Shown here: positions 1-64,000 of the stretch, one piece after another | How the letters are laid out: each line of letters begins with the position of its first letter | How positions within the stretch are numbered: position 1 is the first letter of the stretch | NCBI GenBank assembly: GCA_018826075.1 | Contig: JAHKAJ010000014.1 | Coordinates: 20,066 to 84,065 of the forward strand | From: Candidatus Omnitrophota bacterium | Lineage (GTDB): Bacteria > Omnitrophota > Gorgyraeia > Duberdicusellales > 4484-171 | Direction of reading: 5' to 3' | DNA length: 64,000 nt | Translations under genes and position numbers: made by a program | The notes under the pieces: model-generated | What the model saw: the letters and a program-made list of their open reading frames with translations, nothing else | Database searches by the model: none | Told to the model about the DNA's origin: nothing

Positions 1-706
1 GCAGTTTTAAACTTCCCTTTTGGTATTGACTTTCAAGTTCAGTCTGGCGCAAAACATGTAAAACATGAAACTTTACTCCCTGGATATCCAGATTAGCGAT
101 GCGTTCGGTATCCTCGGCTATTTGCTGATCGCTGGAACCCGGTAAACCGAAAATCAAATGAGCCCCTACGTTGATGCCGTATTTTCTGGTTAAAGCCAAA
201 GCTGCCAAAAAATCCTCATAGCTATGATTGCGGTTGATCGAAGTTAAAACCGGATTTTGGGTAGTTTGCAGGCCATATTCGATCCAAACCAGGTAATCCC
301 TGGCATAACCGGCAATAAGTTTGATCTTTTCCTCATCAACACAATCCGGCCGGGTGGAAATAAATAAACCACAAACTTGAGGAAACTCTTTTATCAAATC
401 ATAGCTTTCTTTTAAAGTCCGGCAATCAGCATAAGTGTTGGAAAAAGCCTGAAAATAAGCAATAAATTTTTTTACCCCCAGGCGCTTAGTATAAAATTCA
501 ATCGAATCGGCTATCTGCTGACGCAGGTCAAGGCCGGTTTCAGCAAAACGGGAAAAACCTTTGTTATTACAATAAACACAACCCCGTCGGCTTTTGGCTC
601 CGTCAAGGTTAGGGCAGGCAAAGCCGGCATTCAGGCTTATCCGCTGAACCCGTTCTCCGAAAATTTTGCGTAAATAAATATTGAATGAATAATATCGTTC
701 GTTCAT
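1..706 (-). CDS. Radical SAM protein, TIGR01212/YhcC-like, C-terminus runs off the window (partial)
   Basis: Minus-strand translation from the ATG at 706 gives MNERYYSFNIYLRKIFGERVQRISLNAGFACPNLDGAKSRRGCVYCNN..., with the atypical Cys cluster of this family. The frame stays open to coordinate 1. Confidence 0.65.
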   Translation of the reverse strand, partial: MNERYYSFNIYLRKIFGERVQRISLNAGFACPNLDGAKSRRGCVYCNNKGFSRFAETGLDLRQQIADSIEFYTKRLGVKKFIAYFQAFSNTYADCRTLKESYDLIKEFPQVCGLFISTRPDCVDEEKIKLIAGYARDYLVWIEYGLQTTQNPVLTSINRNHSYEDFLAALALTRKYGINVGAHLIFGLPGSSDQQIAEDTERIANLDIQGVKFHVLHVLRQTELESQYQKGSLKL

Positions 707-718
707 TGACCTATTACA

Positions 719-1246
719 CTACTTCCGGCTGTAAATACAGCCACAATAATCCTGTCGGTAAAGCTCTAAGGTTTTCGCTGCTTGGAGAGTTTTTTTAAAC
801 CCGTCATTTTTCTTAAAATCCAGGGCTAAAAACTTATCGCCGCCGATATCCTTTCCGATTTCAAAGATAAGTTCACTGTTCTTATGCGGGCTGACCGTCA
901 AAGTAGTAGTAAAATAATCGTAGTCTTTCTCAGCGGCCACCAACCTGGCCTGCTCCAGGCGCATCCGATAGCAAGAACTACAGCGCAAGCCGCCTTCCTT
1001 CTCGGCAGCGTAGGCCTGATGAATCTTCAACCAGTCAAAAATCGGATAGCTGCTTGGTTCAAGCATTATACCACTAGTTTCAGCAACTTTTTCCACGGCC
1101 TGTTTACGCTTGGAATATTCAGGGTAAGGATGAATGTTGGGGTTAAAAAACAAACCGCCTACTTGGAAACTTTCCTGGCGCAACTTTTCTATACAATAAA
1201 CTGCACAGATGCCGCAACAAATATGTAATAAAACCTTTTTCATCAT
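719..1246 (-). CDS. queH: Epoxyqueuosine reductase QueH (DUF208)
   Basis: 175 aa. LLHICCGICAVYCIEKL N-terminal Cys motif and a CSSCYRMRLE motif typical of QueH. Confidence 0.7.
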   Translation of the reverse strand: MMKKVLLHICCGICAVYCIEKLRQESFQVGGLFFNPNIHPYPEYSKRKQAVEKVAETSGIMLEPSSYPIFDWLKIHQAYAAEKEGGLRCSSCYRMRLEQARLVAAEKDYDYFTTTLTVSPHKNSELIFEIGKDIGGDKFLALDFKKNDGFKKTLQAAKTLELYRQDYCGCIYSRK

Positions 1247-2046
1247 TAAAGGGAAAAATACTCTTTGATAGTAATAAAGTTTACTTTTTCCTTTAACCGG
1301 GAAATTTTCCGCTTAAGGGCTTTTAAGGTATTTGGCCGGGGGTGAGCGATGATAATCATCTTGCCTTTGTCCTGGGCTTTTCCAGCCAGCTCCTCAATCT
1401 GTTTTTCGATATGCTCAAGGTCATCCAGCCCGTCAAGAAAGCCTTGATTGTAGCCGCAGGTCAGGCCGCTTCTCTGGCAAACGTCGTAGGCAACCGAATC
1501 CAGTGATGTCCGGCTGTCAACATAAACCAACCCTTTATTTTTTATTTTTTTCATCAAAAAAGCCATAAATTGGTAATCCTCGGTGGCTTTTGAACCCATA
1601 TGGTTATTGACTCCGACAGCAACCCTTAAGGAGTTAAGATAATCACGCAGTAAAGCTTCATTTTCCCGCTGGCTTAGATCCGGGCTTAAAAAACGATAAC
1701 GTTTGGACTGATATTTTTCACCTTGTTTCGGCTCCAGGGGCAGATGGATAAATACCGAAAAACCGCAGCGGGAAGCGATGTTAGCGATATTCTTGGAAAA
1801 TTTAAGATTAGGGATGATCGAGACTGTAAGCGGAACATCCAATGAATAAAGCTCCCGCAGGTCACTAAGGCTTTCACCAAGATCGTCGATGATCAAAGCC
1901 ACTGAAGGCTTAAGGTCATCGGACTGCTGGCTGTTTAAAAGCGACATGGTTTTAGAGCGGTTTTTATCTTTATTCAAAGTGCTGTAAAAAACTATCGGTA
2001 TGACAATAAGAACAAAAAAAATGAGGCCGCGTATAATTCTAGCCAT
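1246..2046 (-). CDS. Divergent polysaccharide deacetylase family protein (YibQ-like)
   Basis: 266 aa with an N-terminal TM segment. The ALIIDDLGES...PLTVSIIP...NHMGS motif pattern matches the YibQ family. Confidence 0.55.
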   Translation of the reverse strand: MARIIRGLIFFVLIVIPIVFYSTLNKDKNRSKTMSLLNSQQSDDLKPSVALIIDDLGESLSDLRELYSLDVPLTVSIIPNLKFSKNIANIASRCGFSVFIHLPLEPKQGEKYQSKRYRFLSPDLSQRENEALLRDYLNSLRVAVGVNNHMGSKATEDYQFMAFLMKKIKNKGLVYVDSRTSLDSVAYDVCQRSGLTCGYNQGFLDGLDDLEHIEKQIEELAGKAQDKGKMIIIAHPRPNTLKALKRKISRLKEKVNFITIKEYFSL

Positions 2047-2668
2047 TGGTTATTTTGACTAACTCCTGATAGGAAGCCTGCGGGTCAGGGCTTTGCAGCA
2101 CGGCACTGCCCACGCAGATATAATCAACTCCGCTTGATTTTATCAACCGAGCATTGGAAAGCTTGACCCCGCCGTCGATCCCGGTCAGACAATCGGGATA
2201 TTTAGTTTTAAATTTCTTTATTTTTTCCAGGACTCCAGGGATAAACTGCGCCCCGTAAAAACCGGGGTTAACCGACATAAACAGAACCGTATCAACCTCA
2301 TCCAGAAGATACTCAAAATCTTTGATTGCGGTATCAGGATTAACGGCCAGGCCGGCTTTTAGGCCGTTTTTTTTGATTTCAGAAATCAGAGCTGAATGAT
2401 CCTTTTTTATTTCAAAATGATAGATGAGTTTTTCGGCTCCTAAAGCTTTAAAAGCCGCAAGCCACTCCAGGGGATCAGCGACCATTAGATGAGCCTCGCT
2501 CCTCACCGGGATGTTAAGGCCTTTTAAATCATCTAAACTCAAGCTTTTAGAAGGAACAAAAATACCGTCCATGATGTCGATCTGAACAAAATCACAAAAA
2601 CCCGAACAAACCTCAAGCATCTGGATAAGCTTATTCTTTTTATCAGTAAGTAGTGCTGGGACGATCAT
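2039..2668 (-). CDS. rpe: Ribulose-phosphate 3-epimerase
   Basis: Motifs DIMDGIFVP, HLMV, MSVNPGFYGAQFIP and IDGGVK align with the Rpe catalytic residues. Confidence 0.8.
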   Translation of the reverse strand: MIVPALLTDKKNKLIQMLEVCSGFCDFVQIDIMDGIFVPSKSLSLDDLKGLNIPVRSEAHLMVADPLEWLAAFKALGAEKLIYHFEIKKDHSALISEIKKNGLKAGLAVNPDTAIKDFEYLLDEVDTVLFMSVNPGFYGAQFIPGVLEKIKKFKTKYPDCLTGIDGGVKLSNARLIKSSGVDYICVGSAVLQSPDPQASYQELVKITNG

Positions 2669-3831
2669 TTCTTAAAATACTCCTTTAACCGGCTGATTAT
2701 TTTTTGGTTGGGCCGGTAATTCTCAGTTTTCCAAAAATCAACCATCGCTTTTTTGTTCTTTGACCATTGTTTAAAATAAGTCTCCCAACCGTATTCCGGG
2801 CCCTCCCTCTGGACAAACCGAGAATTATCAAGATACTGATAGAGACCGTCAGGAAAACAAGCCTGCGAAACCGCCTTATAAGTCCAATAAGTATATTCGA
2901 AGCCAAAACTTTCAAAGGCCGAAAGCATACCCTCTAACCAATCCAACTCTCCCCAACAACCTCCCCGCCAGTTGATCCCGAACTCTCCGACAAAGATCTT
3001 AACTTTATTTTTAAGTGAAAATTTATAATAGGGTTCGAGATATTTGTAGATTCTTTTTTTATCCCAGGCTAAGCCTTCGATTTTTCCGGGAAATTTAGAA
3101 AAGCGGTTAAAATTGAATGTGTAGCTTAACGGCAAATAAGTATGAATACTGATCGCAACATTCTCCGAAATAAGGCCGGATAAAAAATCTATTTCTTGAG
3201 CCCAGTTATCTCCTTCAATATAAATCGTATGTTTTTTATCGATCTGGCGAATGCGCTTGATGACCTGGGAATAGAAGTTAACTAGATTTTTGGGCGGGAC
3301 TTTTCCCAATACTGGCTCATTTAAAAGGTCATAACCGGCCAGGGCCGGTTCATCCTTAAACCGCTGGCTGAGTTTTTCCCACAAACGATAAGTTCTCTGA
3401 CGGTATGCTTCTTTTTCCCACAAACCAGCCCGGCCGTCACTATCGCTATGCCAATCATAATTTTGAGCACCGGCTGCGGCATGTAGATCCAGGATTATTC
3501 CCAGGTTGTATTTTTTGGCCCAGGAAAAGGCTTTAGCTAAATAGCTAAAACCTTTTTCCGAATAACGGTTAGGTTTAGGCTCTATCAAGCGGCAATTAAA
3601 GGGGAGGCGCACCACCGAAGCCTGCATATCGGCAATATTCTTAAAGTCGGCTTCAGTTATGTAATTATCCCGAAAAAAGGTTTGGAATCTTTCCAGTTCT
3701 TTTTGGCCGTAAAGGCTTTTAAATCTTCGTTTAAAAATATGCTCTGGGATATTGCGGCCGCCGAGGATATAACCCTCCATCAGAAGCCAGCTGCCTAAGT
3801 TTACGCCTTTGACCTTTTTAACTGCCATCAT
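2665..3831 (-). CDS. Glycoside hydrolase family 5 protein (cellulase/mannanase-like), no signal peptide
   Basis: 388 aa. LLNEP (acid/base Glu) and GEFG (nucleophile Glu) motifs. ATGA start/stop overlap with the downstream gene. Confidence 0.65.
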   Translation of the reverse strand: MMAVKKVKGVNLGSWLLMEGYILGGRNIPEHIFKRRFKSLYGQKELERFQTFFRDNYITEADFKNIADMQASVVRLPFNCRLIEPKPNRYSEKGFSYLAKAFSWAKKYNLGIILDLHAAAGAQNYDWHSDSDGRAGLWEKEAYRQRTYRLWEKLSQRFKDEPALAGYDLLNEPVLGKVPPKNLVNFYSQVIKRIRQIDKKHTIYIEGDNWAQEIDFLSGLISENVAISIHTYLPLSYTFNFNRFSKFPGKIEGLAWDKKRIYKYLEPYYKFSLKNKVKIFVGEFGINWRGGCWGELDWLEGMLSAFESFGFEYTYWTYKAVSQACFPDGLYQYLDNSRFVQREGPEYGWETYFKQWSKNKKAMVDFWKTENYRPNQKIISRLKEYFKK

Positions 3832-4127
3832 ATTTTCCAGGGCATTTTCAAATATTGTTTATAGGCACAAATATGGTCATTTTTCCAGTAAGTATGCAAT
3901 ATTTCCTTGACCAAAACGCAGTCAAATTCCTCACCGTTGACAGTTTTCTTGAGGCCAAAGCGCTGGGGATAGATCGTGCAGTAAAACCCGCTTTTAGCAT
4001 CACCTTTCAGGTGCTGACAGGGGTCGTCATAGGCTCCACAGCAGCCGCCGCAGCGGCGGCAAAGCCCTTCCCATTTCTTTTCCTGGCCCAGGAGAGCCTC
4101 TTGATACTCGATATAGCTTTTATTCAT
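3828..4127 (-). CDS. YkgJ-family Cys-cluster protein (putative zinc/iron-chelating domain, CxxCxxCC)
   Basis: 99 aa with CRRCGGCCGAYDDPCQHL and further Cys residues. Confidence 0.55.
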   Translation of the reverse strand: MNKSYIEYQEALLGQEKKWEGLCRRCGGCCGAYDDPCQHLKGDAKSGFYCTIYPQRFGLKKTVNGEEFDCVLVKEILHTYWKNDHICAYKQYLKMPWKI

Positions 4128-4172
4128 AAGGGGGCTATTATATCAAAATTCCCGCGGATTTCAAAGGAAGGT

Positions 4173-4224
4173 AACAGCTAAACCCCCGGGGTTTAAATAT
4201 CCCAACCCCGGGGGTTTAGCTGTT
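4173..4224. terminator. Long perfect inverted repeat (about 21-bp arms around a CCCCCGGGGG core) between convergent hppA and the ykgJ-like gene; likely intrinsic terminator
   Basis: AACAGCTAAACCCCCGGGGTT ... AACCCCGGGGGTTTAGCTGTT, followed on plus by AGTTTTTATTT. It lies 5 nt beyond the hppA stop codon (4230..4232). Confidence 0.5.
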
Positions 4225-4229
4225 AGTTT

Positions 4230-6341
4230 TTATTTAAAAAGGCTGTAGCTGATGATCAAGCCGCTAAAAACGATTGAGACCATGGACATCAGCTTGATCA
4301 GGATGTTTAACGAGGGGCCGGCAGTATCTTTAAACGGATCACCCACAGTGTCCCCGCAAACTGCGGCCCTATGCGAGTCAGAACCCTTACCGCCGTGATT
4401 TCCTTCTTCGATATATTTCTTGGCATTGTCCCAGGCGCCGCCGGAATTAGCCATGAACACCGCCAGAACAAACCCAGAAGCCAAGGCTCCCACCAGGAGG
4501 CCGATCTCCCCTCTTACCCCTAAAAGCATTCCAGTGGCTATCGGAGCAATGATCGCTAGAAGAGAAGGAATTATCATCTGGTGTTGAGCAGCTTTGGTGG
4601 TCAAGGCAACGCAAGTTGAATAATCAGCTTCAGCTTTACCCTCAAGCAGGCCTTTTATCTGGCGAAATTGACGGCGGACTTCTTCGATTATCGCTGCGGC
4701 TGCCCGGCTGACTGCCCGCAAAGACAGAGCGCAAAAAATAAACGGCAGCATTGCTCCGATAAAAATACCGACAATTACATTTGGATCGAATAAACTTACA
4801 TCCATTGAAACCTTAATGCCCAGGCGAAGAGCTTCATTGATGATGTGGTCCCGGTAAGCAACGATAAGAGCTAAGGCCGTAAGGGCCGCTGAACCAATAG
4901 CAAACCCCTTTCCGGTGGCGGCAGTAGTATTACCCAAAGAATCAAGCTGATCAGTCCTACGACGAACCTCTTTGGGAAGCTGAGCCATTTGGGCTACGCC
5001 GCCGGCATTATCAGCCACCGGCCCGTAAGCATCGGTTGCCAAAGTTATCCCTAAAGTAGAAAGCATGCCTACCGCCGATATACCGACTCCGTAAAGGCCC
5101 ATCCCGAAATCGTTGAAACCGCCGCTGATCGCAAAACTTCCCAGGATCGCGCAGCCGACGGCAAGAACTGCACCTACCGGCGAAAGCATTCCCAAAGCAA
5201 TCCCCTCGATGATCAGGGTAGCCGGGCCGGTTTTTGAAGACCGCGCTAAGTCACGGGTCGGCCGATAGCCGGCTGAAGTAAAAAACTCGGTAAACTGGCC
5301 GATGACTACACCAGTCAAAAGCCCGATCACCACTGAACCAAAAACACCTAAATATTTTTTACCCAAAACATAATAAACAATTAAAAAAGAAAACAAAATC
5401 ACCAACCCTGAAGCTGTCCAGACTCCTCGGCGCAAAGCTCTCAATAGATCTTTCTGGGTTGCCTCTTCTTTAGTCTTGACAAAAAAGAAACCGATCAAGG
5501 ATGCAGCTACACCGCAGGTGGCCATCAGCAGCGGGGTGATCGCTCCTTTCAGGCCTAACCCGGCTGCTGCTGCCAGAGCCATGGTAGCCACGATAGAATC
5601 AACATAAGATTCATAAAGATCAGCCCCCATACCGGCAACATCACCGACATTGTCGCCGACCAAATCTGCGATTACCGCCGGATTCCTGGGGTCATCTTCA
5701 GGGATCCCGGCTTCAACCTTGCCGACCAGATCAGCGCCGACATCTGCAGCCTTAGTATATATTCCGCCGCCTAAACGGGCAAACAGGGCATAGCTTGATG
5801 CCCCCATTCCAAAACAAAGCATAGTCGAAGTGACCGCGGTCAAAAGAGCATCGCCGGATAAAGGCTGATGCACCGTATAATACCATTTTAAAATAACAAA
5901 CCAGGTAGCCATTTCCAGTAAACCCAATCCCACCACCATCAAACCCATTACGGTTCCGGCGCTAAAAGCTAAACGCAGGCCCCGGTTCAAACTGATACTG
6001 GCAGCCTGGGTAGTGCGGGAATTTGATTTTGTAGCTACGTACATCCCCAACCAGCCGCAGAAACCACTGAAAAGGCCTCCGGTAAGAAAGGCAAAGGGAA
6101 CAAAGATGACTAAAAAACCCTTCAAGGCCATGGCCAAAAGGACAAGGAAAACCAAAACAAAGAAAATCGAAACCACTTTATACTGCTGTTTTAGATACCC
6201 TTTTGCGCCCTGAAAAATATAGCCGGATATCTTCTGCATAGTCTCATTACCGGCTGGTTGACGAAAAATCCAGCGGATCAGAAAACCGCAAAAAGCTATA
6301 GCCAGAAACGCTCCCAGGAAGACAAAAATAATTGCATCCAT
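4230..6341 (-). CDS. hppA: Membrane-bound K+/H+ (or Na+) translocating pyrophosphatase
   Basis: 703 aa and polytopic. Motifs [44 protein letters not shown]. Confidence 0.9.
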
Positions 6342-6351
6342 TTTTTACCCC

Positions 6352-7632
<1,281 letters not shown>

Positions 7633-7643
7633 TTAAAAATCTA

Positions 7644-8252
7644 TTATTTCTTTTTACTAGCCTTGGTCGGAACTATGACTTCATCGACGATACCATACTT
7701 CTTAGCTTCCGCAGCACTCATAAAATAATCCCGGTCAGTATCCTGCTGGATTTTTTCGATCGGTTGCCCGGTATGTTGTGACAATATCTCGTTAACTCTC
7801 TCTCTCAGCCTTAAGATCTCTTTAGTTTGGCGGGAAATATCTTCAGCCGTACCCTGAACGCCTCCCCAGGGCTGATGAATCATGATCCGGGAATTAGGCA
7901 AAGTATAACGTTTATCCTTTACCCCGGCACAAAGCAGCATAGCCCCCATCGAAGATGCCTGGCCTACACAATAAGTGGCCACATCGCATTTGACAAATTG
8001 CATAGTATCATAGATCGCCATTCCGGCGGTGATAGCCCCTCCGGGAGTATTGATATAGATCCCGATATCTTTATTAACATCTTCCATCTGTAAAAATAAC
8101 AGCTGGGCGATCACCACATTGGCAACATTATCATCTATCGGCGTACCGATAAAGATTATCCGGTCCTTAAGAAGGCGGGAATATATATCATAGGCGCGTT
8201 CAACTCTTCCGGTCTGCTCGATCACCATCGGAACATACATCTGGTTTTTCAT
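7644..8252 (-). CDS. clpP: ATP-dependent Clp protease proteolytic subunit
   Basis: 202 aa. [11 protein letters not shown] with the catalytic Ser, and IMIHQP with the His. Confidence 0.9.
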
Positions 8253-8266
8253 GACAACCTCCCTTT

Positions 8267-9154
8267 TTATTCGTATTGGGCTTGGCTCAAAATAAATCCA
8301 AAAACCACTTCGGCTGAATTATCCTGTTGTTTTATGCCTTCCTTGCAACGGACCGCCTCAAGGACATAACTTAGCTTTATTTCACTTTCGGCTAAGGGCA
8401 TAAGCTTCTGGCTTAAGTCTTGCTTATACTTATCCAGATCCTCATCGCTGATACCCTGCGTACGCAAGTTGTAGGTTTCCCGCTCAAGTAAATGCTGATG
8501 ATAGTGCTCTAGCTCACTTTTAGGTATTTCGAAATTCACTGACTTCAGCAATTGAGAACGAATCTGCTGTTCGATCTTCTGCTTGCGCTCACGCAGCTTT
8601 TCAACGAACAGCTGGTTATTTATGGCTTCCCGGAAAGCGGCAGCATCAGGATAAGAAGCCCAACGGGATAACTGCTGATCATCCAGATCCTGTTCAGTGA
8701 CTTTCTTGACCCCGTCCTTGAGGTTAGTGATTACTTTTTCTACTTCTTCGGGCTTGACCTGGATTTTTTTATCCTTGATCTTTATTCCTTTATAAGCAGT
8801 CTCCTTGATCTCGACCTCCGGCCTTGACTCAAAACTGGCTAAAAAAGACAGGCTTTGTTCGGTAAGCTCGACTTCGGAAATCTCCGGATAGCCGGCGGCG
8901 CTTAATTTTTCCTGTTCTAAAGCCTGACGGTAAAATTTAGGCAGGATCTGTTTTAGCAGCTCCTCCTTAAGAAAAGCCTGGTGGTGTTTTTCTAAAATAT
9001 CCAAAGGCGCAGTTCCCGGACGAAAACCGGGAACTTTCAGGCTTTTTGAGCAAGCCTGATAAGTCTCTTTTTTTTCTTGCAAAAACTCCTCGCCGTTTAC
9101 CTGGATCTTTAATTTGCGTTTAAGTTTATCGATCTTTTTTACTTCTACTTTCAT
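8267..9154 (-). CDS. tig: Trigger factor, short form without the PPIase domain
   Basis: N-terminal ribosome-binding signature GFRPGTAP. C-terminal chaperone-arm-like region. Only 295 aa and no FKBP segment. Confidence 0.6.
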
Positions 9155-9178
9155 TTTATCTCCGATCTTAGTTGTTTT

Positions 9179-9901
9179 TTACATCCTGAAATCTTTACCT
9201 AAATAAACCTCGCGGGCCCCGGTGTGATTGATCAACTCCTCAGCAGTCCCCGAAATCAGGATCTTACCTTCGGAAATCAAATAGGCTCTGTCGGTGATCG
9301 AAAGGGTTTCTCTTACATTATGATCAGTCACCAGGATCCCGATACCTTTACGTTTCAACTCGGAAATTATTTCTTTGGCTTCGCCGACCACGATCGGATC
9401 AATTCCCGAAAACGGTTCATCCAAAAGAAGAAAAGAAGGATTAGTAACTAAAGCCCGGGTGATCTCCAGTCGCCGCATTTCTCCGCCGCTTAAAGTATAG
9501 GCTTTGCTGCGGCGTAAATGGGTTATATTCAACTCTTTAAGCAAAGACTCCAAACGTCTTAAGCGTTCTGAACGAACCAAGGGCAGAGTCTCTAAAACCG
9601 CCATGATATTTTCTTCGACGCTGAGCTTGCGAAATACCGAAGGGTCCTGGGAAAGATAGCCGATCCCGAACTTAGCCCGGGTATGGATCGGATAAGAGGT
9701 TATTTCCTGATTATCAAAAGTTATTTTGCCGGCATCAGGAGCGATTATCCCCACCACCATATAAAAAGTGGTAGTTTTTCCGGCGCCATTGGGCCCGAGA
9801 AGCCCGACGATCTCGCCTCTTCTTACTGAAAGAGAAACCCCTTTGACTACTGTTTTTGAACCGTAGGATTTGGTCAGATTATTTACTTCTAGAAGCCGCA
9901 T
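9179..9901 (-). CDS. lptB: LPS export ABC transporter ATP-binding protein LptB
   Basis: Walker A GPNGAGKTT, LSGGE signature, Walker B LLLDEP. Sits in the kds-lpt context. Confidence 0.8.
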   Translation of the reverse strand: MRLLEVNNLTKSYGSKTVVKGVSLSVRRGEIVGLLGPNGAGKTTTFYMVVGIIAPDAGKITFDNQEITSYPIHTRAKFGIGYLSQDPSVFRKLSVEENIMAVLETLPLVRSERLRRLESLLKELNITHLRRSKAYTLSGGEMRRLEITRALVTNPSFLLLDEPFSGIDPIVVGEAKEIISELKRKGIGILVTDHNVRETLSITDRAYLISEGKILISGTAEELINHTGAREVYLGKDFRM

Positions 9902-9908
9902 ATTTTAA

Positions 9909-10712
9909 TTAAAAGCCTCCCAGGCTGTCTTGGCCTTCTTGAGGGTAATAGATCAACCGCGGCCTTCCTTCCAAAACAAGTTTATCTTCTTTTCCCAGGT
10001 AAGTCGCCAACTCGGCATAAGTCTCACTACCCTCTCTGAGTATTTTTACGTTTCCTTCGGAAACTATTTTAATTATGGTTTTTGTCTCGGGATCAAAATA
10101 AAGCGTTGATTTGTCGGAGAAAACCTGGCCCTGGGTATGAGTAACCACTACGTTCTCATTGAAAACCGCTTTACCCTGGCTGTATTCGATTTCCAAAGGG
10201 CCGCTGCAGGTAGCGGTAATCGGAATTTTAGTCTCCTGGTCAGGAATGGTGACTTCAACGTCTTGTTTAAAATCTGCTTCTTTCATCTCAGTATCTGCCG
10301 ACATACCCTTGGCGGTTATTTCCATAGTATCACGGGTAGCCTTGACCCAATCCTCGGTTTCGATCAGATTTTTGGCCTTTTGCCAGCTCAAAGAATCGGT
10401 AATGATCCTGACTCCGTCCTTATTCTCTATATTAACGTTCTTTTCCAAATAGATATCCAGACTTTTACGGTCCAGGCGAGCCTTATCAGAACTGATATCG
10501 ATAGTATCATCCTCCAGATAATAATGGGCTTTCATCGCCTCGATATCGACATAATCATCATAGACCAAAGCATCAGTACCGCGCACTTCCCAATCGAAAG
10601 TTCCGTCTTCTTTAAAGTTAGAAAGATAGAAATCCTTGATACTCTGTTGAGAATAAGCCTCGCTGTTTAAAGCGGCGGAAAGTAACAGCATTATTATAAA
10701 AAATATTTTCAT
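9909..10712 (-). CDS. OstA-like periplasmic protein of the LptA/LptC family
   Basis: 267 aa with a signal peptide, predicted beta-rich. Positioned between kdsC and lptB, as lptC/lptA are in E. coli. Confidence 0.4.
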   Translation of the reverse strand: MKIFFIIMLLLSAALNSEAYSQQSIKDFYLSNFKEDGTFDWEVRGTDALVYDDYVDIEAMKAHYYLEDDTIDISSDKARLDRKSLDIYLEKNVNIENKDGVRIITDSLSWQKAKNLIETEDWVKATRDTMEITAKGMSADTEMKEADFKQDVEVTIPDQETKIPITATCSGPLEIEYSQGKAVFNENVVVTHTQGQVFSDKSTLYFDPETKTIIKIVSEGNVKILREGSETYAELATYLGKEDKLVLEGRPRLIYYPQEGQDSLGGF

Positions 10713-10767
10713 AAACAGCCTAATATACCAAATCAGCCGATAAAGTCAATTGATTAAGTCAAAAATC

Positions 10768-11301
10768 CTATTTAAAATTTTTAAGAAATGCGTAAATCTG
10801 CTTCTTCAACCCCTGGTGTTGAATGATCAAATCGATTACTTCCCTGACCGCTCCCTGGCCGCCTTTTTTGACGGTAACATAATCAGCGGCCTTTCTGACG
10901 TCCGACGACGAATCGCTAACGGCGATACCTAAGCCTACGGCTTTGATCATGCCTAGATCGATCAGGTCGTCACCGACAAAACAGATCTGGTCGGCTTTTA
11001 GCCTATATTTAGTCTTAAGATAGTTAAGGGCTTTTTCCTTGGGCAGTAAACCACCGATTACTTCGACAACCCTCATATCATCAGCTCTTTTTTTCAAAAT
11101 AGCTGAATTCCGGGCTGAAAGCAGCACGGTTTTTATGCCGGCTTTGCCGAGCAGAAAAATACCCAGGCCGTCTTTAACGTTGAAGCTTTTGGATTCCCGG
11201 CCTAAGGTATCATAGATGATCTCCCCACCGGTCAATACTCCGTCAACGTCAAGCACCAACAGCCTGACTTTCTTAAATAGTTTCGCTATATTTTTATTCA
11301 T
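10768..11301 (-). CDS. kdsC: Kdo-8-phosphate phosphatase (HAD-IIIA)
   Basis: LLVLDVDGVLTGG HAD motif I, 177 aa, kds cluster. Confidence 0.75.
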   Translation of the reverse strand: MNKNIAKLFKKVRLLVLDVDGVLTGGEIIYDTLGRESKSFNVKDGLGIFLLGKAGIKTVLLSARNSAILKKRADDMRVVEVIGGLLPKEKALNYLKTKYRLKADQICFVGDDLIDLGMIKAVGLGIAVSDSSSDVRKAADYVTVKKGGQGAVREVIDLIIQHQGLKKQIYAFLKNFK

Positions 11302-11304
11302 CTC

Positions 11305-12285
11305 TTAGATGATGCCGGCGGCGATCAGATCCTGGATATCGAGCATTCCTACCGGTCGATAATTCTTATCCACCACCGGGACTTCGTCAATTTTTCTTTT
11401 TTCGAGAATCCGCAAAGCCTGAGATGCCAGATCAGTATCCCGAACCACAGTAGGGCCTTTAGTCATCACCTCACTGACCTTCTTCCTTAAAAGATGCGGG
11501 AAACGTTCCAAATTCCTTCTTAAATCTCCGTCAGTGAAAATACCCACCAGACAGCCCTTTTTATCCACTACCGAAGCTGCTCCGGCATGAAGAGTGGTTA
11601 TTTTAAGCAAAACATCTTTTATCAAGGTATTTTCGGAAACTACCGGATTATATTTATTGGTACGCATAGCGTCTTTAACGCTTAAAAGGAGCTTGCGGCC
11701 CAATGAACCCCGGGGATGAAAAAAAGCAAAATCCCTCTGCTTAAAACCCTTCATTTTTTGCAAAACCACTGAAAGAGCATCACAAACCACCAGCATGACT
11801 GTAGTGGAAGTAGTGGGAGCCAAACCCAAAGGGCAAGCTTCTTTATCTACTTTAACGCTGACAATGCCGTCGGCGTAGCGAGCCAGATTAGATGAGATGT
11901 TTCCGGTTATAGCTATGATCTTAGCGCCGATTTTTTTAACAAAAGGGATCAAGTGCTTTATCTCGTCAGTTTCTCCGCTATAGGATAATACCACCACCAC
12001 ATCGCCTTCTTTTATCCGACCGAGATCTCCATGGACTGCTTCAGCGGCATGAAGCCAAAACGATGACGAACCGGTAGAAGAAAGCGTGGCTGAAAACTTC
12101 TGGCCGATGATCCCGGCCTTACCCATACCGGTGACGATGATCCGGCCGCGACAAGAATAAAGGATATTTACGCTTTTAAAAAACTCCTCATCCAGGCTCT
12201 TTCTTAATTTATCAATGCCGCAGACTTCAGTGGCCAATACCTGATCAGCCCAACTTAATATTTCCTTAAGCTTAAAACGCTTCAT
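11305..12285 (-). CDS. kdsD: Arabinose-5-phosphate isomerase (SIS + CBS pair)
   Basis: SIS-domain motifs (GMGKAG, VVVLSYSGET) and a tandem CBS C-terminus. Confidence 0.8.
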   Translation of the reverse strand: MKRFKLKEILSWADQVLATEVCGIDKLRKSLDEEFFKSVNILYSCRGRIIVTGMGKAGIIGQKFSATLSSTGSSSFWLHAAEAVHGDLGRIKEGDVVVVLSYSGETDEIKHLIPFVKKIGAKIIAITGNISSNLARYADGIVSVKVDKEACPLGLAPTTSTTVMLVVCDALSVVLQKMKGFKQRDFAFFHPRGSLGRKLLLSVKDAMRTNKYNPVVSENTLIKDVLLKITTLHAGAASVVDKKGCLVGIFTDGDLRRNLERFPHLLRKKVSEVMTKGPTVVRDTDLASQALRILEKRKIDEVPVVDKNYRPVGMLDIQDLIAAGII

Positions 12286-13079
12286 GATTTTTGTTCCGGT
12301 TTTGATATTTCCCGTATTTTTATTGCCTTGCTTATTAGATCTTCTATTTTGTTCAAGGGATATGAAGTATGCTTATCCGAAAGAGCAGTTTTGGGTTTAG
12401 GGTGGACTTCCAAAAATAACCCGTCTACCCCGCAGGCAACTGCCGCCAAAGCTAAAGGTTTGACGAACTGGCTATCGCCTCCGGAAATATTACCTTTGGC
12501 TGAAGGCCGCTGTAAGGAATGAGTGGCATCAAAGATCACCGGATAGCCAAACTGTTGCATAACTAAAAATGAACGAAAATCTACCACTAAGTTGTTATAG
12601 CCAAAACAACTCCCCCTTTCGGTGATCAAGATATTGTGGTTGCCGGCTGCTTCGACTTTTTTTATGATATGCACAACATCCGAAGGAGAGATAAACTGCC
12701 CCTTTTTGATATTAACGGTTTTTTTGGTTTTTGCGGCCTCTAAGATAATATCAGTCTGCCGGCACAAAAAAGCCGGGATCTGGATTATGTCTAAGACATC
12801 TTTTACCTTACAGACCTGGTCAAAGGAATGAACATCACTTAGGATCGGCAAAGAAAACTTCTTTTTAACTTCTTCTAATATTTTTATCCCTTTGTTTAAG
12901 CCCGGGCCGCGGAATGAATCCAAAGAAGTGCGGTTGGCTTTATCAAAAGAGGCTTTAAAAATAAATTCGACCGGATAGGATTTTAAAATCTCTTTCAAAC
13001 ACCCGGCTATTTCCAAAGTAAGGCTGCGGCTCTCTATCACACATGGGCCGGCAATGACTATGAGCTTTTTTTTATTCAT
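12282..13079 (-). CDS. kdsA: 3-deoxy-8-phosphooctulonate synthase
   Basis: 265 aa. IAGPCVIES..., FKASFDKANRTS, DATHSLQ motifs. Confidence 0.85.
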   Translation of the reverse strand: MNKKKLIVIAGPCVIESRSLTLEIAGCLKEILKSYPVEFIFKASFDKANRTSLDSFRGPGLNKGIKILEEVKKKFSLPILSDVHSFDQVCKVKDVLDIIQIPAFLCRQTDIILEAAKTKKTVNIKKGQFISPSDVVHIIKKVEAAGNHNILITERGSCFGYNNLVVDFRSFLVMQQFGYPVIFDATHSLQRPSAKGNISGGDSQFVKPLALAAVACGVDGLFLEVHPKPKTALSDKHTSYPLNKIEDLISKAIKIREISKPEQKS

Positions 13080-13093
13080 CTGATTCTACCTTT

Positions 13094-13840
13094 TTAATTA
13101 TCCTGATCAGCTAAGATCTTCTCGATCTGCTCCAGATCTTCCTGGGTGTCAACCCCCCAGGAATTAAACTGGGTTTGGATAACCTTTATTTTATACCCGG
13201 CTTCGATCACCCGGAGCTGTTCCAGCTTTTCCGCCTTTTCTAAACTCGAAGGCCCCAGGTTCTTAAAAGTATAAAGAAAATCTTTAGTATAGGCATATAT
13301 CCCCAAATGTTTATAGTAATTTTTCGGCTCATCCTGTCCGCGGTAATAGGGAATCGGGTAGCGCGAGAAATATATTGCCCAACCGTCTTTATCACAGATG
13401 ACCTTGACTGCATTGGGATTGTTTATTTCATGATCAGTGTCGATTTTTGTCTTGGCCGTAGCCATTAGAATACTCCGATCTGAAAGCATCTCATTAACTA
13501 AACCATCGATGACCGAAGGATGGATTAACGGCTCATCAGCCTGAATGTTTACCACTATCCCGACATCCAGTCCGGAGACTGCTTCGGCGATCCGGTCAGT
13601 CCCTGAAGGTTGTTCAGGGGAAGTCATGACAACTCTGGCCCCGAATTTTTCAGCCACTTTAGCAACCTCTGGATGATCACAAGCAATGATCAACTCATCA
13701 AGCAGGGATGCTTTATTCGCCGCCTGCCAACTCCACTGGAGAAGCGGTTTTCCTTTCAGGTTGTGGAGTAACTTATGAGTAAACCGGGTCGACTGATAAC
13801 GCGCCGGAATAACTCCGATGACTTTAATCTTTGTATCCAT
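13094..13840 (-). CDS. kdsB: 3-deoxy-manno-octulosonate cytidylyltransferase
   Basis: VIGVIPARYQSTRF...GKPLL nucleotide-binding motif. The track start is a TTG extension; ATG at 13840 chosen. Confidence 0.8.
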   Translation of the reverse strand: MDTKIKVIGVIPARYQSTRFTHKLLHNLKGKPLLQWSWQAANKASLLDELIIACDHPEVAKVAEKFGARVVMTSPEQPSGTDRIAEAVSGLDVGIVVNIQADEPLIHPSVIDGLVNEMLSDRSILMATAKTKIDTDHEINNPNAVKVICDKDGWAIYFSRYPIPYYRGQDEPKNYYKHLGIYAYTKDFLYTFKNLGPSSLEKAEKLEQLRVIEAGYKIKVIQTQFNSWGVDTQEDLEQIEKILADQDN

Positions 13841-14813
13841 TGATCTTTGCCGAAAGTTCTTTTCGGTCGGTAGTCGCCGCGCCGAGTTTGCCGACCACGA
13901 TTCCGGCGGCAAAATTAGCGATTATCGCGGCTTCATGAAAATCAGCCCCACAGCTTAAGGCCAGAGTAAAAACAGCAATCACTGTATCGCCGGCTCCGGT
14001 GACATCATAGACCTCATGAGCTTGAGTCGGTATATGCTGGGTCCGGGAACCGGAAAATAAAACCATCCCGTCTTCACCCAAGGTTATCAGCAAAGCTTTG
14101 GGATTTAGCTTTTTCATGATTATCCGGCCTAAAAATTCGATTTCACTTTTTTTCCGTATTTTAGTATTGACTGCTGTCTGGGCTTCACTAAGGTTAGGAG
14201 TCAAAGCGGTAACGTTTTCATAGTAATCAAAATGTTCCTCTTTAGGATCGACAGTGATGATCTTCTTTTTAGTTTTACAGATATCGACAAGCTCTTCGAC
14301 TAAATTAGGATTTATCACTCCTTTACCGTAATCTTCGATGATCACCGCATCAAAATTATTGATATTAGCCTTAATCTTTCTAAGGATTGCCTGGTTGATC
14401 TTTGCCGACAAAAACTCCACCGACTCCCAGTCGACCCTGACCACCTGCTGATGATGAGCCATGATCCGGGTTTTTATGGTGGTCGGACGCTGGTTGTCTT
14501 TGATGATCAAGCCGGTCCCGATGCCGCGGGATTTGATATGCGAGAATAAAGTCTTACCAAAGTGGTCTCGGCCGACCACGCCCGAAAGGCTGCTCGATGC
14601 TCCCAAAGCCCTTAAGTTGAGGCCGACATTAGAGGCTCCTCCGCAGGTAAAGTTCTCATTTCTAGCCCAGACCACTGGAACCGGGGCCTCGGGAGAGATC
14701 CGGTCGACTTTGCCGAAAATATGGTGATCAAGGATAAGATCTCCCACCACCAGGATATTTTTGGAGGCAAAACGCGAAACGATCTTGGTCAGTTTTGGTT
14801 TATTTACCTTCAT
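13824..14813 (-). CDS. hldE: D-glycero-beta-D-manno-heptose-7-phosphate kinase (HldE/RfaE domain I only)
   Basis: ILVVGDLILDHHIFGKVDRISPEAPVPVV and the GAGDT PfkB motif. No adenylyltransferase domain. Confidence 0.7.
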   Translation of the reverse strand: MKVNKPKLTKIVSRFASKNILVVGDLILDHHIFGKVDRISPEAPVPVVWARNENFTCGGASNVGLNLRALGASSSLSGVVGRDHFGKTLFSHIKSRGIGTGLIIKDNQRPTTIKTRIMAHHQQVVRVDWESVEFLSAKINQAILRKIKANINNFDAVIIEDYGKGVINPNLVEELVDICKTKKKIITVDPKEEHFDYYENVTALTPNLSEAQTAVNTKIRKKSEIEFLGRIIMKKLNPKALLITLGEDGMVLFSGSRTQHIPTQAHEVYDVTGAGDTVIAVFTLALSCGADFHEAAIIANFAAGIVVGKLGAATTDRKELSAKINGYKD

Positions 14814-14874
14814 AAGCTTATCTTTTTAGGGATCGGGAACCAGATAATTATACCATTGGATTTGAAAAAATCTA

Positions 14875-15999
14875 CTATAAAAATAGGCTGGAAACACTAT
14901 CGGAAAACAGAAGGCCTTTTTTGGTTAAAACCAGGCCGCAAATCCGTCTATCTTTATGCCGATATCTCACTAAATGCTGGGCTAAAGCCTCTTTTAACCA
15001 ATCAGCTTCCAAGGCCAAAAAATCAAAACCAGTCTTAGCCTTAAACCAATCAAAGTCGATACCGGACACGGTTCTTATTTTCACCGCCGCAGTCTCTTTA
15101 GCCCGGCGTTCAGGTAATAGCTTTTCCTTCCAGGATAAGCTATCCTTACCGGATTTGACTGCTTTAATATACCGACCGCAGTCAGCAAGATATTGTTTGC
15201 GCACTCCCCCTTGGTAAGTTACTGCCGAAGCTCCTAAACCCAGATAGGGCTGATTATCCCAATAGTTAAGGTTGTGCCGGCATTGATAGCCGGGTTTAGA
15301 AAAATTAGAGATCTCATATTGCTGGAAACCTTTTCGGTTTAAAAAACTTACAGCATACTTGTACATCCCGGCTACCCTGGCTTCATCTAAAGGGTTTATG
15401 GTTTTAGCAGCCTTGGCTTTAAACAACAGCGTACCTTTTTCATAGGTTAAACTATACAAGGAAATATGCTTAACCGGCAATTTAACCGCTTTTTCCAACT
15501 CCTTCTGCCAATCAGATCCTTTCTCCTGCCAGAGGCCGAAAATCAGATCAATGCTGATATTATCTATGCCAGACTTTTTGGCTTTAGCAACTGCCTCTAA
15601 AGCCTGTCCGGCTGAATGGATTCTTCCCAGCTTTTTTAACTTCTCATCGCTTAAAGACTGAAGGCCGATACTGATCCGGTTTAGGCCTCCGGCAACAAGA
15701 ACTTTCAATTGGGCTTCGGTCAAGCTTTCCGGGTTAGCTTCAACCGTAAATTCGCATTCTACTGCCTGTTTTGACTTTAAAACTTTAAGTAATCTTTGCC
15801 AATCACTAATGGCCAAAACCGTAGGGGTTCCTCCGCCGATATAAATAGTTTTAAATCTGCCTTTCCAATCTTTGATCTGCCGGCAAAGAACATCTATGTA
15901 TCGGCCGGCTAAATCCGGCTGATAACCAATACTGTAAAAATCGCAGTAAAGGCACTTCTTGCGGCAAAACGGAATATGGATGTAGAGTGAATCAACCAT
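14875..15999 (-). CDS. hemW: Radical SAM heme chaperone HemW (coproporphyrinogen III oxidase-like)
   Basis: LYIHIPFCRKKCLYCDFYS CX3CX2C motif, 374 aa. Confidence 0.8.
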   Translation of the reverse strand: MVDSLYIHIPFCRKKCLYCDFYSIGYQPDLAGRYIDVLCRQIKDWKGRFKTIYIGGGTPTVLAISDWQRLLKVLKSKQAVECEFTVEANPESLTEAQLKVLVAGGLNRISIGLQSLSDEKLKKLGRIHSAGQALEAVAKAKKSGIDNISIDLIFGLWQEKGSDWQKELEKAVKLPVKHISLYSLTYEKGTLLFKAKAAKTINPLDEARVAGMYKYAVSFLNRKGFQQYEISNFSKPGYQCRHNLNYWDNQPYLGLGASAVTYQGGVRKQYLADCGRYIKAVKSGKDSLSWKEKLLPERRAKETAAVKIRTVSGIDFDWFKAKTGFDFLALEADWLKEALAQHLVRYRHKDRRICGLVLTKKGLLFSDSVSSLFL

Positions 16000-16024
16000 A
16001 ATAATATGCTATAATTATAAAGCT

Positions 16025-17311
16025 ATGGAAAAATTAGTCTATATAATTCAAGCTCCGCCGTTCTGGCTAAAAACCCCACCATTATCACTAGCCTATCTTC
16101 AATCATATCTACAAAGCAAAGGTATCAATACCGGCATAATTGATTTAAACCAGGAATTATTTATCAATGTAGGGGCGGGTTTTAAACCCGCCCCTACAAA
16201 AAGATGGTTACAGTTAGATGAAGAATTTGAAAAAAACCTTTTCGGCATGGTTGAAAAATTATATCCAGAATTTCTGGAAAAAACCTTTAATCGGATAAAA
16301 GCCTCTGAATTTATCGGTTTCTCACTTAACCGGCGCAACCGCCACTTTTCTTTTTCTCTGGCTACAAAAATCAAAGAAAGATACCCTGAGAAAAAAATCA
16401 TCTTTGGCGGGCCGGAAAGTTTAAACTTAAGACTGAAATCTAAACTAAATCCTGACTATTATTGGGTAATCGGAGAAGGCGAAAAAGCTCTTCAGGCCAT
16501 AATCGAGAAAAACGGCTCCAGAGTTATTTGTCATCAGGAATTAGATGATCTTGATCAACTGCCTTTTTATGATTTTGATAATCTTGATGGTAAAGGGCCA
16601 GGCAGGCCTGGCCCCTACAGTATGACCATTCCGCTTTTTTCTTCACGCGGCTGCCCTCATCAATGTAAGTTTTGCACTGAACGCCTGCTCTATAAAAAAG
16701 TCCGTCAACACTCAGTGGACTATATGATCGAACAGATAAAACTACTAAAAAGCCGACATCAAACTAACAGCTTTGTCTTCTTAGATTCCCTGATAAATTA
16801 CCGGACAGATTGGTTAAGAAATTTCTCTCAGCAACTAATCGCCAGTAACCTCAATATTAAATGGGAAGCCCAGCTAAGAGTCGATCAAAGTTTTCCTTTA
16901 GAAGTTGCAAAGTTAATGAAAGTCAGCGGATGTTATAACCTTTTTGTCGGCTTGGAAAGCGCCTCGGATAAAGTATTAGCCGCGATGAACAAAGGCTTTA
17001 CTGCTGCTGAAGCTTTGACTTTCTTGAAAACTCTCGATAAAGCCGGCCTGCATTTTGAGATCAGCCTGATCTTTGGTTATCCCGGGGAAGGCAAAAAAGA
17101 ATTTCAAGAAACTATCAACTTTATCCAAAACTATAAAAAACTAATACCAAAAATAGCCCAAGTCAACCCCTATATAGATTATTTTGATTCTAAACATCCG
17201 GAATATAGTGATACAACCCAAGAGCGAGTAAACCAGTTTTTAGCCCTTATAAACCAGGAGCGGATTCCTTACACTAAAAGTTTTATCAACAACCTGATAT
17301 ATGGAAATTAA
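16025..17311 (+). CDS. B12-binding domain radical SAM protein
   Basis: N-terminal Rossmann-like B12 domain, then SSRGCPHQCKFCTE. 428 aa. Translationally coupled to the next gene (11-nt overlap). Confidence 0.7.
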   Translation: MEKLVYIIQAPPFWLKTPPLSLAYLQSYLQSKGINTGIIDLNQELFINVGAGFKPAPTKRWLQLDEEFEKNLFGMVEKLYPEFLEKTFNRIKASEFIGFSLNRRNRHFSFSLATKIKERYPEKKIIFGGPESLNLRLKSKLNPDYYWVIGEGEKALQAIIEKNGSRVICHQELDDLDQLPFYDFDNLDGKGPGRPGPYSMTIPLFSSRGCPHQCKFCTERLLYKKVRQHSVDYMIEQIKLLKSRHQTNSFVFLDSLINYRTDWLRNFSQQLIASNLNIKWEAQLRVDQSFPLEVAKLMKVSGCYNLFVGLESASDKVLAAMNKGFTAAEALTFLKTLDKAGLHFEISLIFGYPGEGKKEFQETINFIQNYKKLIPKIAQVNPYIDYFDSKHPEYSDTTQERVNQFLALINQERIPYTKSFINNLIYGN

Positions 17312-18146
17312 AACTGTTAATACCCAAAAAGTCTTATCCCCCACTCAAATTTCTTTGGCGGATTATGTCATCAATCCTTACAAGGGCTGTGAGTTTGGCT
17401 GCCTCTATTGTTATGCTCAAGAAAACAAAAATATCGATAAAAATAACTTCTTTGATTCCCTGGCAGTAAAAATCAATGCCCCCCAAATCCTGGAAAAAGA
17501 ATTGCGCTATAAAAAACCTAAACGGGTACTTTTAGGTTCGACTACCGAGTGTTTCCCGGCTCAAGAGTTAAACTTTAAAGTTACCGGAAAAATCCTGGAA
17601 ATCCTTAATAGCAAACAGATCCCGTATACCATCCTCGCTAAATCTCATTTAATCGCTAACTATCTCGAATTGATATCCAAAAATCCTGGAAACAAGATCT
17701 TTTTTACCTTTAACTTTCAATCCGATGAGCTGATCCGTTTATTCGAAAAAAAATCACCGGTATTAAAACAACGCTTGCAGACAATCAGAAAAATCATTGC
17801 CGCCAGAATAAACTTAAGAGTCCACATCGGGCCGTTTATCCCCTATGTTTCGGATTTGGAAAAAATATTAAAACTTATACCAAAAGGCGTGAAAGAAATC
17901 GACATCGAACTTTACCACCCCAAACAGGGAAATTTCAACCAGATCATAAAAGCTGTTAGAGAAAATGTTGCTGAAGAAACAAGCAAGAAGCTAGAAGCAG
18001 TGTATCGATGTGAAAAAAATTACCGTGAATTTATTAAAAATTTAAAAGCCAAGGCTGAATCTCTGAACGATTACCCAAATCTTAAATTATACTGGATCAA
18101 CCCAGCCTTCAACCAATTTTACAACTCCCAAATAAAATACACCTGA
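17301..18146 (+). CDS. Radical SAM protein, COG1533/SplB (spore photoproduct lyase/DNA photolyase-like) family
   Basis: NPYKGCEFGCLYCYAQE matches the family motif PYxGCxxGCxYCYA. Confidence 0.65.
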   Translation: MEIKTVNTQKVLSPTQISLADYVINPYKGCEFGCLYCYAQENKNIDKNNFFDSLAVKINAPQILEKELRYKKPKRVLLGSTTECFPAQELNFKVTGKILEILNSKQIPYTILAKSHLIANYLELISKNPGNKIFFTFNFQSDELIRLFEKKSPVLKQRLQTIRKIIAARINLRVHIGPFIPYVSDLEKILKLIPKGVKEIDIELYHPKQGNFNQIIKAVRENVAEETSKKLEAVYRCEKNYREFIKNLKAKAESLNDYPNLKLYWINPAFNQFYNSQIKYT

Positions 18147-18149
18147 TTA

Positions 18150-18827
18150 TTAAGGACAAATACCGTTTGAGCCGCCGTCTGAACCGACATAAAGTGCAGC
18201 ATCGTAACCATCAGTCCAACGCTGCACATTTACAACTCCCCTCATATCTATGCCCGGCGGAGTAAGTTCCTGGGGTGTTTCCTGTTTATCAAAAACGCTA
18301 TTGACGGCATAAGCAATAGTTTTAGGCACGTTAGTAAGATAAACCGCTACGCCGGGAACAGTGTCAGGTGTGCCATCAGCATCTAAATCAAACCTAGCCG
18401 TATAGACTGCTCCCGAACCGCCAATAAAGTAGTGTCCGGGTTGAGACCAAGTTGTAGCCAACCCGGTATCTGGCCAGGGATGTTTTGTCGCACGCTCTAT
18501 ATACGGCCCATCCCAACCAGAAACATCAGCTTCGTTAGTTAGTAAAGGCGAAGCCTGGAGAGACAAACAGCCTCCACCACTAGGATCTTCCAATATCCAA
18601 ACTACCCCAACAACATCATCGGGTGTAAAATAATGGGCACCGGGAAATATCCCTACGTCCGAATAGAAAGCCATCAAAGCAGTCTTTATAGTTTTCATTT
18701 CAGAGGCTGCTTTGGCAACTTTCGCCTTCTCGATCGCTTTAAAAGCGTTGGGAGCGATGATGGCGGCAAGGATGGCGATGATAGCGATAACCACAATCAA
18801 CTCAATAAGGGTAAATGATTTTTTCAC
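18150..18827 (-). CDS. Prepilin-type N-terminal cleavage/methylation domain protein (orphan pilin-like)
   Basis: MKKSFTLIELIVVIAIIAILAA class III signal. 225 aa with a G/P/W/D-rich C-terminal domain. Confidence 0.6.
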   Translation of the reverse strand: MKKSFTLIELIVVIAIIAILAAIIAPNAFKAIEKAKVAKAASEMKTIKTALMAFYSDVGIFPGAHYFTPDDVVGVVWILEDPSGGGCLSLQASPLLTNEADVSGWDGPYIERATKHPWPDTGLATTWSQPGHYFIGGSGAVYTARFDLDADGTPDTVPGVAVYLTNVPKTIAYAVNSVFDKQETPQELTPPGIDMRGVVNVQRWTDGYDAALYVGSDGGSNGICP

Positions 18828-18841
18828 TAATCCCTCCGCTT

Positions 18842-19711
18842 TTATTTTTCCTTATGTTTTCGCTCTATGGGGACGATGCCGGCCATATCTCCAATAAGAT
18901 TGATTATATCGCTTCCGGCCGGAACTACTATCTTGGCATTATCTTCCAGGGCTGATTCCAAAGCCTGAAGTTTTCTCAACAGCTGGGCATTGCCGATAAA
19001 ATATTTATCGGCGGCTTCATTAACCAGCCTGATTGCTTCAGCTTCACCTTGAGCTTGTAAAATCCTGGCCTGCCTTATACCTTCTGCTTCTTTGATCTTG
19101 GCCCGCTTTTCACCGTCAGCTACGGTTTCCCGGGCAGTAGCAAAATCTATCGCCGCTATTTTTTCATTCTCGGCTTTTACTACCTTATTCATGGTATCCT
19201 GAACATCTTTGGGCGGATCTATCTGCTTTAGCTCAGTCCGGACGATTTCAATCCCCCAGCTGGTGGTCTCATCTTTAAGAGTTCGGTGTAACTCGGAATT
19301 AATTTTTCCTCTTTCGCTGTTGGCCGATTTCAAAGTGAGAGTACCGATAATGTTGCGCAAAGTAGTCCTAGCTAAATTCACTATTTGCTCTTTATAATCA
19401 TTCACGTTATATTGAGAACTTTTTACGCTGGCCTCATCAGATTTAACTTTAGAATAAACCTGGGCATCGACCTGGGCGTTTAAGTTGTCGTTGGTGATGA
19501 TCTCCTGGGGTTCAGCATCAACCATCTGCTCGGTTACATTCACAATATACATTTTCTCAATAACCGGCACGATCCAATGGAATCCCGGATTGGCAAAACG
19601 ACTGTATTTTCCCAGCCGCTCGATCAATCCCCGGCTGGTCGGCCTGATTATCCTAATACCGGCAAAAAACAGAAAAATCGCTACCGGAATCAACAATTTG
19701 ACTATATTCAT
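18842..19711 (-). CDS. SPFH/band-7 (stomatin/prohibitin-like) membrane protein
   Basis: N-terminal TM, then an SPFH core and a coiled-coil tail (QAQGEAEAIRL). Confidence 0.75.
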   Translation of the reverse strand: MNIVKLLIPVAIFLFFAGIRIIRPTSRGLIERLGKYSRFANPGFHWIVPVIEKMYIVNVTEQMVDAEPQEIITNDNLNAQVDAQVYSKVKSDEASVKSSQYNVNDYKEQIVNLARTTLRNIIGTLTLKSANSERGKINSELHRTLKDETTSWGIEIVRTELKQIDPPKDVQDTMNKVVKAENEKIAAIDFATARETVADGEKRAKIKEAEGIRQARILQAQGEAEAIRLVNEAADKYFIGNAQLLRKLQALESALEDNAKIVVPAGSDIINLIGDMAGIVPIERKHKEK

Positions 19712-19774
19712 GACTATCCCCCTTTTTTTAAAGCTTGCTTTTTATTCCCTGTTATTTATAATAACATAAAAATC

Positions 19775-20611
19775 ATGACCATAAAGCCTTTTTTTAGCAT
19801 AATCATCCCCACCTTTAACCGGAAAAGTTTTCTTAGGATCGCCCTGGATTCCTGCCTCCAGCAAACCTTTGATGGCTACGAAATAATCGTTATTGATGAC
19901 GGCTCAAACGACGGAACCAAAAAAATGGTGGCTGGCTTAAATCATAAAAAAATCAGCTATTCTTACCAAAAAAACCAGGGGCCGGCTGCGGCCAGGAATA
20001 ACGGCATCAAGAAAGCTAAAGGTAAATTCATCTGCTTTCTTGACTCTGATGACCGTTTCCGTAAACAAAAACTAGAAACAACTTATGATTACATCCAAAA
20101 ACACCCTGGATACAAAGTATTTCACAGCCAGGAAATCTGGTATCGTAACGGCCGGCTGCTTTCTGCGAAAAAATACCATCAAAAACCAAACGGCTGGGTA
20201 TTCCCGGCAGCAGTGAAGCTCTGTTGCCTAAGCCCCTCGGCAATAACTCTCAAAAAAGACATCTTCGGCAAAATCGGTTATTTTGATGAAAAACTTTTGG
20301 CTTGCGAAGATTATGATTTTTTTCTGCGCCTGAGTTTAACTTATCCGGTTTTTTTAATACCCGAATATCTGACTTTAAAAGAAGGCGGCCATCCGGACCA
20401 ACAGTCAAAAAAATACCCGGCTATGGATGAATTCAGGATTTATGCCTTGAAAAAAATCTTAAAAAGCAAAGACTTAAATGACGAGAACTACCGACTAGCT
20501 TACCAGGAATTGAAACAAAAATGTACAATTTATATAAAGGGAGCTTTGAAACGAAATAAACTGAAACAAGCCGATGGATACAAACAAATTATTGCAAACT
20601 ATCAAAGATAG
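19775..20611 (+). CDS. Family 2 glycosyltransferase
   Basis: FSIIIPTFNR...DGSNDGT...FLDSDD (DXD). The track ORF is extended upstream; ATG at 19775 chosen. Confidence 0.75.
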   Translation: MTIKPFFSIIIPTFNRKSFLRIALDSCLQQTFDGYEIIVIDDGSNDGTKKMVAGLNHKKISYSYQKNQGPAAARNNGIKKAKGKFICFLDSDDRFRKQKLETTYDYIQKHPGYKVFHSQEIWYRNGRLLSAKKYHQKPNGWVFPAAVKLCCLSPSAITLKKDIFGKIGYFDEKLLACEDYDFFLRLSLTYPVFLIPEYLTLKEGGHPDQQSKKYPAMDEFRIYALKKILKSKDLNDENYRLAYQELKQKCTIYIKGALKRNKLKQADGYKQIIANYQR

Positions 20612-21926
20612 GTTTAGCTTCCGGCCTAACCGTAACCAGCTTCAGGAGCTGGACCGCTTAGTCTTTGAGATCAGCCGCCGGGAAAAATTAAGCCCGGAAA
20701 AGATAATCGCTGATCTGCCAGAAAATATTCGATTTTCCCGCTTGAAAAATCTCCTGATCGGCCGGAGATTTCCCCTGGCAACAAAACAAGAAAAAATATC
20801 TACTCATGGCTTGTTCCTTAATGAACTTCCCAAGCCTCTGGTTGATAATTGGCAACCGAAAAGGGAATTTAAACCTTTAAAAATACTGGTCGAAAAAGAA
20901 GCTAAGCAAAGCCAGCTTTTGAAAAACTTTCAAAATCACTGCTCCGGGGTAGAAATCGAAGAAATCAAACTATACAGTGACTACTTAAAAAAACATAAGT
21001 TTGCGCTCAATGAGCTGAAAAAACCTTATATATTTATTGTAAAAGAAAGATGGGATTTTTTAAAACCCTGCCCCTGCACTAAGTATCATCTCGGCTGCGG
21101 CTATTGGATCTTAAACCTGGGCTTTGGCTGCCCTTATGACTGCTCTTATTGTTTTCTCCAGCATTACACTAACTCTCCGGGAATAGTCCTGCCGGCCAAT
21201 CTGGAAGATTTTTTTGAGCAGTTTGATAAATTTTCTCAAAAAATAAAGCTGCCGATACGGATCGGAACCGGTGAGTTTTGCGACTCTTTAGCCCTTGATC
21301 AGATAGCCGGATATTCAAAGATGCTAATCCCCTATTTTCAAAATAAAAACGTCCTGTTTGAATTAAAAACCAAAAGCACCAACATTAAAAATCTGTTAGA
21401 TTTAAGGGCCTCAAAAAACATCATCATCTCCTGGTCTCTTAGCCCTGAAAAATTGGCTGGCTCCGAAGAGCTTGCTGCGCCGGGATTAAACCAACGTTTA
21501 CAAGCAGCCCAAAAAATCCAAGCTGCCGGCTATAGCATCGGGTTTCATTTTGACCCGATTATTTATTCGCCAACCTGGGAAAATGACTATCAGGATTTAC
21601 TCAAATCTCTCTATCAGCAGCTAAAACCGCCTTTAGCCTGGATAAGCCTGGGGACTTTACGCTCAAACCGCCGGCTAAAAACCGTTTGCGAACAACGCTT
21701 TCCAGAAAGCAATATTTTTTACGGAGAGCTGCTGACCGGTGAAGACGGAAAACTACGCTACCCTGAATTTTTAAGACAGGAAATCTATCAAAAAATGGCC
21801 GGCTGGATAAGGCAGTACGATTCAAAAACTCCGGTCTACCTCTGCATGGAAAATAAATCCCTCTGGAAAACTCTTGGCGAATTCGACTCCTCCAAAAAAA
21901 TTGAAAAATATATCTTATCACCGTAG
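20574..21926 (+). CDS. Radical SAM protein, COG1533/SplB-like paralogue with a roughly 170-aa N-terminal extension
   Basis: GFGCPYDCSYCFLQ motif. 450 aa. Start position uncertain (38-nt overlap with the GT2 gene). Confidence 0.55.
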   Translation: MDTNKLLQTIKDRFSFRPNRNQLQELDRLVFEISRREKLSPEKIIADLPENIRFSRLKNLLIGRRFPLATKQEKISTHGLFLNELPKPLVDNWQPKREFKPLKILVEKEAKQSQLLKNFQNHCSGVEIEEIKLYSDYLKKHKFALNELKKPYIFIVKERWDFLKPCPCTKYHLGCGYWILNLGFGCPYDCSYCFLQHYTNSPGIVLPANLEDFFEQFDKFSQKIKLPIRIGTGEFCDSLALDQIAGYSKMLIPYFQNKNVLFELKTKSTNIKNLLDLRASKNIIISWSLSPEKLAGSEELAAPGLNQRLQAAQKIQAAGYSIGFHFDPIIYSPTWENDYQDLLKSLYQQLKPPLAWISLGTLRSNRRLKTVCEQRFPESNIFYGELLTGEDGKLRYPEFLRQEIYQKMAGWIRQYDSKTPVYLCMENKSLWKTLGEFDSSKKIEKYILSP

Positions 21927-21951
21927 GGGCGACCCGGCGGGTCGCCCCTAC
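21923..21951. terminator. Perfect 13-bp GC-rich palindrome (GTAGGGGCGACCC-ggc-GGGTCGCCCCTAC) between convergent genes
   Basis: Seen directly. It overlaps the stop codon of the plus-strand gene. Flanking U-tracts are weak, so it may be a protein-binding or REP-like element rather than a classic terminator. Confidence 0.4.
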
Positions 21952-22005
21952 AATAACCCGTATCAAAACACCGTAACAACACGAATAACCTGGAATTTAG
22001 ATTTT

Positions 22006-23733
22006 CTAATATAATTTTCTTAGTGAGGCTTTGGGGTAGTAGTGTTTGAGGATTTCCTGGTAAGTATAGTTTTTCTCAGCCATGCTGATAGCGCCTTCCT
22101 GACAAAGACCGGTTCCGTGGCCAAAGCCAGCTCCCCAGAAAATAAGGAATTTGGGGACTTTGGCCGAAAAAGCTTTTATCTCTACGATAAAGGCGCTGCT
22201 GCGTAGATTGTCGAAGTAATTACGAATGGTTAGATCACCGCGCAAGATTTTCTTACCTTGAACAGTAACCACTTCTATCTCTTTATGATGAAAGCACTCT
22301 CCGCTTTCTTTCGATGATATTTCTTTTAGGTCAGCGAGTTTAAAACCAAAAGCAATCAAAAAATCCTCGGGGTCATAAATTCTCTGCCAGCGATAATTGG
22401 AAGCTTTAGCTCTTGAGCAAAAAGTTTCAGGGGGTTCAAGAAACCATTTTTCTTTGTTTTTAGAAATTTCATCAAAGGAGCCCTGACCAAAGTCTAGTTT
22501 ATTGGCCAAATATTTCTCCTGGCCAAAAACATCGCTGGCTAAACAGCCGCCACAATTGGAATGATAAAATGCCTCTATCGGCTGGCCGTCAAATTCAAGG
22601 ATCTGGCCGCTAGTTTCATCAACTGCCCGGATGGTCGCGGCAGTCTCAGCTGAGACTCCCTGGTAAACCTGGCAATGCACATCAGAACAGAAATCAAAAC
22701 CATCTTTTTTATGACGGCCGCGGTTTTTAAATACCAGGGTCCGGGCTGCCACAGCCTGGCTCTTTAAAGCCTGGGGGTGCGAATTCGGCGGGATCTCCGC
22801 TGCCAACACTCCGTAAAGATACTCTTCTACGCTGAGCCGGTTGATCAGAGTCAAAACTCCCTTTTCAGCTACTGCTTCGATATCACCCCGGTAGGCCCGG
22901 TCAACTGTCTTATGCCAAAAATTACCCTTTCCGTAAGTAATATCCAAAATATAAAAAGGATATTTTTCCGAGCCGGGGTCGGAAGAAAAAAGCCTGATTT
23001 GATTTAAAAAAACTCCCTGCTCTTTGTTGCTTTGATAGTCTTTTAAAATTAACCGGCCACTTTCTAAAATAACCGTATAAATAATTTTCGGCTCACCGCT
23101 GAAAGACACTTTTCCGTCGCTGGCAACAAACCGGCTTGGACAAGAAAAAGAAAATTGTTTTAGCTCTGTTGACAAACCTACTGAAACCTGGGAGATTTCC
23201 GGCTTGGGGGAATAAGCGGTTAATTTTACCTGTTGTCTCTGCTTATCGATAAGTTTCTTTTTAGCGGCAAAAAAATCTTCACCTAAGGTTTTTTTGACCT
23301 TATCCAATAATTTTCTTACCGGTCGGGCCTCCGGGTAAAAATTAATAGCCTTAGATAGATATTGGTAAGCTTGGCTATCTCGACCTTGCTTAGCCAGGCA
23401 ATCGCCAAGATAATAGTAGGCCAGCCTTAGGCTTGAATCAACTTTTATCAAACGCAGAAAAATATCAGCGGCTTGCCGATAGCGGCCCAGCCGGCGGTAG
23501 GCCTTGGCTAAACGAAATAAAGCCAGGCTGTTTTCCTGGATTTTGATCGATTTCTGATAACTTTTAATTGCCTTATCAGACTTGGCTGAATGTTCATAGC
23601 TTAAACCCAGATAAACCAGATCGCTCCAGCTTTTATCTTTAAAAGTATTCAACGACTCTGAAGATTGAGAAAAACTTAAACTCAGGTTGGTAGAAAAAAT
23701 CAGGGCCAGGATCAAAACCTTGGAAAGCTTCAT
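22006..23733 (-). CDS. SpoIID/LytB-domain protein with N-terminal signal peptide and TPR repeats
   Basis: 575 aa. TPR-like repeats at residues about 40-140. C-terminal SpoIID/LytB amidase-enhancer-like region. Confidence 0.6.
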   Translation of the reverse strand: MKLSKVLILALIFSTNLSLSFSQSSESLNTFKDKSWSDLVYLGLSYEHSAKSDKAIKSYQKSIKIQENSLALFRLAKAYRRLGRYRQAADIFLRLIKVDSSLRLAYYYLGDCLAKQGRDSQAYQYLSKAINFYPEARPVRKLLDKVKKTLGEDFFAAKKKLIDKQRQQVKLTAYSPKPEISQVSVGLSTELKQFSFSCPSRFVASDGKVSFSGEPKIIYTVILESGRLILKDYQSNKEQGVFLNQIRLFSSDPGSEKYPFYILDITYGKGNFWHKTVDRAYRGDIEAVAEKGVLTLINRLSVEEYLYGVLAAEIPPNSHPQALKSQAVAARTLVFKNRGRHKKDGFDFCSDVHCQVYQGVSAETAATIRAVDETSGQILEFDGQPIEAFYHSNCGGCLASDVFGQEKYLANKLDFGQGSFDEISKNKEKWFLEPPETFCSRAKASNYRWQRIYDPEDFLIAFGFKLADLKEISSKESGECFHHKEIEVVTVQGKKILRGDLTIRNYFDNLRSSAFIVEIKAFSAKVPKFLIFWGAGFGHGTGLCQEGAISMAEKNYTYQEILKHYYPKASLRKLY

Positions 23734-23736
23734 CGA

Positions 23737-24549
23737 TTAGGCTACCTTGGAACGGCCGATAACCGGGATCTTCCACTTATCGGCCAATGATAAAAAAAGC
23801 GGCTTATCTAAAATGATGACTTTGTCTTTTTCTAAAACCAAACCTCTAGCCTTAATACTTTTCAAAAGTTTTAAAGTTGAAATGCCTACCACCGGGACAT
23901 CAAAGCGTAAATCCTGGTTGCTTTTTGAGAACTTCAAGACCAAGCAGCCTTTGCCGGCTAGGCGGTAAGCCCGGTTTATTGCCCGGTCGGTTCCCTCCAA
24001 AGATTCTAAACCGACTACGCTTCCTTTTTTGACCACAATGGTTTGGCCGACATCAAGCTCGACAAAGCGCGAAATGACTTTCAAGCCAAAATCGATATCC
24101 TGATTGAGGTCGGAAAAATCTGCAAAATTCATCAATCCCTCTTTAGCTAAATCATCACTAAGGTAAACTGTAGAATCGAGGAAGTTGATGCCGACAGACT
24201 CTAAATCGTTGATTATGGCTTTAAATACGGCATGCGGGCGAAAATCACTGGCTGAACCGATCAAAGACTCCAGTTGCTTATCCCAGGATTTGCGGCGAAA
24301 AATATGCAAGGGGTTAATCTGGCCGGCCATTATCCAATCCTTTAACCCTTCAGCCTGGATAACCTCCTTTAACTGCCCGAGAGCCCCTACTTTTAACCAA
24401 TGGGCCTGATCAACATGATTTTCGATCGAAGGGTCTGTCTCACCGCGAAAGCAGATAGCGACCACTTTAGATTGTTTATCTTTTTGTTTGATCCGTTGGG
24501 CTAAAAGAAGAGGTAATTTGCGGTTTCCGGCAATAATTCCTACTCTCAT
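23737..24549 (-). CDS. lpxI: UDP-2,3-diacylglucosamine hydrolase LpxI (DUF1009)
   Basis: MRVGIIAGNRKLPLL N-terminus typical of LpxI. 270 aa. Immediately upstream of lpxA. Confidence 0.6.
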   Translation of the reverse strand: MRVGIIAGNRKLPLLLAQRIKQKDKQSKVVAICFRGETDPSIENHVDQAHWLKVGALGQLKEVIQAEGLKDWIMAGQINPLHIFRRKSWDKQLESLIGSASDFRPHAVFKAIINDLESVGINFLDSTVYLSDDLAKEGLMNFADFSDLNQDIDFGLKVISRFVELDVGQTIVVKKGSVVGLESLEGTDRAINRAYRLAGKGCLVLKFSKSNQDLRFDVPVVGISTLKLLKSIKARGLVLEKDKVIILDKPLFLSLADKWKIPVIGRSKVA

Positions 24550-24550
24550 T

Positions 24551-25327
24551 TCATTTACTCACTCCCCGCTTTGAAGAAGAAATAAAATCAATAAGATAGC
24601 TTATTTCTTTTTGCGAAGGTAAATTTTTAGCGATCAAAGCTTTAGCATTATCGAAAGAATGATTTTCAAAAAAAAGTATTTTGAAGGCTTTTTTAAGGTT
24701 ACTTATGGTCTTGGCAGATAATTTACCCCGGCGCAAACCCACCAGGTTAAGCCCGCAGACTTTTGCCGGATGGCCGTCAGACATCGAGTACGGCGGGATG
24801 TCCTGAACTACCTTGGAACAACCTCCGATAATTGATAAATCTCCCAGGCGACAAAATTGATGAATTGCCACCAGCCCTCCGATAACCACTTTATCCCCGA
24901 TCTCAACATGCCCGGCTAAAGTAGCCGCGTTAGCAAAAACATTATCACTGCCGACTGTGCAGTCGTGGGCAATATGCGAATAAGCCATGATCAAATTATT
25001 ATCGCCGACGCTGGTTTTAGAATTTTCCTCAGTACCGGGATTGATAGTGACAAATTCCCGGATACAATTATTCTTACCGATTATTAAAAAACTCTTCTGG
25101 CCGGTATATTTTAAATCCTGGGGAACGTTACCGATCACTGCATAGGGAAAAATATGGCAATTGGCGCCGATCTGCGTATATCCCAAAACCTGGGCAAATG
25201 AATCAATAACCGTATTCGGGCCGATCTTGGCATGTTCACCGATAATTGCAAAAGGGCCAATGGTAACATTGGCTGCCAACTGAGCACCGGGACTGACTAA
25301 GCTTTTAGGGGAAATATTACTGGACAT
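24551..25327 (-). CDS. lpxA: Acyl-ACP--UDP-GlcNAc O-acyltransferase
   Basis: Hexapeptide repeats, with IGKNNCIREFVTIN and HIAHDCTVG motifs. ATG at 25327 chosen over the TTG-extended track start. Confidence 0.85.
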   Translation of the reverse strand: MSSNISPKSLVSPGAQLAANVTIGPFAIIGEHAKIGPNTVIDSFAQVLGYTQIGANCHIFPYAVIGNVPQDLKYTGQKSFLIIGKNNCIREFVTINPGTEENSKTSVGDNNLIMAYSHIAHDCTVGSDNVFANAATLAGHVEIGDKVVIGGLVAIHQFCRLGDLSIIGGCSKVVQDIPPYSMSDGHPAKVCGLNLVGLRRGKLSAKTISNLKKAFKILFFENHSFDNAKALIAKNLPSQKEISYLIDFISSSKRGVSK

Positions 25328-25337
25328 AGAGATAAGA

Positions 25338-26651
25338 TTAAGTTTCAACCAGGGCAAACATCAACTCGGCTTCAGCAACCACTTTATTATCAACAAAGGC
25401 TTTGGTGTATACTAAACCGGTTTTACTGCGCACTTTACCGACAGTAACTTCAATAACCAGTTGGTCTCCAGGGACCACGGTTTTTCTGAATTTAATATGA
25501 TTGGCAGCCATGAAATAGGCAAGCTTTCCGCTATGCTCCGGGCAAGCCAGCATCAGCACTCCGCCGACTTGAGCCATAGCTTCGACTATCAAAACTCCCG
25601 GCATAACCGGGCGGCCGGGAAAATGGCCCTGGAAAAAATACTCATTCATAGTCACGCTCTTTATACCGACAGCTTTTTTGCCTTTATCCAAATAAGTTAT
25701 TCGGTCAACCAACAGGAAAGGATAACGATGCGGAAGGATTTTCATGATCTCTTCGATGTTTAACTCTGTACCCTTAGGAACATAAGCAGTCTGAGAGCTG
25801 ACTCCGGCACTTTTAGTTTTTTCCCGGTAACGGCGTAATTTATCTATAAGTTTTATATTCAGAGAATGGCCGCCGCGAATGGCGATTATATGCCCTTGTA
25901 TTGGGCCGGCTAAATAGAGGTCTCCGATCAGATCTAAAATCTTATGCTTGGCAAATTCATCAGGAATCCGGGTTTTATTATCAACTACCCCTTTTTCAGA
26001 AACAACCAGAGTATTTTTATGGTTGGCTCCTTTTCCTAAACCCATATCAAGCAATGACTTAACCTCATTTTCTAAACAAAAGGTTCTAGCTGTATAAAGA
26101 TCGTTTTTTAATTCACCGTTAAGGACAATATCAACATAACCCGAGCCGATAAGCGGATTATCATAACTAAGCACGTAAGATATCCGGCAGCTATTGTATG
26201 GTAAAACCACAATGCTTGATGAACCTTCTTCCACCCAAAGAGGTTCCTTGACAAGCAAACGGTCACGAAGCGCATCTTGTTGGTTTAAACCGACTTTCTG
26301 CAAAGCCTCGATAAAATCTTTAGCGCTGCCATCCAACCCGGGGACTTCTTCTCCCCAAATGTTCACCTGGACGTTATCGATCCCCAAAAGATGAAAAGCA
26401 GCCATCAAATGTTCAACGGTATGCACGTAAACACTAGTTGTCCCTACCGAGGTACGACGGGGAAATTTATCGGGATTTAAAACCGAATAAGGGCTGACCT
26501 TGATCAAAGCTGTGGAATCGATATCCTGCCTTAAAAAAGTTATTCCTGAATCGGGCGGCGCCGGAAGCATCTCCAGCTTAGCTTTGATCCCGGTATGCAA
26601 ACCAATTCCCTCTAAGGCTACTTTTCCGCTGAGTGTTCTCTGATTATCCAT
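25338..26651 (-). CDS. lpxC: Bifunctional UDP-3-O-acyl-GlcNAc deacetylase / 3-hydroxyacyl-ACP dehydratase (LpxC-FabZ fusion)
   Basis: N-terminus KVALEGIGLHTG (LpxC). C-terminal hot-dog domain with a FabZ-like HFPGRPVMPGVL motif. 437 aa. Confidence 0.85.
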   Translation of the reverse strand: MDNQRTLSGKVALEGIGLHTGIKAKLEMLPAPPDSGITFLRQDIDSTALIKVSPYSVLNPDKFPRRTSVGTTSVYVHTVEHLMAAFHLLGIDNVQVNIWGEEVPGLDGSAKDFIEALQKVGLNQQDALRDRLLVKEPLWVEEGSSSIVVLPYNSCRISYVLSYDNPLIGSGYVDIVLNGELKNDLYTARTFCLENEVKSLLDMGLGKGANHKNTLVVSEKGVVDNKTRIPDEFAKHKILDLIGDLYLAGPIQGHIIAIRGGHSLNIKLIDKLRRYREKTKSAGVSSQTAYVPKGTELNIEEIMKILPHRYPFLLVDRITYLDKGKKAVGIKSVTMNEYFFQGHFPGRPVMPGVLIVEAMAQVGGVLMLACPEHSGKLAYFMAANHIKFRKTVVPGDQLVIEVTVGKVRSKTGLVYTKAFVDNKVVAEAELMFALVET

Positions 26652-27687
26652 TTTTTCCAGTTAATCTATCCTCTAGTTCCTTCAACTTCTCTTCCAACTC
26701 TTTCACCTTTTTATGCATCTGGGGAAGGCTTTGCAGACAAGCATTTACCCGTTTAGCCTCATTGTGCGGTTTTGCCGGGTATCCGGAGACTTTGACTCCC
26801 GCAGGAACTGACTTGGTTACTCCGGCCTGGGCAGCGACTATCGCTTTATCGCCGATACGGATGTGGCCGACAAGCCCGGCTTGACCGGCTAAGATCACAT
26901 CTTTACCAATAATAGTACTTCCGGAAATTCCGGCTTGAGCCACAATAATACAGTTTTCACCAGTAACCACATTGTGAGCTATCTGGACCAGATTATCGAT
27001 CTTAGTGCCCCGGCCAATGATGGTTTTATCAAATCTGGCCCGGTCAATAGTGACATTGGCTCCGATCTCAACATCATCTTCGATCAAAACCGTTCCGATT
27101 TGAGGAATTTTTCTTTGGCTGCCGCAAACCTGTACAAAACCAAAACCATCGCTGCCAATAACTGCACCAGGATGGATAATCACCCGGTCATTCACTACTA
27201 CCCGGTTCATCAACGACACCTGGGGGTAAATAAGACAGCTCTTACCGATCTTAGCCTCCTGGCCGATATAGCAACCGCTGTAAATAGTTGTTCCTTTGCC
27301 GATGGTAACCCCTTTTTCAATAACAGCATAAGCACCTACTGAAACACCTTCGGCTAAAACCGCATCTTTAGAAATAACTGCCGTGGGATGAATACCTTCT
27401 GGATGCGTAAGGCTACCCGGCAATAATAGCTCTACAACTGCAGTAAAAGCCATCGAAGGATTGTCGGTCTTGATCAGGGGTTTTTTGGTGCTCAGCGGCT
27501 CCCGAGAAGTGATGACTGCCGAAGCTTCAGTATCCTGGATTAAAGAAACATATTTGGAATTAGCCAAAAAAGTTATATCTCCTTCTTTGGCTTCCTTGAT
27601 CCCGGAAATACCGGTAATCACGAGATCAGGGCTGCCGGTCAGCTCGCCATTCACTAAATCTGCAATCTGTCTAAGGGTAAAACGCAT
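26644..27687 (-). CDS. lpxD: UDP-3-O-acylglucosamine N-acyltransferase
   Basis: 347 aa. Left-handed beta-helix hexapeptide repeats and a C-terminal coiled coil. Confidence 0.85.
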   Translation of the reverse strand: MRFTLRQIADLVNGELTGSPDLVITGISGIKEAKEGDITFLANSKYVSLIQDTEASAVITSREPLSTKKPLIKTDNPSMAFTAVVELLLPGSLTHPEGIHPTAVISKDAVLAEGVSVGAYAVIEKGVTIGKGTTIYSGCYIGQEAKIGKSCLIYPQVSLMNRVVVNDRVIIHPGAVIGSDGFGFVQVCGSQRKIPQIGTVLIEDDVEIGANVTIDRARFDKTIIGRGTKIDNLVQIAHNVVTGENCIIVAQAGISGSTIIGKDVILAGQAGLVGHIRIGDKAIVAAQAGVTKSVPAGVKVSGYPAKPHNEAKRVNACLQSLPQMHKKVKELEEKLKELEDRLTGKNG

Positions 27688-27758
27688 CGGTACATTACTC
27701 GCGTAAAGAACAAAACCCGGTCAGAAAATCTGATTTCCCGACCGGGTTAAGTTCAAGT

Positions 27759-28265
27759 TTACTTCTTGTAATTTTTATTAGCTATTTTCAGGATATCAGA
27801 AGTGATATCCATTACCTTATCACCGTAAAGAACAGCATTTTCGTTGATGATCAAAGTAAAATCGTTTTTCTTTGCATAGGTATTGATGACCTTATCCATA
27901 TCATCAATAATCTCCTTCATCTTCTCATCTCTGGCTTTTTTAATATCGACAAAAGATGTCCGCTCTATCTCACGATATTCTTCCACCGCTTTAGTCAGCT
28001 TTTCCTGTTCTTTTTGTTTTTCGCCCTCTTTTATCACACTAAGCTTTTTCTGCATCTGTTCTAGATCAGCTTTCTTTTTGGTAAGTTTTTCTTCAGCTTC
28101 CTTTCGCTTTTCCTCTAAAGTAGCATCATATTTCTTGGTCTTTTCGTAATCGTTAAGAACTTTGATAATATCAACATAGCCAATCTTCAGATCTTTAGCA
28201 AAAATCGCCGGGCTAAAAACTCCGGTTAACCCAATCGCCAGAAAAACAACTAATAACTTCTTCAT
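27759..28265 (-). CDS. skp: Periplasmic chaperone Skp (OmpH)
   Basis: Signal peptide. 168 aa. K/E-rich coiled-coil. Sits between bamA and lpxD. Confidence 0.7.
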   Translation of the reverse strand: MKKLLVVFLAIGLTGVFSPAIFAKDLKIGYVDIIKVLNDYEKTKKYDATLEEKRKEAEEKLTKKKADLEQMQKKLSVIKEGEKQKEQEKLTKAVEEYREIERTSFVDIKKARDEKMKEIIDDMDKVINTYAKKNDFTLIINENAVLYGDKVMDITSDILKIANKNYKK

Positions 28266-28280
28266 CGCTCCCTCCTTAAA

Positions 28281-30551
28281 TTAGAATCCCCTACTTATGT
28301 TAAAGTGAAACCTTCCTTGCTTTTCGTCTTCGCCTGGCTCAAGGTCTAAAGGCCAGCCGTAATCAATACTTACCGGGCCGATCGGAGTCTTGACCCTTAA
28401 ACCTAAACCAATGCTTGATTTTAAATCGCCGCTTAAAAAATCTTTCTTTTCTTTCCAGGTATTTCCAGTATCAAAAAAAGTAGCGACTTTAATGAAACTA
28501 GCTAAAGGATAGGTATATTCAAAATTTGCTACAAATAAGGCTTCGCCACCGATAGGATCTTCAGTGACTGAATCTATCGGGCCGACTTTACGCTCACGAT
28601 AGCCCCTGACTGAAGCGGCGCCTCCGGCAAAAAACCGCTCATAGATAGGCACCTTTTCGGTATTGGAAAAAGGATCGCTAATCCCAGCCCGCAGGCGCAA
28701 TCCAACCACTGATTTATTTATCATCGGAAAATAAACATTAAAGTTGCCAAAGTATTTAACGAAATCCCGGTCTCCGGAAAACGGACCGCCAAAAAGCTCC
28801 AGGCTATTGACTAAATAAAAACCCTTAGACGGCGAGAAAACATTATCCCGGCTGTCGTAACTAAGTTGAACCCGGCCGCTGCTTAAATCAGTAATTCCGG
28901 CTTCATCTTTAAGTTCCTGTGTGGCGTCAGCTACAATGTCGGTTATTTTTACCCGCTCAAAACGATAACCAAGGTCGGCCTTCCATTGATCACTAAATTC
29001 TCGACCTAAACGTAAAGTGCCGCCGCGGATATCTTCTTCGTAAGCATAGCCTACATCTTCATCCTGCTGGTGGCCTTTTTTATAAACGTCAAAACCAAAA
29101 GACACCGGCTTGTCGAATATCCAAGGATTAGTAAAACTCAACTGGTATTTATCAGTCAATGTCCCCATGCTCACCTGTAAAGTCAGATCCTGGCCGGCAC
29201 CGGTAAAAGTCGACCAATTACGGTAGTCAAAATTGCGCTGGCGCAGTTCAACAAACCCGATAAATGCATCGATCGATGAATAGCCTCCGCCAAAACTAAG
29301 GTATCCGGTTTTAGCTTCCTTAACATCGACCACCAAATCAACTTTATCGCTTTCAGAACCGGGATCAGTACCAAAACGCATCTCTTCGAAAAAACCTAAA
29401 TTTTCCAAACGCTCCTTACTTTTCCTGACTTTTTTACCGTCAAACTTATCGCCGGGATAGATCCGGATCTCCCGGCGGATCACCTTATCTTTAGTTTTAA
29501 TATTGCCTCTTATTTCGATATCTTCGATGTAGGCTACCTGGTTTTCAACGATAGTATAATTTACATCTACTTTCTGAGTTTGGGGATTAAACACACTGCG
29601 TGGCTGAACCTGGGAAAAAATATATCCCCGATCAACATAAAGTTCTCTTATCTTTGAAGCGTCATAATAAACTGCCTGCTCACTAAAAACCGAATCGGTT
29701 TTTAACGCCAGGGCTTTGTAAATGTTCTCGGCTAAGAACTCATGGTTACCCTCTATGGTTACTTCCCCGATATGATAACGCTGTCCTTCCTCGACAACCA
29801 CATTAAGATAGATCCCTTTAGGCTTATAAACAGTGTTCACTTTGACCACAGCATCGCTAAAACCCTGCAGCTTATAGTAATCAGTCAAACGGTTAATATC
29901 ATCGGCTAAGACGTCTTCTTTAAAAATACCCCGATTAAATAACCAGGCCTTGCGGGTCTTCATCACCCGGAGGATCTTGCGAGTCGAAACATGGCTGTTG
30001 CCGATTGTTTGCACCCGGCGCACCTTCAAGATACCCTTTTCGTTTATCAGAAAAGCCACCGTAACCTCATTTTTGTCCTTGAGCGGTTCTAAATCGTAGG
30101 TTATTTCGGCCTGGAAAAAACCTTTAGCGGTATAGAGGTCTTTTATCTTGCGAGTGGCTTCTTTAAGGGAATATTCATCAACAAAAGAGCCTTCCTTTAT
30201 ATCCAGAAAACCCAAAATCTTGTCTTTCCTTATAAAACGCGCCCCTTCAACAGTTATTTTCTTCAATACCGGTTTTTCTTTGACTTTAAAAGTAATGGCT
30301 ATGCCTTCAGAAGATACCTCTTTCTTTGCTTCAACGGTTTCAAAGAATCCGGTGGCATAAAGGTTCTTGATATCTTCATTGACGATATTCTCATTATAAT
30401 CCTGGTTGGCCCGGATCTTTATCCGCGAAACAATCGTAGCATCGCTGACAATTTCGTTACCCTGGATATCGATGCGAGAAATCAGCTCCTGAGAGTAGGA
30501 TAGTAGGCTAAAACTAATCAGAAACAAAATTAAACAAATTATTTTTTTCAT
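28281..30551 (-). CDS. bamA: Outer membrane protein assembly factor BamA
   Basis: Signal peptide MKKIICLILFLISFS. POTRA repeats. The C-terminal beta-barrel ends in ...ISRGF. ATG at 30551 chosen. Confidence 0.85.
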   Translation of the reverse strand: MKKIICLILFLISFSLLSYSQELISRIDIQGNEIVSDATIVSRIKIRANQDYNENIVNEDIKNLYATGFFETVEAKKEVSSEGIAITFKVKEKPVLKKITVEGARFIRKDKILGFLDIKEGSFVDEYSLKEATRKIKDLYTAKGFFQAEITYDLEPLKDKNEVTVAFLINEKGILKVRRVQTIGNSHVSTRKILRVMKTRKAWLFNRGIFKEDVLADDINRLTDYYKLQGFSDAVVKVNTVYKPKGIYLNVVVEEGQRYHIGEVTIEGNHEFLAENIYKALALKTDSVFSEQAVYYDASKIRELYVDRGYIFSQVQPRSVFNPQTQKVDVNYTIVENQVAYIEDIEIRGNIKTKDKVIRREIRIYPGDKFDGKKVRKSKERLENLGFFEEMRFGTDPGSESDKVDLVVDVKEAKTGYLSFGGGYSSIDAFIGFVELRQRNFDYRNWSTFTGAGQDLTLQVSMGTLTDKYQLSFTNPWIFDKPVSFGFDVYKKGHQQDEDVGYAYEEDIRGGTLRLGREFSDQWKADLGYRFERVKITDIVADATQELKDEAGITDLSSGRVQLSYDSRDNVFSPSKGFYLVNSLELFGGPFSGDRDFVKYFGNFNVYFPMINKSVVGLRLRAGISDPFSNTEKVPIYERFFAGGAASVRGYRERKVGPIDSVTEDPIGGEALFVANFEYTYPLASFIKVATFFDTGNTWKEKKDFLSGDLKSSIGLGLRVKTPIGPVSIDYGWPLDLEPGEDEKQGRFHFNISRGF

Positions 30552-30588
30552 TGTTATATTATATTCCCAACTCTGAACAAAGTCAACA

Positions 30589-31944
30589 TCAAGCCTCTTG
30601 TTCCTCGCGGGACATGTCAGCAAACCGGGTAAATTCTTTAAGAAAAGTTAAATTAATACTTCCCACCGGACCGTTACGCTGTTTGGCTATTATTACTTCG
30701 GCGGTACCCCTGTTGGCATCAGTAGGATTATAATACTCCTCTCTAAAAAGCAAAACTACCACATCAGCATCTTGCTCGATCGCTCCTGATTCGCGTAAAT
30801 CAGACAGTTTCGGCCGGTGGCCTTCGCGTGACTCAACCGCCCGCGATAACTGACTGACGGCGATAACCGGTATGTTAAGCTCTTTGGCTAATGCTTTCAG
30901 ACTCTGGGAAATATCCGATATCTCCTGCTGACGGCTTTCACTGCGGCGAGTGCCCCGGATAAGCTGTAAATAATCGATTAACACCAGCTGTATTTCATGA
31001 TGAGCCTTTAGGCGCCGGGCTTTAGCCCGCAGTTCGAAAACAGTCATAGCCGGTGAATCATCGATGTAAATCGGAGCTTCGGAAAGCTTACCGGCAGCGC
31101 TGGTAAGCACCGGCCATTCCGAAGGAGCCAGAAATCCAGTCCGCATCCGGTTGACTTCGACCTTAGCTAAAGAACACAAAAACCTCTGCATCAGCTGTTC
31201 TTTAGACATTTCCAAACTAAAAATAGCTACCGGAATTTTTTCTTCGATAGCTACGTGAGCGGCTATCGATGTAACAAAAGCACTTTTACCCATTGACGGC
31301 CTTCCGGCACAAACTATCAGATCACCTTTCTGCAAACCAGCAGTCTTGGAATCAAAGTCCCGGAATCCGCTGGGAATTCCGGTAACATGAGATTTTTTAT
31401 GGTAAAGAGATTCAATCAACTCTATCCCATCTTTAATAATATCTTTGATATGGACGTATCCGCCCTCGACACGGCGGTCGCTGATCTCAAAAATCATCTT
31501 TTCAGCCTGATCGAGAAGCGAGCTGACGTCACCGTCGCCTTTATAAACCGAGGAAATTATAGAAGTTGCGCTGCCGATCAGCGAACGCAAAATCCCTTTT
31601 TCTTTTACAATCCTGGCGTAGTGGACCGCGCCGGCAGAAGTAGGAACAAAATCAGCCAGGGTAGCCAGATAAGTCGAGCCGCCAACTCGTTCCAATACTT
31701 TTTTCTTGCTCAGGTCTTCAGAAACTGTAAGAATATCTATTTTTTTACGCAGGTCAAAAAGAGAAAGAATACTGCTGTAGATCAGCTTGTGTTCATTCTT
31801 ATAGAACGCGGCTTCGTCAACCAGTTCAATTACTTCAGGTATGGCTTTTTCATCAAGCAGCATCGCTCCCAAAGTAGCCATTTCGGCTTCAATATTTTGG
31901 GGCGGGACCTTATCCAAATATTGGGTAGGGCTATCAACGCTCAT
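30589..31944 (-). CDS. dnaB: Replicative DNA helicase
   Basis: Walker A GRPSMGKSAF, DnaB C-terminal motifs. The track start is TTG at 31971; ATG at 31944 avoids an overlap with rplI. Confidence 0.85.
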   Translation of the reverse strand: MSVDSPTQYLDKVPPQNIEAEMATLGAMLLDEKAIPEVIELVDEAAFYKNEHKLIYSSILSLFDLRKKIDILTVSEDLSKKKVLERVGGSTYLATLADFVPTSAGAVHYARIVKEKGILRSLIGSATSIISSVYKGDGDVSSLLDQAEKMIFEISDRRVEGGYVHIKDIIKDGIELIESLYHKKSHVTGIPSGFRDFDSKTAGLQKGDLIVCAGRPSMGKSAFVTSIAAHVAIEEKIPVAIFSLEMSKEQLMQRFLCSLAKVEVNRMRTGFLAPSEWPVLTSAAGKLSEAPIYIDDSPAMTVFELRAKARRLKAHHEIQLVLIDYLQLIRGTRRSESRQQEISDISQSLKALAKELNIPVIAVSQLSRAVESREGHRPKLSDLRESGAIEQDADVVVLLFREEYYNPTDANRGTAEVIIAKQRNGPVGSINLTFLKEFTRFADMSREEQEA

Positions 31945-31952
31945 ATGCGGTA

Positions 31953-32396
31953 TTATTTTTTGACGACCCAAACACGCAGCTTAGCTTCGACTTCCGGACA
32001 AAGAGATATTTTTAAATCGTAAACGCCGAGCTTACGCATGGGTTCAGGAACAAGAATACTGCCCTTTTGGAAAGAAATCCCCTCAGCTTCAAGAAGTTTT
32101 TCGATCTGGGACTCACTGATCGCTCCGTAAAGCTCTTCATCATCTTTAGCCTCAGCAGTAACCGTTAAAGAAATCTTCTCAATCTGCTCCTTTACTTTCA
32201 AAAACTTCTGTTTTTGAATTTCGCTGTTTTTTTCCCGGACTTTTTTCAAATCCTCGAACTTTTTCAGGCTTCCGGCATTAGCTAGTAGCGCCAAGCCTCG
32301 GGGAATAAGATAATTACGGGCATAGCCGTCTTTGACTTCTTTAGTCTGACCTTCTTGGCCAAGTTTACCTAAATCCGCAAGAAGAATAACTTTCAC
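31953..32396 (-). CDS. rplI: 50S ribosomal protein L9
   Basis: MKVILLADLGKLGQEGQTKEVKDGYARNYLIPRGLA. Confidence 0.9.
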   Translation of the reverse strand: MKVILLADLGKLGQEGQTKEVKDGYARNYLIPRGLALLANAGSLKKFEDLKKVREKNSEIQKQKFLKVKEQIEKISLTVTAEAKDDEELYGAISESQIEKLLEAEGISFQKGSILVPEPMRKLGVYDLKISLCPEVEAKLRVWVVKK

Positions 32397-32494
32397 TCTA
32401 ACACCTCTTTTTTTAATGAAACTTGTCCGCCAAAGGCGGACTTAGTTGAATTAACCCCTGGCATTGGCATCGCCAATGTCAGGGGTAAGTTAGA

Positions 32495-32758
32495 CTAAGA
32501 AAAAGTTTTACCGGAATACGGGAGTAGATTCAAAAAACGCGCCAATTTTACCTGACGGGCTATCTTGCGCTGATGCTTGGCACAATTGCCGCTGATCCGC
32601 CGGGATAATATTTTACCCCGCGAAGAAACATAGCGGGAAAGTAACTCTAAATTCTTATAGTCGATGTCGAGATTGTCTTTACAAAAACTACAGTCTTTTT
32701 TAAAACGTACTCCCTTTTTCGGTAAATCCTTTTTTTCCCTTGGTTCTCTTTTTAACAT
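32495..32758 (-). CDS. rpsR: 30S ribosomal protein S18
   Basis: [51 protein letters not shown]. Confidence 0.9.
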
Positions 32759-32781
32759 ACTGAATCGTTTCTCCTTTGCCT

Positions 32782-33216
32782 TTATATTGCTTCTTTGTTT
32801 GGTGAATTATCGCCTTCTAAGTTAAAAACTTCTTCGGGAGCTTCGCCTAGGTCGACTTCCGAAGAACTTTGCTGCTCTCTTGGCTGGCCGGAAGACATAA
32901 ACTGCACCCGGGCAGCAACCACTTCCAAAGTGCTGCGGTTTTTACCTTCGGCGTTCTGCCAGTTGCGCGACTGCAGGCGCCCTTCTACCAAAACCTGCCG
33001 GCCTTTCTGCAAATACTGGTTGCAGACCTCGGCCATCTGGCCCCAGACTACAACATTGACAAAGCAAGTGCTTTTTTGCTGCTGGCCGGTTTTATCCTTA
33101 AAAGAACTGTTGGAAGCTATCCTTAAAGTTGTCACTGCCGTCCCTTGAGGGGTATAGCGTAGTTCCGGATCTTTAGTCAAATTACCTACCATAAATACTT
33201 TATTGAAACTTAACAT
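32782..33216 (-). CDS. ssb: Single-stranded DNA-binding protein
   Basis: OB-fold N-terminus ([18 protein letters not shown]) and the acidic C-terminal tip. Confidence 0.85.
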
Positions 33217-33232
33217 CTCTTTCCTCCAATTC

Positions 33233-33577
33233 TTAAGACCGTTCCCGCTCCAAGGCCGCAGCCTGGTCTTCTTTACTTATAATGATATTGCGCAAAATTC
33301 TTTCTTCCAAGCGCATCGCTTCTTTAAGCTCATCCATTTTATCCGTATCTAAAAGAAAATTAACCAGCCAATAACATCCCTTGGCATATTTTTTCTTTTC
33401 AGCGCCGCGGGATTTCAAAGGGTAATAAAAGTTGTGCTCCTTAACCCATATCTTGGAAGCTGATACTTTCCCCTCGAGGCCCTCGATCTTTTTAATGATC
33501 TTATTGAATATTTCCTGCTGTTGGTCGTCGCCCAGGTCCGGCCTGATTATCATCATACTTTCGTAATTTCTTTGCAC
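33233..33577 (-). CDS. rpsF: 30S ribosomal protein S6
   Basis: YESMMIIRPDLGDDQ...; rpsF-ssb-rpsR-rplI synteny. Confidence 0.8.
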   Translation of the reverse strand: MQRNYESMMIIRPDLGDDQQQEIFNKIIKKIEGLEGKVSASKIWVKEHNFYYPLKSRGAEKKKYAKGCYWLVNFLLDTDKMDELKEAMRLEERILRNIIISKEDQAAALERERS

Positions 33578-33590
33578 GGTTAAAAACCTC

Positions 33591-34169
33591 CTAACTTGTT
33601 AGCTTTCGATTATATTTAGACATCGCTGATTCAACACCTTCAATCACCCAATCCCGGCACGCTCCTGCAGCCTGGGCAATCACTTCCTCTAAGGTTTCCC
33701 TTTCTAAATCAAGAAAATCAGAAAGAACATAATCTGCTGTATCTCGACGGGGATCTCTTCCGATCCCGATCCGCAAACGGTTTATCTCTTCAGTCCCTAA
33801 GCTGTCGATTATTGACTGCATGCCGCGATGGCCGCCGGAAGAACCGCTGCGTTTGAACCGGATCATCCCTAACTCAAGATCGGCATCGTCGTAAACGATG
33901 AGAACATTTTCAAGAGAAAAACCGTATTTTTTTAAGGCTTTTCTTAGACAAAGGCCGGAATTGTTCATATAAGCGGCCGGCTTAACCAAACAAAACCCCT
34001 GTTCATCCGGTAAGGTTTTGCTTAAAGCTACTAACCCTCCTAGACCAAATTTTCTTTTAAAAGAACAATCGCTCTCTTGGGCAATCCTTTCGACTGTTCG
34101 ATAACCGATATTGTGCCGATTTTTTCTATACTGACTGCCGGGATTGCCAAGGCCAAAGATAAACTTCAC
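33591..34169 (-). CDS. pth: Peptidyl-tRNA hydrolase (GTG start directly after the L25 stop)
   Basis: (V/M)KFIFGLGNPGSQYRKNRHNIGY core. The track's 48-aa KR-rich N-terminal extension is an out-of-frame read-through of the L25 tail. Confidence 0.75.
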   Translation of the reverse strand: MKFIFGLGNPGSQYRKNRHNIGYRTVERIAQESDCSFKRKFGLGGLVALSKTLPDEQGFCLVKPAAYMNNSGLCLRKALKKYGFSLENVLIVYDDADLELGMIRFKRSGSSGGHRGMQSIIDSLGTEEINRLRIGIGRDPRRDTADYVLSDFLDLERETLEEVIAQAAGACRDWVIEGVESAMSKYNRKLTS

Positions 34170-34170
34170 T

Positions 34171-34890
34171 TTATTTCTTTTCTTTACCTTCTTTGGCTTC
34201 CTTAGGTTTAGCTTCCTTAGGCTTAGCTTCTTTGGCTGAACCTTCAGGAACCTCTTTCTTTTCCTTAATAACTTCCGGTTCCTGGGACGGAATTCCTTCG
34301 GCTGCGGCTTCAACTTCTACCTCTTCCTGTTTAGCCAAAGCGGTGACTACAGCTTCTTCTAGTTCGCTTATAATCTTGATATTCTCGGGAACCTTCAACT
34401 GTTCAACATGGATAGATCTTCCTATCTCCAGCCCTGAGATATCTAAATCGACGTGCTCGGGTATGTCCAAAGGAAAGCCTTCGACTTCCAACTCGCGTAA
34501 GATCTGTTCAACGACTCCTTCGGCTTCTTTAACGGCCTTGGCCTCACCCTTTAAAATAATCGGAATATTTACCCGGATTTTTTCGGTCAAAGACACCTTT
34601 AAAAAATCAATATGGTCAATAGCTTCAGTCAAAGGGTTAAATTGCACATCTTTGATAAAAACCGGCATGGAAAGGGAATCCTTTTCCCCGGTTATGTCCA
34701 TATCGATTATCGTACTTTCGGAAAAATGTATCGACCGTAACACCTTTAAACCCTCTACCGGTATGCTTAGAACAGTGTTTACATCGTTACTATAAACCAC
34801 TGCCGGGATGAACCCTTGTTTACGCAACTTTTTGACAATTTCTTTGCCTCTACCTTCTCTCAAACTTACTTTAATTTTTACTCTTTCCAT
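34171..34890 (-). CDS. ctc: 50S ribosomal protein L25 / general stress protein Ctc, with a K/E/A/P-rich C-terminal tail
   Basis: MERVKIKVSLREGRGKEIVKKLRKQGFIPAVVY. The tail KEAKPKEAKPKEAKEGKEKK is encoded by 15-nt tandem repeats. Confidence 0.8.
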   Translation of the reverse strand: MERVKIKVSLREGRGKEIVKKLRKQGFIPAVVYSNDVNTVLSIPVEGLKVLRSIHFSESTIIDMDITGEKDSLSMPVFIKDVQFNPLTEAIDHIDFLKVSLTEKIRVNIPIILKGEAKAVKEAEGVVEQILRELEVEGFPLDIPEHVDLDISGLEIGRSIHVEQLKVPENIKIISELEEAVVTALAKQEEVEVEAAAEGIPSQEPEVIKEKKEVPEGSAKEAKPKEAKPKEAKEGKEKK

Positions 34891-34892
34891 AG

Positions 34893-35843
34893 TTATCCTT
34901 TCTCCAATGAATTAAACAAGACACTAATTGACTCCTCAAAATGGATCCTTTTTATTGCATCAGCAAAAAGGCTGCTCACTGAGGCTACCTTGATTTTCTT
35001 ACTTTTTTTAGAATCGGCCAAGGGAATTGAATCAGTAATCACTAAGGTGTCAATGCACGACTTATTGATCTTGGAAACTGCATCAGCCGAAAGGATGCCG
35101 TGGGTAATCGCTGCAAAGATCTTCTCGGCTCCGGCTTTCTTCAAAGCCCGGGCTGCTTCCACTATTGAAGACCCAGTGGCAATTATGTCATCGACCAAAA
35201 TCACATTTTTACCATCGACTTCACCCAGGATATGCATGACTTCAGTAGCTTCCGGTGAATTACGCCGTTTATCGACAATAGCCAGGCCGGCCCGAAAACG
35301 TTTAGCATAAGCTCGGGCGGTTTTTATCCCTCCTACATCCGGGGAAGCAATAACCATATTATTAAACCTCATCCTGCGAAAAGAATCGACAAAAACATTA
35401 GTAGCATACAAATGATCCAAGGGGATATCAAAAAAACCTTGGATCTGCCCGGCGTGTAAATCTAAAGTCAAAATTCGGTCGGCACCAGCCTCATCTAAAA
35501 CGTTAGCCACCAGTTTAGCGGTTATCGGGACTCGCGGCTGGTCTTTGCGGTCCTGGCGGGCATAACCAAAATAAGGAATAACCGCGGTGATTCTCTGGGC
35601 TGAAGCCCTTCGCAAAGCATCAAGCATGATCAATAACTCCATTAGATTTTCATTGACCGGCGGACAGGTCGGCTGAATAACAAAGACGTCTTTGCCTCTT
35701 ACATTTTCTCCGATCTCTACTCTTATCTCGCCATCGCTGAAATGGGAAATGAAAGCTTGGCCGAGTTTTACTTTAAGATTCTTACAAATCTTTTCAGCAA
35801 GTTTTTTATTGGCGCTACCGCTGAAAATAACCATTTTATCCAT
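34893..35843 (-). CDS. prs: Ribose-phosphate pyrophosphokinase
   Basis: 316 aa. DLHAGQIQGFFDIPLDHL and VDDIIATGSSI PRPP-binding motifs. Confidence 0.9.
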   Translation of the reverse strand: MDKMVIFSGSANKKLAEKICKNLKVKLGQAFISHFSDGEIRVEIGENVRGKDVFVIQPTCPPVNENLMELLIMLDALRRASAQRITAVIPYFGYARQDRKDQPRVPITAKLVANVLDEAGADRILTLDLHAGQIQGFFDIPLDHLYATNVFVDSFRRMRFNNMVIASPDVGGIKTARAYAKRFRAGLAIVDKRRNSPEATEVMHILGEVDGKNVILVDDIIATGSSIVEAARALKKAGAEKIFAAITHGILSADAVSKINKSCIDTLVITDSIPLADSKKSKKIKVASVSSLFADAIKRIHFEESISVLFNSLEKG

Positions 35844-35846
35844 AGA

Positions 35847-37130
35847 TCACCTCTTGCGACTATCTTTTGTTTTTTTAAGCAGTCTGGCCGGAACCCCTAA
35901 TACCACAGTATTAGCTTTAACGTCTTTAGTGACTACGCTGCCGGCCCCGGTTCGGCTGTTTTTGCCGACTTTTACCGGCGCGACTAAAATCGTATCCGAA
36001 CCGATAAAAGAACCCTGAGAAATCTTTGTTTTCCACTTCTTTTTACCGTCAAAATTAGCCACCACTGTTCCGGCGCCAATATTAACTTTATCTTCCACTA
36101 CCGTATCTCCTAAGTAGCCAAAATGCTTGATTTTCACCTTGTTTCCGACCCGGCAGCGGTTTATTTCCAGGAAATTACCGACCTCGGTATCATCCCCTAT
36201 CCGGGTACCTTGACGCAAATGCAAGAAAGGCCCCAGGGAACAATTGCGGCCAATTATAACACCTTTCTCTATGAAGGTAAAGGGATAAATTGTAGTATTT
36301 TTTCCAATGCTTACCCCCTGCTCAATAAAGACAGTTTCAGCGTCAATTATCCTAACCTGATGCTGAATAAAACCGTTGACTATCCTTTGACGCATGACTT
36401 TTCGGGCTAAAACTAAATCTTCCTGGCTATTAATGCCTTCAATCTCATAAGAATCAGCCAGACGGTACGAACTTAAAGGCTCACCCTGCTGGTAGAATAG
36501 GTCGATGAGATCAGTAAGAAAATATTCCTTTTTCCGGGGGTTCGGTTTAATTTCAGGCAGGTTTTTTAGTAAAGCTTTACGTTGAAAACAATAAATCCCA
36601 CTATTGATCTCCTGGAAAATACTGGCTGCGCTCCCGATCTCTATCTTTTCGATAATCTTCTTGGGGTTACCTTGCGGGTCATAAAGAACAGTTCCCAGGG
36701 AGTTTTCTCTTTTTACTACTGCAGTCAAAAAAGCGCCTGGCCTCTCTTGGCTTAGGTAAAAAGAAATCAGTTTGCCTAAACTGGCTGCGGTTATCAAAGG
36801 AGCATCTCCACAAACAACTAAAAGGTTATCTTGTTTTGCCCGTTTAAGGGCAGCTTCTACGGCTTTAGCCGTACCGTTAAGTTTGGGTTGACGGACAAAC
36901 TCTATGTTAGAGTTCTTAGGAAAATAACTTTTAACTTCTTTTTCTACGGTTTTAGCCTGATAACCGATAACCACCACTATCTTCTTAATGTACTTTTTCA
37001 AACTAAGCAGCTCGCGCAAAACGTAAAAAATCAAAGACTTACCCAGCAAATCCTGCAAAACCTTAGGCTGGGCAGAGTTCATCCGCTCGCCTTTTCCCGC
37101 CGCCAAAACTATTGCCGTAAATTTACTCAT
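35847..37130 (-). CDS. glmU: Bifunctional GlcNAc-1-P uridyltransferase / GlcN-1-P acetyltransferase
   Basis: AIVLAAGKGERM N-terminus. C-terminal hexapeptide-repeat acetyltransferase domain. ATG at 37130 chosen. Confidence 0.85.
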   Translation of the reverse strand: MSKFTAIVLAAGKGERMNSAQPKVLQDLLGKSLIFYVLRELLSLKKYIKKIVVVIGYQAKTVEKEVKSYFPKNSNIEFVRQPKLNGTAKAVEAALKRAKQDNLLVVCGDAPLITAASLGKLISFYLSQERPGAFLTAVVKRENSLGTVLYDPQGNPKKIIEKIEIGSAASIFQEINSGIYCFQRKALLKNLPEIKPNPRKKEYFLTDLIDLFYQQGEPLSSYRLADSYEIEGINSQEDLVLARKVMRQRIVNGFIQHQVRIIDAETVFIEQGVSIGKNTTIYPFTFIEKGVIIGRNCSLGPFLHLRQGTRIGDDTEVGNFLEINRCRVGNKVKIKHFGYLGDTVVEDKVNIGAGTVVANFDGKKKWKTKISQGSFIGSDTILVAPVKVGKNSRTGAGSVVTKDVKANTVVLGVPARLLKKTKDSRKR

Positions 37131-37187
37131 ATTAATTAGCTGCCCTGCTTCGCTCTTCAACAACTAAATTGCAGTGGAGCTTCGCAG

Positions 37188-37506
37188 GGGCAGTTCTGCT
37201 TCGCCCTAAAGGAATCTACGTTTCAAGAATGCAAATCCCGAACCTGACTTAAGATATTTCTCAAATTCTTCTGCGCGTGCTTTATTTGTAAACGTAATAT
37301 ATGTCTGCAATTTCCAAGGCATATAGCGTTTCGTATATAACGAATCTCCCTTGTTATGCTCTCTTATCCTACGCTCTAAATTCTGAGTGAAACCTATATA
37401 ACATCTAGCTGGATATTCTTTGCTCGTTAAAATATATACAATATTCATCTTCAGTTCCTGCGAAGCCCTACTGTTATTTACCTATCGAAGGGCGAAGCAG
37501 AACTGC
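37188..37506. mobile_element. About 320-bp unit bounded by 20-bp perfect inverted repeats (GGGCAGTTCTGCTTCGCCCT), carrying only a small GIY-YIG nuclease gene
   Basis: The left arm 37188..37207 is found reverse-complemented at 37487..37506. The right arm overlaps the last 6 nt of tRNA-Gln. Confidence 0.45.
37206..37448 (-). CDS. GIY-YIG nuclease domain protein (UPF0213-like, 80 aa)
   Basis: IVYILTSKEYPARCYIGFTQNLERRIREHN with the GIY...YIG motif. Confidence 0.65.
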   Translation of the reverse strand: MNIVYILTSKEYPARCYIGFTQNLERRIREHNKGDSLYTKRYMPWKLQTYITFTNKARAEEFEKYLKSGSGFAFLKRRFL

Positions 37507-37572
37507 CCGGTCTGGACTCGAACCAGAAAAGGCAGCTCCAAAAGCTGCTGTGTTACCGATTACACTACCGGG
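37501..37572 (-). tRNA. tRNA-Gln (anticodon UUG), CCA not encoded
   Basis: Hand-folded cloverleaf. Acceptor stem UGCCCGG/CCGGGCA with the U1-A72 pair and G73 discriminator (Gln identity), D-arm GUGU/ACAC, anticodon loop UUUUGGA, T-arm UCUGG-UUCGAGU-CCAGA. Confidence 0.8.
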
Positions 37573-37591
37573 CAATTTTAGTGGTATACTA

Positions 37592-38008
37592 TTATTCCGA
37601 ATCCTTGACTTTCTGCTCTTCCCGGCGGTGATCTTTGCTCGGGGATGTTTTTTCGCGCTGATAAGCATCCAAAACTTTACTTTGAAGATAATCGCGAAAT
37701 TCCTGATTGATCGGGTGGGCTAAATCCTGATGGGTTGCTCCCCGATTTTCATCGCTACTCCTGGGAGCAGGCGGTAACTGCACCCCGCAATAATTGCAAT
37801 ACTGACTGCCAACATCTACTTTTTTGCCGCAGCGGGGGCAAAACTGCTTCAATTTACGCGCCGGCATAGCAACAAAAAGGCCGCTATTTCCTTCAATAAC
37901 CTTGATATTCCTGACTACAAAAGAATTATCAAGGGTGATTGTTGCATAGGCTTTAAGCCGTTTTCCCTCACCTTCTCGAAGTGAAACCCTGACTTCTGTG
38001 ATCTCCAT
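37592..38008 (-). CDS. spoVG: SpoVG-family protein with a C-terminal zinc-ribbon extension
   Basis: MEITEVRVSLREGEGKRLKAYATITLDNSFVVRNIKVIEGNSGLFVAMP, then CPRCGKK...CNYCG. Confidence 0.75.
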   Translation of the reverse strand: MEITEVRVSLREGEGKRLKAYATITLDNSFVVRNIKVIEGNSGLFVAMPARKLKQFCPRCGKKVDVGSQYCNYCGVQLPPAPRSSDENRGATHQDLAHPINQEFRDYLQSKVLDAYQREKTSPSKDHRREEQKVKDSE

Positions 38009-38073
38009 CGACTTTACCTCCTTTTCAAGATGTATCTCGCCTTAACTGGCTTTTTCTAAAAGTAGTTTTCTAT

Positions 38074-38967
38074 TCAAAAAGTCTCTGTCGCAAAAACTTT
38101 CCAAGAAGATGACAGGCTGTTTTTCAAAACTTTTAAAGCTAAAGGAGTATCAGTCGTATAGAGCGCACTGCCTGAACCGGTCACTTTGGCAAAAATATTC
38201 CTTTCAGTCAAATATCGTTTTGCTTTCCTTAACTCTGGACAAATAGAACAGGCATTTTCCTCTAAAGCGTTAAAAATACTTTTCTTAATCAGAGCCGTAT
38301 CTTTACGCTCGAGCGCATTCTGTAATATCTTAGCACTATTAAAAAATTTTGTCAATTTAGGTTTAGCCCGGGCATAGACTGCCTTGGTCGATATTGATTT
38401 TCCCGGCCAGATGATGAAATGCTTAAACTTGCTGTTGATCGCTAAAGGCCTTACCTTTTCGCCTCTTCCGGAAATATAGGCAAAACGGCTCTGGGAAAGA
38501 AAAAAGTTTACATCACTGCCCAGAGCCTGGCCTAAACGATATAGTTGGACCTTGTTTAAACCTAGATCAAATAAACTATTTAAAGCTAAAACAGTGCTGG
38601 CAGCATTAGATGAACCGCCGCCCAACCCTGAACCTACGGGTATATTCTTCTTTAGCCTGATATCTAAACCGTAGGGGATCCGATAACGTTTTTTTATCAG
38701 CTGAGCCGCTTTGACCACTAAATTATTTTTAGTTTCTAAACTTTTACAGTTAGATGAAAGCTTAATCCCAAAGTCAGTCTTTACGGTGACCTCGATCTCA
38801 TCCTTAAGCGAGATGCGCTCGACAATACTCTCTAAGCGGTGAAAACCGTCGGGATATTTACCTATAATATTAAGGTAGAGATTTATCTTGGCGGGGCTAA
38901 GAATTCTGACTTTACTGCCGGAAAATCTTTTTTGCTTTTTTAGCGATACAATCAGCGGAGAGGCCAT
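38074..38967 (-). CDS. ispE: 4-diphosphocytidyl-2-C-methyl-D-erythritol kinase
   Basis: SPAKINLYLNIIG, GHMP kinase motif PVGSGLGGGSSNAA. Start uncertain: the track start is TTG at 39018. ATG at 38967 chosen; it overlaps the transketolase C-terminus. Confidence 0.7.
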   Translation of the reverse strand: MASPLIVSLKKQKRFSGSKVRILSPAKINLYLNIIGKYPDGFHRLESIVERISLKDEIEVTVKTDFGIKLSSNCKSLETKNNLVVKAAQLIKKRYRIPYGLDIRLKKNIPVGSGLGGGSSNAASTVLALNSLFDLGLNKVQLYRLGQALGSDVNFFLSQSRFAYISGRGEKVRPLAINSKFKHFIIWPGKSISTKAVYARAKPKLTKFFNSAKILQNALERKDTALIKKSIFNALEENACSICPELRKAKRYLTERNIFAKVTGSGSALYTTDTPLALKVLKNSLSSSWKVFATETF

Positions 38968-39841
38968 AAAATTCCATAAGCTCCTTGGGCGATCCTGATT
39001 GCCCAAATACATTCTCAATCCCGATGCGCTCGACTTTAACCGGGGCCTTGCGGATCAAAGTTTCAGCTACTGCCGAAAATAGCCCCCCGGTAACTTGATG
39101 CTCTTCGCAAACCAGAATCGTTTTATAGTTTTTAGCCAGGTTTACCAGCAAATCCTCATCTAATGGCTTTAAACTATGTAGGTTGACCACTGCTGCAAAG
39201 ATACCTTCCTTTTCTAAAATAGCGCTGGCAGCCAGAGCTTCCTGAACCATGATCCCGCAAGCAATGATTGCCAAGTCTTTTCCTTCCTTTAAAGATTGCC
39301 CCTTTCCGAAAATAAAATTAGCTTTGTTCTCGAGGCTGGAAATCTTTGAACGGCCGAGCCGAATATAGAAAGGGCCCTTATTTTTATAAGCGCAGATAAC
39401 CGCTTCCCGGGTTTGGGGGCCGTCAGCCGGAACTATTATCTTCATGTTAGGAATAGCTCTGAAAAAGTTTATATCTTCAAGCGCCTGGTGTGACGCCCCG
39501 TCTTCGCCTACGGTTATTCCGCCATGGGTAGCAACAATTTTAACATTAAAATTATTGCTGCAAATCGAATTACGCACCTGATCCAGAGCCCGGGCAGTAG
39601 CGAACATAGCGAAAGTCGAAGCAAAAACAACTTTACCGCTGCTGGCCAGCCCTGCGGCTGTGGCCATCATGTTCTGTTCAGCAACCCCAAAGTTAAAAAA
39701 CCGGTCGGGAAAGGCTTTTTGAAAGATCGCGGTCCGGGTAGACCCGGAAAGGTCAGCGTCCAAAACAACTAGATCTTTATCTTTCTGCCCCAACTCGACT
39801 AAAGTCTGGCCGTAAACGTCTCTGGCGTATACTTTATCCAT
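38912..39841 (-). CDS. Transketolase, C-terminal subunit (pyrimidine-binding + C-terminal domains)
   Basis: 309 aa. GEDGASHQ and other transketolase central-domain motifs. Split-gene arrangement. Confidence 0.8.
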   Translation of the reverse strand: MDKVYARDVYGQTLVELGQKDKDLVVLDADLSGSTRTAIFQKAFPDRFFNFGVAEQNMMATAAGLASSGKVVFASTFAMFATARALDQVRNSICSNNFNVKIVATHGGITVGEDGASHQALEDINFFRAIPNMKIIVPADGPQTREAVICAYKNKGPFYIRLGRSKISSLENKANFIFGKGQSLKEGKDLAIIACGIMVQEALAASAILEKEGIFAAVVNLHSLKPLDEDLLVNLAKNYKTILVCEEHQVTGGLFSAVAETLIRKAPVKVERIGIENVFGQSGSPKELMEFYGLSADCIAKKAKKIFRQ

Positions 39842-40682
39842 TTTTTAGGTCTTCCTCATCTTTTGCTATCTCTTCTAATTCACGAATAGCAATAGTTTTT
39901 TCTTCCTGGGTAGGCGGCCTTCCGTGAAAATCGACAACATGTTCCATAAAAGAAACTCCCTTACCCTTTACCGTATGGGCAACGATCGCTGTGGGTTTTA
40001 GCTTAATCGTTTTTGCTTGCGCAAAAGCCTCCAGTAATTCCTTAATATTATGCCCATCGCACTGGATAACATGCCAGCCGAACGATTCCCACTTATTGAC
40101 TAACGGCTCTAAACTCATAATTTCGTCGGTCCGGCCGTCAATCTGAAAACGATTATAGTCGATGATCGCACAAAGATTATCCAGTTTAAAATGGGCAACT
40201 GCCATTGCTGCTTCCCAAATATTTCCTTCCTGGTTTTCGCCGTCACCGATAAGGCAATAGACTCTTGAGTCTTTGCGGTCGAGCCGGGCTGCCAAAGCCA
40301 TACCTAAAGAAACCGATAAACCTTGCCCTAGTGATCCACTGCCGACCTCAATTCCCGGAGTTCTCCGGTCAGGATGGCCCTGTAAAGTAGAACCTAATTT
40401 TCGCAGGGTCAAGAGTTTTTTCTCGGAAAAATAACCGCATAAGGCCAAAGCCGCATAAACTGCCGGGCAACAATGCCCTTTAGAAAGATGAAACTTATCT
40501 CTTTGCGGCCATTGAGGATTCTTAGGATCATGCCTTAAAACATCAAAATAAAGGCAGGCGATTATTTCTGTTGATGATAACGAACCTCCGGGGTGGCCGG
40601 ATCCGGCTTCGGCCAGCATGGTGATTATAAGCTTCCTCATCTGGTTTGCCTTGGCCTTTAAAACTTTTATTTTATTTTCCAT
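39834..40682 (-). CDS. Transketolase, N-terminal (TPP-binding) subunit
   Basis: 282 aa. SGHPGGSLS, GDGENQEGNIWEA TPP-binding motifs. 8-nt overlap with the C-terminal subunit gene. Confidence 0.8.
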   Translation of the reverse strand: MENKIKVLKAKANQMRKLIITMLAEAGSGHPGGSLSSTEIIACLYFDVLRHDPKNPQWPQRDKFHLSKGHCCPAVYAALALCGYFSEKKLLTLRKLGSTLQGHPDRRTPGIEVGSGSLGQGLSVSLGMALAARLDRKDSRVYCLIGDGENQEGNIWEAAMAVAHFKLDNLCAIIDYNRFQIDGRTDEIMSLEPLVNKWESFGWHVIQCDGHNIKELLEAFAQAKTIKLKPTAIVAHTVKGKGVSFMEHVVDFHGRPPTQEEKTIAIRELEEIAKDEEDLKNG

Positions 40683-41667
40683 AACGCTGGAGCTTTTCTT
40701 TTAAGTTTATGCTGTCCGGAAAATCATTCAAACCTTCCCGGTAATATTCGATTGCCTTATCCGGATTACCAAACTTTAGATAAAAATCGCCAAGATGTTC
40801 GTAGATTTCCGGATCTTTGGTATTGGCTATGGCTTCTTCCAGATATTTTCGAGCTTTATCAAGATTACCTTTCTTAAAATAAATCCAACCTAAGCTGTCA
40901 AGATAGGCTCCGTTATCCGGTTCAGCCTCCAAAGCCTTATTAAGCATAACCTCGGCTTGATCAAGATTTTCACCGCTTACAGCATAAAGATAGCCTAAAG
41001 AATTTAAAATCGGAGCGTAAGAACCGTCAATAGCCAGACCTTTTTTCCAGGTATCTATTGCCTCCTGGCGGCGGCCGGACTCATCATAAAGGTAACCCAG
41101 CCAAAAAAGAGCCCCAACATGTTTGGGGTTGACCTCAAGTATCCTTTGATATACCCTTATCGCTTCCTGGGGCTGTTTTTTATAAAAATAAAATTGGGCC
41201 AGATATTCGGAAATCCCTACATCCTTGGGTTTAAGCTCGTGAGCTTTCTTCAAAAAACTTTCATATTCCTGTTCAAGTTTTTGGCTGTTATCGGTCAAAG
41301 AATAAACAAAGATCAAAATCCAGGAAATATCCAGATTGTCCGGAGCGATTTTTTTTGCCGCAATCAGGGCGGTTTCAGCCTGATCGATTTTTTCTAAACG
41401 GATCAAAGCTGCGGCTATTTTAAGGCGCAGGTAAATAGAATCAGGGTCTTTTACTTTGGCTTTTTCTAAAAATTCTAAAGCCTGTTGATATTTTCCCTCT
41501 TCAAAATATTGAAGACCTTTTAAATAATCGCTGTAAAGCCTGGTGATACTTTTTTTGTCTTGAGCTAAGGATAAGTTTGAGCCAAAAAAGGAAAATAAAA
41601 TAAGGCAGGCTGAAAAAACAAAAAAAAGGCGTTTAAAATCGAGGCTTAACCCAGCTATTAGCTTCAC
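40672..41667 (-). CDS. Secreted TPR-repeat protein
   Basis: Signal peptide plus about 8 TPR-like repeats. 331 aa. Confidence 0.6.
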   Translation of the reverse strand: MKLIAGLSLDFKRLFFVFSACLILFSFFGSNLSLAQDKKSITRLYSDYLKGLQYFEEGKYQQALEFLEKAKVKDPDSIYLRLKIAAALIRLEKIDQAETALIAAKKIAPDNLDISWILIFVYSLTDNSQKLEQEYESFLKKAHELKPKDVGISEYLAQFYFYKKQPQEAIRVYQRILEVNPKHVGALFWLGYLYDESGRRQEAIDTWKKGLAIDGSYAPILNSLGYLYAVSGENLDQAEVMLNKALEAEPDNGAYLDSLGWIYFKKGNLDKARKYLEEAIANTKDPEIYEHLGDFYLKFGNPDKAIEYYREGLNDFPDSINLKEKLQRYGK

Positions 41668-41862
41668 TTTTATTTCCTGCTTTGACTCTAAGTAAGGTGT
41701 TGTTTTATGAACTGAAAGCCAAACGTTACTGCTAAGAACAATTACAGCTTATAGCCGAGATTAACGAGACTTGTGCCTTTGCTGTTTTCTTCTTTTTTTA
41801 AACCAGTGTCTTTTGACTTTTTTGAGCTTCTTTTTTCTTCCGCAAGGCATACTTTATTGCTC

Positions 41863-42741
41863 CTAATAGATTACTTTATTCAACGGGTATTCGATGATAC
41901 CTTGAGCGCCTTTTTCTTTAAGCAAAGGAAGTAATTCTCTAACCCGGTTCTCTTCGATGATCACTTCACAGGCAACCCAGCCTTGGAGAGTTAAAGAAGA
42001 AATGGTCGGCTTTTTAAGCGCCGGTAAAAGTGATAATACTTCCTTTAAATTTTCTTGTTTAACGTTTAGTTTCAAGCCGACTTTGCCCCGGGCTTCCAAG
42101 GCGCCTTTTAAAAGTAAGAGCAAATAATTCATTTTTTTATTTTTCCAGACATCCTTAACCGCTGGCTTGTTGGCAATAAACTGGGTAGTCGATAAACAGA
42201 TCGTAGCTATTTCCTTCAGGCCGTTAGCCCGCAGGGATTCGCCGGTTTCAGTAAGTTCAACGATCGCATCGACCAGGCCGCTCCTGACTTTGACTTCAGT
42301 AGCTCCCCAGCTGAATTCGACATCAACCGGTATCTTTTTATTTTTAAAAAACTTTTTAGTATAATTGATAAGTTCAGTAGCTATGCGCTTACCCTTTAGA
42401 TCCTGGAGCTTTTTTATTTTTGAATCATCTTTTACCGCTACCACCCAGCGTACCGGGTTAAGGGTGCGCTTGGCGTAAAGTAATTCGGCCAAACGCAGGA
42501 CGTTTGAGCCGCTGTCCAAGATCCAATCTTCGCCGGTAATGCCGCAATCGAGCACACCGTCCTGGACATAACGGGACATTTCCTGAGCCCGAATAAGGAC
42601 TACTTTGATTTCCGGATCATCAATAGTCGGAAAATAGGAACGGCTGCTGGCGTAGATATTAAACCCGGCCATCCGGAAAATCTCCAAGGTCTTTTCCTGC
42701 AAGCTTCCTTTAGGTATGCCTAATTTTAAAGTTTTCATCAT
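41863..42741 (-). CDS. hisG: ATP phosphoribosyltransferase (long form)
   Basis: 292 aa. HisG catalytic core plus a C-terminal regulatory domain. Confidence 0.75.
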   Translation of the reverse strand: MMKTLKLGIPKGSLQEKTLEIFRMAGFNIYASSRSYFPTIDDPEIKVVLIRAQEMSRYVQDGVLDCGITGEDWILDSGSNVLRLAELLYAKRTLNPVRWVVAVKDDSKIKKLQDLKGKRIATELINYTKKFFKNKKIPVDVEFSWGATEVKVRSGLVDAIVELTETGESLRANGLKEIATICLSTTQFIANKPAVKDVWKNKKMNYLLLLLKGALEARGKVGLKLNVKQENLKEVLSLLPALKKPTISSLTLQGWVACEVIIEENRVRELLPLLKEKGAQGIIEYPLNKVIY

Positions 42742-42754
42742 TGATCTCCAACGA

Positions 42755-42795
42755 GTGTTAATTATATACTGGGCTATTTAACTTGTAAAGAAAAA
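42755..42795 (-). promoter_or_regulatory. Candidate sigma70-type promoter for hisG (TTTACA-N17-TATAAT) with a GGAG Shine-Dalgarno
   Basis: -35 at 42784..42789 and -10 at 42761..42766 on the minus strand. GGAGAUCAAUG ribosome-binding site. Confidence 0.4.
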
Positions 42796-42903
42796 TATTG
42801 TAAACGCTTACTGACCGGTTCACCTATCATCTTGAAACTCTTAGCTTAAAGATGTTATCTTTTAGGTGAGACTCTCTGTAATATGGGGGTCTATCTAGCC
42901 ACG

Positions 42904-42942
42904 GACCCTCTCTCCGGTTTCCGGGGAGGGGGGTCTTTTTTT
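42904..42942 (+). terminator. Plus-strand intrinsic terminator (GC-rich hairpin + T7) with no annotated plus-strand gene upstream
   Basis: GACCCTCTCTCCGG-TTT-CCGGGGAGGGGGGTC followed by TTTTTTT. On the minus strand the hairpin is preceded by A7 and not followed by a U-tract. Confidence 0.5.
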
Positions 42943-44458
42943 AACGCACAAAAAGGCTTTTTGAGGAAAAATTCGGGTCGCTGGTAAGATTCACTCCCAG
43001 GCGGCGCAAACCGGCTTCATCGCCGGGTGCCGGTATATGGGTGGTGTGCACTTCGCAACCGGAGAGTTCTCTCAATTTCTCCATGGCTAATTGAGCAGTA
43101 GGATTGGTGGTGGCGCTGATGCTCAAAGCGATCAAAGCTTCTTCCAAATCTAGACTAACTGACTTTGCTCCGGAAATATTTTTTTTAAGGTTAGCTATGG
43201 ACTCCATTATTGATGGTGAAAGTAAGTGGATCTTATCGGGAATATCAGCTAATTTTTTTATTGAATTTAAAACCAGGCTGGCGGTCGCATGCATCAAGGT
43301 TGAATTCTTTCCGGTGATTATCTCTCCATTTTTCAATTCAATGGCAGCTCCGCAAAAAATTCCTTCGTTACCCTGATCTTTATCCTGGCCTTCTTTGGCT
43401 GCTTTTTGAGCCGGTTCCACCACCTTTCGGTCTAAAGCCTTGAGCCCCAACTCATCCATGATCAACTCTACTCTTTGTACAGTCTCTTTATCGACAAAAC
43501 CCATAATATATTCACAACTGTACCGGAAATATCTGCGGATAATCTCTTGCTTAGAGGCCTCACGAACCACTTGATCATCGATAATTCCGAATCCGGCCCG
43601 GTTCACTCCCATATCAGTGGGTGATTTATAGAATGATTCATGGCCGGTTATCTTTTCTAAAATCCTTTCTAATAAAGGAAAAGCTTCCACGTCACGGTTA
43701 TAATTAACCGCCGTAGCCTGATAAGCCTCTAAATGAAACGGATCAATGAGGTTGAAATCTCTAATATCAGCAGTAGCAGCTTCATAAGCTATATTTACCG
43801 GATGCTTAAGCGGCAGGTTCCAGATCGGAAAGGTTTCAAATTTGGCATAGCCGGCCTTGACCCCCCGCTTGTATTCATGGTAACACTGAGAAAGGCAGGT
43901 AGCCAGTTTTCCGCTTCCCGGGCCGGGACCGGTTACCACCACCAGGGGCTTTTCGGTTTCAATATATTCATTGGCGCCGTAACCCTCATCGCTAACGATC
44001 AGGTCTACCTCGGTAGGATAACCTTTAGTAAACTGATGAGTATAGACTTTCACATTGCGCCGCTGAAGTTTATTTTTAAAGATCTTAGCCGCCGGTTGAT
44101 TATTAAAACGGGTTATTACTACCGCCGCTACATTTATCTCCCAGCTGCGCAAATCATCAATAAGTTTTAAAGCATCAACATCATAGGTAATACCGAAATC
44201 AGCCCTCACTTTTCTGCGTTCAATATCCCCGGCATAAATACAAAGGATGATATCAGCTTTATCTTTGAGCTGCTTTAAAAGGCGTATCTTAACATTGGGG
44301 TCAAACCCCGGTAAAACCCGGGAAGCATGGTAGTCAAAAACTATTTTGCCGCCGAATTCAAGATAGAGCTTGTTGTCAAAGCGCTTCACCCGTTCCAAGA
44401 TCGCTTGGGTCTGTTCAGCTAAATATTTTTCATTATCAAAGCCGGTTGATTTTGCCAT
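42941..44458 (-). CDS. DUF1846/UPF0371 family protein
   Basis: 505 aa. N-terminus [24 protein letters not shown]...[25 protein letters not shown] recalled as the UPF0371 signature. Confidence 0.55.
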
Positions 44459-44469
44459 AAAACTCCTGT

Positions 44470-47400
44470 TTACCTGATTTTTCCGGAAACCGCAAATAAC
44501 TCCTTATGGTAATCCTGCAGTGACTTTACCGAGATCTTGCTCATTTTAGCCGCTTCAATACCTTCAATGCTGGCCTTAGCCGCAGCCACTGAAGTAATGT
44601 AAGGAACTTTATATTGTATAGCCTGCATACGGATGTAACTATCGTCATGTTTGCTGCTTAAACCTAAAGGGGTGTTAATGATCAGATGGATTTCCTTATT
44701 CTTTATTGAGTCGACGATATTCGGCCTTCCTTCATGCAGCTTGTTGATCAAAACATTTTCCACAGCTTTGTCATTTAAAAACCGGCTGGTACCTTCAGTT
44801 GCGTAGATGGTAAACCCCAGCTTCTTGATCCGTTTAGCTATCGGGAGAATATAGTCTTTGTCCCGATCCGCCACGGTCAGTAGAATATTTCCCTCCAGGG
44901 GAAGTTTCGTGCCCACGGCTTCCTGAGCCTTGTAAAACGCCACCCCGAAGCTGTCGGCAATCCCCATGACTTCACCGGTCGCCCGCATTTCCGGGCCAAG
45001 CAAAGGATCCACTTCCGGAAACATGTTAAAAGGAAATACCGCCTCTTTAACTCCCACATAAGGAAGTTTGTAAACCCTTAATTCGGGAAAATTATTAAGT
45101 TTCTTGCCCAGCATTATTTGAGTAGCTATGTGTGCTATCGGTATGCCGGTCATCTTAGAGACTATCGGCACTGTCCGGGAAGCCCGGGGATTAGCCTCTA
45201 AGATATAGACCTGGTCATCGCAGATAGCATACTGGATATTTATCAACCCGACTACTTTGAGCTCTTTAGCAATTTTAGCTGTATACTGCTCAATGGTTTC
45301 CAAATGCACTTTCTTAATAGTCCGGGGAGGAATAGCGCAGGCCGAATCACCGGAATGAACTCCGGCCAGTTCTATATGTTCCATGACCGAAGCCACAAAA
45401 CAGTTTTCACCGTCAGAAAGAGCATCGACTTCGGTTTCAATAGCCTGCTCCAGGAACCGGTCAATAAGCATCGGATATTCCGGACTGACCTGGATTGCTT
45501 CCTCAGCATAACGCCGCAACATCACCTCATCATAAATAACTTCCATTCCCCGGCCACCCAGGACAAAAGAAGGCCGTACCATCAACGGATAGCCTATACT
45601 TTGAGCTATTTCAACCGCTTCGTTCAATGAACGGGCAATCCCTCCGGCAGCTTGGGGGATCTCCAGCTCGATCATCCTTTTGCGAAAGTATTCCCGGTCC
45701 TCAGCCAAACGAATACTTTCCGGTGAAGTCCCCAATATCTTCACACCGTTATCTTTTAATTCCTGAGCAATGTTTAAAGGAGTCTGGCCGCCGAATTGGA
45801 CTATCACCCCTTCGGGCTTTTCCTTTTCATAAATCGTCAATACATCCTCAACTGTCAACGGTTCAAAATAAAGTTTATTCGAAGTATCATAATCAGTAGA
45901 AACTGTTTCCGGGTTGCAGTTGATCATAATTGATTCATAGCCTTCATCGCGAAGAGCAAAAGCAGCATGGACACAAGTGTAGTCAAACTCAATACCCTGG
46001 CCGATCCGGTTAGGGCCGCCGCCAAGAATCAATATTTTGCGCTTGTTAGACACTGAAACCGTATCTTGCTTATTATAGGTAGAATAGTAATAAGCGGCAT
46101 TTTCGACTCCGCTTACCGGAACTGCATCAAAACAGCCGGCTTTACCAAGCTTAATCCTTTTAGTCCGGACTTCTTTTTCAGCTACTTTAAAAAGTTCAGA
46201 CAGGTACCTATCGGAAAACCCCCACTCTTTTGCCTTGATCAAAACCGGAGAAGGCAATTCATTCCAGCTGTATTTAAGCATCTCTTCTTCGAACTCAACC
46301 AGCTCTTTCATCTGGCTAAGAAACCAGCGGCCGATATAAGTTACCTTATATAACTCTTCTACCGATATCCCTCTTCTTAACGACTCATAGATCAAGAATA
46401 TCCTTTCACTGGAAGGGTAGGAAACTCGATTTTTAAGCTCTTCTGAACTCAAAGCTTTAAACTTACTAACCCCTAAACCGTATCGTTTTATTTCCAGGGA
46501 ACGAATTGCCTTTTGAAAAGCTTCCTTAAAGTTTTTTCCGATACTCATCACTTCACCCACAGCCTTCATCTGAGTTCCCAGGATATCTTTAGCCTGAGGA
46601 AATTTCTCAAAAGCCCAGCGGGCAAATTTGATTACTACGTAATCTCCCCAGGGTTCATATTTTTCAAGCGTTCCTTTACGCCAATAAGGAATCTCATCCA
46701 TGGTTATTCCGGCAGCCAGTTTGGTGGAAATCCGGGCAATCGGAAAACCGGTTGCCTTACTGGCTAAGGCTGATGAACGTGAAGTCCGGGGATTGATTTC
46801 AATAACTACCAGGCGGTCATCAACCAAGTTATGAGCAAACTGGATGTTAGTTCCCCCGATAACCCCGATAGCCTCAACTATCCGATAAGAATACTCCTGC
46901 ATTTTCTCCTGCAAGGGTTTAGGCACTGTAAGCATCGGCGCAGCGCAAAAACTATCACCGGTATGCACACCCATAGCATCAATGTTTTCAATAAAACAAA
47001 CGGTGATTTTTTGATTCTTGGCATCGCGGACGACTTCTAATTCCAACTCTTCCCAGCCAATAACCGCTTCCTCAACTAATACCTGGTTAACGATACTGGC
47101 GGCTAAACCGCGGCTAACGATTGTACGCAGCTCTTCAATATTGTAAGCTATTCCTCCGCCGGTTCCGCCCATAGTATAAGCCGGACGCAAAACTACCGGA
47201 TAACCTAATTTTGCCGCAATAGCCTCAGCTTCTTCAACTGACTGGCTGATTTCTGATTTAGGCAGTGGAATATTCAATTTATTCATTGTCTCTTTAAAGG
47301 CTAAACGGTCTTCACCTCTTTCGATAGCATCAGTCTTTACGCCGATGACTTCAACTCCATATTTTTCCAGTACCCCGGCCTTATAAAGAGTCGATGAAAG

Positions 47401-47691
47401 ATTAAGCCCGGTTTGGCCGCCTAAATTAGGCAAAAGCGCATCCGGCCTCTCTAAGGCAATGATTTTTTCCAAAGTCTCAAGATTAAGCGGCTCAATATAG
47501 GTCTTATCAGCCATACCCGGGTCAGTCATGATCGTGGCCGGATTAGAATTAACTAAAACTACTTCATAGCCCTCCTCTTTGAGAGCTTTACAGGCTTGAG
47601 TCCCCGAATAGTCAAATTCGCAGGCTTGTCCGATAATAATCGGTCCTGACCCGATGATCAGCACTTTTTTGATGTCTTGGCGTTTCGGCAT
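44470..47691 (-). CDS. carB: Carbamoyl-phosphate synthase large subunit
   Basis: 1073 aa. Duplicated ATP-grasp halves and a C-terminal MGS-like domain. No adjacent carA. Confidence 0.9.
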
Positions 47692-47932
47692 AAAAAACTC
47701 CTTTGTAAGTATTGATTAATTAGTATTCAAACTCTGCCGCACCTTTAAGCAACCCAGGGCCAAAAAATGAGAAAAGCGCCCCCTCTACTTTGTCTAGTAG
47801 AAAACGCGCTTTGTTCATTGGTAATCGGCATCGATTATTACTGCTGATTATCCAACATTCCAATAGTTTGTCAAGGGTAAATTTTGATTTTTTTAGCTAG
47901 ACAAGTAAAAAATAATCTGTTATCCTTTTGTT

Positions 47933-48409
47933 ATGAAACATCAGATCAGAACCGGGGTAAGTTTCGGCTTGACCTCAGGCATCATCACCACTCTTGGGCT
48001 AATGGTCGGCCTTCACTCAGGCACCCAGTCAAAAATAGCGGTTATCGGAGGAATTTTGACTATCGCCATTGCAGACGCTTTCAGCGATGCTTTAGGAATA
48101 CACATTTCCGAAGAATCGGAAAACCGGCATACTCACAAAGAAATTTGGGAATCGACTATCTATACTTTTCTGTCTAAATTCTTTATCGCCCTTAGTTTTA
48201 TGGTTCCCCTCTTAAACTTTACGTTGACCAAGGCAGTTATCATCAGTATTGTTTGGGGAATGTTTCTGCTGGTTGTTTTCAACTTCTATATTGCTAAAAG
48301 CCAGGGCGAACGCCCCTGGAGAGTGGTGGGCGAACATTTTGCTATTGCCTTAGTAGTGATCACCCTTACTCATTTCCTTGGCGACTGGATCCATTCTCAC
48401 CTGAACTAA
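47933..48409 (+). CDS. Small polytopic membrane protein (possibly VIT1/CCC1-like)
   Basis: 158 aa, 4-5 predicted TM helices. Family assignment is weak. Confidence 0.35.
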   Translation: MKHQIRTGVSFGLTSGIITTLGLMVGLHSGTQSKIAVIGGILTIAIADAFSDALGIHISEESENRHTHKEIWESTIYTFLSKFFIALSFMVPLLNFTLTKAVIISIVWGMFLLVVFNFYIAKSQGERPWRVVGEHFAIALVVITLTHFLGDWIHSHLN

Positions 48410-48415
48410 CTAACT

Positions 48416-48784
48416 CTAAGCCGCTAAAATCAGAACTATCCCAAAAACACAAGCTAACACCGCAAAACCACGCAGGGATTTTGCAGGCTTCTTGATAAAT
48501 TCTTCGGCTTTAGCGGTTATTTTAGAACGGCCGATGATAAACAGAAGCAAGCCTTTAATCAGACTAATGATACCAAAAACAATCACTACCCAAGCAATAT
48601 TGCAACGCACCGCGGCAATCAGAAAAACTATTCCGATAAGGATGCTCAGCAAACTCCCCATATATAAATGATCTGCTTCCATCCAAAACTTAAGCCACTT
48701 TTTGATCTGATCCGGTTTCATCAAAAAAATAACCCCCATGGCAAATACAGCCACACCGATCAACTTAACTAACCCTACCATCAT
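48416..48784 (-). CDS. Small integral membrane protein
   Basis: 122 aa, 3-4 TM helices. Co-oriented with the upstream genes. Confidence 0.4.
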   Translation of the reverse strand: MMVGLVKLIGVAVFAMGVIFLMKPDQIKKWLKFWMEADHLYMGSLLSILIGIVFLIAAVRCNIAWVVIVFGIISLIKGLLLFIIGRSKITAKAEEFIKKPAKSLRGFAVLACVFGIVLILAA

Positions 48785-48810
48785 CTTGACCTCCTTTTTA
48801 ACTAATAAAT

Positions 48811-49281
48811 TTATCTTATCCTACGGCTCTTTTTTTGGGAAATTTTAAACTCGGCCGAAGGCGAAAAATCTCCGCTTTGACTAAAACTTTCTGAAAGGTT
48901 CAACTCGCTTAAGTGTAAATAAGATTTGCAATGTCTATGTCGGTGAAAATAACGCGGGTCGCGGGTAACTGCTTTATACTTTGGTTCGATCAATTCAGCC
49001 GACGAAGATTTGAATTCTAAAGTTGACGCTGAAATTTCTTCCTTGATCGATAGGCTATTATCTCCGGAAGGCTGATACTCTTTAAGCGTTCCCTCGAAAG
49101 TTTTACTGGCTACTGAAAATTCCTTAGTCGAGGCAGAAAATTCGCTTTTAGAATTATTTTTATGAGGGACAATCCTAACCCTGGCTAAAGCTGAAAAACA
49201 AACTAAAAATGATATTAAAATAGCTATCGGGTATAAAAAACTTTTTTTTTCGATTACTAAATGCTCAAGTTGATTTTTCAT
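48811..49281 (-). CDS. Membrane-anchored hypothetical protein with degenerate S-x-S-T-x-EF-K repeats
   Basis: N-terminal TM segment, then three or more SASTKEF / SASTLEFK / SPSAEFK repeat units. ATG at 49281 sits 7 nt after the GAF-ANTAR stop. Confidence 0.4.
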   Translation of the reverse strand: MKNQLEHLVIEKKSFLYPIAILISFLVCFSALARVRIVPHKNNSKSEFSASTKEFSVASKTFEGTLKEYQPSGDNSLSIKEEISASTLEFKSSSAELIEPKYKAVTRDPRYFHRHRHCKSYLHLSELNLSESFSQSGDFSPSAEFKISQKKSRRIR

Positions 49282-49288
49282 AATAATC

Positions 49289-49993
49289 CTAAAACTTCTT
49301 TTTAAGCTCGGCGGCGAGAATAATCGCTTCAGCAATATCTTTCATTGACAGACGCCGGTCCATGCTTGATTTACGGATAAGCGTATAAGCTTCCTCTTCG
49401 CTGATTTTCTGATCCCTCATTAAGATCCCTTTGGCTTTCTCAATCTTTTTCCGGGCTTCTAGTTCTTCCTGGATCACCCGGGTTTTTACCAAAAGCTCGG
49501 TGTTCTCAATAGCTACGGCTGCCTGGTTAGCAATTGTACTTACCAGTTCAATGTCGCTTTTGGTAAATTTGTATACCGCGGTCGTATAGCAATTAATCAC
49601 CCCGATCACTTTTCTCTTAACCATCATCGGAACGCTGATCATCGAAACCAAGCCTTCCCGGCGGGCCAGTTTCTTTTCCTTGTAACGTGTATCCTCCAAA
49701 ACATTGAGAATGGTGACCGGTTTTTTTTCCTTGGCTACAAACCCGACAATACCCTCTCCGACCTTTAAACTCCTCTCGCGCAAATATTCCTGGCTTAAAG
49801 CCTGGGTAGCCCTGATCTTTAACTCCTGACTCTGGGGATCAAGTAGCCAAAGAGCACAAATCTTGGCCTGCATGACATTGGCAGTCAGGGTGACGATCAA
49901 CTTAAGCATATCCTCCAGGTACAGATCAGAAGTGATAGCCTTGGCGATTTTACTTAAGGTATCAACGTAGGTTTTGTAAGAAGTTTTTTTCAT
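49289..49993 (-). CDS. GAF-ANTAR RNA-binding antitermination regulator
   Basis: GAF domain, then a C-terminal ANTAR motif: EELEARKKIEKAKGILMRDQKISEEEAYTLIRKSSMDRRLSMKDIAEAIILA. Confidence 0.8.
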   Translation of the reverse strand: MKKTSYKTYVDTLSKIAKAITSDLYLEDMLKLIVTLTANVMQAKICALWLLDPQSQELKIRATQALSQEYLRERSLKVGEGIVGFVAKEKKPVTILNVLEDTRYKEKKLARREGLVSMISVPMMVKRKVIGVINCYTTAVYKFTKSDIELVSTIANQAAVAIENTELLVKTRVIQEELEARKKIEKAKGILMRDQKISEEEAYTLIRKSSMDRRLSMKDIAEAIILAAELKKKF

Positions 49994-50239
49994 AAACCGG
50001 TTTTAGCCTAAAACATGGTTATGCTTATTGTAGCAAGATTTGGGCTTAAATCAACCGCTAATCGCTGCCGGGCTACAATCTAAGCCTCAAATCCTAAAAA
50101 GGGCTTGATTTTTCAAGCATTTTCTTACTTTTAACCTAAAAAATGCAAATTTTGCTTGACAAATGTAAAGTTTTGTTTTACACTTGTAATGTAGCAATAG
50201 TTGTACATTTACAAATAACAATAAAAAGTGAGGTAAACC

Positions 50240-51769
50240 ATGGAACGTGAATATTTAAGCCCCAGCCAAGCTGCTAAAATCTTAGGTATCTCCCGTCAAG
50301 CAATCATTGAACGGATTAAACACGGGACCCTCTACGCTGAAAAAGTAGGCAGCCGCTATATTATACCTAAAGCTGAGGTTGCTGCCGGAGAAGCCGCACT
50401 GCAAGAAAAAGATCTGAGCAAACCCGGAGCTTTAAAAACCAGCGGCCGAAAAAAGACTTCTAAGGAAATCTTAGACCTTGTACACAAACACAGCATCAGG
50501 ACAATACAGCTCTGGTTTGTTGATATCCTGGGAATTTTAAAATGCGTATCGATAACCGAAGGCGAACTAAAGGCTGCCCTGGAACACGGCAAAGGATTCG
50601 ACGGTTCATCAGTAACCGGCTTTGCCGAAGCTGAAGAAAGCGATATTCTTGCCTTCCCTGACCCGAATACCTTTAAAATACTGCCTTGGACTAAAGATGA
50701 ACCGATTGCCCGGCTATTCTGCGATATCCTTAACCCGGACCTGTCGCCTTACCCCGGAGACCCCCGCTATGTATTAAAACGGGCCCTCCAACGGGCGACT
50801 AAATTAGGCCTTAATTTTTATGTCGGCCCGGAAATAGAATATTTTTATTTTAAATCTGATCGTAAACCAGAGTTGATTGACGAAGGCTCATATTTTGAAT
50901 TAATACCTAACGATTTAGCCAACACTTTAAGAAATAAAACCATCCGGGCTTTAGAAGAAATGGGCATTGTCATGGAGGCCAGTCATCATGAAGTAGCGCC
51001 TTCACAACATGAAATTGACCCTCAATACAACAACGCCTTGGTTATGGCCGACAATGTAGTGACTTCTAAATTCGTAATTAAAGAAATTGCTCAACAAAAC
51101 GGAGTCCATGCCACTTTTATGCCTAAACCGCTGTTTGGACAAAATGGCTCAGGGATGCATGTCCATCAATCGCTATTCAAGGGCGAACGCAACGCCTTTT
51201 ATGACAAAAAGGATAAACACCACTTATCCTCTATTGCCAAAGGCTTTATTGCCGGCCAGCTCAAACATGCCCGGGAAATCTGTTCGTTAACCGCTCAATG
51301 GGTAAACTCTTACAAACGCCTGGTTTCCGGCTATGAAGCTCCGGTCTATGCTTCCTGGGCTCAAAAAAACCGCACTACTCTTCTGCGGGTTCCTTTGTAC
51401 CGGCCGGGAAATGAAAAAGCCACCCGGGTGGAACTGCGCTGCCCTGACCCGGCTTGCAACCCTTATCTGGCTTTTGCGGTAATGCTGGCAGCCGGCCTGG
51501 AAGGAGTTGAAAAAAATTATGAACTGCCCGTACCGGTTGAACCTAATATTTACCACATGGCTATGGAAGAAAGGGAAAAACGCGGGCTGATTTCACTTCC
51601 GGGAAACCTTTTTGAAGCAATTTTAGAAACCGAAAAAAGTGAGTTCGTTAAAAAAACTCTTGGCGAGCATATCTTCAGCCGGTTCTTGTTTAATAAAAAG
51701 AAAGAATGGGAGGATTATCGTATCCAAATTACCGAATATGAAATCAAAAAATATCTTCCCCTGCTTTAG
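50240..51769 (+). CDS. glnA: Glutamine synthetase type I with an N-terminal excisionase-type helix-turn-helix domain (HTH-GS fusion)
   Basis: Residues about 5-50 LSPSQAAKILGISRQAIIERIKHGTLYAEKVGSRYII (HTH_17-like). GS motifs FDGSSV, KPLFGQNGSGMHVHQSL, NPYLAF. 509 aa. Confidence 0.8.
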   Translation: MEREYLSPSQAAKILGISRQAIIERIKHGTLYAEKVGSRYIIPKAEVAAGEAALQEKDLSKPGALKTSGRKKTSKEILDLVHKHSIRTIQLWFVDILGILKCVSITEGELKAALEHGKGFDGSSVTGFAEAEESDILAFPDPNTFKILPWTKDEPIARLFCDILNPDLSPYPGDPRYVLKRALQRATKLGLNFYVGPEIEYFYFKSDRKPELIDEGSYFELIPNDLANTLRNKTIRALEEMGIVMEASHHEVAPSQHEIDPQYNNALVMADNVVTSKFVIKEIAQQNGVHATFMPKPLFGQNGSGMHVHQSLFKGERNAFYDKKDKHHLSSIAKGFIAGQLKHAREICSLTAQWVNSYKRLVSGYEAPVYASWAQKNRTTLLRVPLYRPGNEKATRVELRCPDPACNPYLAFAVMLAAGLEGVEKNYELPVPVEPNIYHMAMEEREKRGLISLPGNLFEAILETEKSEFVKKTLGEHIFSRFLFNKKKEWEDYRIQITEYEIKKYLPLL

Positions 51770-51773
51770 GTTA

Positions 51774-52256
51774 TCACTTTCCCAAACGTAATTGGAAATT
51801 CACTGTTCCATCAGACAGGACTACCCGGTCAGAAAGAATCTCAATAACTACATTGTCGCCGACCCGGTCACCGAGGCCGACTATTTTCCCGTTGATCACT
51901 GCTTTAGGGCTATCCTTAGACCAAATAATACCCTGAAGTGATGAACCGCTATTAGAAATATCCTTGACTATCATCTCATGTTGATTAAACGGATCACGAG
52001 TTAACTCAAAACCCTTGGTTTCTTCTTCCAACTTGCGGTACAGACCTTCAGTAGGTTGATTCTGCTCTGACGAAGGATACAAAACATCGTAAGGGATGTT
52101 GGCACCTTCAGTCCTGGTTAAGACTGATGAATGCAGGGTTTTCTCCCGGCGGGCCTTGATCTTGCTGACAGTTTTTTGAGCATTAGCTAATGCCAAAATT
52201 AAAATAATCGTTAAACCTACAGTAATCGCTAATTTAAGCTTATTTTTTTTATCCAT
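51774..52256 (-). CDS. Pilus assembly protein, PilP-like (TM-anchored, no lipobox)
   Basis: 160 aa, N-terminal TM, beta-rich C-terminus. Sits where pilP would follow pilO. Confidence 0.3.
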   Translation of the reverse strand: MDKKNKLKLAITVGLTIILILALANAQKTVSKIKARREKTLHSSVLTRTEGANIPYDVLYPSSEQNQPTEGLYRKLEEETKGFELTRDPFNQHEMIVKDISNSGSSLQGIIWSKDSPKAVINGKIVGLGDRVGDNVVIEILSDRVVLSDGTVNFQLRLGK

Positions 52257-52261
52257 TTTTT

Positions 52262-52843
52262 TTATGATAAAAGATAAAAACTTATTCCCAGACGGACTTT
52301 TAAATCCCGGTTGCTGCCGGAGTTGTTTTTATTTACCTCTAAATTATCGACTATCACCAAAGCTGAAAGCTCTTGCTTTAGAAGCTCGATATATTTAACC
52401 AAATCCTTATAGGAACAATCGAGGCTAATTGCAACCGTAATCCTCTGACAGGCTTTATTATCAACAGTCAGATTTTTCTGATTTTTATCCACCAGATTTT
52501 TTTTAGGCCCGGGATTGATCGAGACTAAGTTTACCTTCGCCTTGCGGGCAAGATCGGAAATCATCCTCAAAGGCTCCTCTTCTTTAACCGGAAACTTGCC
52601 TTCAAGAAAATCGAATCTTTCCTTAAGCATTCTGATGCTCTCTTCCAGGGGCTGGCCTTGATCCACCATCATCTGGATATCCTGAATTTCCTTTTGCTTA
52701 GCCTGGAGTGTGCTTTTAAGCTGAGACATTTCCTTTTTGCCAGGTATATAGACAAAAAATAAGAATATCACAAAAACCAGTATCGCCAAGCTGGCGGCAA
52801 TGATTATTTTTTTTTGAGTTTTAGTTATCGAATTTATACTCAT
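52262..52843 (-). CDS. pilO: Type IV pilus assembly protein PilO
   Basis: 193 aa. N-terminal TM, coiled coil (LKSTLQAKQKEIQDIQ), PilO-like periplasmic domain. Confidence 0.6.
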   Translation of the reverse strand: MSINSITKTQKKIIIAASLAILVFVIFLFFVYIPGKKEMSQLKSTLQAKQKEIQDIQMMVDQGQPLEESIRMLKERFDFLEGKFPVKEEEPLRMISDLARKAKVNLVSINPGPKKNLVDKNQKNLTVDNKACQRITVAISLDCSYKDLVKYIELLKQELSALVIVDNLEVNKNNSGSNRDLKVRLGISFYLLS

Positions 52844-52861
52844 TTTGACTCTTTTTAAATC

Positions 52862-54490
52862 CTAACCGGAAATATCGCAACGGATTTCAAAACTCTGGTT
52901 AAGGCCTTCTTTTTTTGATGAAGTTAAAGCTGCTTCAGTAAAAAAATCCGAGGCCTCAAGCTTTTTCATAAATTGAGTTAAAACTGTTTCGGCCACTGCT
53001 CCACTGGCTTGAATCTGGCCCTTTAAAACCAAAGTTGCCGCGTCCTGTTTTAAAGCTAGGCTTTCTAGAGTAATTTCATTGGGTACCAGGTTGCTCAAAA
53101 CTATCAGTAATTTATCCACCGGGACTTTACCCTTCTGGAGTTTGATTATTAAACCATCCCTGGCTAGAATGTTCTGCCGCAAAACCCTGATTTCACTGAT
53201 AGTCTCCAGGTGTTTCTGGGCATTGGCAATCCTTGATTTGTAATCATTAATCTTAAGCCTGACCATAAAAAAAGAAAATAAAAATATTGCGACTATGGCT
53301 ACCGCTGAAACTCTTAAGGAAATTTTCTGGATCAACTCTGATTTTTGAGCTTTAATTTCCTGAGGCAGCAAATTAATCGCCGCCGAATCAGCTAAAGCTG
53401 CCCCTATAGCGCTTAAAAGCTGCGGGTAGTTAGAACCTAAATCTTTAAAACTGGCTGATTCTGGGCCAAAATCCGGTAAAACTAAAGGTGACACCTCAAA
53501 AGATAACTCCTTGGCCAAAAAACTATCCAAATTTTTTAAATTACTGCCGCCGCCGACAAGACAAAGCCGCGTGATCAAAGGCTGGTTAAACTCCGAAGAA
53601 AAGTAATCAGAGGTGCGTTTTAATTCTTTGACTAAAAGTTCAAGATGCGGCCGCAATAAAGAAATCATCTGGATAGCTGTGATTTTCTCACCCAAATCCT
53701 GGCTCTGATCTTGAGGAATACCAAAGGCTTGTTTTATGTTTTCGGCTTCCTGGTAACTAAGTTGAGTTTTGCCTTTATCGGAAACTAGGGTTCCGGTCAA
53801 ATCCTGAGTAAGCTTCTGGGAAGAAAACGGTAGTTTGCGTATGAATTTCAGCCGGCCCTGAATATAAATATATAAAGTAGTTTGATCGTAGCTTAGGTCA
53901 AGCACTACCTGGGTTCCTGAGTCCGGAAAATATTTTTTTAGAATATTGCCGTAATTAAGCGGGGCCAAAGAAATCTTCGAAGGCTTAAGATTGAGTTCCT
54001 TTACCAAGCCGATATATTCATTCAGGGCTTTCTCCTCGACCAAGGCAAAAACTATCTCATTTTTTTTAGTTCCTTCCTGATCGCTGTATTCACGGACCAA
54101 TTCCCAGCCGATAACTGCCTTTTCTAAATCAAAGGCAAGGTCTTCTTTAAGCTGCCATTTAGCTGCACCAATAACTTCCTGCCTGGGTAAAACCGGAAGC
54201 TGGAGGTGTTTTATAGCCGCAGAATCAAAATCAGGGATGGTCAGATAAAATTCGGGATTTTCAGAAGAATTCTTTTCTAAAAAAGACCGGATTAAAGCGG
54301 TTAATTCTTCTGGTTTGCCGCCGCCGGCCAGGGATAATTTTTCCACCCGCCAGTCAAGAAGGTTAATTCCTTTTTTGTGTAGCTGTAAATAGGCCAACTT
54401 ACAAAAAGCCCGGCCGAACTCAATAGATAAAATATGTTTTGGCCTCTTCTTTGAAAAAGTAAGGTATTTCTCAAGGGCAAAATCAATCAT
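52862..54490 (-). CDS. pilM: Fused PilM-PilN pilus assembly protein
   Basis: N-terminal actin-like ATPase fold (about 350 aa). Then the conserved PilN INLLP motif, a TM helix and a periplasmic domain. Confidence 0.7.
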   Translation of the reverse strand: MIDFALEKYLTFSKKRPKHILSIEFGRAFCKLAYLQLHKKGINLLDWRVEKLSLAGGGKPEELTALIRSFLEKNSSENPEFYLTIPDFDSAAIKHLQLPVLPRQEVIGAAKWQLKEDLAFDLEKAVIGWELVREYSDQEGTKKNEIVFALVEEKALNEYIGLVKELNLKPSKISLAPLNYGNILKKYFPDSGTQVVLDLSYDQTTLYIYIQGRLKFIRKLPFSSQKLTQDLTGTLVSDKGKTQLSYQEAENIKQAFGIPQDQSQDLGEKITAIQMISLLRPHLELLVKELKRTSDYFSSEFNQPLITRLCLVGGGSNLKNLDSFLAKELSFEVSPLVLPDFGPESASFKDLGSNYPQLLSAIGAALADSAAINLLPQEIKAQKSELIQKISLRVSAVAIVAIFLFSFFMVRLKINDYKSRIANAQKHLETISEIRVLRQNILARDGLIIKLQKGKVPVDKLLIVLSNLVPNEITLESLALKQDAATLVLKGQIQASGAVAETVLTQFMKKLEASDFFTEAALTSSKKEGLNQSFEIRCDISG

Positions 54491-54533
54491 ACCCTTAAAT
54501 TATAAGTCTTTTCCGAAGCGGTTACAAGTATTT

Positions 54534-55130
54534 TTAAAAACTTTTGATTTCAGCGCTGGAAGTAAGGTTAGTGGAACCCTGCCAATCATCAAAATTTCCG
54601 GTCGCGGTTTGGACATTGAAGTTGATGATTACCCGGCGGATATCAACCAAAGCATCAACCCCGGAAATCCAATCAGCGTCTAGAGCCTTCTTGTAGATGA
54701 AGATAGCTCCTGGAGTATCTTTTCCATCAATGGTAGTCAAGGCTGAAATATAATAAGGGACAGCTCCTTCAGCTGACCAGCTGGTTCCTTGATCACTGCT
54801 GGTTGAACGATAAATATGGCCGTCGCCACTATCCCAACGAAACCTCGCTGAAAGTGCAGCTGCCGGATAACCATAACTATAGGAAAACTGAACAGCTGAG
54901 GCATCGATTATGTTACGAGTATATCTTAGACCCCGGGCGTCGGGATTACCTTCGATGATTATACTGTTGAGTTCATCAGCAATCTTCTGGGTATCCAACT
55001 GCCGCGGGCTATAAACAAACAACTGAATAAAAAAAATCACGGCACCGGCTACAGCCGCCGCCACAATCGAAATTATCAACATCGTCATGATTAGCTCAAT
55101 TAAGGTTGCAGCTTTTTTTGTTTTTACCAT
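54534..55130 (-). CDS. Minor pilin / pseudopilin (prepilin-type N-terminus)
   Basis: KKAATLIELIMTMLIISIVAAAVAG. Confidence 0.6.
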   Translation of the reverse strand: MVKTKKAATLIELIMTMLIISIVAAAVAGAVIFFIQLFVYSPRQLDTQKIADELNSIIIEGNPDARGLRYTRNIIDASAVQFSYSYGYPAAALSARFRWDSGDGHIYRSTSSDQGTSWSAEGAVPYYISALTTIDGKDTPGAIFIYKKALDADWISGVDALVDIRRVIINFNVQTATGNFDDWQGSTNLTSSAEIKSF

Positions 55131-55888
55131 GAATAGCTTGAAGTCTCGGTTAGGTCACTCATTATAAAAACTAAACTACTGACTGCGCTTAAGCTTTTAC
55201 TGAAAGTAAACAAACCGGTATTAGCATAAGTTGTTCCGGCCGAAAGAGTAAAGTTTGTCTCTAAAGTTATGGTCGATCCGGAATTTCCAGTACCGCTCCA
55301 TCTCTGACTTGCGCCCATGGTGATAGTCTTAGCCTTTATGCCACTTGTGCCAGTAAAGCTGATGATTACACCGGTAATGGTTATATCGCTGGCACCGGTA
55401 TTTCCCAAGGTAACATTCTGTAAATTCGTACCGGCAATGCTTCCACCAGACACTGCTAATGAATCTGCTTGGCCTCCGCTGCCAACGCTTCCGCCACCGC
55501 TACCTGAACCAAATGAAACATTAGCCAAATAAGTAGTTAGCTTTACTAATTGGCTAGCACTACCACCTTCATAAACCGTAACCGTGACTTGTTTTAAGGT
55601 GCTGTTTGAACCAGCAACATAGGCAACTTCACGCCTTAAATCCTGGCTGTAACCTTCGTAACTTGATGTATTACTATCATAGCCATCAGCTAAGGTAGCA
55701 TTGTTGTAAGCTAAATTGTTAACTTTGGACATTTCCAGTTTAGCTAAGCCAGCGGCAACTGTTAATTGACGGGAATAAGCTATACTTTTTATGTATTCCA
55801 TAGTTATCAGCCCGACCGGAATCATCACTATGACTGCAATCACTATGGCAATAATCGACTCGATAAGGGTAAAACTGTTTTTATTCAT
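55124..55888 (-). CDS. Minor pilin (prepilin-type N-terminus), Gly/Ser-rich
   Basis: NKNSFTLIESIIAIVIAVIV. GSGSGGGSVGSGG linker. Confidence 0.6.
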   Translation of the reverse strand: MNKNSFTLIESIIAIVIAVIVMIPVGLITMEYIKSIAYSRQLTVAAGLAKLEMSKVNNLAYNNATLADGYDSNTSSYEGYSQDLRREVAYVAGSNSTLKQVTVTVYEGGSASQLVKLTTYLANVSFGSGSGGGSVGSGGQADSLAVSGGSIAGTNLQNVTLGNTGASDITITGVIISFTGTSGIKAKTITMGASQRWSGTGNSGSTITLETNFTLSAGTTYANTGLFTFSKSLSAVSSLVFIMSDLTETSSYSW

Positions 55889-56664
55889 GGCATTAGGTGT
55901 TCCTGAGACTCTTCCCAGGAAATAATCTCACTTGTCCCCACATCGTAAGCAGCTTTAAGGGTACGCCGATAAGTATCCGGCGCTACTACTTTACCGGTTG
56001 AGGTGATCATCATCGCGTTAGCGCTGCCTAGGCCGGCATCCAATAACATAATCTCAACCGTACTGCCATCACTAAAAGTAACTACTACTGAAATGGTCTT
56101 TGAGCTGATACTGCTGCCCACGCTCCAGTCCAACCAGACATCATTCTCGGTTGTACCGGCCGGTATTGTATAATCAATCATGTCTATATTGGTTCCGCTG
56201 GGAGCAGTTCCGCTCCACTCAGAAGTAGCCCGGCCTAAATCTATATTAATTAAGTTTTCTCCATTGTTAGGGGTCCAACTTACCTGCATGTGAGTTATAG
56301 TAAGGTCAGTTGCACCCACATTAGTCATACTAATATTTTTAATTTTACGGTCAGCGACTATGCTAGGGGAACTACAATCAGCAATAAAAAACATACCTGA
56401 ACCGCCAAACGAATAATAAGTATTAGCAGCGATTTGAGTATCAGTCTGGGCAGTTACCAAGCCGTCATTTTTATAGTCTGCTACTGCGGCCATGACTCCG
56501 GCCTGGGCAGCGTATAGAGCTGTTTGCTGATTAATATTGGAGATGTTATACCTTAAAGCTTCACTGATATAGGTGGCTATTCCTAAAGCGACAATAGCCA
56601 TTAAAACCACTGCAAAGATTACAGTAATTAAAGCAAAACCTTTATTGGCGCTTTTTAATCTCAT
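55885..56664 (-). CDS. PilX/GspK-like minor pilin
   Basis: KGFALITVIFAVVLMAIVALG N-terminus. 259 aa. Confidence 0.5.
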   Translation of the reverse strand: MRLKSANKGFALITVIFAVVLMAIVALGIATYISEALRYNISNINQQTALYAAQAGVMAAVADYKNDGLVTAQTDTQIAANTYYSFGGSGMFFIADCSSPSIVADRKIKNISMTNVGATDLTITHMQVSWTPNNGENLINIDLGRATSEWSGTAPSGTNIDMIDYTIPAGTTENDVWLDWSVGSSISSKTISVVVTFSDGSTVEIMLLDAGLGSANAMMITSTGKVVAPDTYRRTLKAAYDVGTSEIISWEESQEHLMP

Positions 56665-56675
56665 ATCAATAACAA

Positions 56676-56712
56676 TAAATAGGGGGCAGAAAATACCTGC
56701 CCCCTATTTTAA
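56676..56712 (-). terminator. Intrinsic terminator immediately downstream of the major pilin gene
   Basis: On minus-strand RNA: AUAGGGGGCAG-guauuuu-CUGCCCCCUAU followed by UUAUUGUUAUUGAU. Confidence 0.6.
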
Positions 56713-56721
56713 ATCTAAAAC

Positions 56722-57102
56722 TTAGTCCTGGAGAAAAGAACCATTAGCAAAGGTGTAAGTGTAATTATTACTTGCCGGGCCAGTATAACTGGTTGAGTTT
56801 ACCTTAGTCCAATCGTCAGTCACACCACCTTGGGCCAGAACATCGTCAAAACAAGCATTGGTTTTATTGCAAACCGCACTACTTGCGCTATCTAGATTGC
56901 TGGGATAACTACAGGTTCCGCCGGCGCACTGATTAGCATAATAGGTCGCAATCCCTGAACGGACTCCGCCGACTACTCCATCTTCCGCCGCGATTTTAGC
57001 TTGCGACTGAAGATCATAGTATTTAGGTATGGCTACGGCTGCTAAAATTCCCAAAATAACAATGATCATGATCAACTCGATCAAAGTAAAACCCTTCTTC
57101 AT
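56722..57102 (-). CDS. pilA: Type IV major pilin
   Basis: MKKGFTLIELIMIIVILGILAAVAIPKY. 126 aa. C-terminal Cys pair. Own terminator downstream. Confidence 0.8.
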   Translation of the reverse strand: MKKGFTLIELIMIIVILGILAAVAIPKYYDLQSQAKIAAEDGVVGGVRSGIATYYANQCAGGTCSYPSNLDSASSAVCNKTNACFDDVLAQGGVTDDWTKVNSTSYTGPASNNYTYTFANGSFLQD

Positions 57103-57115
57103 GCATATACCCCCT

Positions 57116-58336
57116 TCATCGTTTAAAAACCGCCATTAAATTCCACATCGGCAAAAATATACCCAAAGCCATAAGCAGGACCCCCAAACCTAAAATCAGA
57201 AGCATCATCGGCTCGATCAAAGAACTGAAATTATCAATCGTATATTCTATCTGAGTATCGTAATAATCCGAAATGAATAAAAGCAACTCATCCACCTTTC
57301 CTGAATCTTCGCCTACTGAAACCATCTGGATAACTGCCGGAGTAAACAGACCACTTTTCTTCATCGGACTGGCAATTCCTTCGCCTTCATTTACCGCTTT
57401 ACGGATATTATTTATGGTATCTTCAACCACCACATTGCCCACCCCTTGGGAAGCTAACTCTAGAACCCTCAAAATCGGCACTCCCGAACGCATCAAGGTT
57501 CCGGTAGCCCGGGCAAAACGGGACATATAGACTTTGAGAAAAAGCGGCCCAAAAACCGGAATTTTCAATTTAAACTTATCCCAAAGAAATCTTCCCGGCT
57601 TAGTATTGATATACTTATATAAAAAGAATATAGCTCCACCAACTAGTATAGCAGTAGCCCACCAGTATCTAGTGACCGCATAGTTAGCCCAAATAAGTAT
57701 TTTGGTTGGAAGCGGTAAAGCCACTGCAGCCGCGCTGTAAACCTTGACGAATTTTGGAATTACAAAAACAATCAAAATGATAAATGCCACCACCATCGAA
57801 CAAACTACCATTACCGGATAGCGGGTTGCCGTTTTAATCTGCATCCTGACCTTTTCCTCATGAACCCCTAAGGCGCTTAAACGTTCCATGGCCTCGGATA
57901 AAGTCCCGCCTTCCTCGGCAGATTTAAGCATATTAACGTAAAGTGGGCTAAAAACTTTCGGATGTTTTTCTAAACTAGAAGATAAATCTCTTCCCTCCCG
58001 GACATCCTGTGATACCTTTTCTAAAGTTTCCTTAAACAGCTTGTTGTTGGTCTGCTCGCCGAGGGCTTTTAAACTGGCGATGATGGTGACTCCGGCTTTC
58101 TGTAAGGTGGCAAACTGCCGAGTAAACATATTCAGCTCATTAAGCCTGACTTTACGCAAACGAGCAGCCCAATTATCAAAAAAACTATCCTTTTTGTTCA
58201 TCTCCCGAATAGAAGTAGGCAAATATTCCATCTCTTTTAACTTCTCAGCTACCGCGTTTTCAGTCAACGCTTCCATTGAGCCGCTGACCAGCTTACCATA
58301 CTTATCACGTGCTTTATATTGATACTTGGCCATCAC
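57116..58336 (-). CDS. pilC: Type IV pilus platform protein PilC (T2SS F family)
   Basis: 406 aa. Duplicated T2SSF domains and 3 TM helices. Confidence 0.85.
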   Translation of the reverse strand: MMAKYQYKARDKYGKLVSGSMEALTENAVAEKLKEMEYLPTSIREMNKKDSFFDNWAARLRKVRLNELNMFTRQFATLQKAGVTIIASLKALGEQTNNKLFKETLEKVSQDVREGRDLSSSLEKHPKVFSPLYVNMLKSAEEGGTLSEAMERLSALGVHEEKVRMQIKTATRYPVMVVCSMVVAFIILIVFVIPKFVKVYSAAAVALPLPTKILIWANYAVTRYWWATAILVGGAIFFLYKYINTKPGRFLWDKFKLKIPVFGPLFLKVYMSRFARATGTLMRSGVPILRVLELASQGVGNVVVEDTINNIRKAVNEGEGIASPMKKSGLFTPAVIQMVSVGEDSGKVDELLLFISDYYDTQIEYTIDNFSSLIEPMMLLILGLGVLLMALGIFLPMWNLMAVFKR

Positions 58337-60007
58337 TTAAACCTTAGTAACTCTTAAGACTTCCTCAATTGTGGTTACACCTTGCGCTACTTTCTCCAGA
58401 CCATCCTCTCTTAAAGTTTTCAATAAGCCTAAAGACAAAGCTTTCTCACTTATCTGGTCGGCAGTTTTTTTCTCGTTAACCATCCTGCGTATTTCTTCAT
58501 TGATGGTGAGGAATTCAAATATACCTATTCGGCCGGAGAAACCGCTTCCTTCACAGTTTTTACAGCCTTTGCCGCGGTAAAAATCTCCTTTGGCCTTATC
58601 CCCAAGATCCTTTAACGCTGGGTCTACCGGAGTATATTTTTCTTTGCACTTATCACAGATAACTCTTACCAGCCTCTGGGCGACTATACCGATGACTGAA
58701 CTTGAGATTAAAAACGTTTCGATACCCATATCAACCAAACGGGTCAATGAAGAAACCGCATCATTAGTATGAAGGGTTGAAAAAACCAGATGCCCGGTTA
58801 AGGAAGCCCGGATAGCAATATCAGCGGTATCTTTATCCCTGATCTCACCGACCATAATAATATCCGGATCTTGACGTAAAATAGCCTTCAGGCCTTCAGC
58901 AAAAGTAACTCCGATTTTTGCATTCACCTGGGTCTGGCGGATTAAAGGCAATTCGTATTCAACCGGATCTTCAATAGTTATAATGTTTTTATCCACCGAA
59001 TTAATCGTAGTCAAAGCAGCATAAAGAGTAGTAGTTTTTCCTGACCCGGTAGGCCCGGTCACTAAGATTATCCCATTGGGCCGACGGATCAGTTCTAAAA
59101 AACTATCTAATTTTTCTTTGGATAAACCTAAGTCACTCAAACCCAAAATTACTGCTGATTTATCAAGAAGCCTCATTACTATGTTCTCACCGTGTACGGT
59201 AGGAAAGGTAGAAACTCTTATATCCAAACTGCGGTTTTCCACATTCAGGCTGATCTTTCCATCCTGGGGTCGACGACTTTCGGCTATGTCTAAATTGGAT
59301 AAAACTTTAATCCGCGACGCTATTGCCCGGCCTACCCCTTTAGGCAGGTTATAGGCTTCCCGTAAGCTTCCGTCAATACGATTGCGAACCAATAGATTCT
59401 TGGCCTCCGGCTCGATATGAATATCCGAAGCCCGCTCTTTAACCGCTTTTGAGATTATTAGATTCAATAACTTGACTACCGGTGCCTCTTCAGCCACCTC
59501 AGCCAAATCCTTATCTTCTCTACCAGTAATCTTATCGGCATCAATAAAAGAAACTATTTCATCTACAGTACCGGGGCCTCCGTAATAACTATCCAGTATT
59601 TTTTGGATGCCGGCTTCGGAAGCTACTACCGGTTCGATCGTATCTAATTTACTGATTTTTCTGGCCTCATCTAAAGCTACTATATCCTGCGGATTTAACA
59701 TAGCTACCGAGAGACTTGAACCAACCTTGAACAAAGGAACCATCTTGTGTTTTTTAGCTATTGACTCAGGGATAAGTTTAGTCAAATCGGAATCAATTAT
59801 ATAATCCCGCAAATCCATATAAGGTACACCTAAAGATTTAGCCATGGCTTTGGCAATATCTTCTTCACTGATAAACCCCAGCTTTTCCAAAGCCCGGGTC
59901 AAAGAAAGGCCAGTACGCTTGGTCTCATCCTTGGCCTTGATGAGTTGTTCGGGAGTTATCAGCTTCTCTTTAAGTAAGAGGTCGGTTATCTCTTGTTTTT
60001 TTGTCAT
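58337..60007 (-). CDS. pilB: Type IV pilus assembly ATPase PilB (GspE family)
   Basis: N-terminal T2SSE_N domain. Walker A GPTGSGKTT. Asp box, His box, tetracysteine CDKC...CKNC. Confidence 0.85.
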   Translation of the reverse strand: MTKKQEITDLLLKEKLITPEQLIKAKDETKRTGLSLTRALEKLGFISEEDIAKAMAKSLGVPYMDLRDYIIDSDLTKLIPESIAKKHKMVPLFKVGSSLSVAMLNPQDIVALDEARKISKLDTIEPVVASEAGIQKILDSYYGGPGTVDEIVSFIDADKITGREDKDLAEVAEEAPVVKLLNLIISKAVKERASDIHIEPEAKNLLVRNRIDGSLREAYNLPKGVGRAIASRIKVLSNLDIAESRRPQDGKISLNVENRSLDIRVSTFPTVHGENIVMRLLDKSAVILGLSDLGLSKEKLDSFLELIRRPNGIILVTGPTGSGKTTTLYAALTTINSVDKNIITIEDPVEYELPLIRQTQVNAKIGVTFAEGLKAILRQDPDIIMVGEIRDKDTADIAIRASLTGHLVFSTLHTNDAVSSLTRLVDMGIETFLISSSVIGIVAQRLVRVICDKCKEKYTPVDPALKDLGDKAKGDFYRGKGCKNCEGSGFSGRIGIFEFLTINEEIRRMVNEKKTADQISEKALSLGLLKTLREDGLEKVAQGVTTIEEVLRVTKV

Positions 60008-60035
60008 TAGGTCTCCTTAGAGGCTAACAGCGACT

Positions 60036-61364
60036 TTAACGGCGGATTCGTAAATTTTTAGGAAGGCTGATCGAAAAAGTAGTCCCTTCATCAACCTTAG
60101 ACTCGACTTCTATCTTTCCGCCGTGCATTTCAACGATATCCTTAACGATCGATAAACCTAAACCGGTTCCCTTAACTCCTTCTTTCAAACTGCTTTCCAG
60201 ACGGCTGAAACGGTTAAACAGGCGGCTTAAGTCTTCTCCGGGAATGCCGATACCGGTATCGGCAATCTTAATTTTAACATCGCTATCAGCATCTTCCAGC
60301 TTTATTTTAATCTTTCCCTTGGGTTTATTATACTTAACCGCATTATCAATAAAATTAGTTATTACTTCATAAAGCTTGTCTTCATCTCCCCAAATCTCTA
60401 TTTTTTTATCGGTAAGGATTCCCTTGATTTCAAGGCCTTTTTTTTCAATCAAAGGCAAAAAAGTATCAGTAGCTGATTTTACCATATTGGTTATATCAAA
60501 TAGTGTCCGTTTCATGTGGTGCAAACCGGCCTCAGCTTTGGAAAAATCCAATAAATCATCAATTAAACCGTTTAGACGCCGGATATTTTGTGATGCCAAA
60601 TTCAATAACTTCTTCTGTTTTTCGTTAATCGATCCGGTTATCTCATCTAAAACTAACCCTACTGATTCTTTAAGAGCAGTCAAGGGAGTACGCAATTCAT
60701 GCGATACGTTAGCGATAAATTCGGACCTTAAAACATCTAACTCTTTGGCGTCTTCCCGAAAACGTACATTGACTACAGCTATTGCTGACAAGTCAGCTAT
60801 CCGGTTCAATACATCTAAATCTTGCTCATTGAAAATTTCTCCGGATTCTTTATTATTAACATTAATAACCCCGATTACCTTATCGTAAACTTTCAAGGGA
60901 ACGCTTAATAAAGAGTCAGTACTATAACGGCCGCCTCTTTTGGGAAACCGAGGATCTTTGCTTATATCCTTGATTAAAAGCGATTGCCCGGTCTGGGCTA
61001 CCCAGCCAGATACACCTTCGCCCAGTTTAACTTTTGCATCTCTGATGATTTCCTTATCTAAACCTTTAGCGAACTTAATCAGCATCTCTCCGCTGCTTTT
61101 GCCCACCAGCATCAGCGAGACTATTTCCACTGACATCACTTCGGCAATCCTGTCGACCAGTATATTCAAAGCTTCTTCTAAGCCAGTCGAGCTTAAAACG
61201 TCACGATTAATTTCATAAGCCACTCTTAATTTAAAAAATTCTTCTTCTAGAGAATCACGGCTTTTGTCTCTAAGCTCGCCCTTCAATCGGCTGAAATTAC
61301 CCGAAGAATCTCTCTGAGATTTTTTTCCTTTGATAAGATTAATTAACCAGTTGTTCAGCGCCAT
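60036..61364 (-). CDS. GAF-domain sensor histidine kinase
   Basis: GAF, then HisKA (VSHELRTPL) and HATPase_c (GTGLGLSIVK). Appears cytoplasmic (no TM). Confidence 0.8.
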   Translation of the reverse strand: MALNNWLINLIKGKKSQRDSSGNFSRLKGELRDKSRDSLEEEFFKLRVAYEINRDVLSSTGLEEALNILVDRIAEVMSVEIVSLMLVGKSSGEMLIKFAKGLDKEIIRDAKVKLGEGVSGWVAQTGQSLLIKDISKDPRFPKRGGRYSTDSLLSVPLKVYDKVIGVINVNNKESGEIFNEQDLDVLNRIADLSAIAVVNVRFREDAKELDVLRSEFIANVSHELRTPLTALKESVGLVLDEITGSINEKQKKLLNLASQNIRRLNGLIDDLLDFSKAEAGLHHMKRTLFDITNMVKSATDTFLPLIEKKGLEIKGILTDKKIEIWGDEDKLYEVITNFIDNAVKYNKPKGKIKIKLEDADSDVKIKIADTGIGIPGEDLSRLFNRFSRLESSLKEGVKGTGLGLSIVKDIVEMHGGKIEVESKVDEGTTFSISLPKNLRIRR

Positions 61365-61368
61365 AAGA

Positions 61369-61740
61369 TCAGCCTCCTGTTAATTCTTTGATTTTTGCCA
61401 GTAAGGCCTTAGGTTCAAATGGCTTGACTATATAACTGTCAGCTCCGACATCCTGGCCCATCTTTTTATCTGATTCTTGAGCCCGGGCCGTAAAAAGAAT
61501 TATCGGAATTTTTTTATACTTCTCGTCAAATTTAAGCATCCGGCAAACCTTATAACCGTCTATTTTCGGCAGCATCAAATCAAGGATTATCAGGTCCGGT
61601 TTCTCCTTCCTGGCTTTATCCAAAGCTTCCTGGCCGTCAAAAGCCGATAAAACTTCATACCCGTTAGCTTCCAAACGCATCTTTACTAACTCAACTAAAG
61701 CCTGTTCATCATCAACCACTAAAATTCTTTTTTTGCTCAT
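61369..61740 (-). CDS. Single-domain response regulator (CheY-like receiver)
   Basis: LVVDDE...D(54)LMLP...K receiver motifs. 123 aa. No output domain. Confidence 0.8.
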   Translation of the reverse strand: MSKKRILVVDDEQALVELVKMRLEANGYEVLSAFDGQEALDKARKEKPDLIILDLMLPKIDGYKVCRMLKFDEKYKKIPIILFTARAQESDKKMGQDVGADSYIVKPFEPKALLAKIKELTGG

Positions 61741-61742
61741 CG

Positions 61743-62138
61743 TCAGATATCCTCCCTGACTATTGTTTTTTCAGCCATACCTAAAGCCGCTCTCAAAGCT
61801 TGCTGAGAATCAGAATAAGCGCTAATTTTAGGAACGAAGGCAATTACACCCAAATTTTCGGCTCCTTTAATTGACTTTTCATCAGAATAAGCAGTAAACA
61901 TAATTACCGGAATATCGCGATTAATCTTTCTTAAAGCTTTTAAGGTGACTAAACCGTTTTTTTTTGGCATTAAGTAATCAAGTACCACAATGTCCGGTTT
62001 TCCGGAATTTACAATTTCCAAGGCCCGATCCCCATCAAGAGCAGTTAGCAAATCATAGCCCCAACTTTCAATTCTTGTACCAATTGTCTCTAAAATATCT
62101 TGTTCATCATCTGCTAATAAAACCCTTAAGCCACTCAT
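61743..62138 (-). CDS. Single-domain response regulator (CheY-like receiver)
   Basis: LLADDE...VVLDYLMP receiver motifs. 131 aa. Confidence 0.8.
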   Translation of the reverse strand: MSGLRVLLADDEQDILETIGTRIESWGYDLLTALDGDRALEIVNSGKPDIVVLDYLMPKKNGLVTLKALRKINRDIPVIMFTAYSDEKSIKGAENLGVIAFVPKISAYSDSQQALRAALGMAEKTIVREDI

Positions 62139-62191
62139 GCCCCCTCCTGATTTGAGTTAAAAGCTACACCCTTTTGACTAATTTAAGAAAA

Positions 62192-62452
62192 TTAACCCAA
62201 TTTATCCCAAGGATTTGTTAAAATTTCCTCTATGGAAGTAACTAAACGGTCAATATTATTTTTAGTAATAGTAAGTAATTTTTTTTGCTTAGGGTTTAAT
62301 TTACCGGGAACCTCCTCTGCCACTAGAGACACAGCTTCCTTAATTACCGCTAATGGTGTCCGCACTTTGTGTTCAATTATGCTAACCAATTCATTTTTTA
62401 GCTTTTCTAAGTCAGATTTTTGGCTCATCAGCAATTCCTTTCTTTTTTTCAA
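62192..62452 (-). CDS. Stand-alone HisKA/DHp domain protein (86 aa), paralogous to the DHp of the adjacent kinases
   Basis: IEHKVRTPLAVIKEAVSLVAEEVPGKLNPKQKKLLTITKNNIDRLVTSIEEIL matches SHELRTPLTALKESVGLVLDEITGSINEKQKKLLNLASQNIRRLNGLIDDLL of the 60036..61364 kinase. Confidence 0.55.
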   Translation of the reverse strand: MKKRKELLMSQKSDLEKLKNELVSIIEHKVRTPLAVIKEAVSLVAEEVPGKLNPKQKKLLTITKNNIDRLVTSIEEILTNPWDKLG

Positions 62453-62518
62453 CTACTATTATAAATAAACTGCTGGTTTACGCAAGGATATTTACAAATT
62501 TATCAAATAATACCCTGG

Positions 62519-63175
62519 TTAAAAGGAAAATTTCAGTTTTGTTCCTAGAACATGGGTGTCGTTCCATTGGTCTGACTTCTCGCTGGACTCCCAGAGGTGA
62601 TAGATCTCGCCGTCAAGATTTTTAAGGATTTTCAGGCTGAAGCCTGCGAAAAGACGGTTTTTGTTTAAAGTCTCAACGTCAAAATCATAAAAGATCTCAT
62701 CGGCTATATAGGGTTGGATTTCTAACTTAGTAAGTTTAAACGGCGCCTTAATGGTGAGTTTATTGCGGTAACGCCAAAAGTTATCAGCATCTTCCCGGTT
62801 ACGATACTCCAACCGCAGTTTATTGCCGAAAGCCACATCCCAAAGTTTCCATTTTACATCAGCGTTAAGGTTAGGCTGGTTTTCTACCTTCCAGCTGCCA
62901 CTCCTCTCTTCAGTGATGTGGCGATAGCTTAAAGTCAAATCCAGCCATTTAGCTAAACCGGAATAAGTAATCCCTAAATCCGAATGGCGGTAGTAAGGAT
63001 TTGAAGCATTATCGCCCCAGCGAAACTCCTGGTTGAAGCTTAACTTCCAGTTATCGTTTATTTTTTTAGAAACACTCTCATTGTTCCAATACTGAAAATC
63101 GCCATCATCAAAAGTCCAAGCGCAGACCGGAACGGTCAAAATGATTAAACCTAAAACAAAAACCCTTTGCACCAA
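62519..63175 (-). CDS. Predicted outer-membrane beta-barrel protein (DUF2490-like)
   Basis: Signal peptide, alternating hydrophobic beta-strand pattern, C-terminal ...KLKFSF. Confidence 0.45.
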   Translation of the reverse strand: MVQRVFVLGLIILTVPVCAWTFDDGDFQYWNNESVSKKINDNWKLSFNQEFRWGDNASNPYYRHSDLGITYSGLAKWLDLTLSYRHITEERSGSWKVENQPNLNADVKWKLWDVAFGNKLRLEYRNREDADNFWRYRNKLTIKAPFKLTKLEIQPYIADEIFYDFDVETLNKNRLFAGFSLKILKNLDGEIYHLWESSEKSDQWNDTHVLGTKLKFSF

Positions 63176-63185
63176 CGCCTCCTTT

Positions 63186-64000
63186 CTACAGTGGTAAAGT
63201 GAATAAAAAAATAGTGCCTTTATCTACACCCTCGGATTCAGCCCAGATTTTTCCTTTATGTTCCTCGATAATATCTTTGCAAATCGCCAGGCCCAAACCG
63301 GTTCCCTCGATCTTACCGCTTCTGGCTATCCCCAGTTGTTCAAAAGAACGAAACAACTTAGGAATATCTTTTTCCTCTATGCCTATGCCAGTATCGACGA
63401 TTTTCACTTCGACAAATTCCGGTTTTTTCCCGGTAGAAATGGTAATCCGGCCCTTTTTGGTAAATTTAATGGCGTTACTGATCAAGTTTATCAACACCTG
63501 GGAAATTTTATCACGGTCAAATTTGAAACTGTTTAAATTCTCATCAAGCTTTAGGTCAATCTCCAACTCCTTACGTTCGGCCCAGGAAAGCATAGCCGTA
63601 TAAGTATCCCGGATCAGTTCATTTAGATCGTTATCTTTAAAGCGAAACTCCATTTTCCCGGCTTCCAGTTTCTGAAAATCTAAAACATCATCGATAAACT
63701 CTGCCAAACGATTTACGTTTTTAGTGGCAGTGGCTAAAAGCTCTTTTTGCTCACTGCTTACCTCACCGACTATCCCGTCAGAAACCATATTGATGCTGGT
63801 CTTAATCGCCGCCAGAGGCGTTCTTAGCTCGTGGGAGACCATCGAAACCAGATCCGACTTAAACTGCATGGCTTTAAGCAGTTCCTCTTCGACTTTTTTA
63901 CGTTCGAGGATCTCTTTCTGAAGCTTTAAAGTGCGTTCGTCAACTAAATCCTCAAGGTGCTCTTTGTATTTTTTAAGTTCGTCGGTCATCTCATTAAACA
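63186..64000 (-). CDS. Histidine kinase (HisKA + HATPase_c); N-terminal part probably lies beyond the window end
   Basis: VSHELRTPLAAIK, GTGLGLAICKD. The frame remains open upstream of the ATG at 63989 to the window edge. Confidence 0.7.
   Translation of the reverse strand, partial: FNEMTDELKKYKEHLEDLVDERTLKLQKEILERKKVEEELLKAMQFKSDLVSMVSHELRTPLAAIKTSINMVSDGIVGEVSSEQKELLATATKNVNRLAEFIDDVLDFQKLEAGKMEFRFKDNDLNELIRDTYTAMLSWAERKELEIDLKLDENLNSFKFDRDKISQVLINLISNAIKFTKKGRITISTGKKPEFVEVKIVDTGIGIEEKDIPKLFRSFEQLGIARSGKIEGTGLGLAICKDIIEEHKGKIWAESEGVDKGTIFLFTLPL

Follow-up and report, generated by a model that had tools for sequence, protein, structure and literature searches.

Genes and features of the locus

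The window analyzed here is a 64-kb stretch of DNA from a Candidatus Omnitrophota genome, and all the genes at the locus lie on its minus strand (Table 1). Between spoVG and glmU are located a tRNA-Gln gene and a short ORF encoding only a GIY-YIG domain. This gene content had been proposed in a first-pass annotation and was borne out by Rfam, ARAGORN, and Pfam. The prs gene is downstream of glmU, and the conserved block is spoVG–tRNA-Gln–glmU–prs. The order of the module in the window is tRNA, hairpin unit A, ORF, H1′, and inverted hairpin unit B. The GIY-YIG ORF is the only ORF inside it, and a HUH/Y1 (IS200/IS605-like) transposase is absent. No recombinase genes were found among the ORFs at 35500–40000 or in the gene tables of the relatives.

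Table 1. Features of the locus in the 64-kb window
Feature	Position	Strand	Basis
tRNA-Gln(UUG), CCA not encoded	37503–37574 (Rfam RF00005, 62.4 bits); 37502–37575 (ARAGORN)	−	Rfam, ARAGORN
80-aa single-domain GIY-YIG nuclease ORF	37206–37448	−	PF01541, E = 3e-15
spoVG, zinc ribbon inserted in domain, upstream flanking gene	37592–38008	−	
glmU, ATG at 37130, downstream flanking gene	35847–37130	−	
Right repeat arm: tRNA 3′ end (6 nt) + half-site H1 of unit A (TTCTGCTTCGCCCT)	37489–37508		
Left repeat arm (H1′), minus strand AGGGCGAAGCAGAACTGCCC, between ORF stop and unit B	37188–37207		
Hairpin unit A, forward (tRNA-sense), TTCTGC-TTC-GCCCT...AGGGC-TTC-GCAGGAA	37455–37502	−	Sequence, family structure
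Hairpin unit B, inverted relative to tRNA and ORF, CCCTGC-TTC-GCTC...GAGC-TTC-GCAGGG	37143–37189	+	

The GIY-YIG protein

The Pfam models matching the 80-aa protein are of the GIY-YIG type only, and no accessory domain was detected. The conserved residues are Y5, Y17, G19, R27, H31, and E63, together with a C-terminal EFEKYLKSGSGFAF motif. Y5, Y17, R27, H31, and E63 are invariant in the family, which also has its own invariant C-terminal motif, EFEKYLKSGSG.AF. The AlphaFold2 model is one compact domain with a mean pLDDT of 93. In the alignment and the model, the catalytic residues are intact and the predicted fold is SLX1-like. The closest protein by sequence is UPF0213 BH0048 (profile E = 7e-14; SLX1, ~1e-6), and the closest by fold in the Foldseek search are SLX1 and HIGLE (TM score, 0.71–0.74). 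The NCBIfam search gave no specific family for the protein, and the group I intron endonuclease model TIGR01453 matched weakly and partially (18 bits versus a cut-off of 56). The wider family comprises ~4,200 clusters at 50% identity (E ≤ 1e-10). In tblastn searches, neither the window protein nor a Rhizobium homolog had a match among 72,556 plasmids.

Anatomy of the inverted repeat and hairpin units

The perfect 20-bp inverted repeat reported in the first-pass annotation is real. Its left arm, GGGCAGTTCTGCTTCGCCCT, was placed correctly, and the right arm is the exact reverse complement at the position in Table 1, not at 37487–37506. None of 100 dinucleotide-preserving shuffles matched the repeat, by which a chance origin was rejected. 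The claimed overlap of the right arm with the tRNA also stands; the 6 nt at the 3′ end of the tRNA gene (GGGCAG, 37503–37508), consisting of GGGCA and the discriminator G, are part of the arm. The left arm, H1′, repeats the tRNA-end/H1 junction in inverted form, and the TAG stop codon of the ORF overlaps it. The only repeat of the tRNA end in the window is the inverted one.

Unit A begins at the first base 3′ of the tRNA discriminator. Its 3′ GGAA, located 6 nt before the ATG of the ORF, is likely a Shine–Dalgarno sequence. As folded DNA, unit A gives the family structure but a weak hairpin (z = −0.7). Unit B ends 13 nt before the ATG of glmU, and its DNA fold has z values of −2.3 and −2.9 for the plus and minus strands, respectively. 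Units A and B form a second inverted repeat in another register (44 nt, 80% complementary, 37145–37188/37457–37500), which indicates that one and the same repeat unit makes up both flanks of the ORF, the downstream flank containing ~1.4 copies. Shorter repeats had been noted just outside both arms. The sequence GCTTCGCAGG (37179–37188) does lie outside the left arm, but its complement (37457–37466) is inside the right arm. The 20-bp inverted repeat is the tRNA-end/hairpin junction paired with H1′, and its arms are half-sites of a ~45-nt hairpin unit. They are not the termini of a ~320-bp cassette, as had been supposed; the right one is the tRNA end plus H1, and the left one is an additional half-site in the inverted orientation. 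The ORF of most relatives is downstream of both hairpins and outside the arm pair, which also indicates that the arms do not delimit the gene.

A dispersed family of hairpin repeats

The family unit is ~40–50 nt long (TTCTGC-TTC-GCC...GGC-TTC-GCAGGAA) and is composed of a 6-bp basal stem, a conserved 3 × 3 TTC/TTC internal loop, and a variable apical stem. In the covariation test on the unit, 97.5% of the cells were paired and compensatory changes were found in 8 of 15 pairs, a result that 0 of 500 shuffles reached. G·T pairs far exceed A·C pairs (112 versus 11), and this excess indicates that the hairpin is under selection on one strand. A TGTC tag is conserved with H1′ before hairpin B. The module is ~130–450 bp in length, and its sequence and structure are conserved across phyla. 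Beside it, some loci carry small cargo, namely toxin–antitoxin-like, type I restriction–modification, TIR, HNH, and NYN genes. Rfam covariance models matched the tRNA alone and not the module, both in the window region (E < 1) and in 10 related loci (E < 0.1). A reading of the units as terminators was rejected, as they are not followed by a T-run.

The unit pattern was matched in at least 119 stretches. After the hairpin filter, units were found in at least 51 species-level genomes, almost all of which belong to Omnitrophota. One Omnitrophota genome alone contains at least 19 units across 14 stretches. Most units have no nuclease gene nearby. ORF-less units also occur at non-tRNA sites and in both orientations, and units form inverted doublets and tandem arrays, the latter at the related loci L001 and L019. 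Within the 64-kb window, the motif is confined to this locus, and the dispersal is seen in the genomes of the relatives.

Linkage to the 3′ ends of tRNA and tmRNA

Among the 116 tRNA/tmRNA genes in the loci, 53 have a unit that abuts their exact 3′ end in the same orientation, and none shows any of the other three possible configurations of unit and tRNA. The abutting units are carried by ~20 isoacceptors and tmRNA. The boundary of the module coincides with the 3′ end of the functional RNA, being located after CCA in genes that encode it and after the discriminator in the others, and it is not at a fixed distance from any DNA structure. Of 55 loci of the wider protein family sampled without selection from metagenomes, 40 have a same-strand tRNA/tmRNA 55–305 nt upstream, and none of the 55 has an opposite-strand tRNA within 400 nt. 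The junction and H1′ are complementary over a median of 11 nt (versus 7 in permuted controls), and in 40 of 53 loci the complementarity includes 2 nt or more of the tRNA end. The junction-complementary H1′ is kept across the family and covaries with the junction, including its tRNA-specific bases. This tRNA-linked arrangement of a GIY-YIG gene and a hairpin module recurs across bacteria behind many tRNA and tmRNA genes, and no description of it was found in the literature.

The first-pass annotation had suggested tRNA-targeted integration. One part of this suggestion holds, since the boundary is at the tRNA 3′ end in every case. The other does not, as the window has neither a direct repeat nor an integrase. 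If the locus were what remains of a genomic island inserted by an integrase at a tRNA attB site, the repeats would be decayed att sites and the nuclease leftover cargo; such islands likewise have their boundary at a tRNA/tmRNA 3′ end. Direct duplications of 7–16 nt of the tRNA 3′ end are present in five relatives (L003, L011, L018, L102, and L023), and the small cargo genes adjoining the module at some loci are also in line with an island. On the other hand, none of the loci yielded an integrase, the junction in the window is duplicated in the inverted orientation, not directly, and a module of 0.13–0.45 kb has a sequence and structure conserved across phyla. The covariation of the unit hairpin is not expected of att remnants, either. 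We consider such an origin very improbable, and it was rejected on the grounds of the missing recombinase and the inverted duplication.

That the boundary tracks the RNA 3′ end is accommodated no less well by a constraint or process at the RNA level than by DNA targeting. A single transcript may span the tRNA, the module, and the nuclease mRNA (with glmU in this case), and the hairpins and the junction/H1′ pairing may act in the tRNA precursor as a processing or regulatory element. The module would direct the RNase cleavage that frees the tRNA, and translation would be gated because the Shine–Dalgarno sequence, which lies in the hairpin's 3′ half immediately ahead of the ATG, is sequestered. 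Selection for processing and gating would maintain the repeats, and the nuclease would be an ordinary coexpressed gene. The exact coincidence of the boundary with the processed 3′ end, CCA encoded or not, favors this explanation, as does the strand asymmetry of unit A toward the transcribed sense strand. The 471-nt transcript folds with z = −6.1, and its 5′ and 3′ flanks pair over a long range around the ORF. In all the loci that were read, GGA or GGAGG is present in the 3′ half of the hairpin, 6–10 nt ahead of the ATG. The tRNA and the ORF are not separated by any promoter-like or terminator-like site. The covariation of H1′ with tRNA-specific bases of the junction also agrees with pairing in a precursor. 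However, the ORF-less units at non-tRNA sites, the tandem arrays, the occurrence in both orientations, the duplicated tRNA 3′ fragments, and the movement of the ORF are left unexplained. SsnA, the characterized analog, is inactive on RNA (PMC11893778). Moreover, such regulation is compatible with DNA mobility, as the ribosome-binding site of insertion sequences is likewise hidden when they are transcribed by read-through. We regard a purely RNA-level function as rather unlikely; the RNA stem in the tRNA precursor that the first-pass annotation offered as its alternative keeps some probability.

Probable mobility of the ORF

The nuclease gene does not occupy a fixed housekeeping locus. Homologs that are 61–86% identical are located behind tRNA-Gln(UUG), tRNA-Gln(CUG), tRNA-Ser, tRNA-Glu, and tmRNA. 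Between the window and L001, the GIY-YIG proteins are 86% identical, versus 44% for GlmU, 55% for SpoVG, and 70% for Prs. The ORF is present at the orthologous site in some relatives and absent in others, in support of the first-pass annotation. The spoVG–tRNA-Gln–glmU site contains the ORF in the window, L001, and L012, and the orthologous tRNA-Gln/glmU site contains the module without the ORF in L022, L067, and L082. A remnant of the ORF, with ~10 nt of the 5′ end and ~25 nt of the 3′ end, remains at the orthologous site in L057. The placement of the ORF varies by lineage (A–ORF–H1′–B or A–H1′–B–ORF), and the hairpin repeat is found on both sides of the ORF also in L001, L003, L007, and L012.

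These observations bear on another explanation, a fixed housekeeping gene of the UPF0213 type beside a chance or locally duplicated inverted repeat. The homology to BH0048 described above and the spoVG–tRNA-Gln–GIY-YIG–glmU order shared with L001 and L012 would suit it. Stand-alone UPF0213/SLX1-like proteins (BH0048 and EF2693) have the same minimal GIY-YIG domain and are nearest in sequence and fold, and a protein fused to a TrmH-like methyltransferase once prompted speculation about a link to RNA or tRNA (Dunin-Horkawicz et al., 2006, PMC1564403). The family described here differs in its own C-terminal motif and in its tRNA-end/hairpin-module context, which is unreported for UPF0213. The explanation is already contradicted by the shuffles, the dispersal of the repeat family, the presence of the gene at many different tRNAs, and the lack of the ORF at the orthologous site in four other species, and we give it hardly any credence. 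The arm sequence recurs in >100 other places, the repeats are kept in the relatives, and the gene moves between sites; none of the three findings that the first-pass annotation named as grounds for rejecting it is thus borne out.

A classical free-standing homing endonuclease could account for the movement in another way. It would cut double-stranded DNA in ORF-less modules, and the ORF would be copied from an occupied module by double-strand-break repair with the units as homology arms, merely exploiting elements of the host. The presence or absence of the ORF at one site, where the module is present every time, is a feature shared with homing enzymes such as T4 Seg and I-TevI, as is the GIY-YIG catalytic domain. 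The ORF lies in the 5–15-nt spacer of the A–spacer–H1′–B composite in the window, L001, and L003, and there are few ORFs and many units among the examined stretches per genome. T4 SegB, which is situated in a tRNA gene cluster and cuts within the cluster, is a precedent (PMC2330249). However, the known GIY-YIG homing enzymes are proteins of 200–250 aa that require a C-terminal DNA-binding domain, whereas the 80-aa protein consists of the catalytic domain alone, and no dispersed hairpin repeats are associated with homing enzymes. The ORF does not keep a constant place with respect to the units, the homology arms would be just ~45–60 bp, and the arrival of the units at tRNA ends is left unexplained. 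We judge homing of this type improbable.

Comparison with known systems

The closest known system is the Ssn/SRM pair, and REP/RAYT is a further analog; the comparison concerns the layout of protein and repeat and is not an assignment to the Ssn clade (cd10448). Ssn nucleases are single-domain GIY-YIG proteins flanked by dispersed hairpin repeats (NTS/SRM), and they cut ssDNA beside the hairpin in a strand-specific manner (Chenal et al., Nat Commun 2025, PMC11893778). The authors likened NTS–ssnA–NTS to an insertion sequence and to REP/RAYT; tRNA is nowhere mentioned in their paper (PMC11893778). Both proteins have a single GIY-YIG domain of <100 aa and lack a DNA-binding domain. In both systems, the gene is flanked on both sides by the hairpin repeat, as by unit A on one side and H1′ with unit B on the other in the window. 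The Ssn repeat is dispersed in many, mostly intergenic copies; in the present case, such copies are seen in the relatives, and the window has the motif at this locus only. The repeat is also directional, with a conserved sequence beside the hairpin, to which the G·T/A·C asymmetry and H1′ with its TGTC tag correspond here. In contrast, the hairpin of the present family is longer, with its 6-bp basal stem and 3 × 3 TTC/TTC loop, and the module is tied to the exact tRNA/tmRNA 3′ end with an inverted copy of the junction. Among solved structures, those of UPF0213 and SLX1 are the best relatives of the protein and none is named Ssn, and plasmid copies of the gene were not found. The published SRM motif, HGTCWYN(0-2)YYVSBRHN(0-5)WNVSBRGN(0-2)RNCYNB, had no matches within 500 nt of 27 genes, and its 3 matches in 87 kb around 80 genes are approximately at the chance level (0–2 per shuffle).

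The resemblance to REP/RAYT lies in a nuclease gene that is single or in low copy number and has a short palindromic repeat, in inverted copies, on its two sides, and in the dispersal of that repeat, with inverted doublets and tandem arrays as in BIMEs and REPINs. Strand-specific recognition of the hairpin would be a further common feature, if the analogy holds. The enzyme is, however, a GIY-YIG protein and not an HUH/Y1 protein, with no known strand-transfer chemistry, and REPs bear GTAG or CGTC tags and are not bound to tRNA 3′ ends.

Proposed mechanism

Here, we propose that the locus is most likely a mobile or domesticated nuclease–repeat pair targeted to tRNA 3′ ends. We lean toward its being one copy of a pair in which an SLX1/UPF0213-like nuclease is found within its own hairpin-repeat family. 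In the layout of the module, the processed 3′ end of the tRNA or tmRNA is followed by the forward hairpin A, the inverted junction copy H1′, and the inverted hairpin B. For the substrate of the nuclease, the cleavage position, and the way in which copies are made, we infer the following steps, by analogy with Ssn nucleases and REP/RAYT. Recognition of the hairpin by the protein would take place on one strand, in single-stranded nucleic acid, followed by a nick beside the hairpin; the strand asymmetry of the unit is the indirect support for such cleavage. Repair or recombination at the nicks may then transfer the ORF between module-bearing tRNA sites. The same nick repair may leave ORF-less modules behind, via deletion of the ORF and duplication of the units, which would explain the build-up of units behind many Omnitrophota tRNA genes. 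A GIY-YIG nuclease alone is incapable of strand transfer, which counts against the proposal at the copying step. The missing SRM motif, the boundary that follows the RNA 3′ end, the confinement of the motif to this locus within the window, the lineage-dependent placement of the ORF, and the weak hairpin of unit A in the window also weigh against it.

A bolder version of this proposal, which we entertain only tentatively, is that the pair represents a new class of mobile or domesticated element specific to tRNA/tmRNA 3′ ends. Such an element would consist of a ~80-aa SLX1-like GIY-YIG nuclease and a self-complementary hairpin module beginning at the processed RNA 3′ end, with the inverted copy of the target junction as a guide or an insertion footprint. 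It would insert or home in a manner unlike that of integrases, HUH transposases, and classical homing endonucleases, and it might have seeded the REP-like families behind the tRNA genes of Omnitrophota.

The locus provides a genomic context and a testable substrate for a very large family of minimal GIY-YIG proteins whose function is unknown. It widens the pairing of nuclease and hairpin repeat known from Ssn/SRM, adding a second repeat architecture and new phyla, and it reveals an unexpected rule, in which the module is located exactly at tRNA/tmRNA 3′ ends and the junction is copied in the inverted orientation. The family is also a possible source of structure- or sequence-specific nucleases for single-stranded nucleic acids. 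If the nuclease recognizes the hairpins, the pair may help to account for the spread of REP-like repeats in the absence of an HUH transposase and for the status of tRNA 3′ ends as hot spots of recombination.

Anatomy of the tRNA-Gln–nuclease locus

The gene for the 80-aa single-domain GIY-YIG nuclease is flanked by hairpin repeats, termed unit A (tRNA-sense orientation) and unit B (inverted), and its ORF starts 6 nt past the GGAA of unit A. The neighboring SpoVG carries a Zn_Ribbon_1 insertion (residues 56–75) within the SpoVG domain; among Omnitrophota relatives, the insertion is conserved in L001 and L009 (L numbers denote related loci from other genomes, with their own coordinates). The window is assigned to a Candidatus Omnitrophota bacterium because the nearest matches to its proteins are MAG proteins with 99% identity.

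Features of the locus, in minus-strand gene order
Feature	Position	Strand	Remarks
ispE	38074–39018	minus	
spoVG	37592–38008	minus	zinc ribbon inserted
tRNA-Gln(UUG)	37503–37574	minus	CCA not encoded
Unit A	37455–37502	minus	first base directly after tRNA discriminator
80-aa ORF	37206–37448	minus	GIY-YIG, PF01541, E = 3e-15; only GIY-YIG-type Pfam models match
H1'	37188–37207		inverted copy of tRNA end and the unit's first half-site; overlapped by ORF stop codon
Unit B	37143–37189	inverted	between H1' and glmU
glmU	ATG at 37130	minus	
prs		minus	beyond glmU

The first-pass annotation described 20-bp inverted repeats around what looked like a mobile or homing cassette or its remnant. The 20-mer GGGCAGTTCTGCTTCGCCCT is located at 37188–37207, where the left arm had been placed. 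Its exact reverse complement also exists and takes in the last 6 nt of the tRNA-Gln gene as described, but it lies at 37489–37508, 2 nt to the right of the position first assigned. The 20-mer inverted repeat had no match in 100 shuffles; a fixed housekeeping gene beside a chance repeat fits less well and is the least credible of the explanations considered. A second inverted repeat (37145–37188/37457–37500; 44 nt, 80% complementary) runs in another register, and the flanks are therefore copies of one repeat unit, of which the downstream side of the ORF shows about 1.4 inverted copies. Since H1' is an inverted copy of the tRNA end and half-site, the repeat first described is the tRNA/unit junction paired with H1'.

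Structure, dispersal, and tRNA linkage of the hairpin unit

Reading of the related loci gave the layout TTCTGC-TTC-GCC[variable]GGC-T(T/A)C-GCAGGAA, which consists of a 6-bp basal stem, a conserved 3 × 3 internal loop, a second stem variable in sequence with its pairing kept, and a variable apex. When 19 short units were aligned without gaps, 97.5% of the cells were paired; compensatory changes occurred at 8 of the 15 pairs, and none of 500 shuffles came up to the observed value. The usual composite is unit A, a spacer of 5–15 nt, H1' (GCGAAGCAGAA) with TGTYC, and the inverted unit B. The units of L056, L078, L083, and L101 (MAG labelled Proteobacteria, JAIYCX01) form a subtype with a C-rich, apparently unstructured apical segment, and their basal stem and internal loop are still conserved. 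Four forward units form a tandem array in L001 (3790–3991), where they separate tRNA-Gln from the nuclease ORF, and another in L019 (2365–2760), which has neither tRNA nor nuclease gene nearby.

When the pattern TTCTGCTTCGCCN{18,28}GCTWCGCAG was searched for in a single genome of each species, at least 119 stretches matched. Of the 177 units in the loci collected, 151 passed a hairpin filter; these came from at least 51 genomes, one of which held 19 or more units spread over 14 stretches. Among the matches listed, the unit-bearing genomes were almost all Omnitrophota, some mislabelled Planctomycetia. A few matches in Enterobacterales and Nocardioides were located inside genes and were rejected as chance. 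In L012 (4247–4299), the nuclease stop codon is closely followed by a second unit copy, within which the contig ends. Assemblies typically break at repeats in this way, and unit counts in MAGs are thus underestimates.

For 53 of the 116 tRNA/tmRNA genes in the loci, a unit of the same orientation abuts the 3' end (0 or –1 nt); no gene of the 116 has a unit at its 5' end or one of opposite orientation. The RNA genes with abutting units comprise about 20 isoacceptors and tmRNA, and the nuclease gene is absent from most unit loci. The junction reads CCA|TTCTGC in genes with an encoded CCA and discriminator|TTCTGC in those without. Encoded CCA is mostly missing from the Omnitrophota tRNA-Gln genes read, including that of the window (37503–37508), and is present in most other unit-adjoining tRNA genes; with or without it, the functional 3' end is the start of the unit.

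G·T pairs outnumber A·C pairs by 112 to 11 in 141 distinct units, which indicates that the hairpin is selected on one strand. An RNA-level role of the module (the hairpin set starting at the tRNA 3' end) is the main rival to the nuclease–repeat pair proposed below, and perhaps complementary to it. This sense-strand selection of unit A speaks for such a role, as do the coincidence of the module boundary with the processed RNA end, a Shine–Dalgarno sequence within the 3' half of the hairpin ahead of the ATG, and the transcript fold (z = –6.1); we regard it as possible but rather unlikely to be the main explanation.

The nuclease and its wider family

The AF2 model has high confidence (mean pLDDT 93). 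Among proteins of solved structure, UPF0213 BH0048 (profile E = 7e-14) and SLX1/HIGLE (TM 0.71–0.74) are the closest relatives. Residues Y5, Y17, G19, R27, H31, and E63 are invariant in the family, which has the C-terminal motif EFEKYLKSGSG.AF. The protein has no DNA-binding domain; a classical dsDNA homing endonuclease fits the locus less well and is improbable. Clustered at 50% identity, the family (E ≤ 1e-10) counts about 4,200 clusters, and Bacteroidales and Rhizobium lusitanum proteins belong to it; no plasmid-encoded relatives were found in PLSDB. The R. lusitanum gene lies 209 nt 3' of tRNA-Ala(GGC), with the junction CCA|GCCTTCGC....

Of 80 metagenome loci picked by protein alone, 55 had at least 400 nt upstream, and a same-strand tRNA or tmRNA ended within 400 nt upstream in 40 of these 55 (tmRNA in 7); no opposite-strand tRNA occurred within that distance. 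Their layout is CCA|N-CCTTCGC hairpin A, spacer, GCGAAGG-N'-TG (H1'), hairpin B, and ORF. Between junction and downstream DNA, the longest exact complement had a median of 11 nt, against a median of 7 and a maximum of 8 for junctions paired with other loci. In 40 of 53 loci, this complement takes in 2 nt or more of the tRNA end; in at least seven, it takes in 5–7 nt, so that tRNA-specific bases are copied as in the window. H1' may be a selected pairing partner or else a templated insertion footprint.

Movement and loss of the ORF

Homologs of the nuclease gene lie downstream of tRNA-Gln(UUG) (window, L001, and L012), tRNA-Gln(CUG) (L007 and L132), tRNA-Ser (L011 and L127), tRNA-Glu (L013), tmRNA (L015), tRNA-Val (L017), tRNA-Lys (L018), and tRNA-Ala (L108). 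The window nuclease shares 86% identity with that of L001, compared with 44% for the flanking GlmU, 55% for SpoVG, and 70% for Prs. The ORF lies between unit A and H1' in the window's lineage and 3' of both hairpins in most others. At the orthologous spoVG–tRNA-Gln–glmU site, L022, L067, and L082 have a module without the ORF, and in L057 about 10 nt from the start of the ORF and about 25 nt from its end remain. This remnant marks an internal deletion, and at least some ORF-less modules thus come from ORF-bearing ones.

Extra DNA is inserted precisely at the tRNA/module boundary in L003, L011, L018, L023, L099, and L102, with a tRNA-end duplication of 3–16 nt. The remnant of an integrase island fits less well as an explanation of the window locus and is very improbable. 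In L099 (511–2927), about 2.3 kb separates tRNA-Gln(UUG), with a degenerate unit, from an intact unit preceding glmU; it encodes a toxin–antitoxin-like pair (116 aa, and an HTH protein of 114 aa), and an ORF of 173 aa runs into the unit. The tRNA/module junction looks like an insertion hot spot. The 883-bp insert of L003 (1507–2389), after tRNA-Gln(CUG), contains a 260-aa ORF without Pfam matches and ends in a duplicate of the last 7 tRNA nt (GGGGCAG). In L018 (3763–3895), the 16-nt 3' end of tRNA-Lys (CCCACCGGGCTCACCA) recurs 130 nt downstream. This second copy directly precedes a diverged module, the nuclease gene, and, further on, a DUF3800 gene and a type I restriction–modification system. 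Defence-like or nuclease cargo directly 3' of the nuclease gene was seen in L015 (TIR-domain protein and DUF6485; 4439–6931) and L007 (HNH and NYN genes; 2390–3856).

Comparison with Ssn/SRM and proposed mechanism

The nearest described system is Ssn/SRM. An Ssn protein has about 94 aa and GIY-YIG as its single domain (CDD cd10448), and its gene lies between hairpin repeats that number in the hundreds. These enzymes cleave single-stranded DNA next to the hairpin and do so on one strand only; the authors likened the arrangement to IS200/IS605 and REP/RAYT (PMC11893778). The window locus resembles this system in architecture. However, its hairpin is longer and differently built, and window-type loci have a strict tie to tRNA/tmRNA 3' ends and an inverted junction copy. 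The Ssn paper never mentions tRNA (PMC11893778), the published SRM motif was not found around window-type nuclease genes, and no description of the 3'-end link with the inverted junction copy was found in the literature searched. Given the shared architecture and these differences, the best-supported reading is that the nuclease and repeats would work like Ssn or REP/RAYT.

Here, we propose, as a somewhat probable explanation, that the locus is a nuclease–repeat pair. The nuclease would bind to its own hairpin when this is single-stranded, and nicks made by it would drive the ORF from one module-bearing tRNA site to another; the same nicks would drive decay into ORF-less modules.

Follow-up and report, generated by a model that had tools for sequence, protein, structure and literature searches.

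A free-standing DHp protein with an apparent constant receiver partner, upstream of type IV pilus genes in an Omnitrophota genome

Gene content of the locus and its conserved core

The window analysed here is a 64,000-nucleotide stretch of an Omnitrophota genome, and all coordinates are positions in it. Open reading frame calls and Pfam domains place six genes on its minus strand (Table 1), encoding, in the order of transcription, a HAMP-containing histidine kinase (HAMP-HK), a DUF2490 protein, a free DHp (HisKA-only) protein, two single-domain receivers (RR1 and RR2) and a GAF-containing histidine kinase (GAF-HK). The successive gaps between the first three genes are 10 and 90 nt, RR1 and RR2 are separated by 2 nt, and RR2 and GAF-HK by 4 nt. 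The HAMP-HK is truncated by the end of the window, with its frame running to the edge ('FNEM', a HAMP end); the full protein, of 508 aa and sCache_3_2-HAMP-HK architecture, is carried by contig L090, which is 99.9% identical. The DUF2490 product begins with a signal-peptide-like segment and ends in Phe, suggesting a putative outer membrane protein. The GAF-HK has a canonical phosphorylation box (H-E-L-R-T-P-L) and an orthologue of 442 aa in the same position in L084 (64% identity); its GAF domain shares 32% identity with the one in the GAF-ANTAR protein encoded further downstream.

Table 1. Features of the locus, in window coordinates
Feature	Coordinates	Strand	Basis or remark
sCache_3_2-HAMP-HisKA-HATPase kinase (HAMP-HK), C-terminal 270 residues	63186..64000+	minus	Pfam HisKA, HATPase_c
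DUF2490 protein	62519..63175	minus	Pfam PF10677, 105.8 bits
Conserved sigma-70-like promoter element	62458..62485	minus	alignment of five loci
-35 box, TTGCGT	62485-62480	minus	
-10 box, TATAAT	62463-62458	minus	
RBS of free DHp gene, AAGGA	62440-62436	minus	
Free DHp (HisKA-only) gene	62192..62428	minus	Pfam HisKA, 39 bits (cut-off 26.9)
Codon of His20 in free DHp	62371-62369	minus	
RR1, single-domain receiver, 131 aa	61743..62138	minus	Pfam Response_reg only
RR2, single-domain receiver, 123 aa	61369..61740	minus	Pfam Response_reg
GAF-HisKA-HATPase kinase (GAF-HK), 442 aa	60036..61364	minus	Pfam; fourth gene of the conserved unit
pilB, with MshEN and c-di-GMP motif	58337-60007	minus	Pfam, NCBIfam
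pilC	57116-58336	minus	Pfam, NCBIfam
Major pilin	56722-57102	minus	Pfam, NCBIfam
Strong intrinsic terminator after the pilin	56709-56677	minus	
Rest of type IV pilus cluster	51774..56664	minus	Pfam N_methyl, PilM_2 + PilN, PilO/T2SSM_b
glnA, with N-terminal HTH_17	50240-51769	plus	Pfam
GAF-ANTAR	49289-49993	minus	Pfam

A promoter-like element with a 16-nt spacer divides the two upstream genes from the other four. It was not called in a consensus scan because its -35 box matches at just three of six positions, but in the alignment of five loci the block is kept although the upstream genes vary (DUF2490, SelR, HAMP-HK, SerA and AbiEii). Similarity among these loci ends upstream of the block, and the -10 box, RBS and ATG of the free DHp gene are conserved across them. 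The HAMP-HK adjoins the DHp gene in L002, lies 2.5 kb off in L084 and is absent upstream of it in L001 and L008. No DUF2490 gene stands between kinase and DHp in L002 or L084, and a homologue with 24% identity comes after the GAF-ANTAR gene in L010. The preliminary description had presented a cassette of six co-directional genes; their orientation and predicted domains hold, but the HAMP-HK and the DUF2490 protein are variable neighbours outside the conserved core. The conserved unit consists of four genes, DHp-RR1-RR2-GAF-HK, with their own promoter-like element.

The free DHp, its family and its receivers

An 86-aa product had been assigned to the small gene, corresponding to a longer version of the frame (62192-62452). 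This length was not borne out: the TTG at 62452 lies only 5 nt past the conserved -10 box, the orthologous proteins are 77-82 aa long, and the true product is the 78-aa protein starting at the ATG. It carries the IEHKVRTPL box, with the phosphorylatable His20, Lys21 (H+1), Arg23 (H+3) and Thr24 (H+4), and ends with an NPWDK tail, a form of the P/S-W-D/E tail specific to the family. HisKA is the sole Pfam match and a CA domain is absent; searches against NCBIfam and for Hpt (PF01627) returned no match, and the existing annotation is hypothetical protein only. An AlphaFold2 model predicts a helical hairpin (residues 2-39 and 46-71, pLDDT 85), whose closest structural matches are DHp domains, led by the GacS DHp of the RetS-GacS heteromeric complex. 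The relationship to the DHp domains of the neighbouring kinases, noticed earlier, was confirmed, with 43% identity to that of GAF-HK (E 6e-17) and 37% to that of HAMP-HK (E 7e-16).

The free DHp, which keeps its His as the preliminary description had seen, is a genuine gene under strong purifying selection: among six orthologues dN/dS is 0.06-0.28, with synonymous sites saturated, and length, start and RBS are kept in at least ten clusters. Its annotation and the fact that HisKA-only calls are often gene fragments might have pointed to a truncated histidine kinase of which only a non-functional piece survives. This reading is effectively refuted by the selection, by the preserved length, start and RBS, by the family-specific tail and by the lack of any CA remnant downstream, since only HisKA was matched and just 53 nt precede RR1.

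The protein belongs to an uncharacterised family of CA-less DHp proteins, constantly paired with one type of receiver. Its members occur as single DHp, as tandem DHp1-DHp2 with an invariant CxxC, and as DHp1-DHp2-REC embedded in Che operons, the family being found at Che operon ends. In L010 and L133, only DHp(-DHp) and RR2 are present, with no kinase or second receiver adjoining. The kinases next to family members vary (GAF-HK, CheA, REC-HK-GGDEF), while the members stay 50-68% identical; in L087, the DHp is 50% identical to that of the adjoining HK-GGDEF protein. The His is kept in 44 of 45 family sequences, the exception being an Asn in P0194. Thr at H+4 is invariant in three sequence sets (22/22, 23/23 and 13/13), and Arg at H+3 is replaced once, by His in P0160. 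At H+1 stand K, V, I, L, A, T or N, with E as a rare exception; even closely related orthologues differ here in having K or E. The combination of a lost H+1 acid and an invariant H+4 Thr, which the preliminary description had not noted, is a phosphatase-type signature.

Both receivers proved to be without output domains in Pfam, as described earlier, and neither reached PilG/PilH or another named family in NCBIfam. RR1 (D10/D11, D54, T82, K104, no Pro after the Lys) has an 'FTAY' motif following beta4 and is confined to the clade of the window, with orthologues in L002, L005 and L084 at 64-67% identity. Its PDB matches include Spo0F, not at the top. RR2 (D10/D11, D54, T84, Y103, K106-P107), on the other hand, partners the DHp family universally. 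A receiver of this type adjoins the DHp wherever the flank suffices (the window, L005, L084, L010, L133 and L087; 50-82% identity), and it is fused C-terminally to DHp in more than 20 proteins, including fused receivers from Thermodesulfobacteriota and Nitrospirota with 58-60% identity.

Possible chemistry and output

A role of the free DHp in phosphoryl handling in general, either relay or phosphatase, is favoured: most likely the protein strips or passes on the phosphate of its receiver partner and is not a specific regulator of the neighbouring pilus genes. The preliminary description had offered a relay or a decoy, and of these the decoy fits poorly with the different kinases and the constant RR2 partner. 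Tentatively, we put ahead of the other readings a protein that constitutively dephosphorylates RR2 or serves as its phosphoryl sink. The protein would most likely form a four-helix-bundle homodimer, which may dock RR2 via the alpha-1 face that kinases use. Lacking both an ATP-binding domain and the H+1 catalytic acid, it cannot autophosphorylate. Acting on RR2~P and possibly on RR1~P, the protein might orient a water molecule for hydrolysis or recover the phosphoryl group on His20, and so could govern both the threshold and the lifetime of the GAF-HK signal, perhaps of the HAMP-HK signal too.

The retained His, Arg and phosphatase-critical Thr, and the obligate adjacency or fusion of RR2, are consistent with this function. 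CheA is not known to have phosphatase activity and generally depends on auxiliary phosphatases or sinks. The position of the family at Che operon ends, a CheA context, speaks for the phosphatase or sink. Willett & Kirby (PMC3510030) report that kinase activity alone requires the H+1 acid and phosphatase activity alone the H+4 Thr/Asn, and that the isolated DHp of EnvZ or NtrB is sufficient as a phosphatase, with a constitutive-phosphatase phenotype in vivo. RedE, of the RedCDEF four-component system, accepts phosphate from one receiver and dephosphorylates another (PMC2755868). Several points speak against a phosphatase. GAF-HK, with H-E-x-x-T intact, should be bifunctional already, so that an extra phosphatase is not obviously needed. 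The near-invariance of the His exceeds what a pure phosphatase needs, the residue boosting this activity while being dispensable for it (PMC3510030), and suits phospho-acceptance. The RTPL motif may also be conserved for structure or docking and not for catalysis.

Two receivers, a kinase and a His domain make up the classic inventory of a forward phosphorelay, and a Spo0B/ChpT-like chain from GAF-HK (or HAMP-HK) to RR1, then to His20 of the DHp dimer and on to RR2, ranks second, as a possible but less probable explanation. The cassette encodes no Hpt protein, the His is almost always kept, and the loss of the H+1 acid would be equally expected in a pure phosphotransferase. Operons with CheA-REC hybrids, DHp-REC and REC-REC proteins could also build His-Asp-His-Asp chains, and the P2CS database places HisKA proteins without HATPase or REC under 'phosphotransfer proteins' (PMC2716373). 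The 'FTAY' motif of RR1 resembles the T-x-Y of FATGUY/Spo0F-type intermediary receivers (PMC9981736), and Spo0F is among its PDB matches, but this resemblance is weak because generic OmpR-type receivers score higher. Moreover, RR1 is limited to the clade of the window, L010 and L133 have RR2 alone beside DHp(-DHp), the strictly invariant H+4 Thr is unneeded for CrdS phosphotransfer (PMC3510030), and P0194 is a natural His-to-Asn variant. A dominant-negative decoy, in which the hairpin would pair as a heterodimer with the DHp of either neighbouring kinase (GAF-HK or HAMP-HK) and block trans-autophosphorylation, is improbable. The identities to the DHp domains of adjacent kinases (37%, 43% and, in L087, 50%) and the GacS top fold match are compatible with it, as is RocA, a kinase-like modulator with a dispensable His that acts on CovS (PMC7028121). 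However, family members hold their 50-68% identity beside unrelated kinases, among them CheA with no HisKA DHp of its own; no kinase is nearby in L010 and L133; and what accompanies the family constantly, at times as a fusion, is a receiver. The most conserved part is the solvent-exposed His-x-x-Arg-Thr face, which dimerisation alone would not require, and the tandem and REC-fused forms are hard to square with kinase titration.

As to the output of the cassette, an influence of RR2 or RR1 on pilus assembly or retraction by PilG/PilH-like protein-protein control is rather doubtful. The gap of 28 nt between GAF-HK and pilB holds only an AAGGAG RBS, and the first terminator lies past the pilin, so the cassette is plausibly co-transcribed with pilB-pilC-pilA, in this genome only. 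The rest of the pilus cluster comprises three minor-pilin-like genes, a PilM-PilN fusion, a PilO-like gene and a 160-aa gene, and in L010 the same pilMN-pilO set directly precedes DHp-DHp and RR2. Che-like systems often control pili, and relatives of the DHp occur in Che-like operons. The pilus link proposed earlier is, nevertheless, not conserved: the gene after GAF-HK is not pilB but GAF-ANTAR in L084 and a radical-SAM gene in L091, and L084, the closest long relative, has nitrogen genes but no pilus genes within 10 kb. The window GAF-ANTAR is 77-78% identical to the gene right after GAF-HK in L084 and to that near DHp-RR2 in L010, the window glnA is 76% identical to glnA in L010, and L133 also has a glnA/GAF-ANTAR-type neighbourhood. 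In this window the pilus cluster sits between GAF-HK and the glnA/GAF-ANTAR pair, which adjoins elsewhere, and so has the look of a lineage-specific insertion or rearrangement. In all four Omnitrophota neighbourhoods, GAF-ANTAR accompanies GDH, GltD-like, Amt or glnA genes, with glnA itself in three; the failure of both receivers to reach PilG/PilH also argues against pilus control. By these comparative data, the unit seems tied at least as strongly to nitrogen assimilation genes and GAF-ANTAR, a setting absent from the preliminary description, as to pili.

Comparison with known systems

Small stand-alone His-containing helical proteins acting between receivers are known as Hpt proteins (LuxU, ShpA). 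These are, however, monomeric four-helix bundles of a separate family, PF01627, and, to our knowledge, do not carry the T/N phosphatase motif. In P2CS, HisKA-only and Hpt-only proteins share one 'phosphotransfer protein' class (PMC2716373). Archaeal REC-PAS/GAF-HisKA proteins of the AF_1472 type likewise combine HisKA without HATPase with REC; recorded in censuses and never experimentally studied (PMC5847659, PMC1183210), they differ in domain order and lineage, the tandem DHp, CxxC and W-D/E tail are unreported there, and the comparison is confined to the HisKA domain. RetS-GacS and RocA-CovS are similar in that a protein resembling a kinase, but not productive as one, adjusts the pathway of a real kinase. 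RetS and RocA, though, are large proteins of the membrane, each directed at one particular kinase, whereas the constant partner of the DHp family is a receiver.

Spo0B of Bacillus and ChpT of Caulobacter are kinase-inactive, dimeric helical-hairpin His carriers that shuttle phosphate between two receivers. They belong to other sequence families and keep a C-terminal CA-like alpha/beta domain, in contrast to the free DHp, a one-domain protein whose sole Pfam match is HisKA. RedCDEF of Myxococcus xanthus likewise consists of four two-component proteins, with one true kinase and two output-less receivers (PMC2755868). The Red system controls development. RedE, which is kinase-like and does not autophosphorylate but accepts phosphate from one receiver and dephosphorylates another (PMC2755868), is likened to the free DHp by function and not by any specific sequence relationship; it keeps HATPase_c, while the free DHp consists of the 78-aa hairpin and nothing else. 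The isolated DHp domains of EnvZ and NtrB have the same HisKA helix (H-x-x-R/K-T/N-P-L) and suffice as receiver phosphatases, although they are laboratory truncations of full kinases with weak phosphatase activity without the CA domain (PMC3510030). The free DHp, by comparison, occurs naturally as a gene under selection, with a tail specific to its family and a residue other than an acid at H+1.

The small HisKA protein and its gene

All genes at 60036-64000 are located on the minus strand according to the ORF listing and Pfam (see the table), and the gaps between them in transcription order, from the first kinase through pilB, are 10, 90, 53, 2, 4 and 28 nt. The preliminary description of this cassette was right as to the gene order, the domains and the paralogy of the small HisKA-only (DHp) protein with the neighbouring kinases, its identity being 43% to the DHp of the GAF-containing kinase (GAF-HK; E 6e-17) and 37% to that of the HAMP-containing kinase (HAMP-HK; E 7e-16). 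It went astray in the start codon of the small gene and in treating HAMP-HK as a whole gene: the latter is cut by the window end, and its complete form, a 508-aa sCache_3_2-HAMP-HisKA-HATPase protein, is encoded by contig L090, whose identity to the window is 99.9%. A single gathering-level match, a tRNA, came out of an Rfam scan of the whole 64-kb window; around the cassette, glnA and the pilin gene the scan showed neither riboswitch nor leader.

Coordinates of features in the window and of relatives on other contigs (L) or among relative proteins (P)
Feature	Location	Strand	Remarks
HisKA-HATPase kinase (HAMP-HK)	63186 to window edge	-	Frame open to base 64000; HAMP-type 'FNEM' end
DUF2490 protein	62519-63175	-	Pfam
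HisKA-only ORF	62192-62452	-	Pfam
Receiver without output domain (RR1)	61743-62138	-	Pfam
Second receiver without output domain (RR2)	61369-61740	-	Pfam
GAF-HisKA-HATPase kinase (GAF-HK)	60036-61364	-	Pfam
pilB (with MshEN domain), pilC, pilin, in that order	3' of GAF-HK	-
PilB	58337-60007	-
Major pilin	56722-57102	-	L090 counterpart at 10263-10643
Strong hairpin past pilin	56709-56677
PilM-PilN fusion	52862-54490	-	542 aa; likewise fused in L010 (528 aa)
Glutamine synthetase	50240-51769	+
GAF-ANTAR protein	49289-49993	-
SpoVG homologue	37592-38008	-	Zinc-ribbon inside SpoVG domain: SpoVG Pfam match spans residues 1-117 (82-position model), Zn_Ribbon at 52-77
tRNA	37503-37574	-	Rfam
Che-like operons (PAS/GAF-MCP, CheA-REC, CheB, CheW, CheR-TPR)	L014 6-11512; L134 898-8257; L136 1768-9444
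Tandem DHp1-DHp2 relatives	L010 9716-10267; L009 9656-10660; P0006-P0025, P0166-P0194
AbiEii toxin-antitoxin pair	L084 8366-9813; L001 307-1760

An 86-aa product initiated at TTG had been assumed for the small ORF. Its close homologues (62-82% identical) are 77-82 aa long and start at the equivalent of ATG 62428, which gives a product of 78 aa; moreover, the TTG is only 5 nt past a -10 box, and translation from it is therefore very unlikely. The TTG start was rejected on these two grounds. The -10 box belongs to an upstream DNA block that is kept in an alignment of five loci (CTTGC(A/G)T, 16 nt, TATAAT, then AAGGA, then ATG), while 5' of the block there is no similarity and the neighbouring gene differs at each locus (DUF2490, SelR, HAMP-HK, SerA-like or AbiEii). 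A consensus scan called promoters and terminators no more often than it did in shuffled sequence, and it overlooked the conserved element, since the -35 box of the latter matches the consensus at only three of six positions; cross-locus conservation told more about this promoter-like element than the scan. In L084 and L001 an AbiEii toxin-antitoxin pair is inserted directly upstream of it, which marks the site as a hotspot for gene insertion.

Pairwise Nei-Gojobori comparison of six orthologous genes gave dN/dS values of 0.06-0.28, with dS near or beyond saturation, and the frame is under strong purifying selection. A remnant or pseudogene was rejected on the basis of this selection and of the conserved upstream block, and the small ORF evidently encodes a genuine 78-aa protein, with a predicted promoter-like element of its own.

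Pfam assigns the small protein to HisKA (PF00512), with a score of 39 bits (gathering threshold 26.9) over residues 19-79 of the 86-aa ORF, and the H-box H-K-V-R-T-P-L is present. An AF2 model built with 13 family sequences is a two-helix hairpin (helices 2-39 and 46-71, pLDDT 85), whose best fold matches in the PDB are DHp domains (GacS, ERS1, LOV-HK chimeras and CpxA; TM 0.62-0.72), with E-values that, for such a small fold, are not significant. The protein stops 8 residues past helix 2, the next gene follows 53 nt on, and neither Pfam nor the ORF listing reveals a HATPase_c match, or a CA (kinase) domain or its remnant, in or after it. Lacking both a CA domain and the acidic residue next to the H-box His (H+1 is Lys21), it does not qualify as a histidine kinase. 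Nor can it be placed with Spo0B/ChpT, as it has no CA-like domain and no family match there: HisKA is the only Pfam assignment, no NCBIfam model covers the protein, and its sole PDB sequence match is an ordinary histidine kinase. Pfam gives no Hpt (PF01627) match either, and the model is a two-helix hairpin, not a four-helix bundle.

A family of CA-less DHp proteins and its receiver partner

An exhaustive profile search of 1.84 billion representatives, together with two indexed searches, retrieved sequences that match the query all the way through its C-terminal P/S-W-D/E tail and form about 20 clusters when grouped at 50% identity and over 50 when grouped at 90%. Three architectures occur, none of them with HATPase_c: a single DHp of 77-108 aa; a tandem DHp1-DHp2 of 156-204 aa, mostly from Omnitrophota, in which DHp2 is the window-type hairpin and DHp1 an additional N-terminal one; and DHp1-DHp2-REC of 283-386 aa from Thermodesulfobacteriota and Nitrospirota. 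The family was defined by the pattern H-x-x-R-T-P-L ... P-G-x-L-N-x-x-Q-K ... D-R-L ... P/S-W-D/E tail and an adjacent or fused RR2-type receiver, and the window protein conforms to it in alignments A1, A2, A4 and A5 and in the gene contexts.

Conservation within DHp2 is uneven. The Thr at H+4 (Thr24 in the window protein), one of the two residues (Thr/Asn) expected of a phosphatase-competent DHp, is invariant in all 45+ sequences examined, the Arg at H+3 is invariant save for one His (P0160), and the H-box His is kept in 44 of 45 sequences, the exception being Asn (P0194). H+1, on the other hand, is mostly K, V, I, L, A, T or N; E is rare there, and K/E swaps occur even among close orthologues. 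In DHp1, which the window protein lacks, the His is found in 21 of 22 sequences, H+1 is always Asp/Glu, H+4 is variable, and the hairpin turn carries an invariant C-x-x-C that could be a redox or metal site. The tandem forms show complementary degeneracy, DHp1 keeping the acid and DHp2 the Thr. For one of them, P0166, the AF2 model had a pLDDT of 74 and Foldseek gave only poor matches with large rmsd. The 80-aa P0160 has the H-box HKVHTHL in place of HKVRTPL; it and P0194, with its His to Asn change, are possibly decaying copies or evidence against a strict His requirement.

Gene linkages of the family were drawn from about 13 contexts. Wherever the flank suffices (the window, L005, L084, L010, L133 and L087), the gene beside DHp encodes a receiver of about 122 aa that is 50-82% identical to RR2 and just 33-40% to RR1. 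The receiver of the REC-fused proteins shares 58-60% identity with RR2 and has retained every phospho-acceptor residue, a fusion of genes that speaks for DHp and RR2 interacting directly in function. The alpha-1 surfaces of DHp and of RR2 are both highly conserved, and independent pairs of the two are few. Kinases are less regular neighbours: GAF-HK is the nearby kinase in the window's clade, a REC-HisKA-HATPase-GGDEF kinase and a CheA cluster are near DHp in L087, and no kinase is near the module in L010 or L133. Across these contexts, what stays constant beside the family is the receiver, neither a kinase nor the pilus.

In three contigs (L014, L134 and L136) a complete MCP, CheA-REC, CheB, CheW and CheR-TPR operon closes with a DHp1-DHp2-REC gene in overlap with the end of cheR; a REC-REC protein is encoded next. 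As output or adaptation proteins of a chemosensory pathway, DHp1-DHp2-REC and REC-REC are an unusual pair.

Conserved gene unit and its pilus and nitrogen neighbourhoods

The 134-kb contig L084 encodes a DHp orthologue (75% identical) in the order DHp(78)-RR(126)-RR(123)-GAF-HK(442), with gene order and lengths as in the window, and DHp-RR1-RR2 recurs in L002, L003, L005 and L006; the conserved unit therefore consists of four genes. The six genes that had been taken for one cassette do not travel together, and a six-gene unit was rejected, since the position of HAMP-HK and DUF2490 changes among relatives. HAMP-HK is directly beside DHp in L002 and 2.5 kb away in L084, SelR and a SerA-like gene replace it upstream of DHp in L001 and L008, respectively, and DUF2490 is just upstream of DHp only in the window and L090.

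The claim that the cassette leads into the pilus operon holds in the window, where GAF-HK and pilB are separated by a 28-nt gap with an RBS alone and where no terminator-like site occurs from GAF-HK on until the strong hairpin past the pilin gene. Co-transcription from the conserved promoter-like element through pilA is thus plausible in this genome. The claim does not extend to relatives: pilB follows GAF-HK in the window and L090, but a GAF-ANTAR gene does so in L084 and a radical-SAM gene in L091, where GAF-HK shares 58% identity with the window protein. A second Omnitrophota genome (L010) has DHp-DHp and RR2 genes right after pilMN, pilO and a 144-aa gene. The suggested likeness of the receivers to PilG/PilH found no support: RR1 and RR2 reach no named NCBIfam receiver family and give no PilG/PilH signal, their PDB matches indicate only generic OmpR/PleD/Spo0F-like receiver similarity, and the cassette lacks CheA, MCP and CheW, as needed for a Pil-Chp system.

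The window GAF-ANTAR protein is 77% identical to the product of the gene directly 3' of GAF-HK in L084. In each of the four Omnitrophota neighbourhoods (window, L010, L084 and L133) only a few kb separate the DHp module from GAF-ANTAR; three of them, L084 being the exception, contain glnA, and they also include GDH, a GltD-like gene, NadE or Amt. At 32% identity, the GAF domain of the kinase is a paralogue of that in the ANTAR protein, and the window pilus cluster separates genes that are direct neighbours elsewhere. As a local operon structure the pilus link is thus real, albeit lineage-specific, and the connection to pili that had been proposed is weak; nitrogen status is at least as well supported as a link, and either could reflect inherited synteny, not function.

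Several other features of these neighbourhoods were recorded. The window GAF-ANTAR protein has no receiver domain and is a putative RNA-binding antiterminator; its synteny with the DHp-RR2 module and with genes of nitrogen assimilation extends over four Omnitrophota genomes. The window glutamine synthetase, to which an L010 gene product is 76% identical, carries an N-terminal HTH_17 (excisionase/MerR-like) domain, and the same fusion is found in L133. PilB has an MshEN domain, and an MshE-type c-di-GMP-binding motif at the N-terminus of the protein exceeds the NCBIfam cut-off, so that c-di-GMP may gate pilus extension here. PilB and PilC are 100% identical between the window and L090 and the major pilin 92.9%, which suggests diversification of the pilin at strain level.

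Possible mechanisms and comparison with known systems

In the four HisKA kinases studied by Willett and Kirby, the acid at H+1 was needed only for kinase activity and Thr/Asn at H+4 only for phosphatase activity (PMC3510030). Earlier work summarised there indicates that an isolated EnvZ or NtrB DHp suffices for phosphatase activity and causes a constitutive-phosphatase phenotype in vivo, and that the His boosts this activity without being required. With its acid lost, its Thr invariant and its His almost invariant, the family matches the pattern expected of a kinase-dead, phosphatase-competent, receiver-docking DHp. The closest functional analogue is RedE of the four-component RedCDEF system, which is unable to autophosphorylate, accepts phosphate from RedD, a receiver, and removes it from RedF~P (PMC2755868). 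The conservation pattern and this analogy lead us to favour, tentatively and at somewhat less than even confidence, a constitutive phosphatase or phosphoryl sink acting on RR2: incapable of autophosphorylation, the DHp would dock RR2 and then dephosphorylate RR2~P or drain its phosphoryl group.

The preliminary description had offered either a Spo0B-like relay or a decoy, and the former is a serious rival, possible though on the unlikely side. A forward relay from HK through RR1 and DHp to RR2 would fit the gene inventory, the nearly invariant His and the T-A-Y after beta4 of RR1, which is Spo0F/FATGUY-like. P2CS, moreover, already classes HisKA-only proteins as 'phosphotransfer proteins', defined by a HisKA or Hpt domain without HATPase and without a receiver (PMC2716373), and the small protein falls under this definition, which is a bioinformatic class and not a demonstrated function. 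Such a relay, however, would depend on an RR1 that is clade-specific and would leave the invariant Thr unexplained. The two roles are not mutually exclusive, because RedE does both. A decoy that forms heterodimers with the DHp of the kinases is disfavoured and appears quite improbable, as the family is conserved beside unrelated kinases or beside none, its exposed H-x-x-R-T face is the most conserved part, and its fixed partner is a receiver.

A broader proposal, which we consider unlikely, is that the window protein is the minimal member of a widespread, unstudied third class of modules handling His-bound phosphoryl groups, beside Hpt and Spo0B/ChpT, namely natural kinase-less HisKA hairpins serving as dedicated receiver phosphatases or phosphoryl shuttles. 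Its tandem kin, whose CxxC could sense redox or bind metal, would act as an output or adaptation element of Che-like systems, and for Omnitrophota it is conceivable that pilus expression is tied through the module to nitrogen status (GAF kinase, GAF-ANTAR, glnA).

Like RedCDEF, the cassette comprises one kinase, one predicted non-autophosphorylating kinase-like protein and two output-less receivers; this likeness is one of architecture only, and the systems are analogous, as RedE retains the HATPase that is absent here. Archaeal HisKA proteins without HATPase appear in censuses, with the remark that none had been studied (PMC5847659, PMC1183210), and in the literature covered, which is incomplete, natural free HisKA DHp proteins are mentioned only in censuses and classifications, with no experimental study found. 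The M. tuberculosis split kinase Rv0600c/Rv0601c was set aside as a precedent, its source speaking only of two sensor kinases. The underlying observation is solid, the family is coherent and unstudied, and the chemistry proposed for it goes only modestly beyond what is known of DHp domains. In two-component theory, receiver dephosphorylation or His-Asp relay is assumed to be performed by bifunctional kinases, Hpt, Spo0B/ChpT or CheZ/CheX-type enzymes. The tandem forms with CxxC that occur in Che operons hint at a chemosensory output or adaptation element that has gone unrecognised, and for Omnitrophota biology attention is drawn to a signalling unit with ties to pili as well as to nitrogen assimilation. 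Very small and tractable, the family also lends itself as a model of how a DHp recognises its receiver and of what H+1 and H+4 do. A bare DHp hairpin that is under natural selection and invariably has one type of receiver beside it or fused to it would be a new and minimal building block, and would show that nature uses the isolated DHp as a constitutive phosphatase, as known from EnvZ and NtrB truncations.
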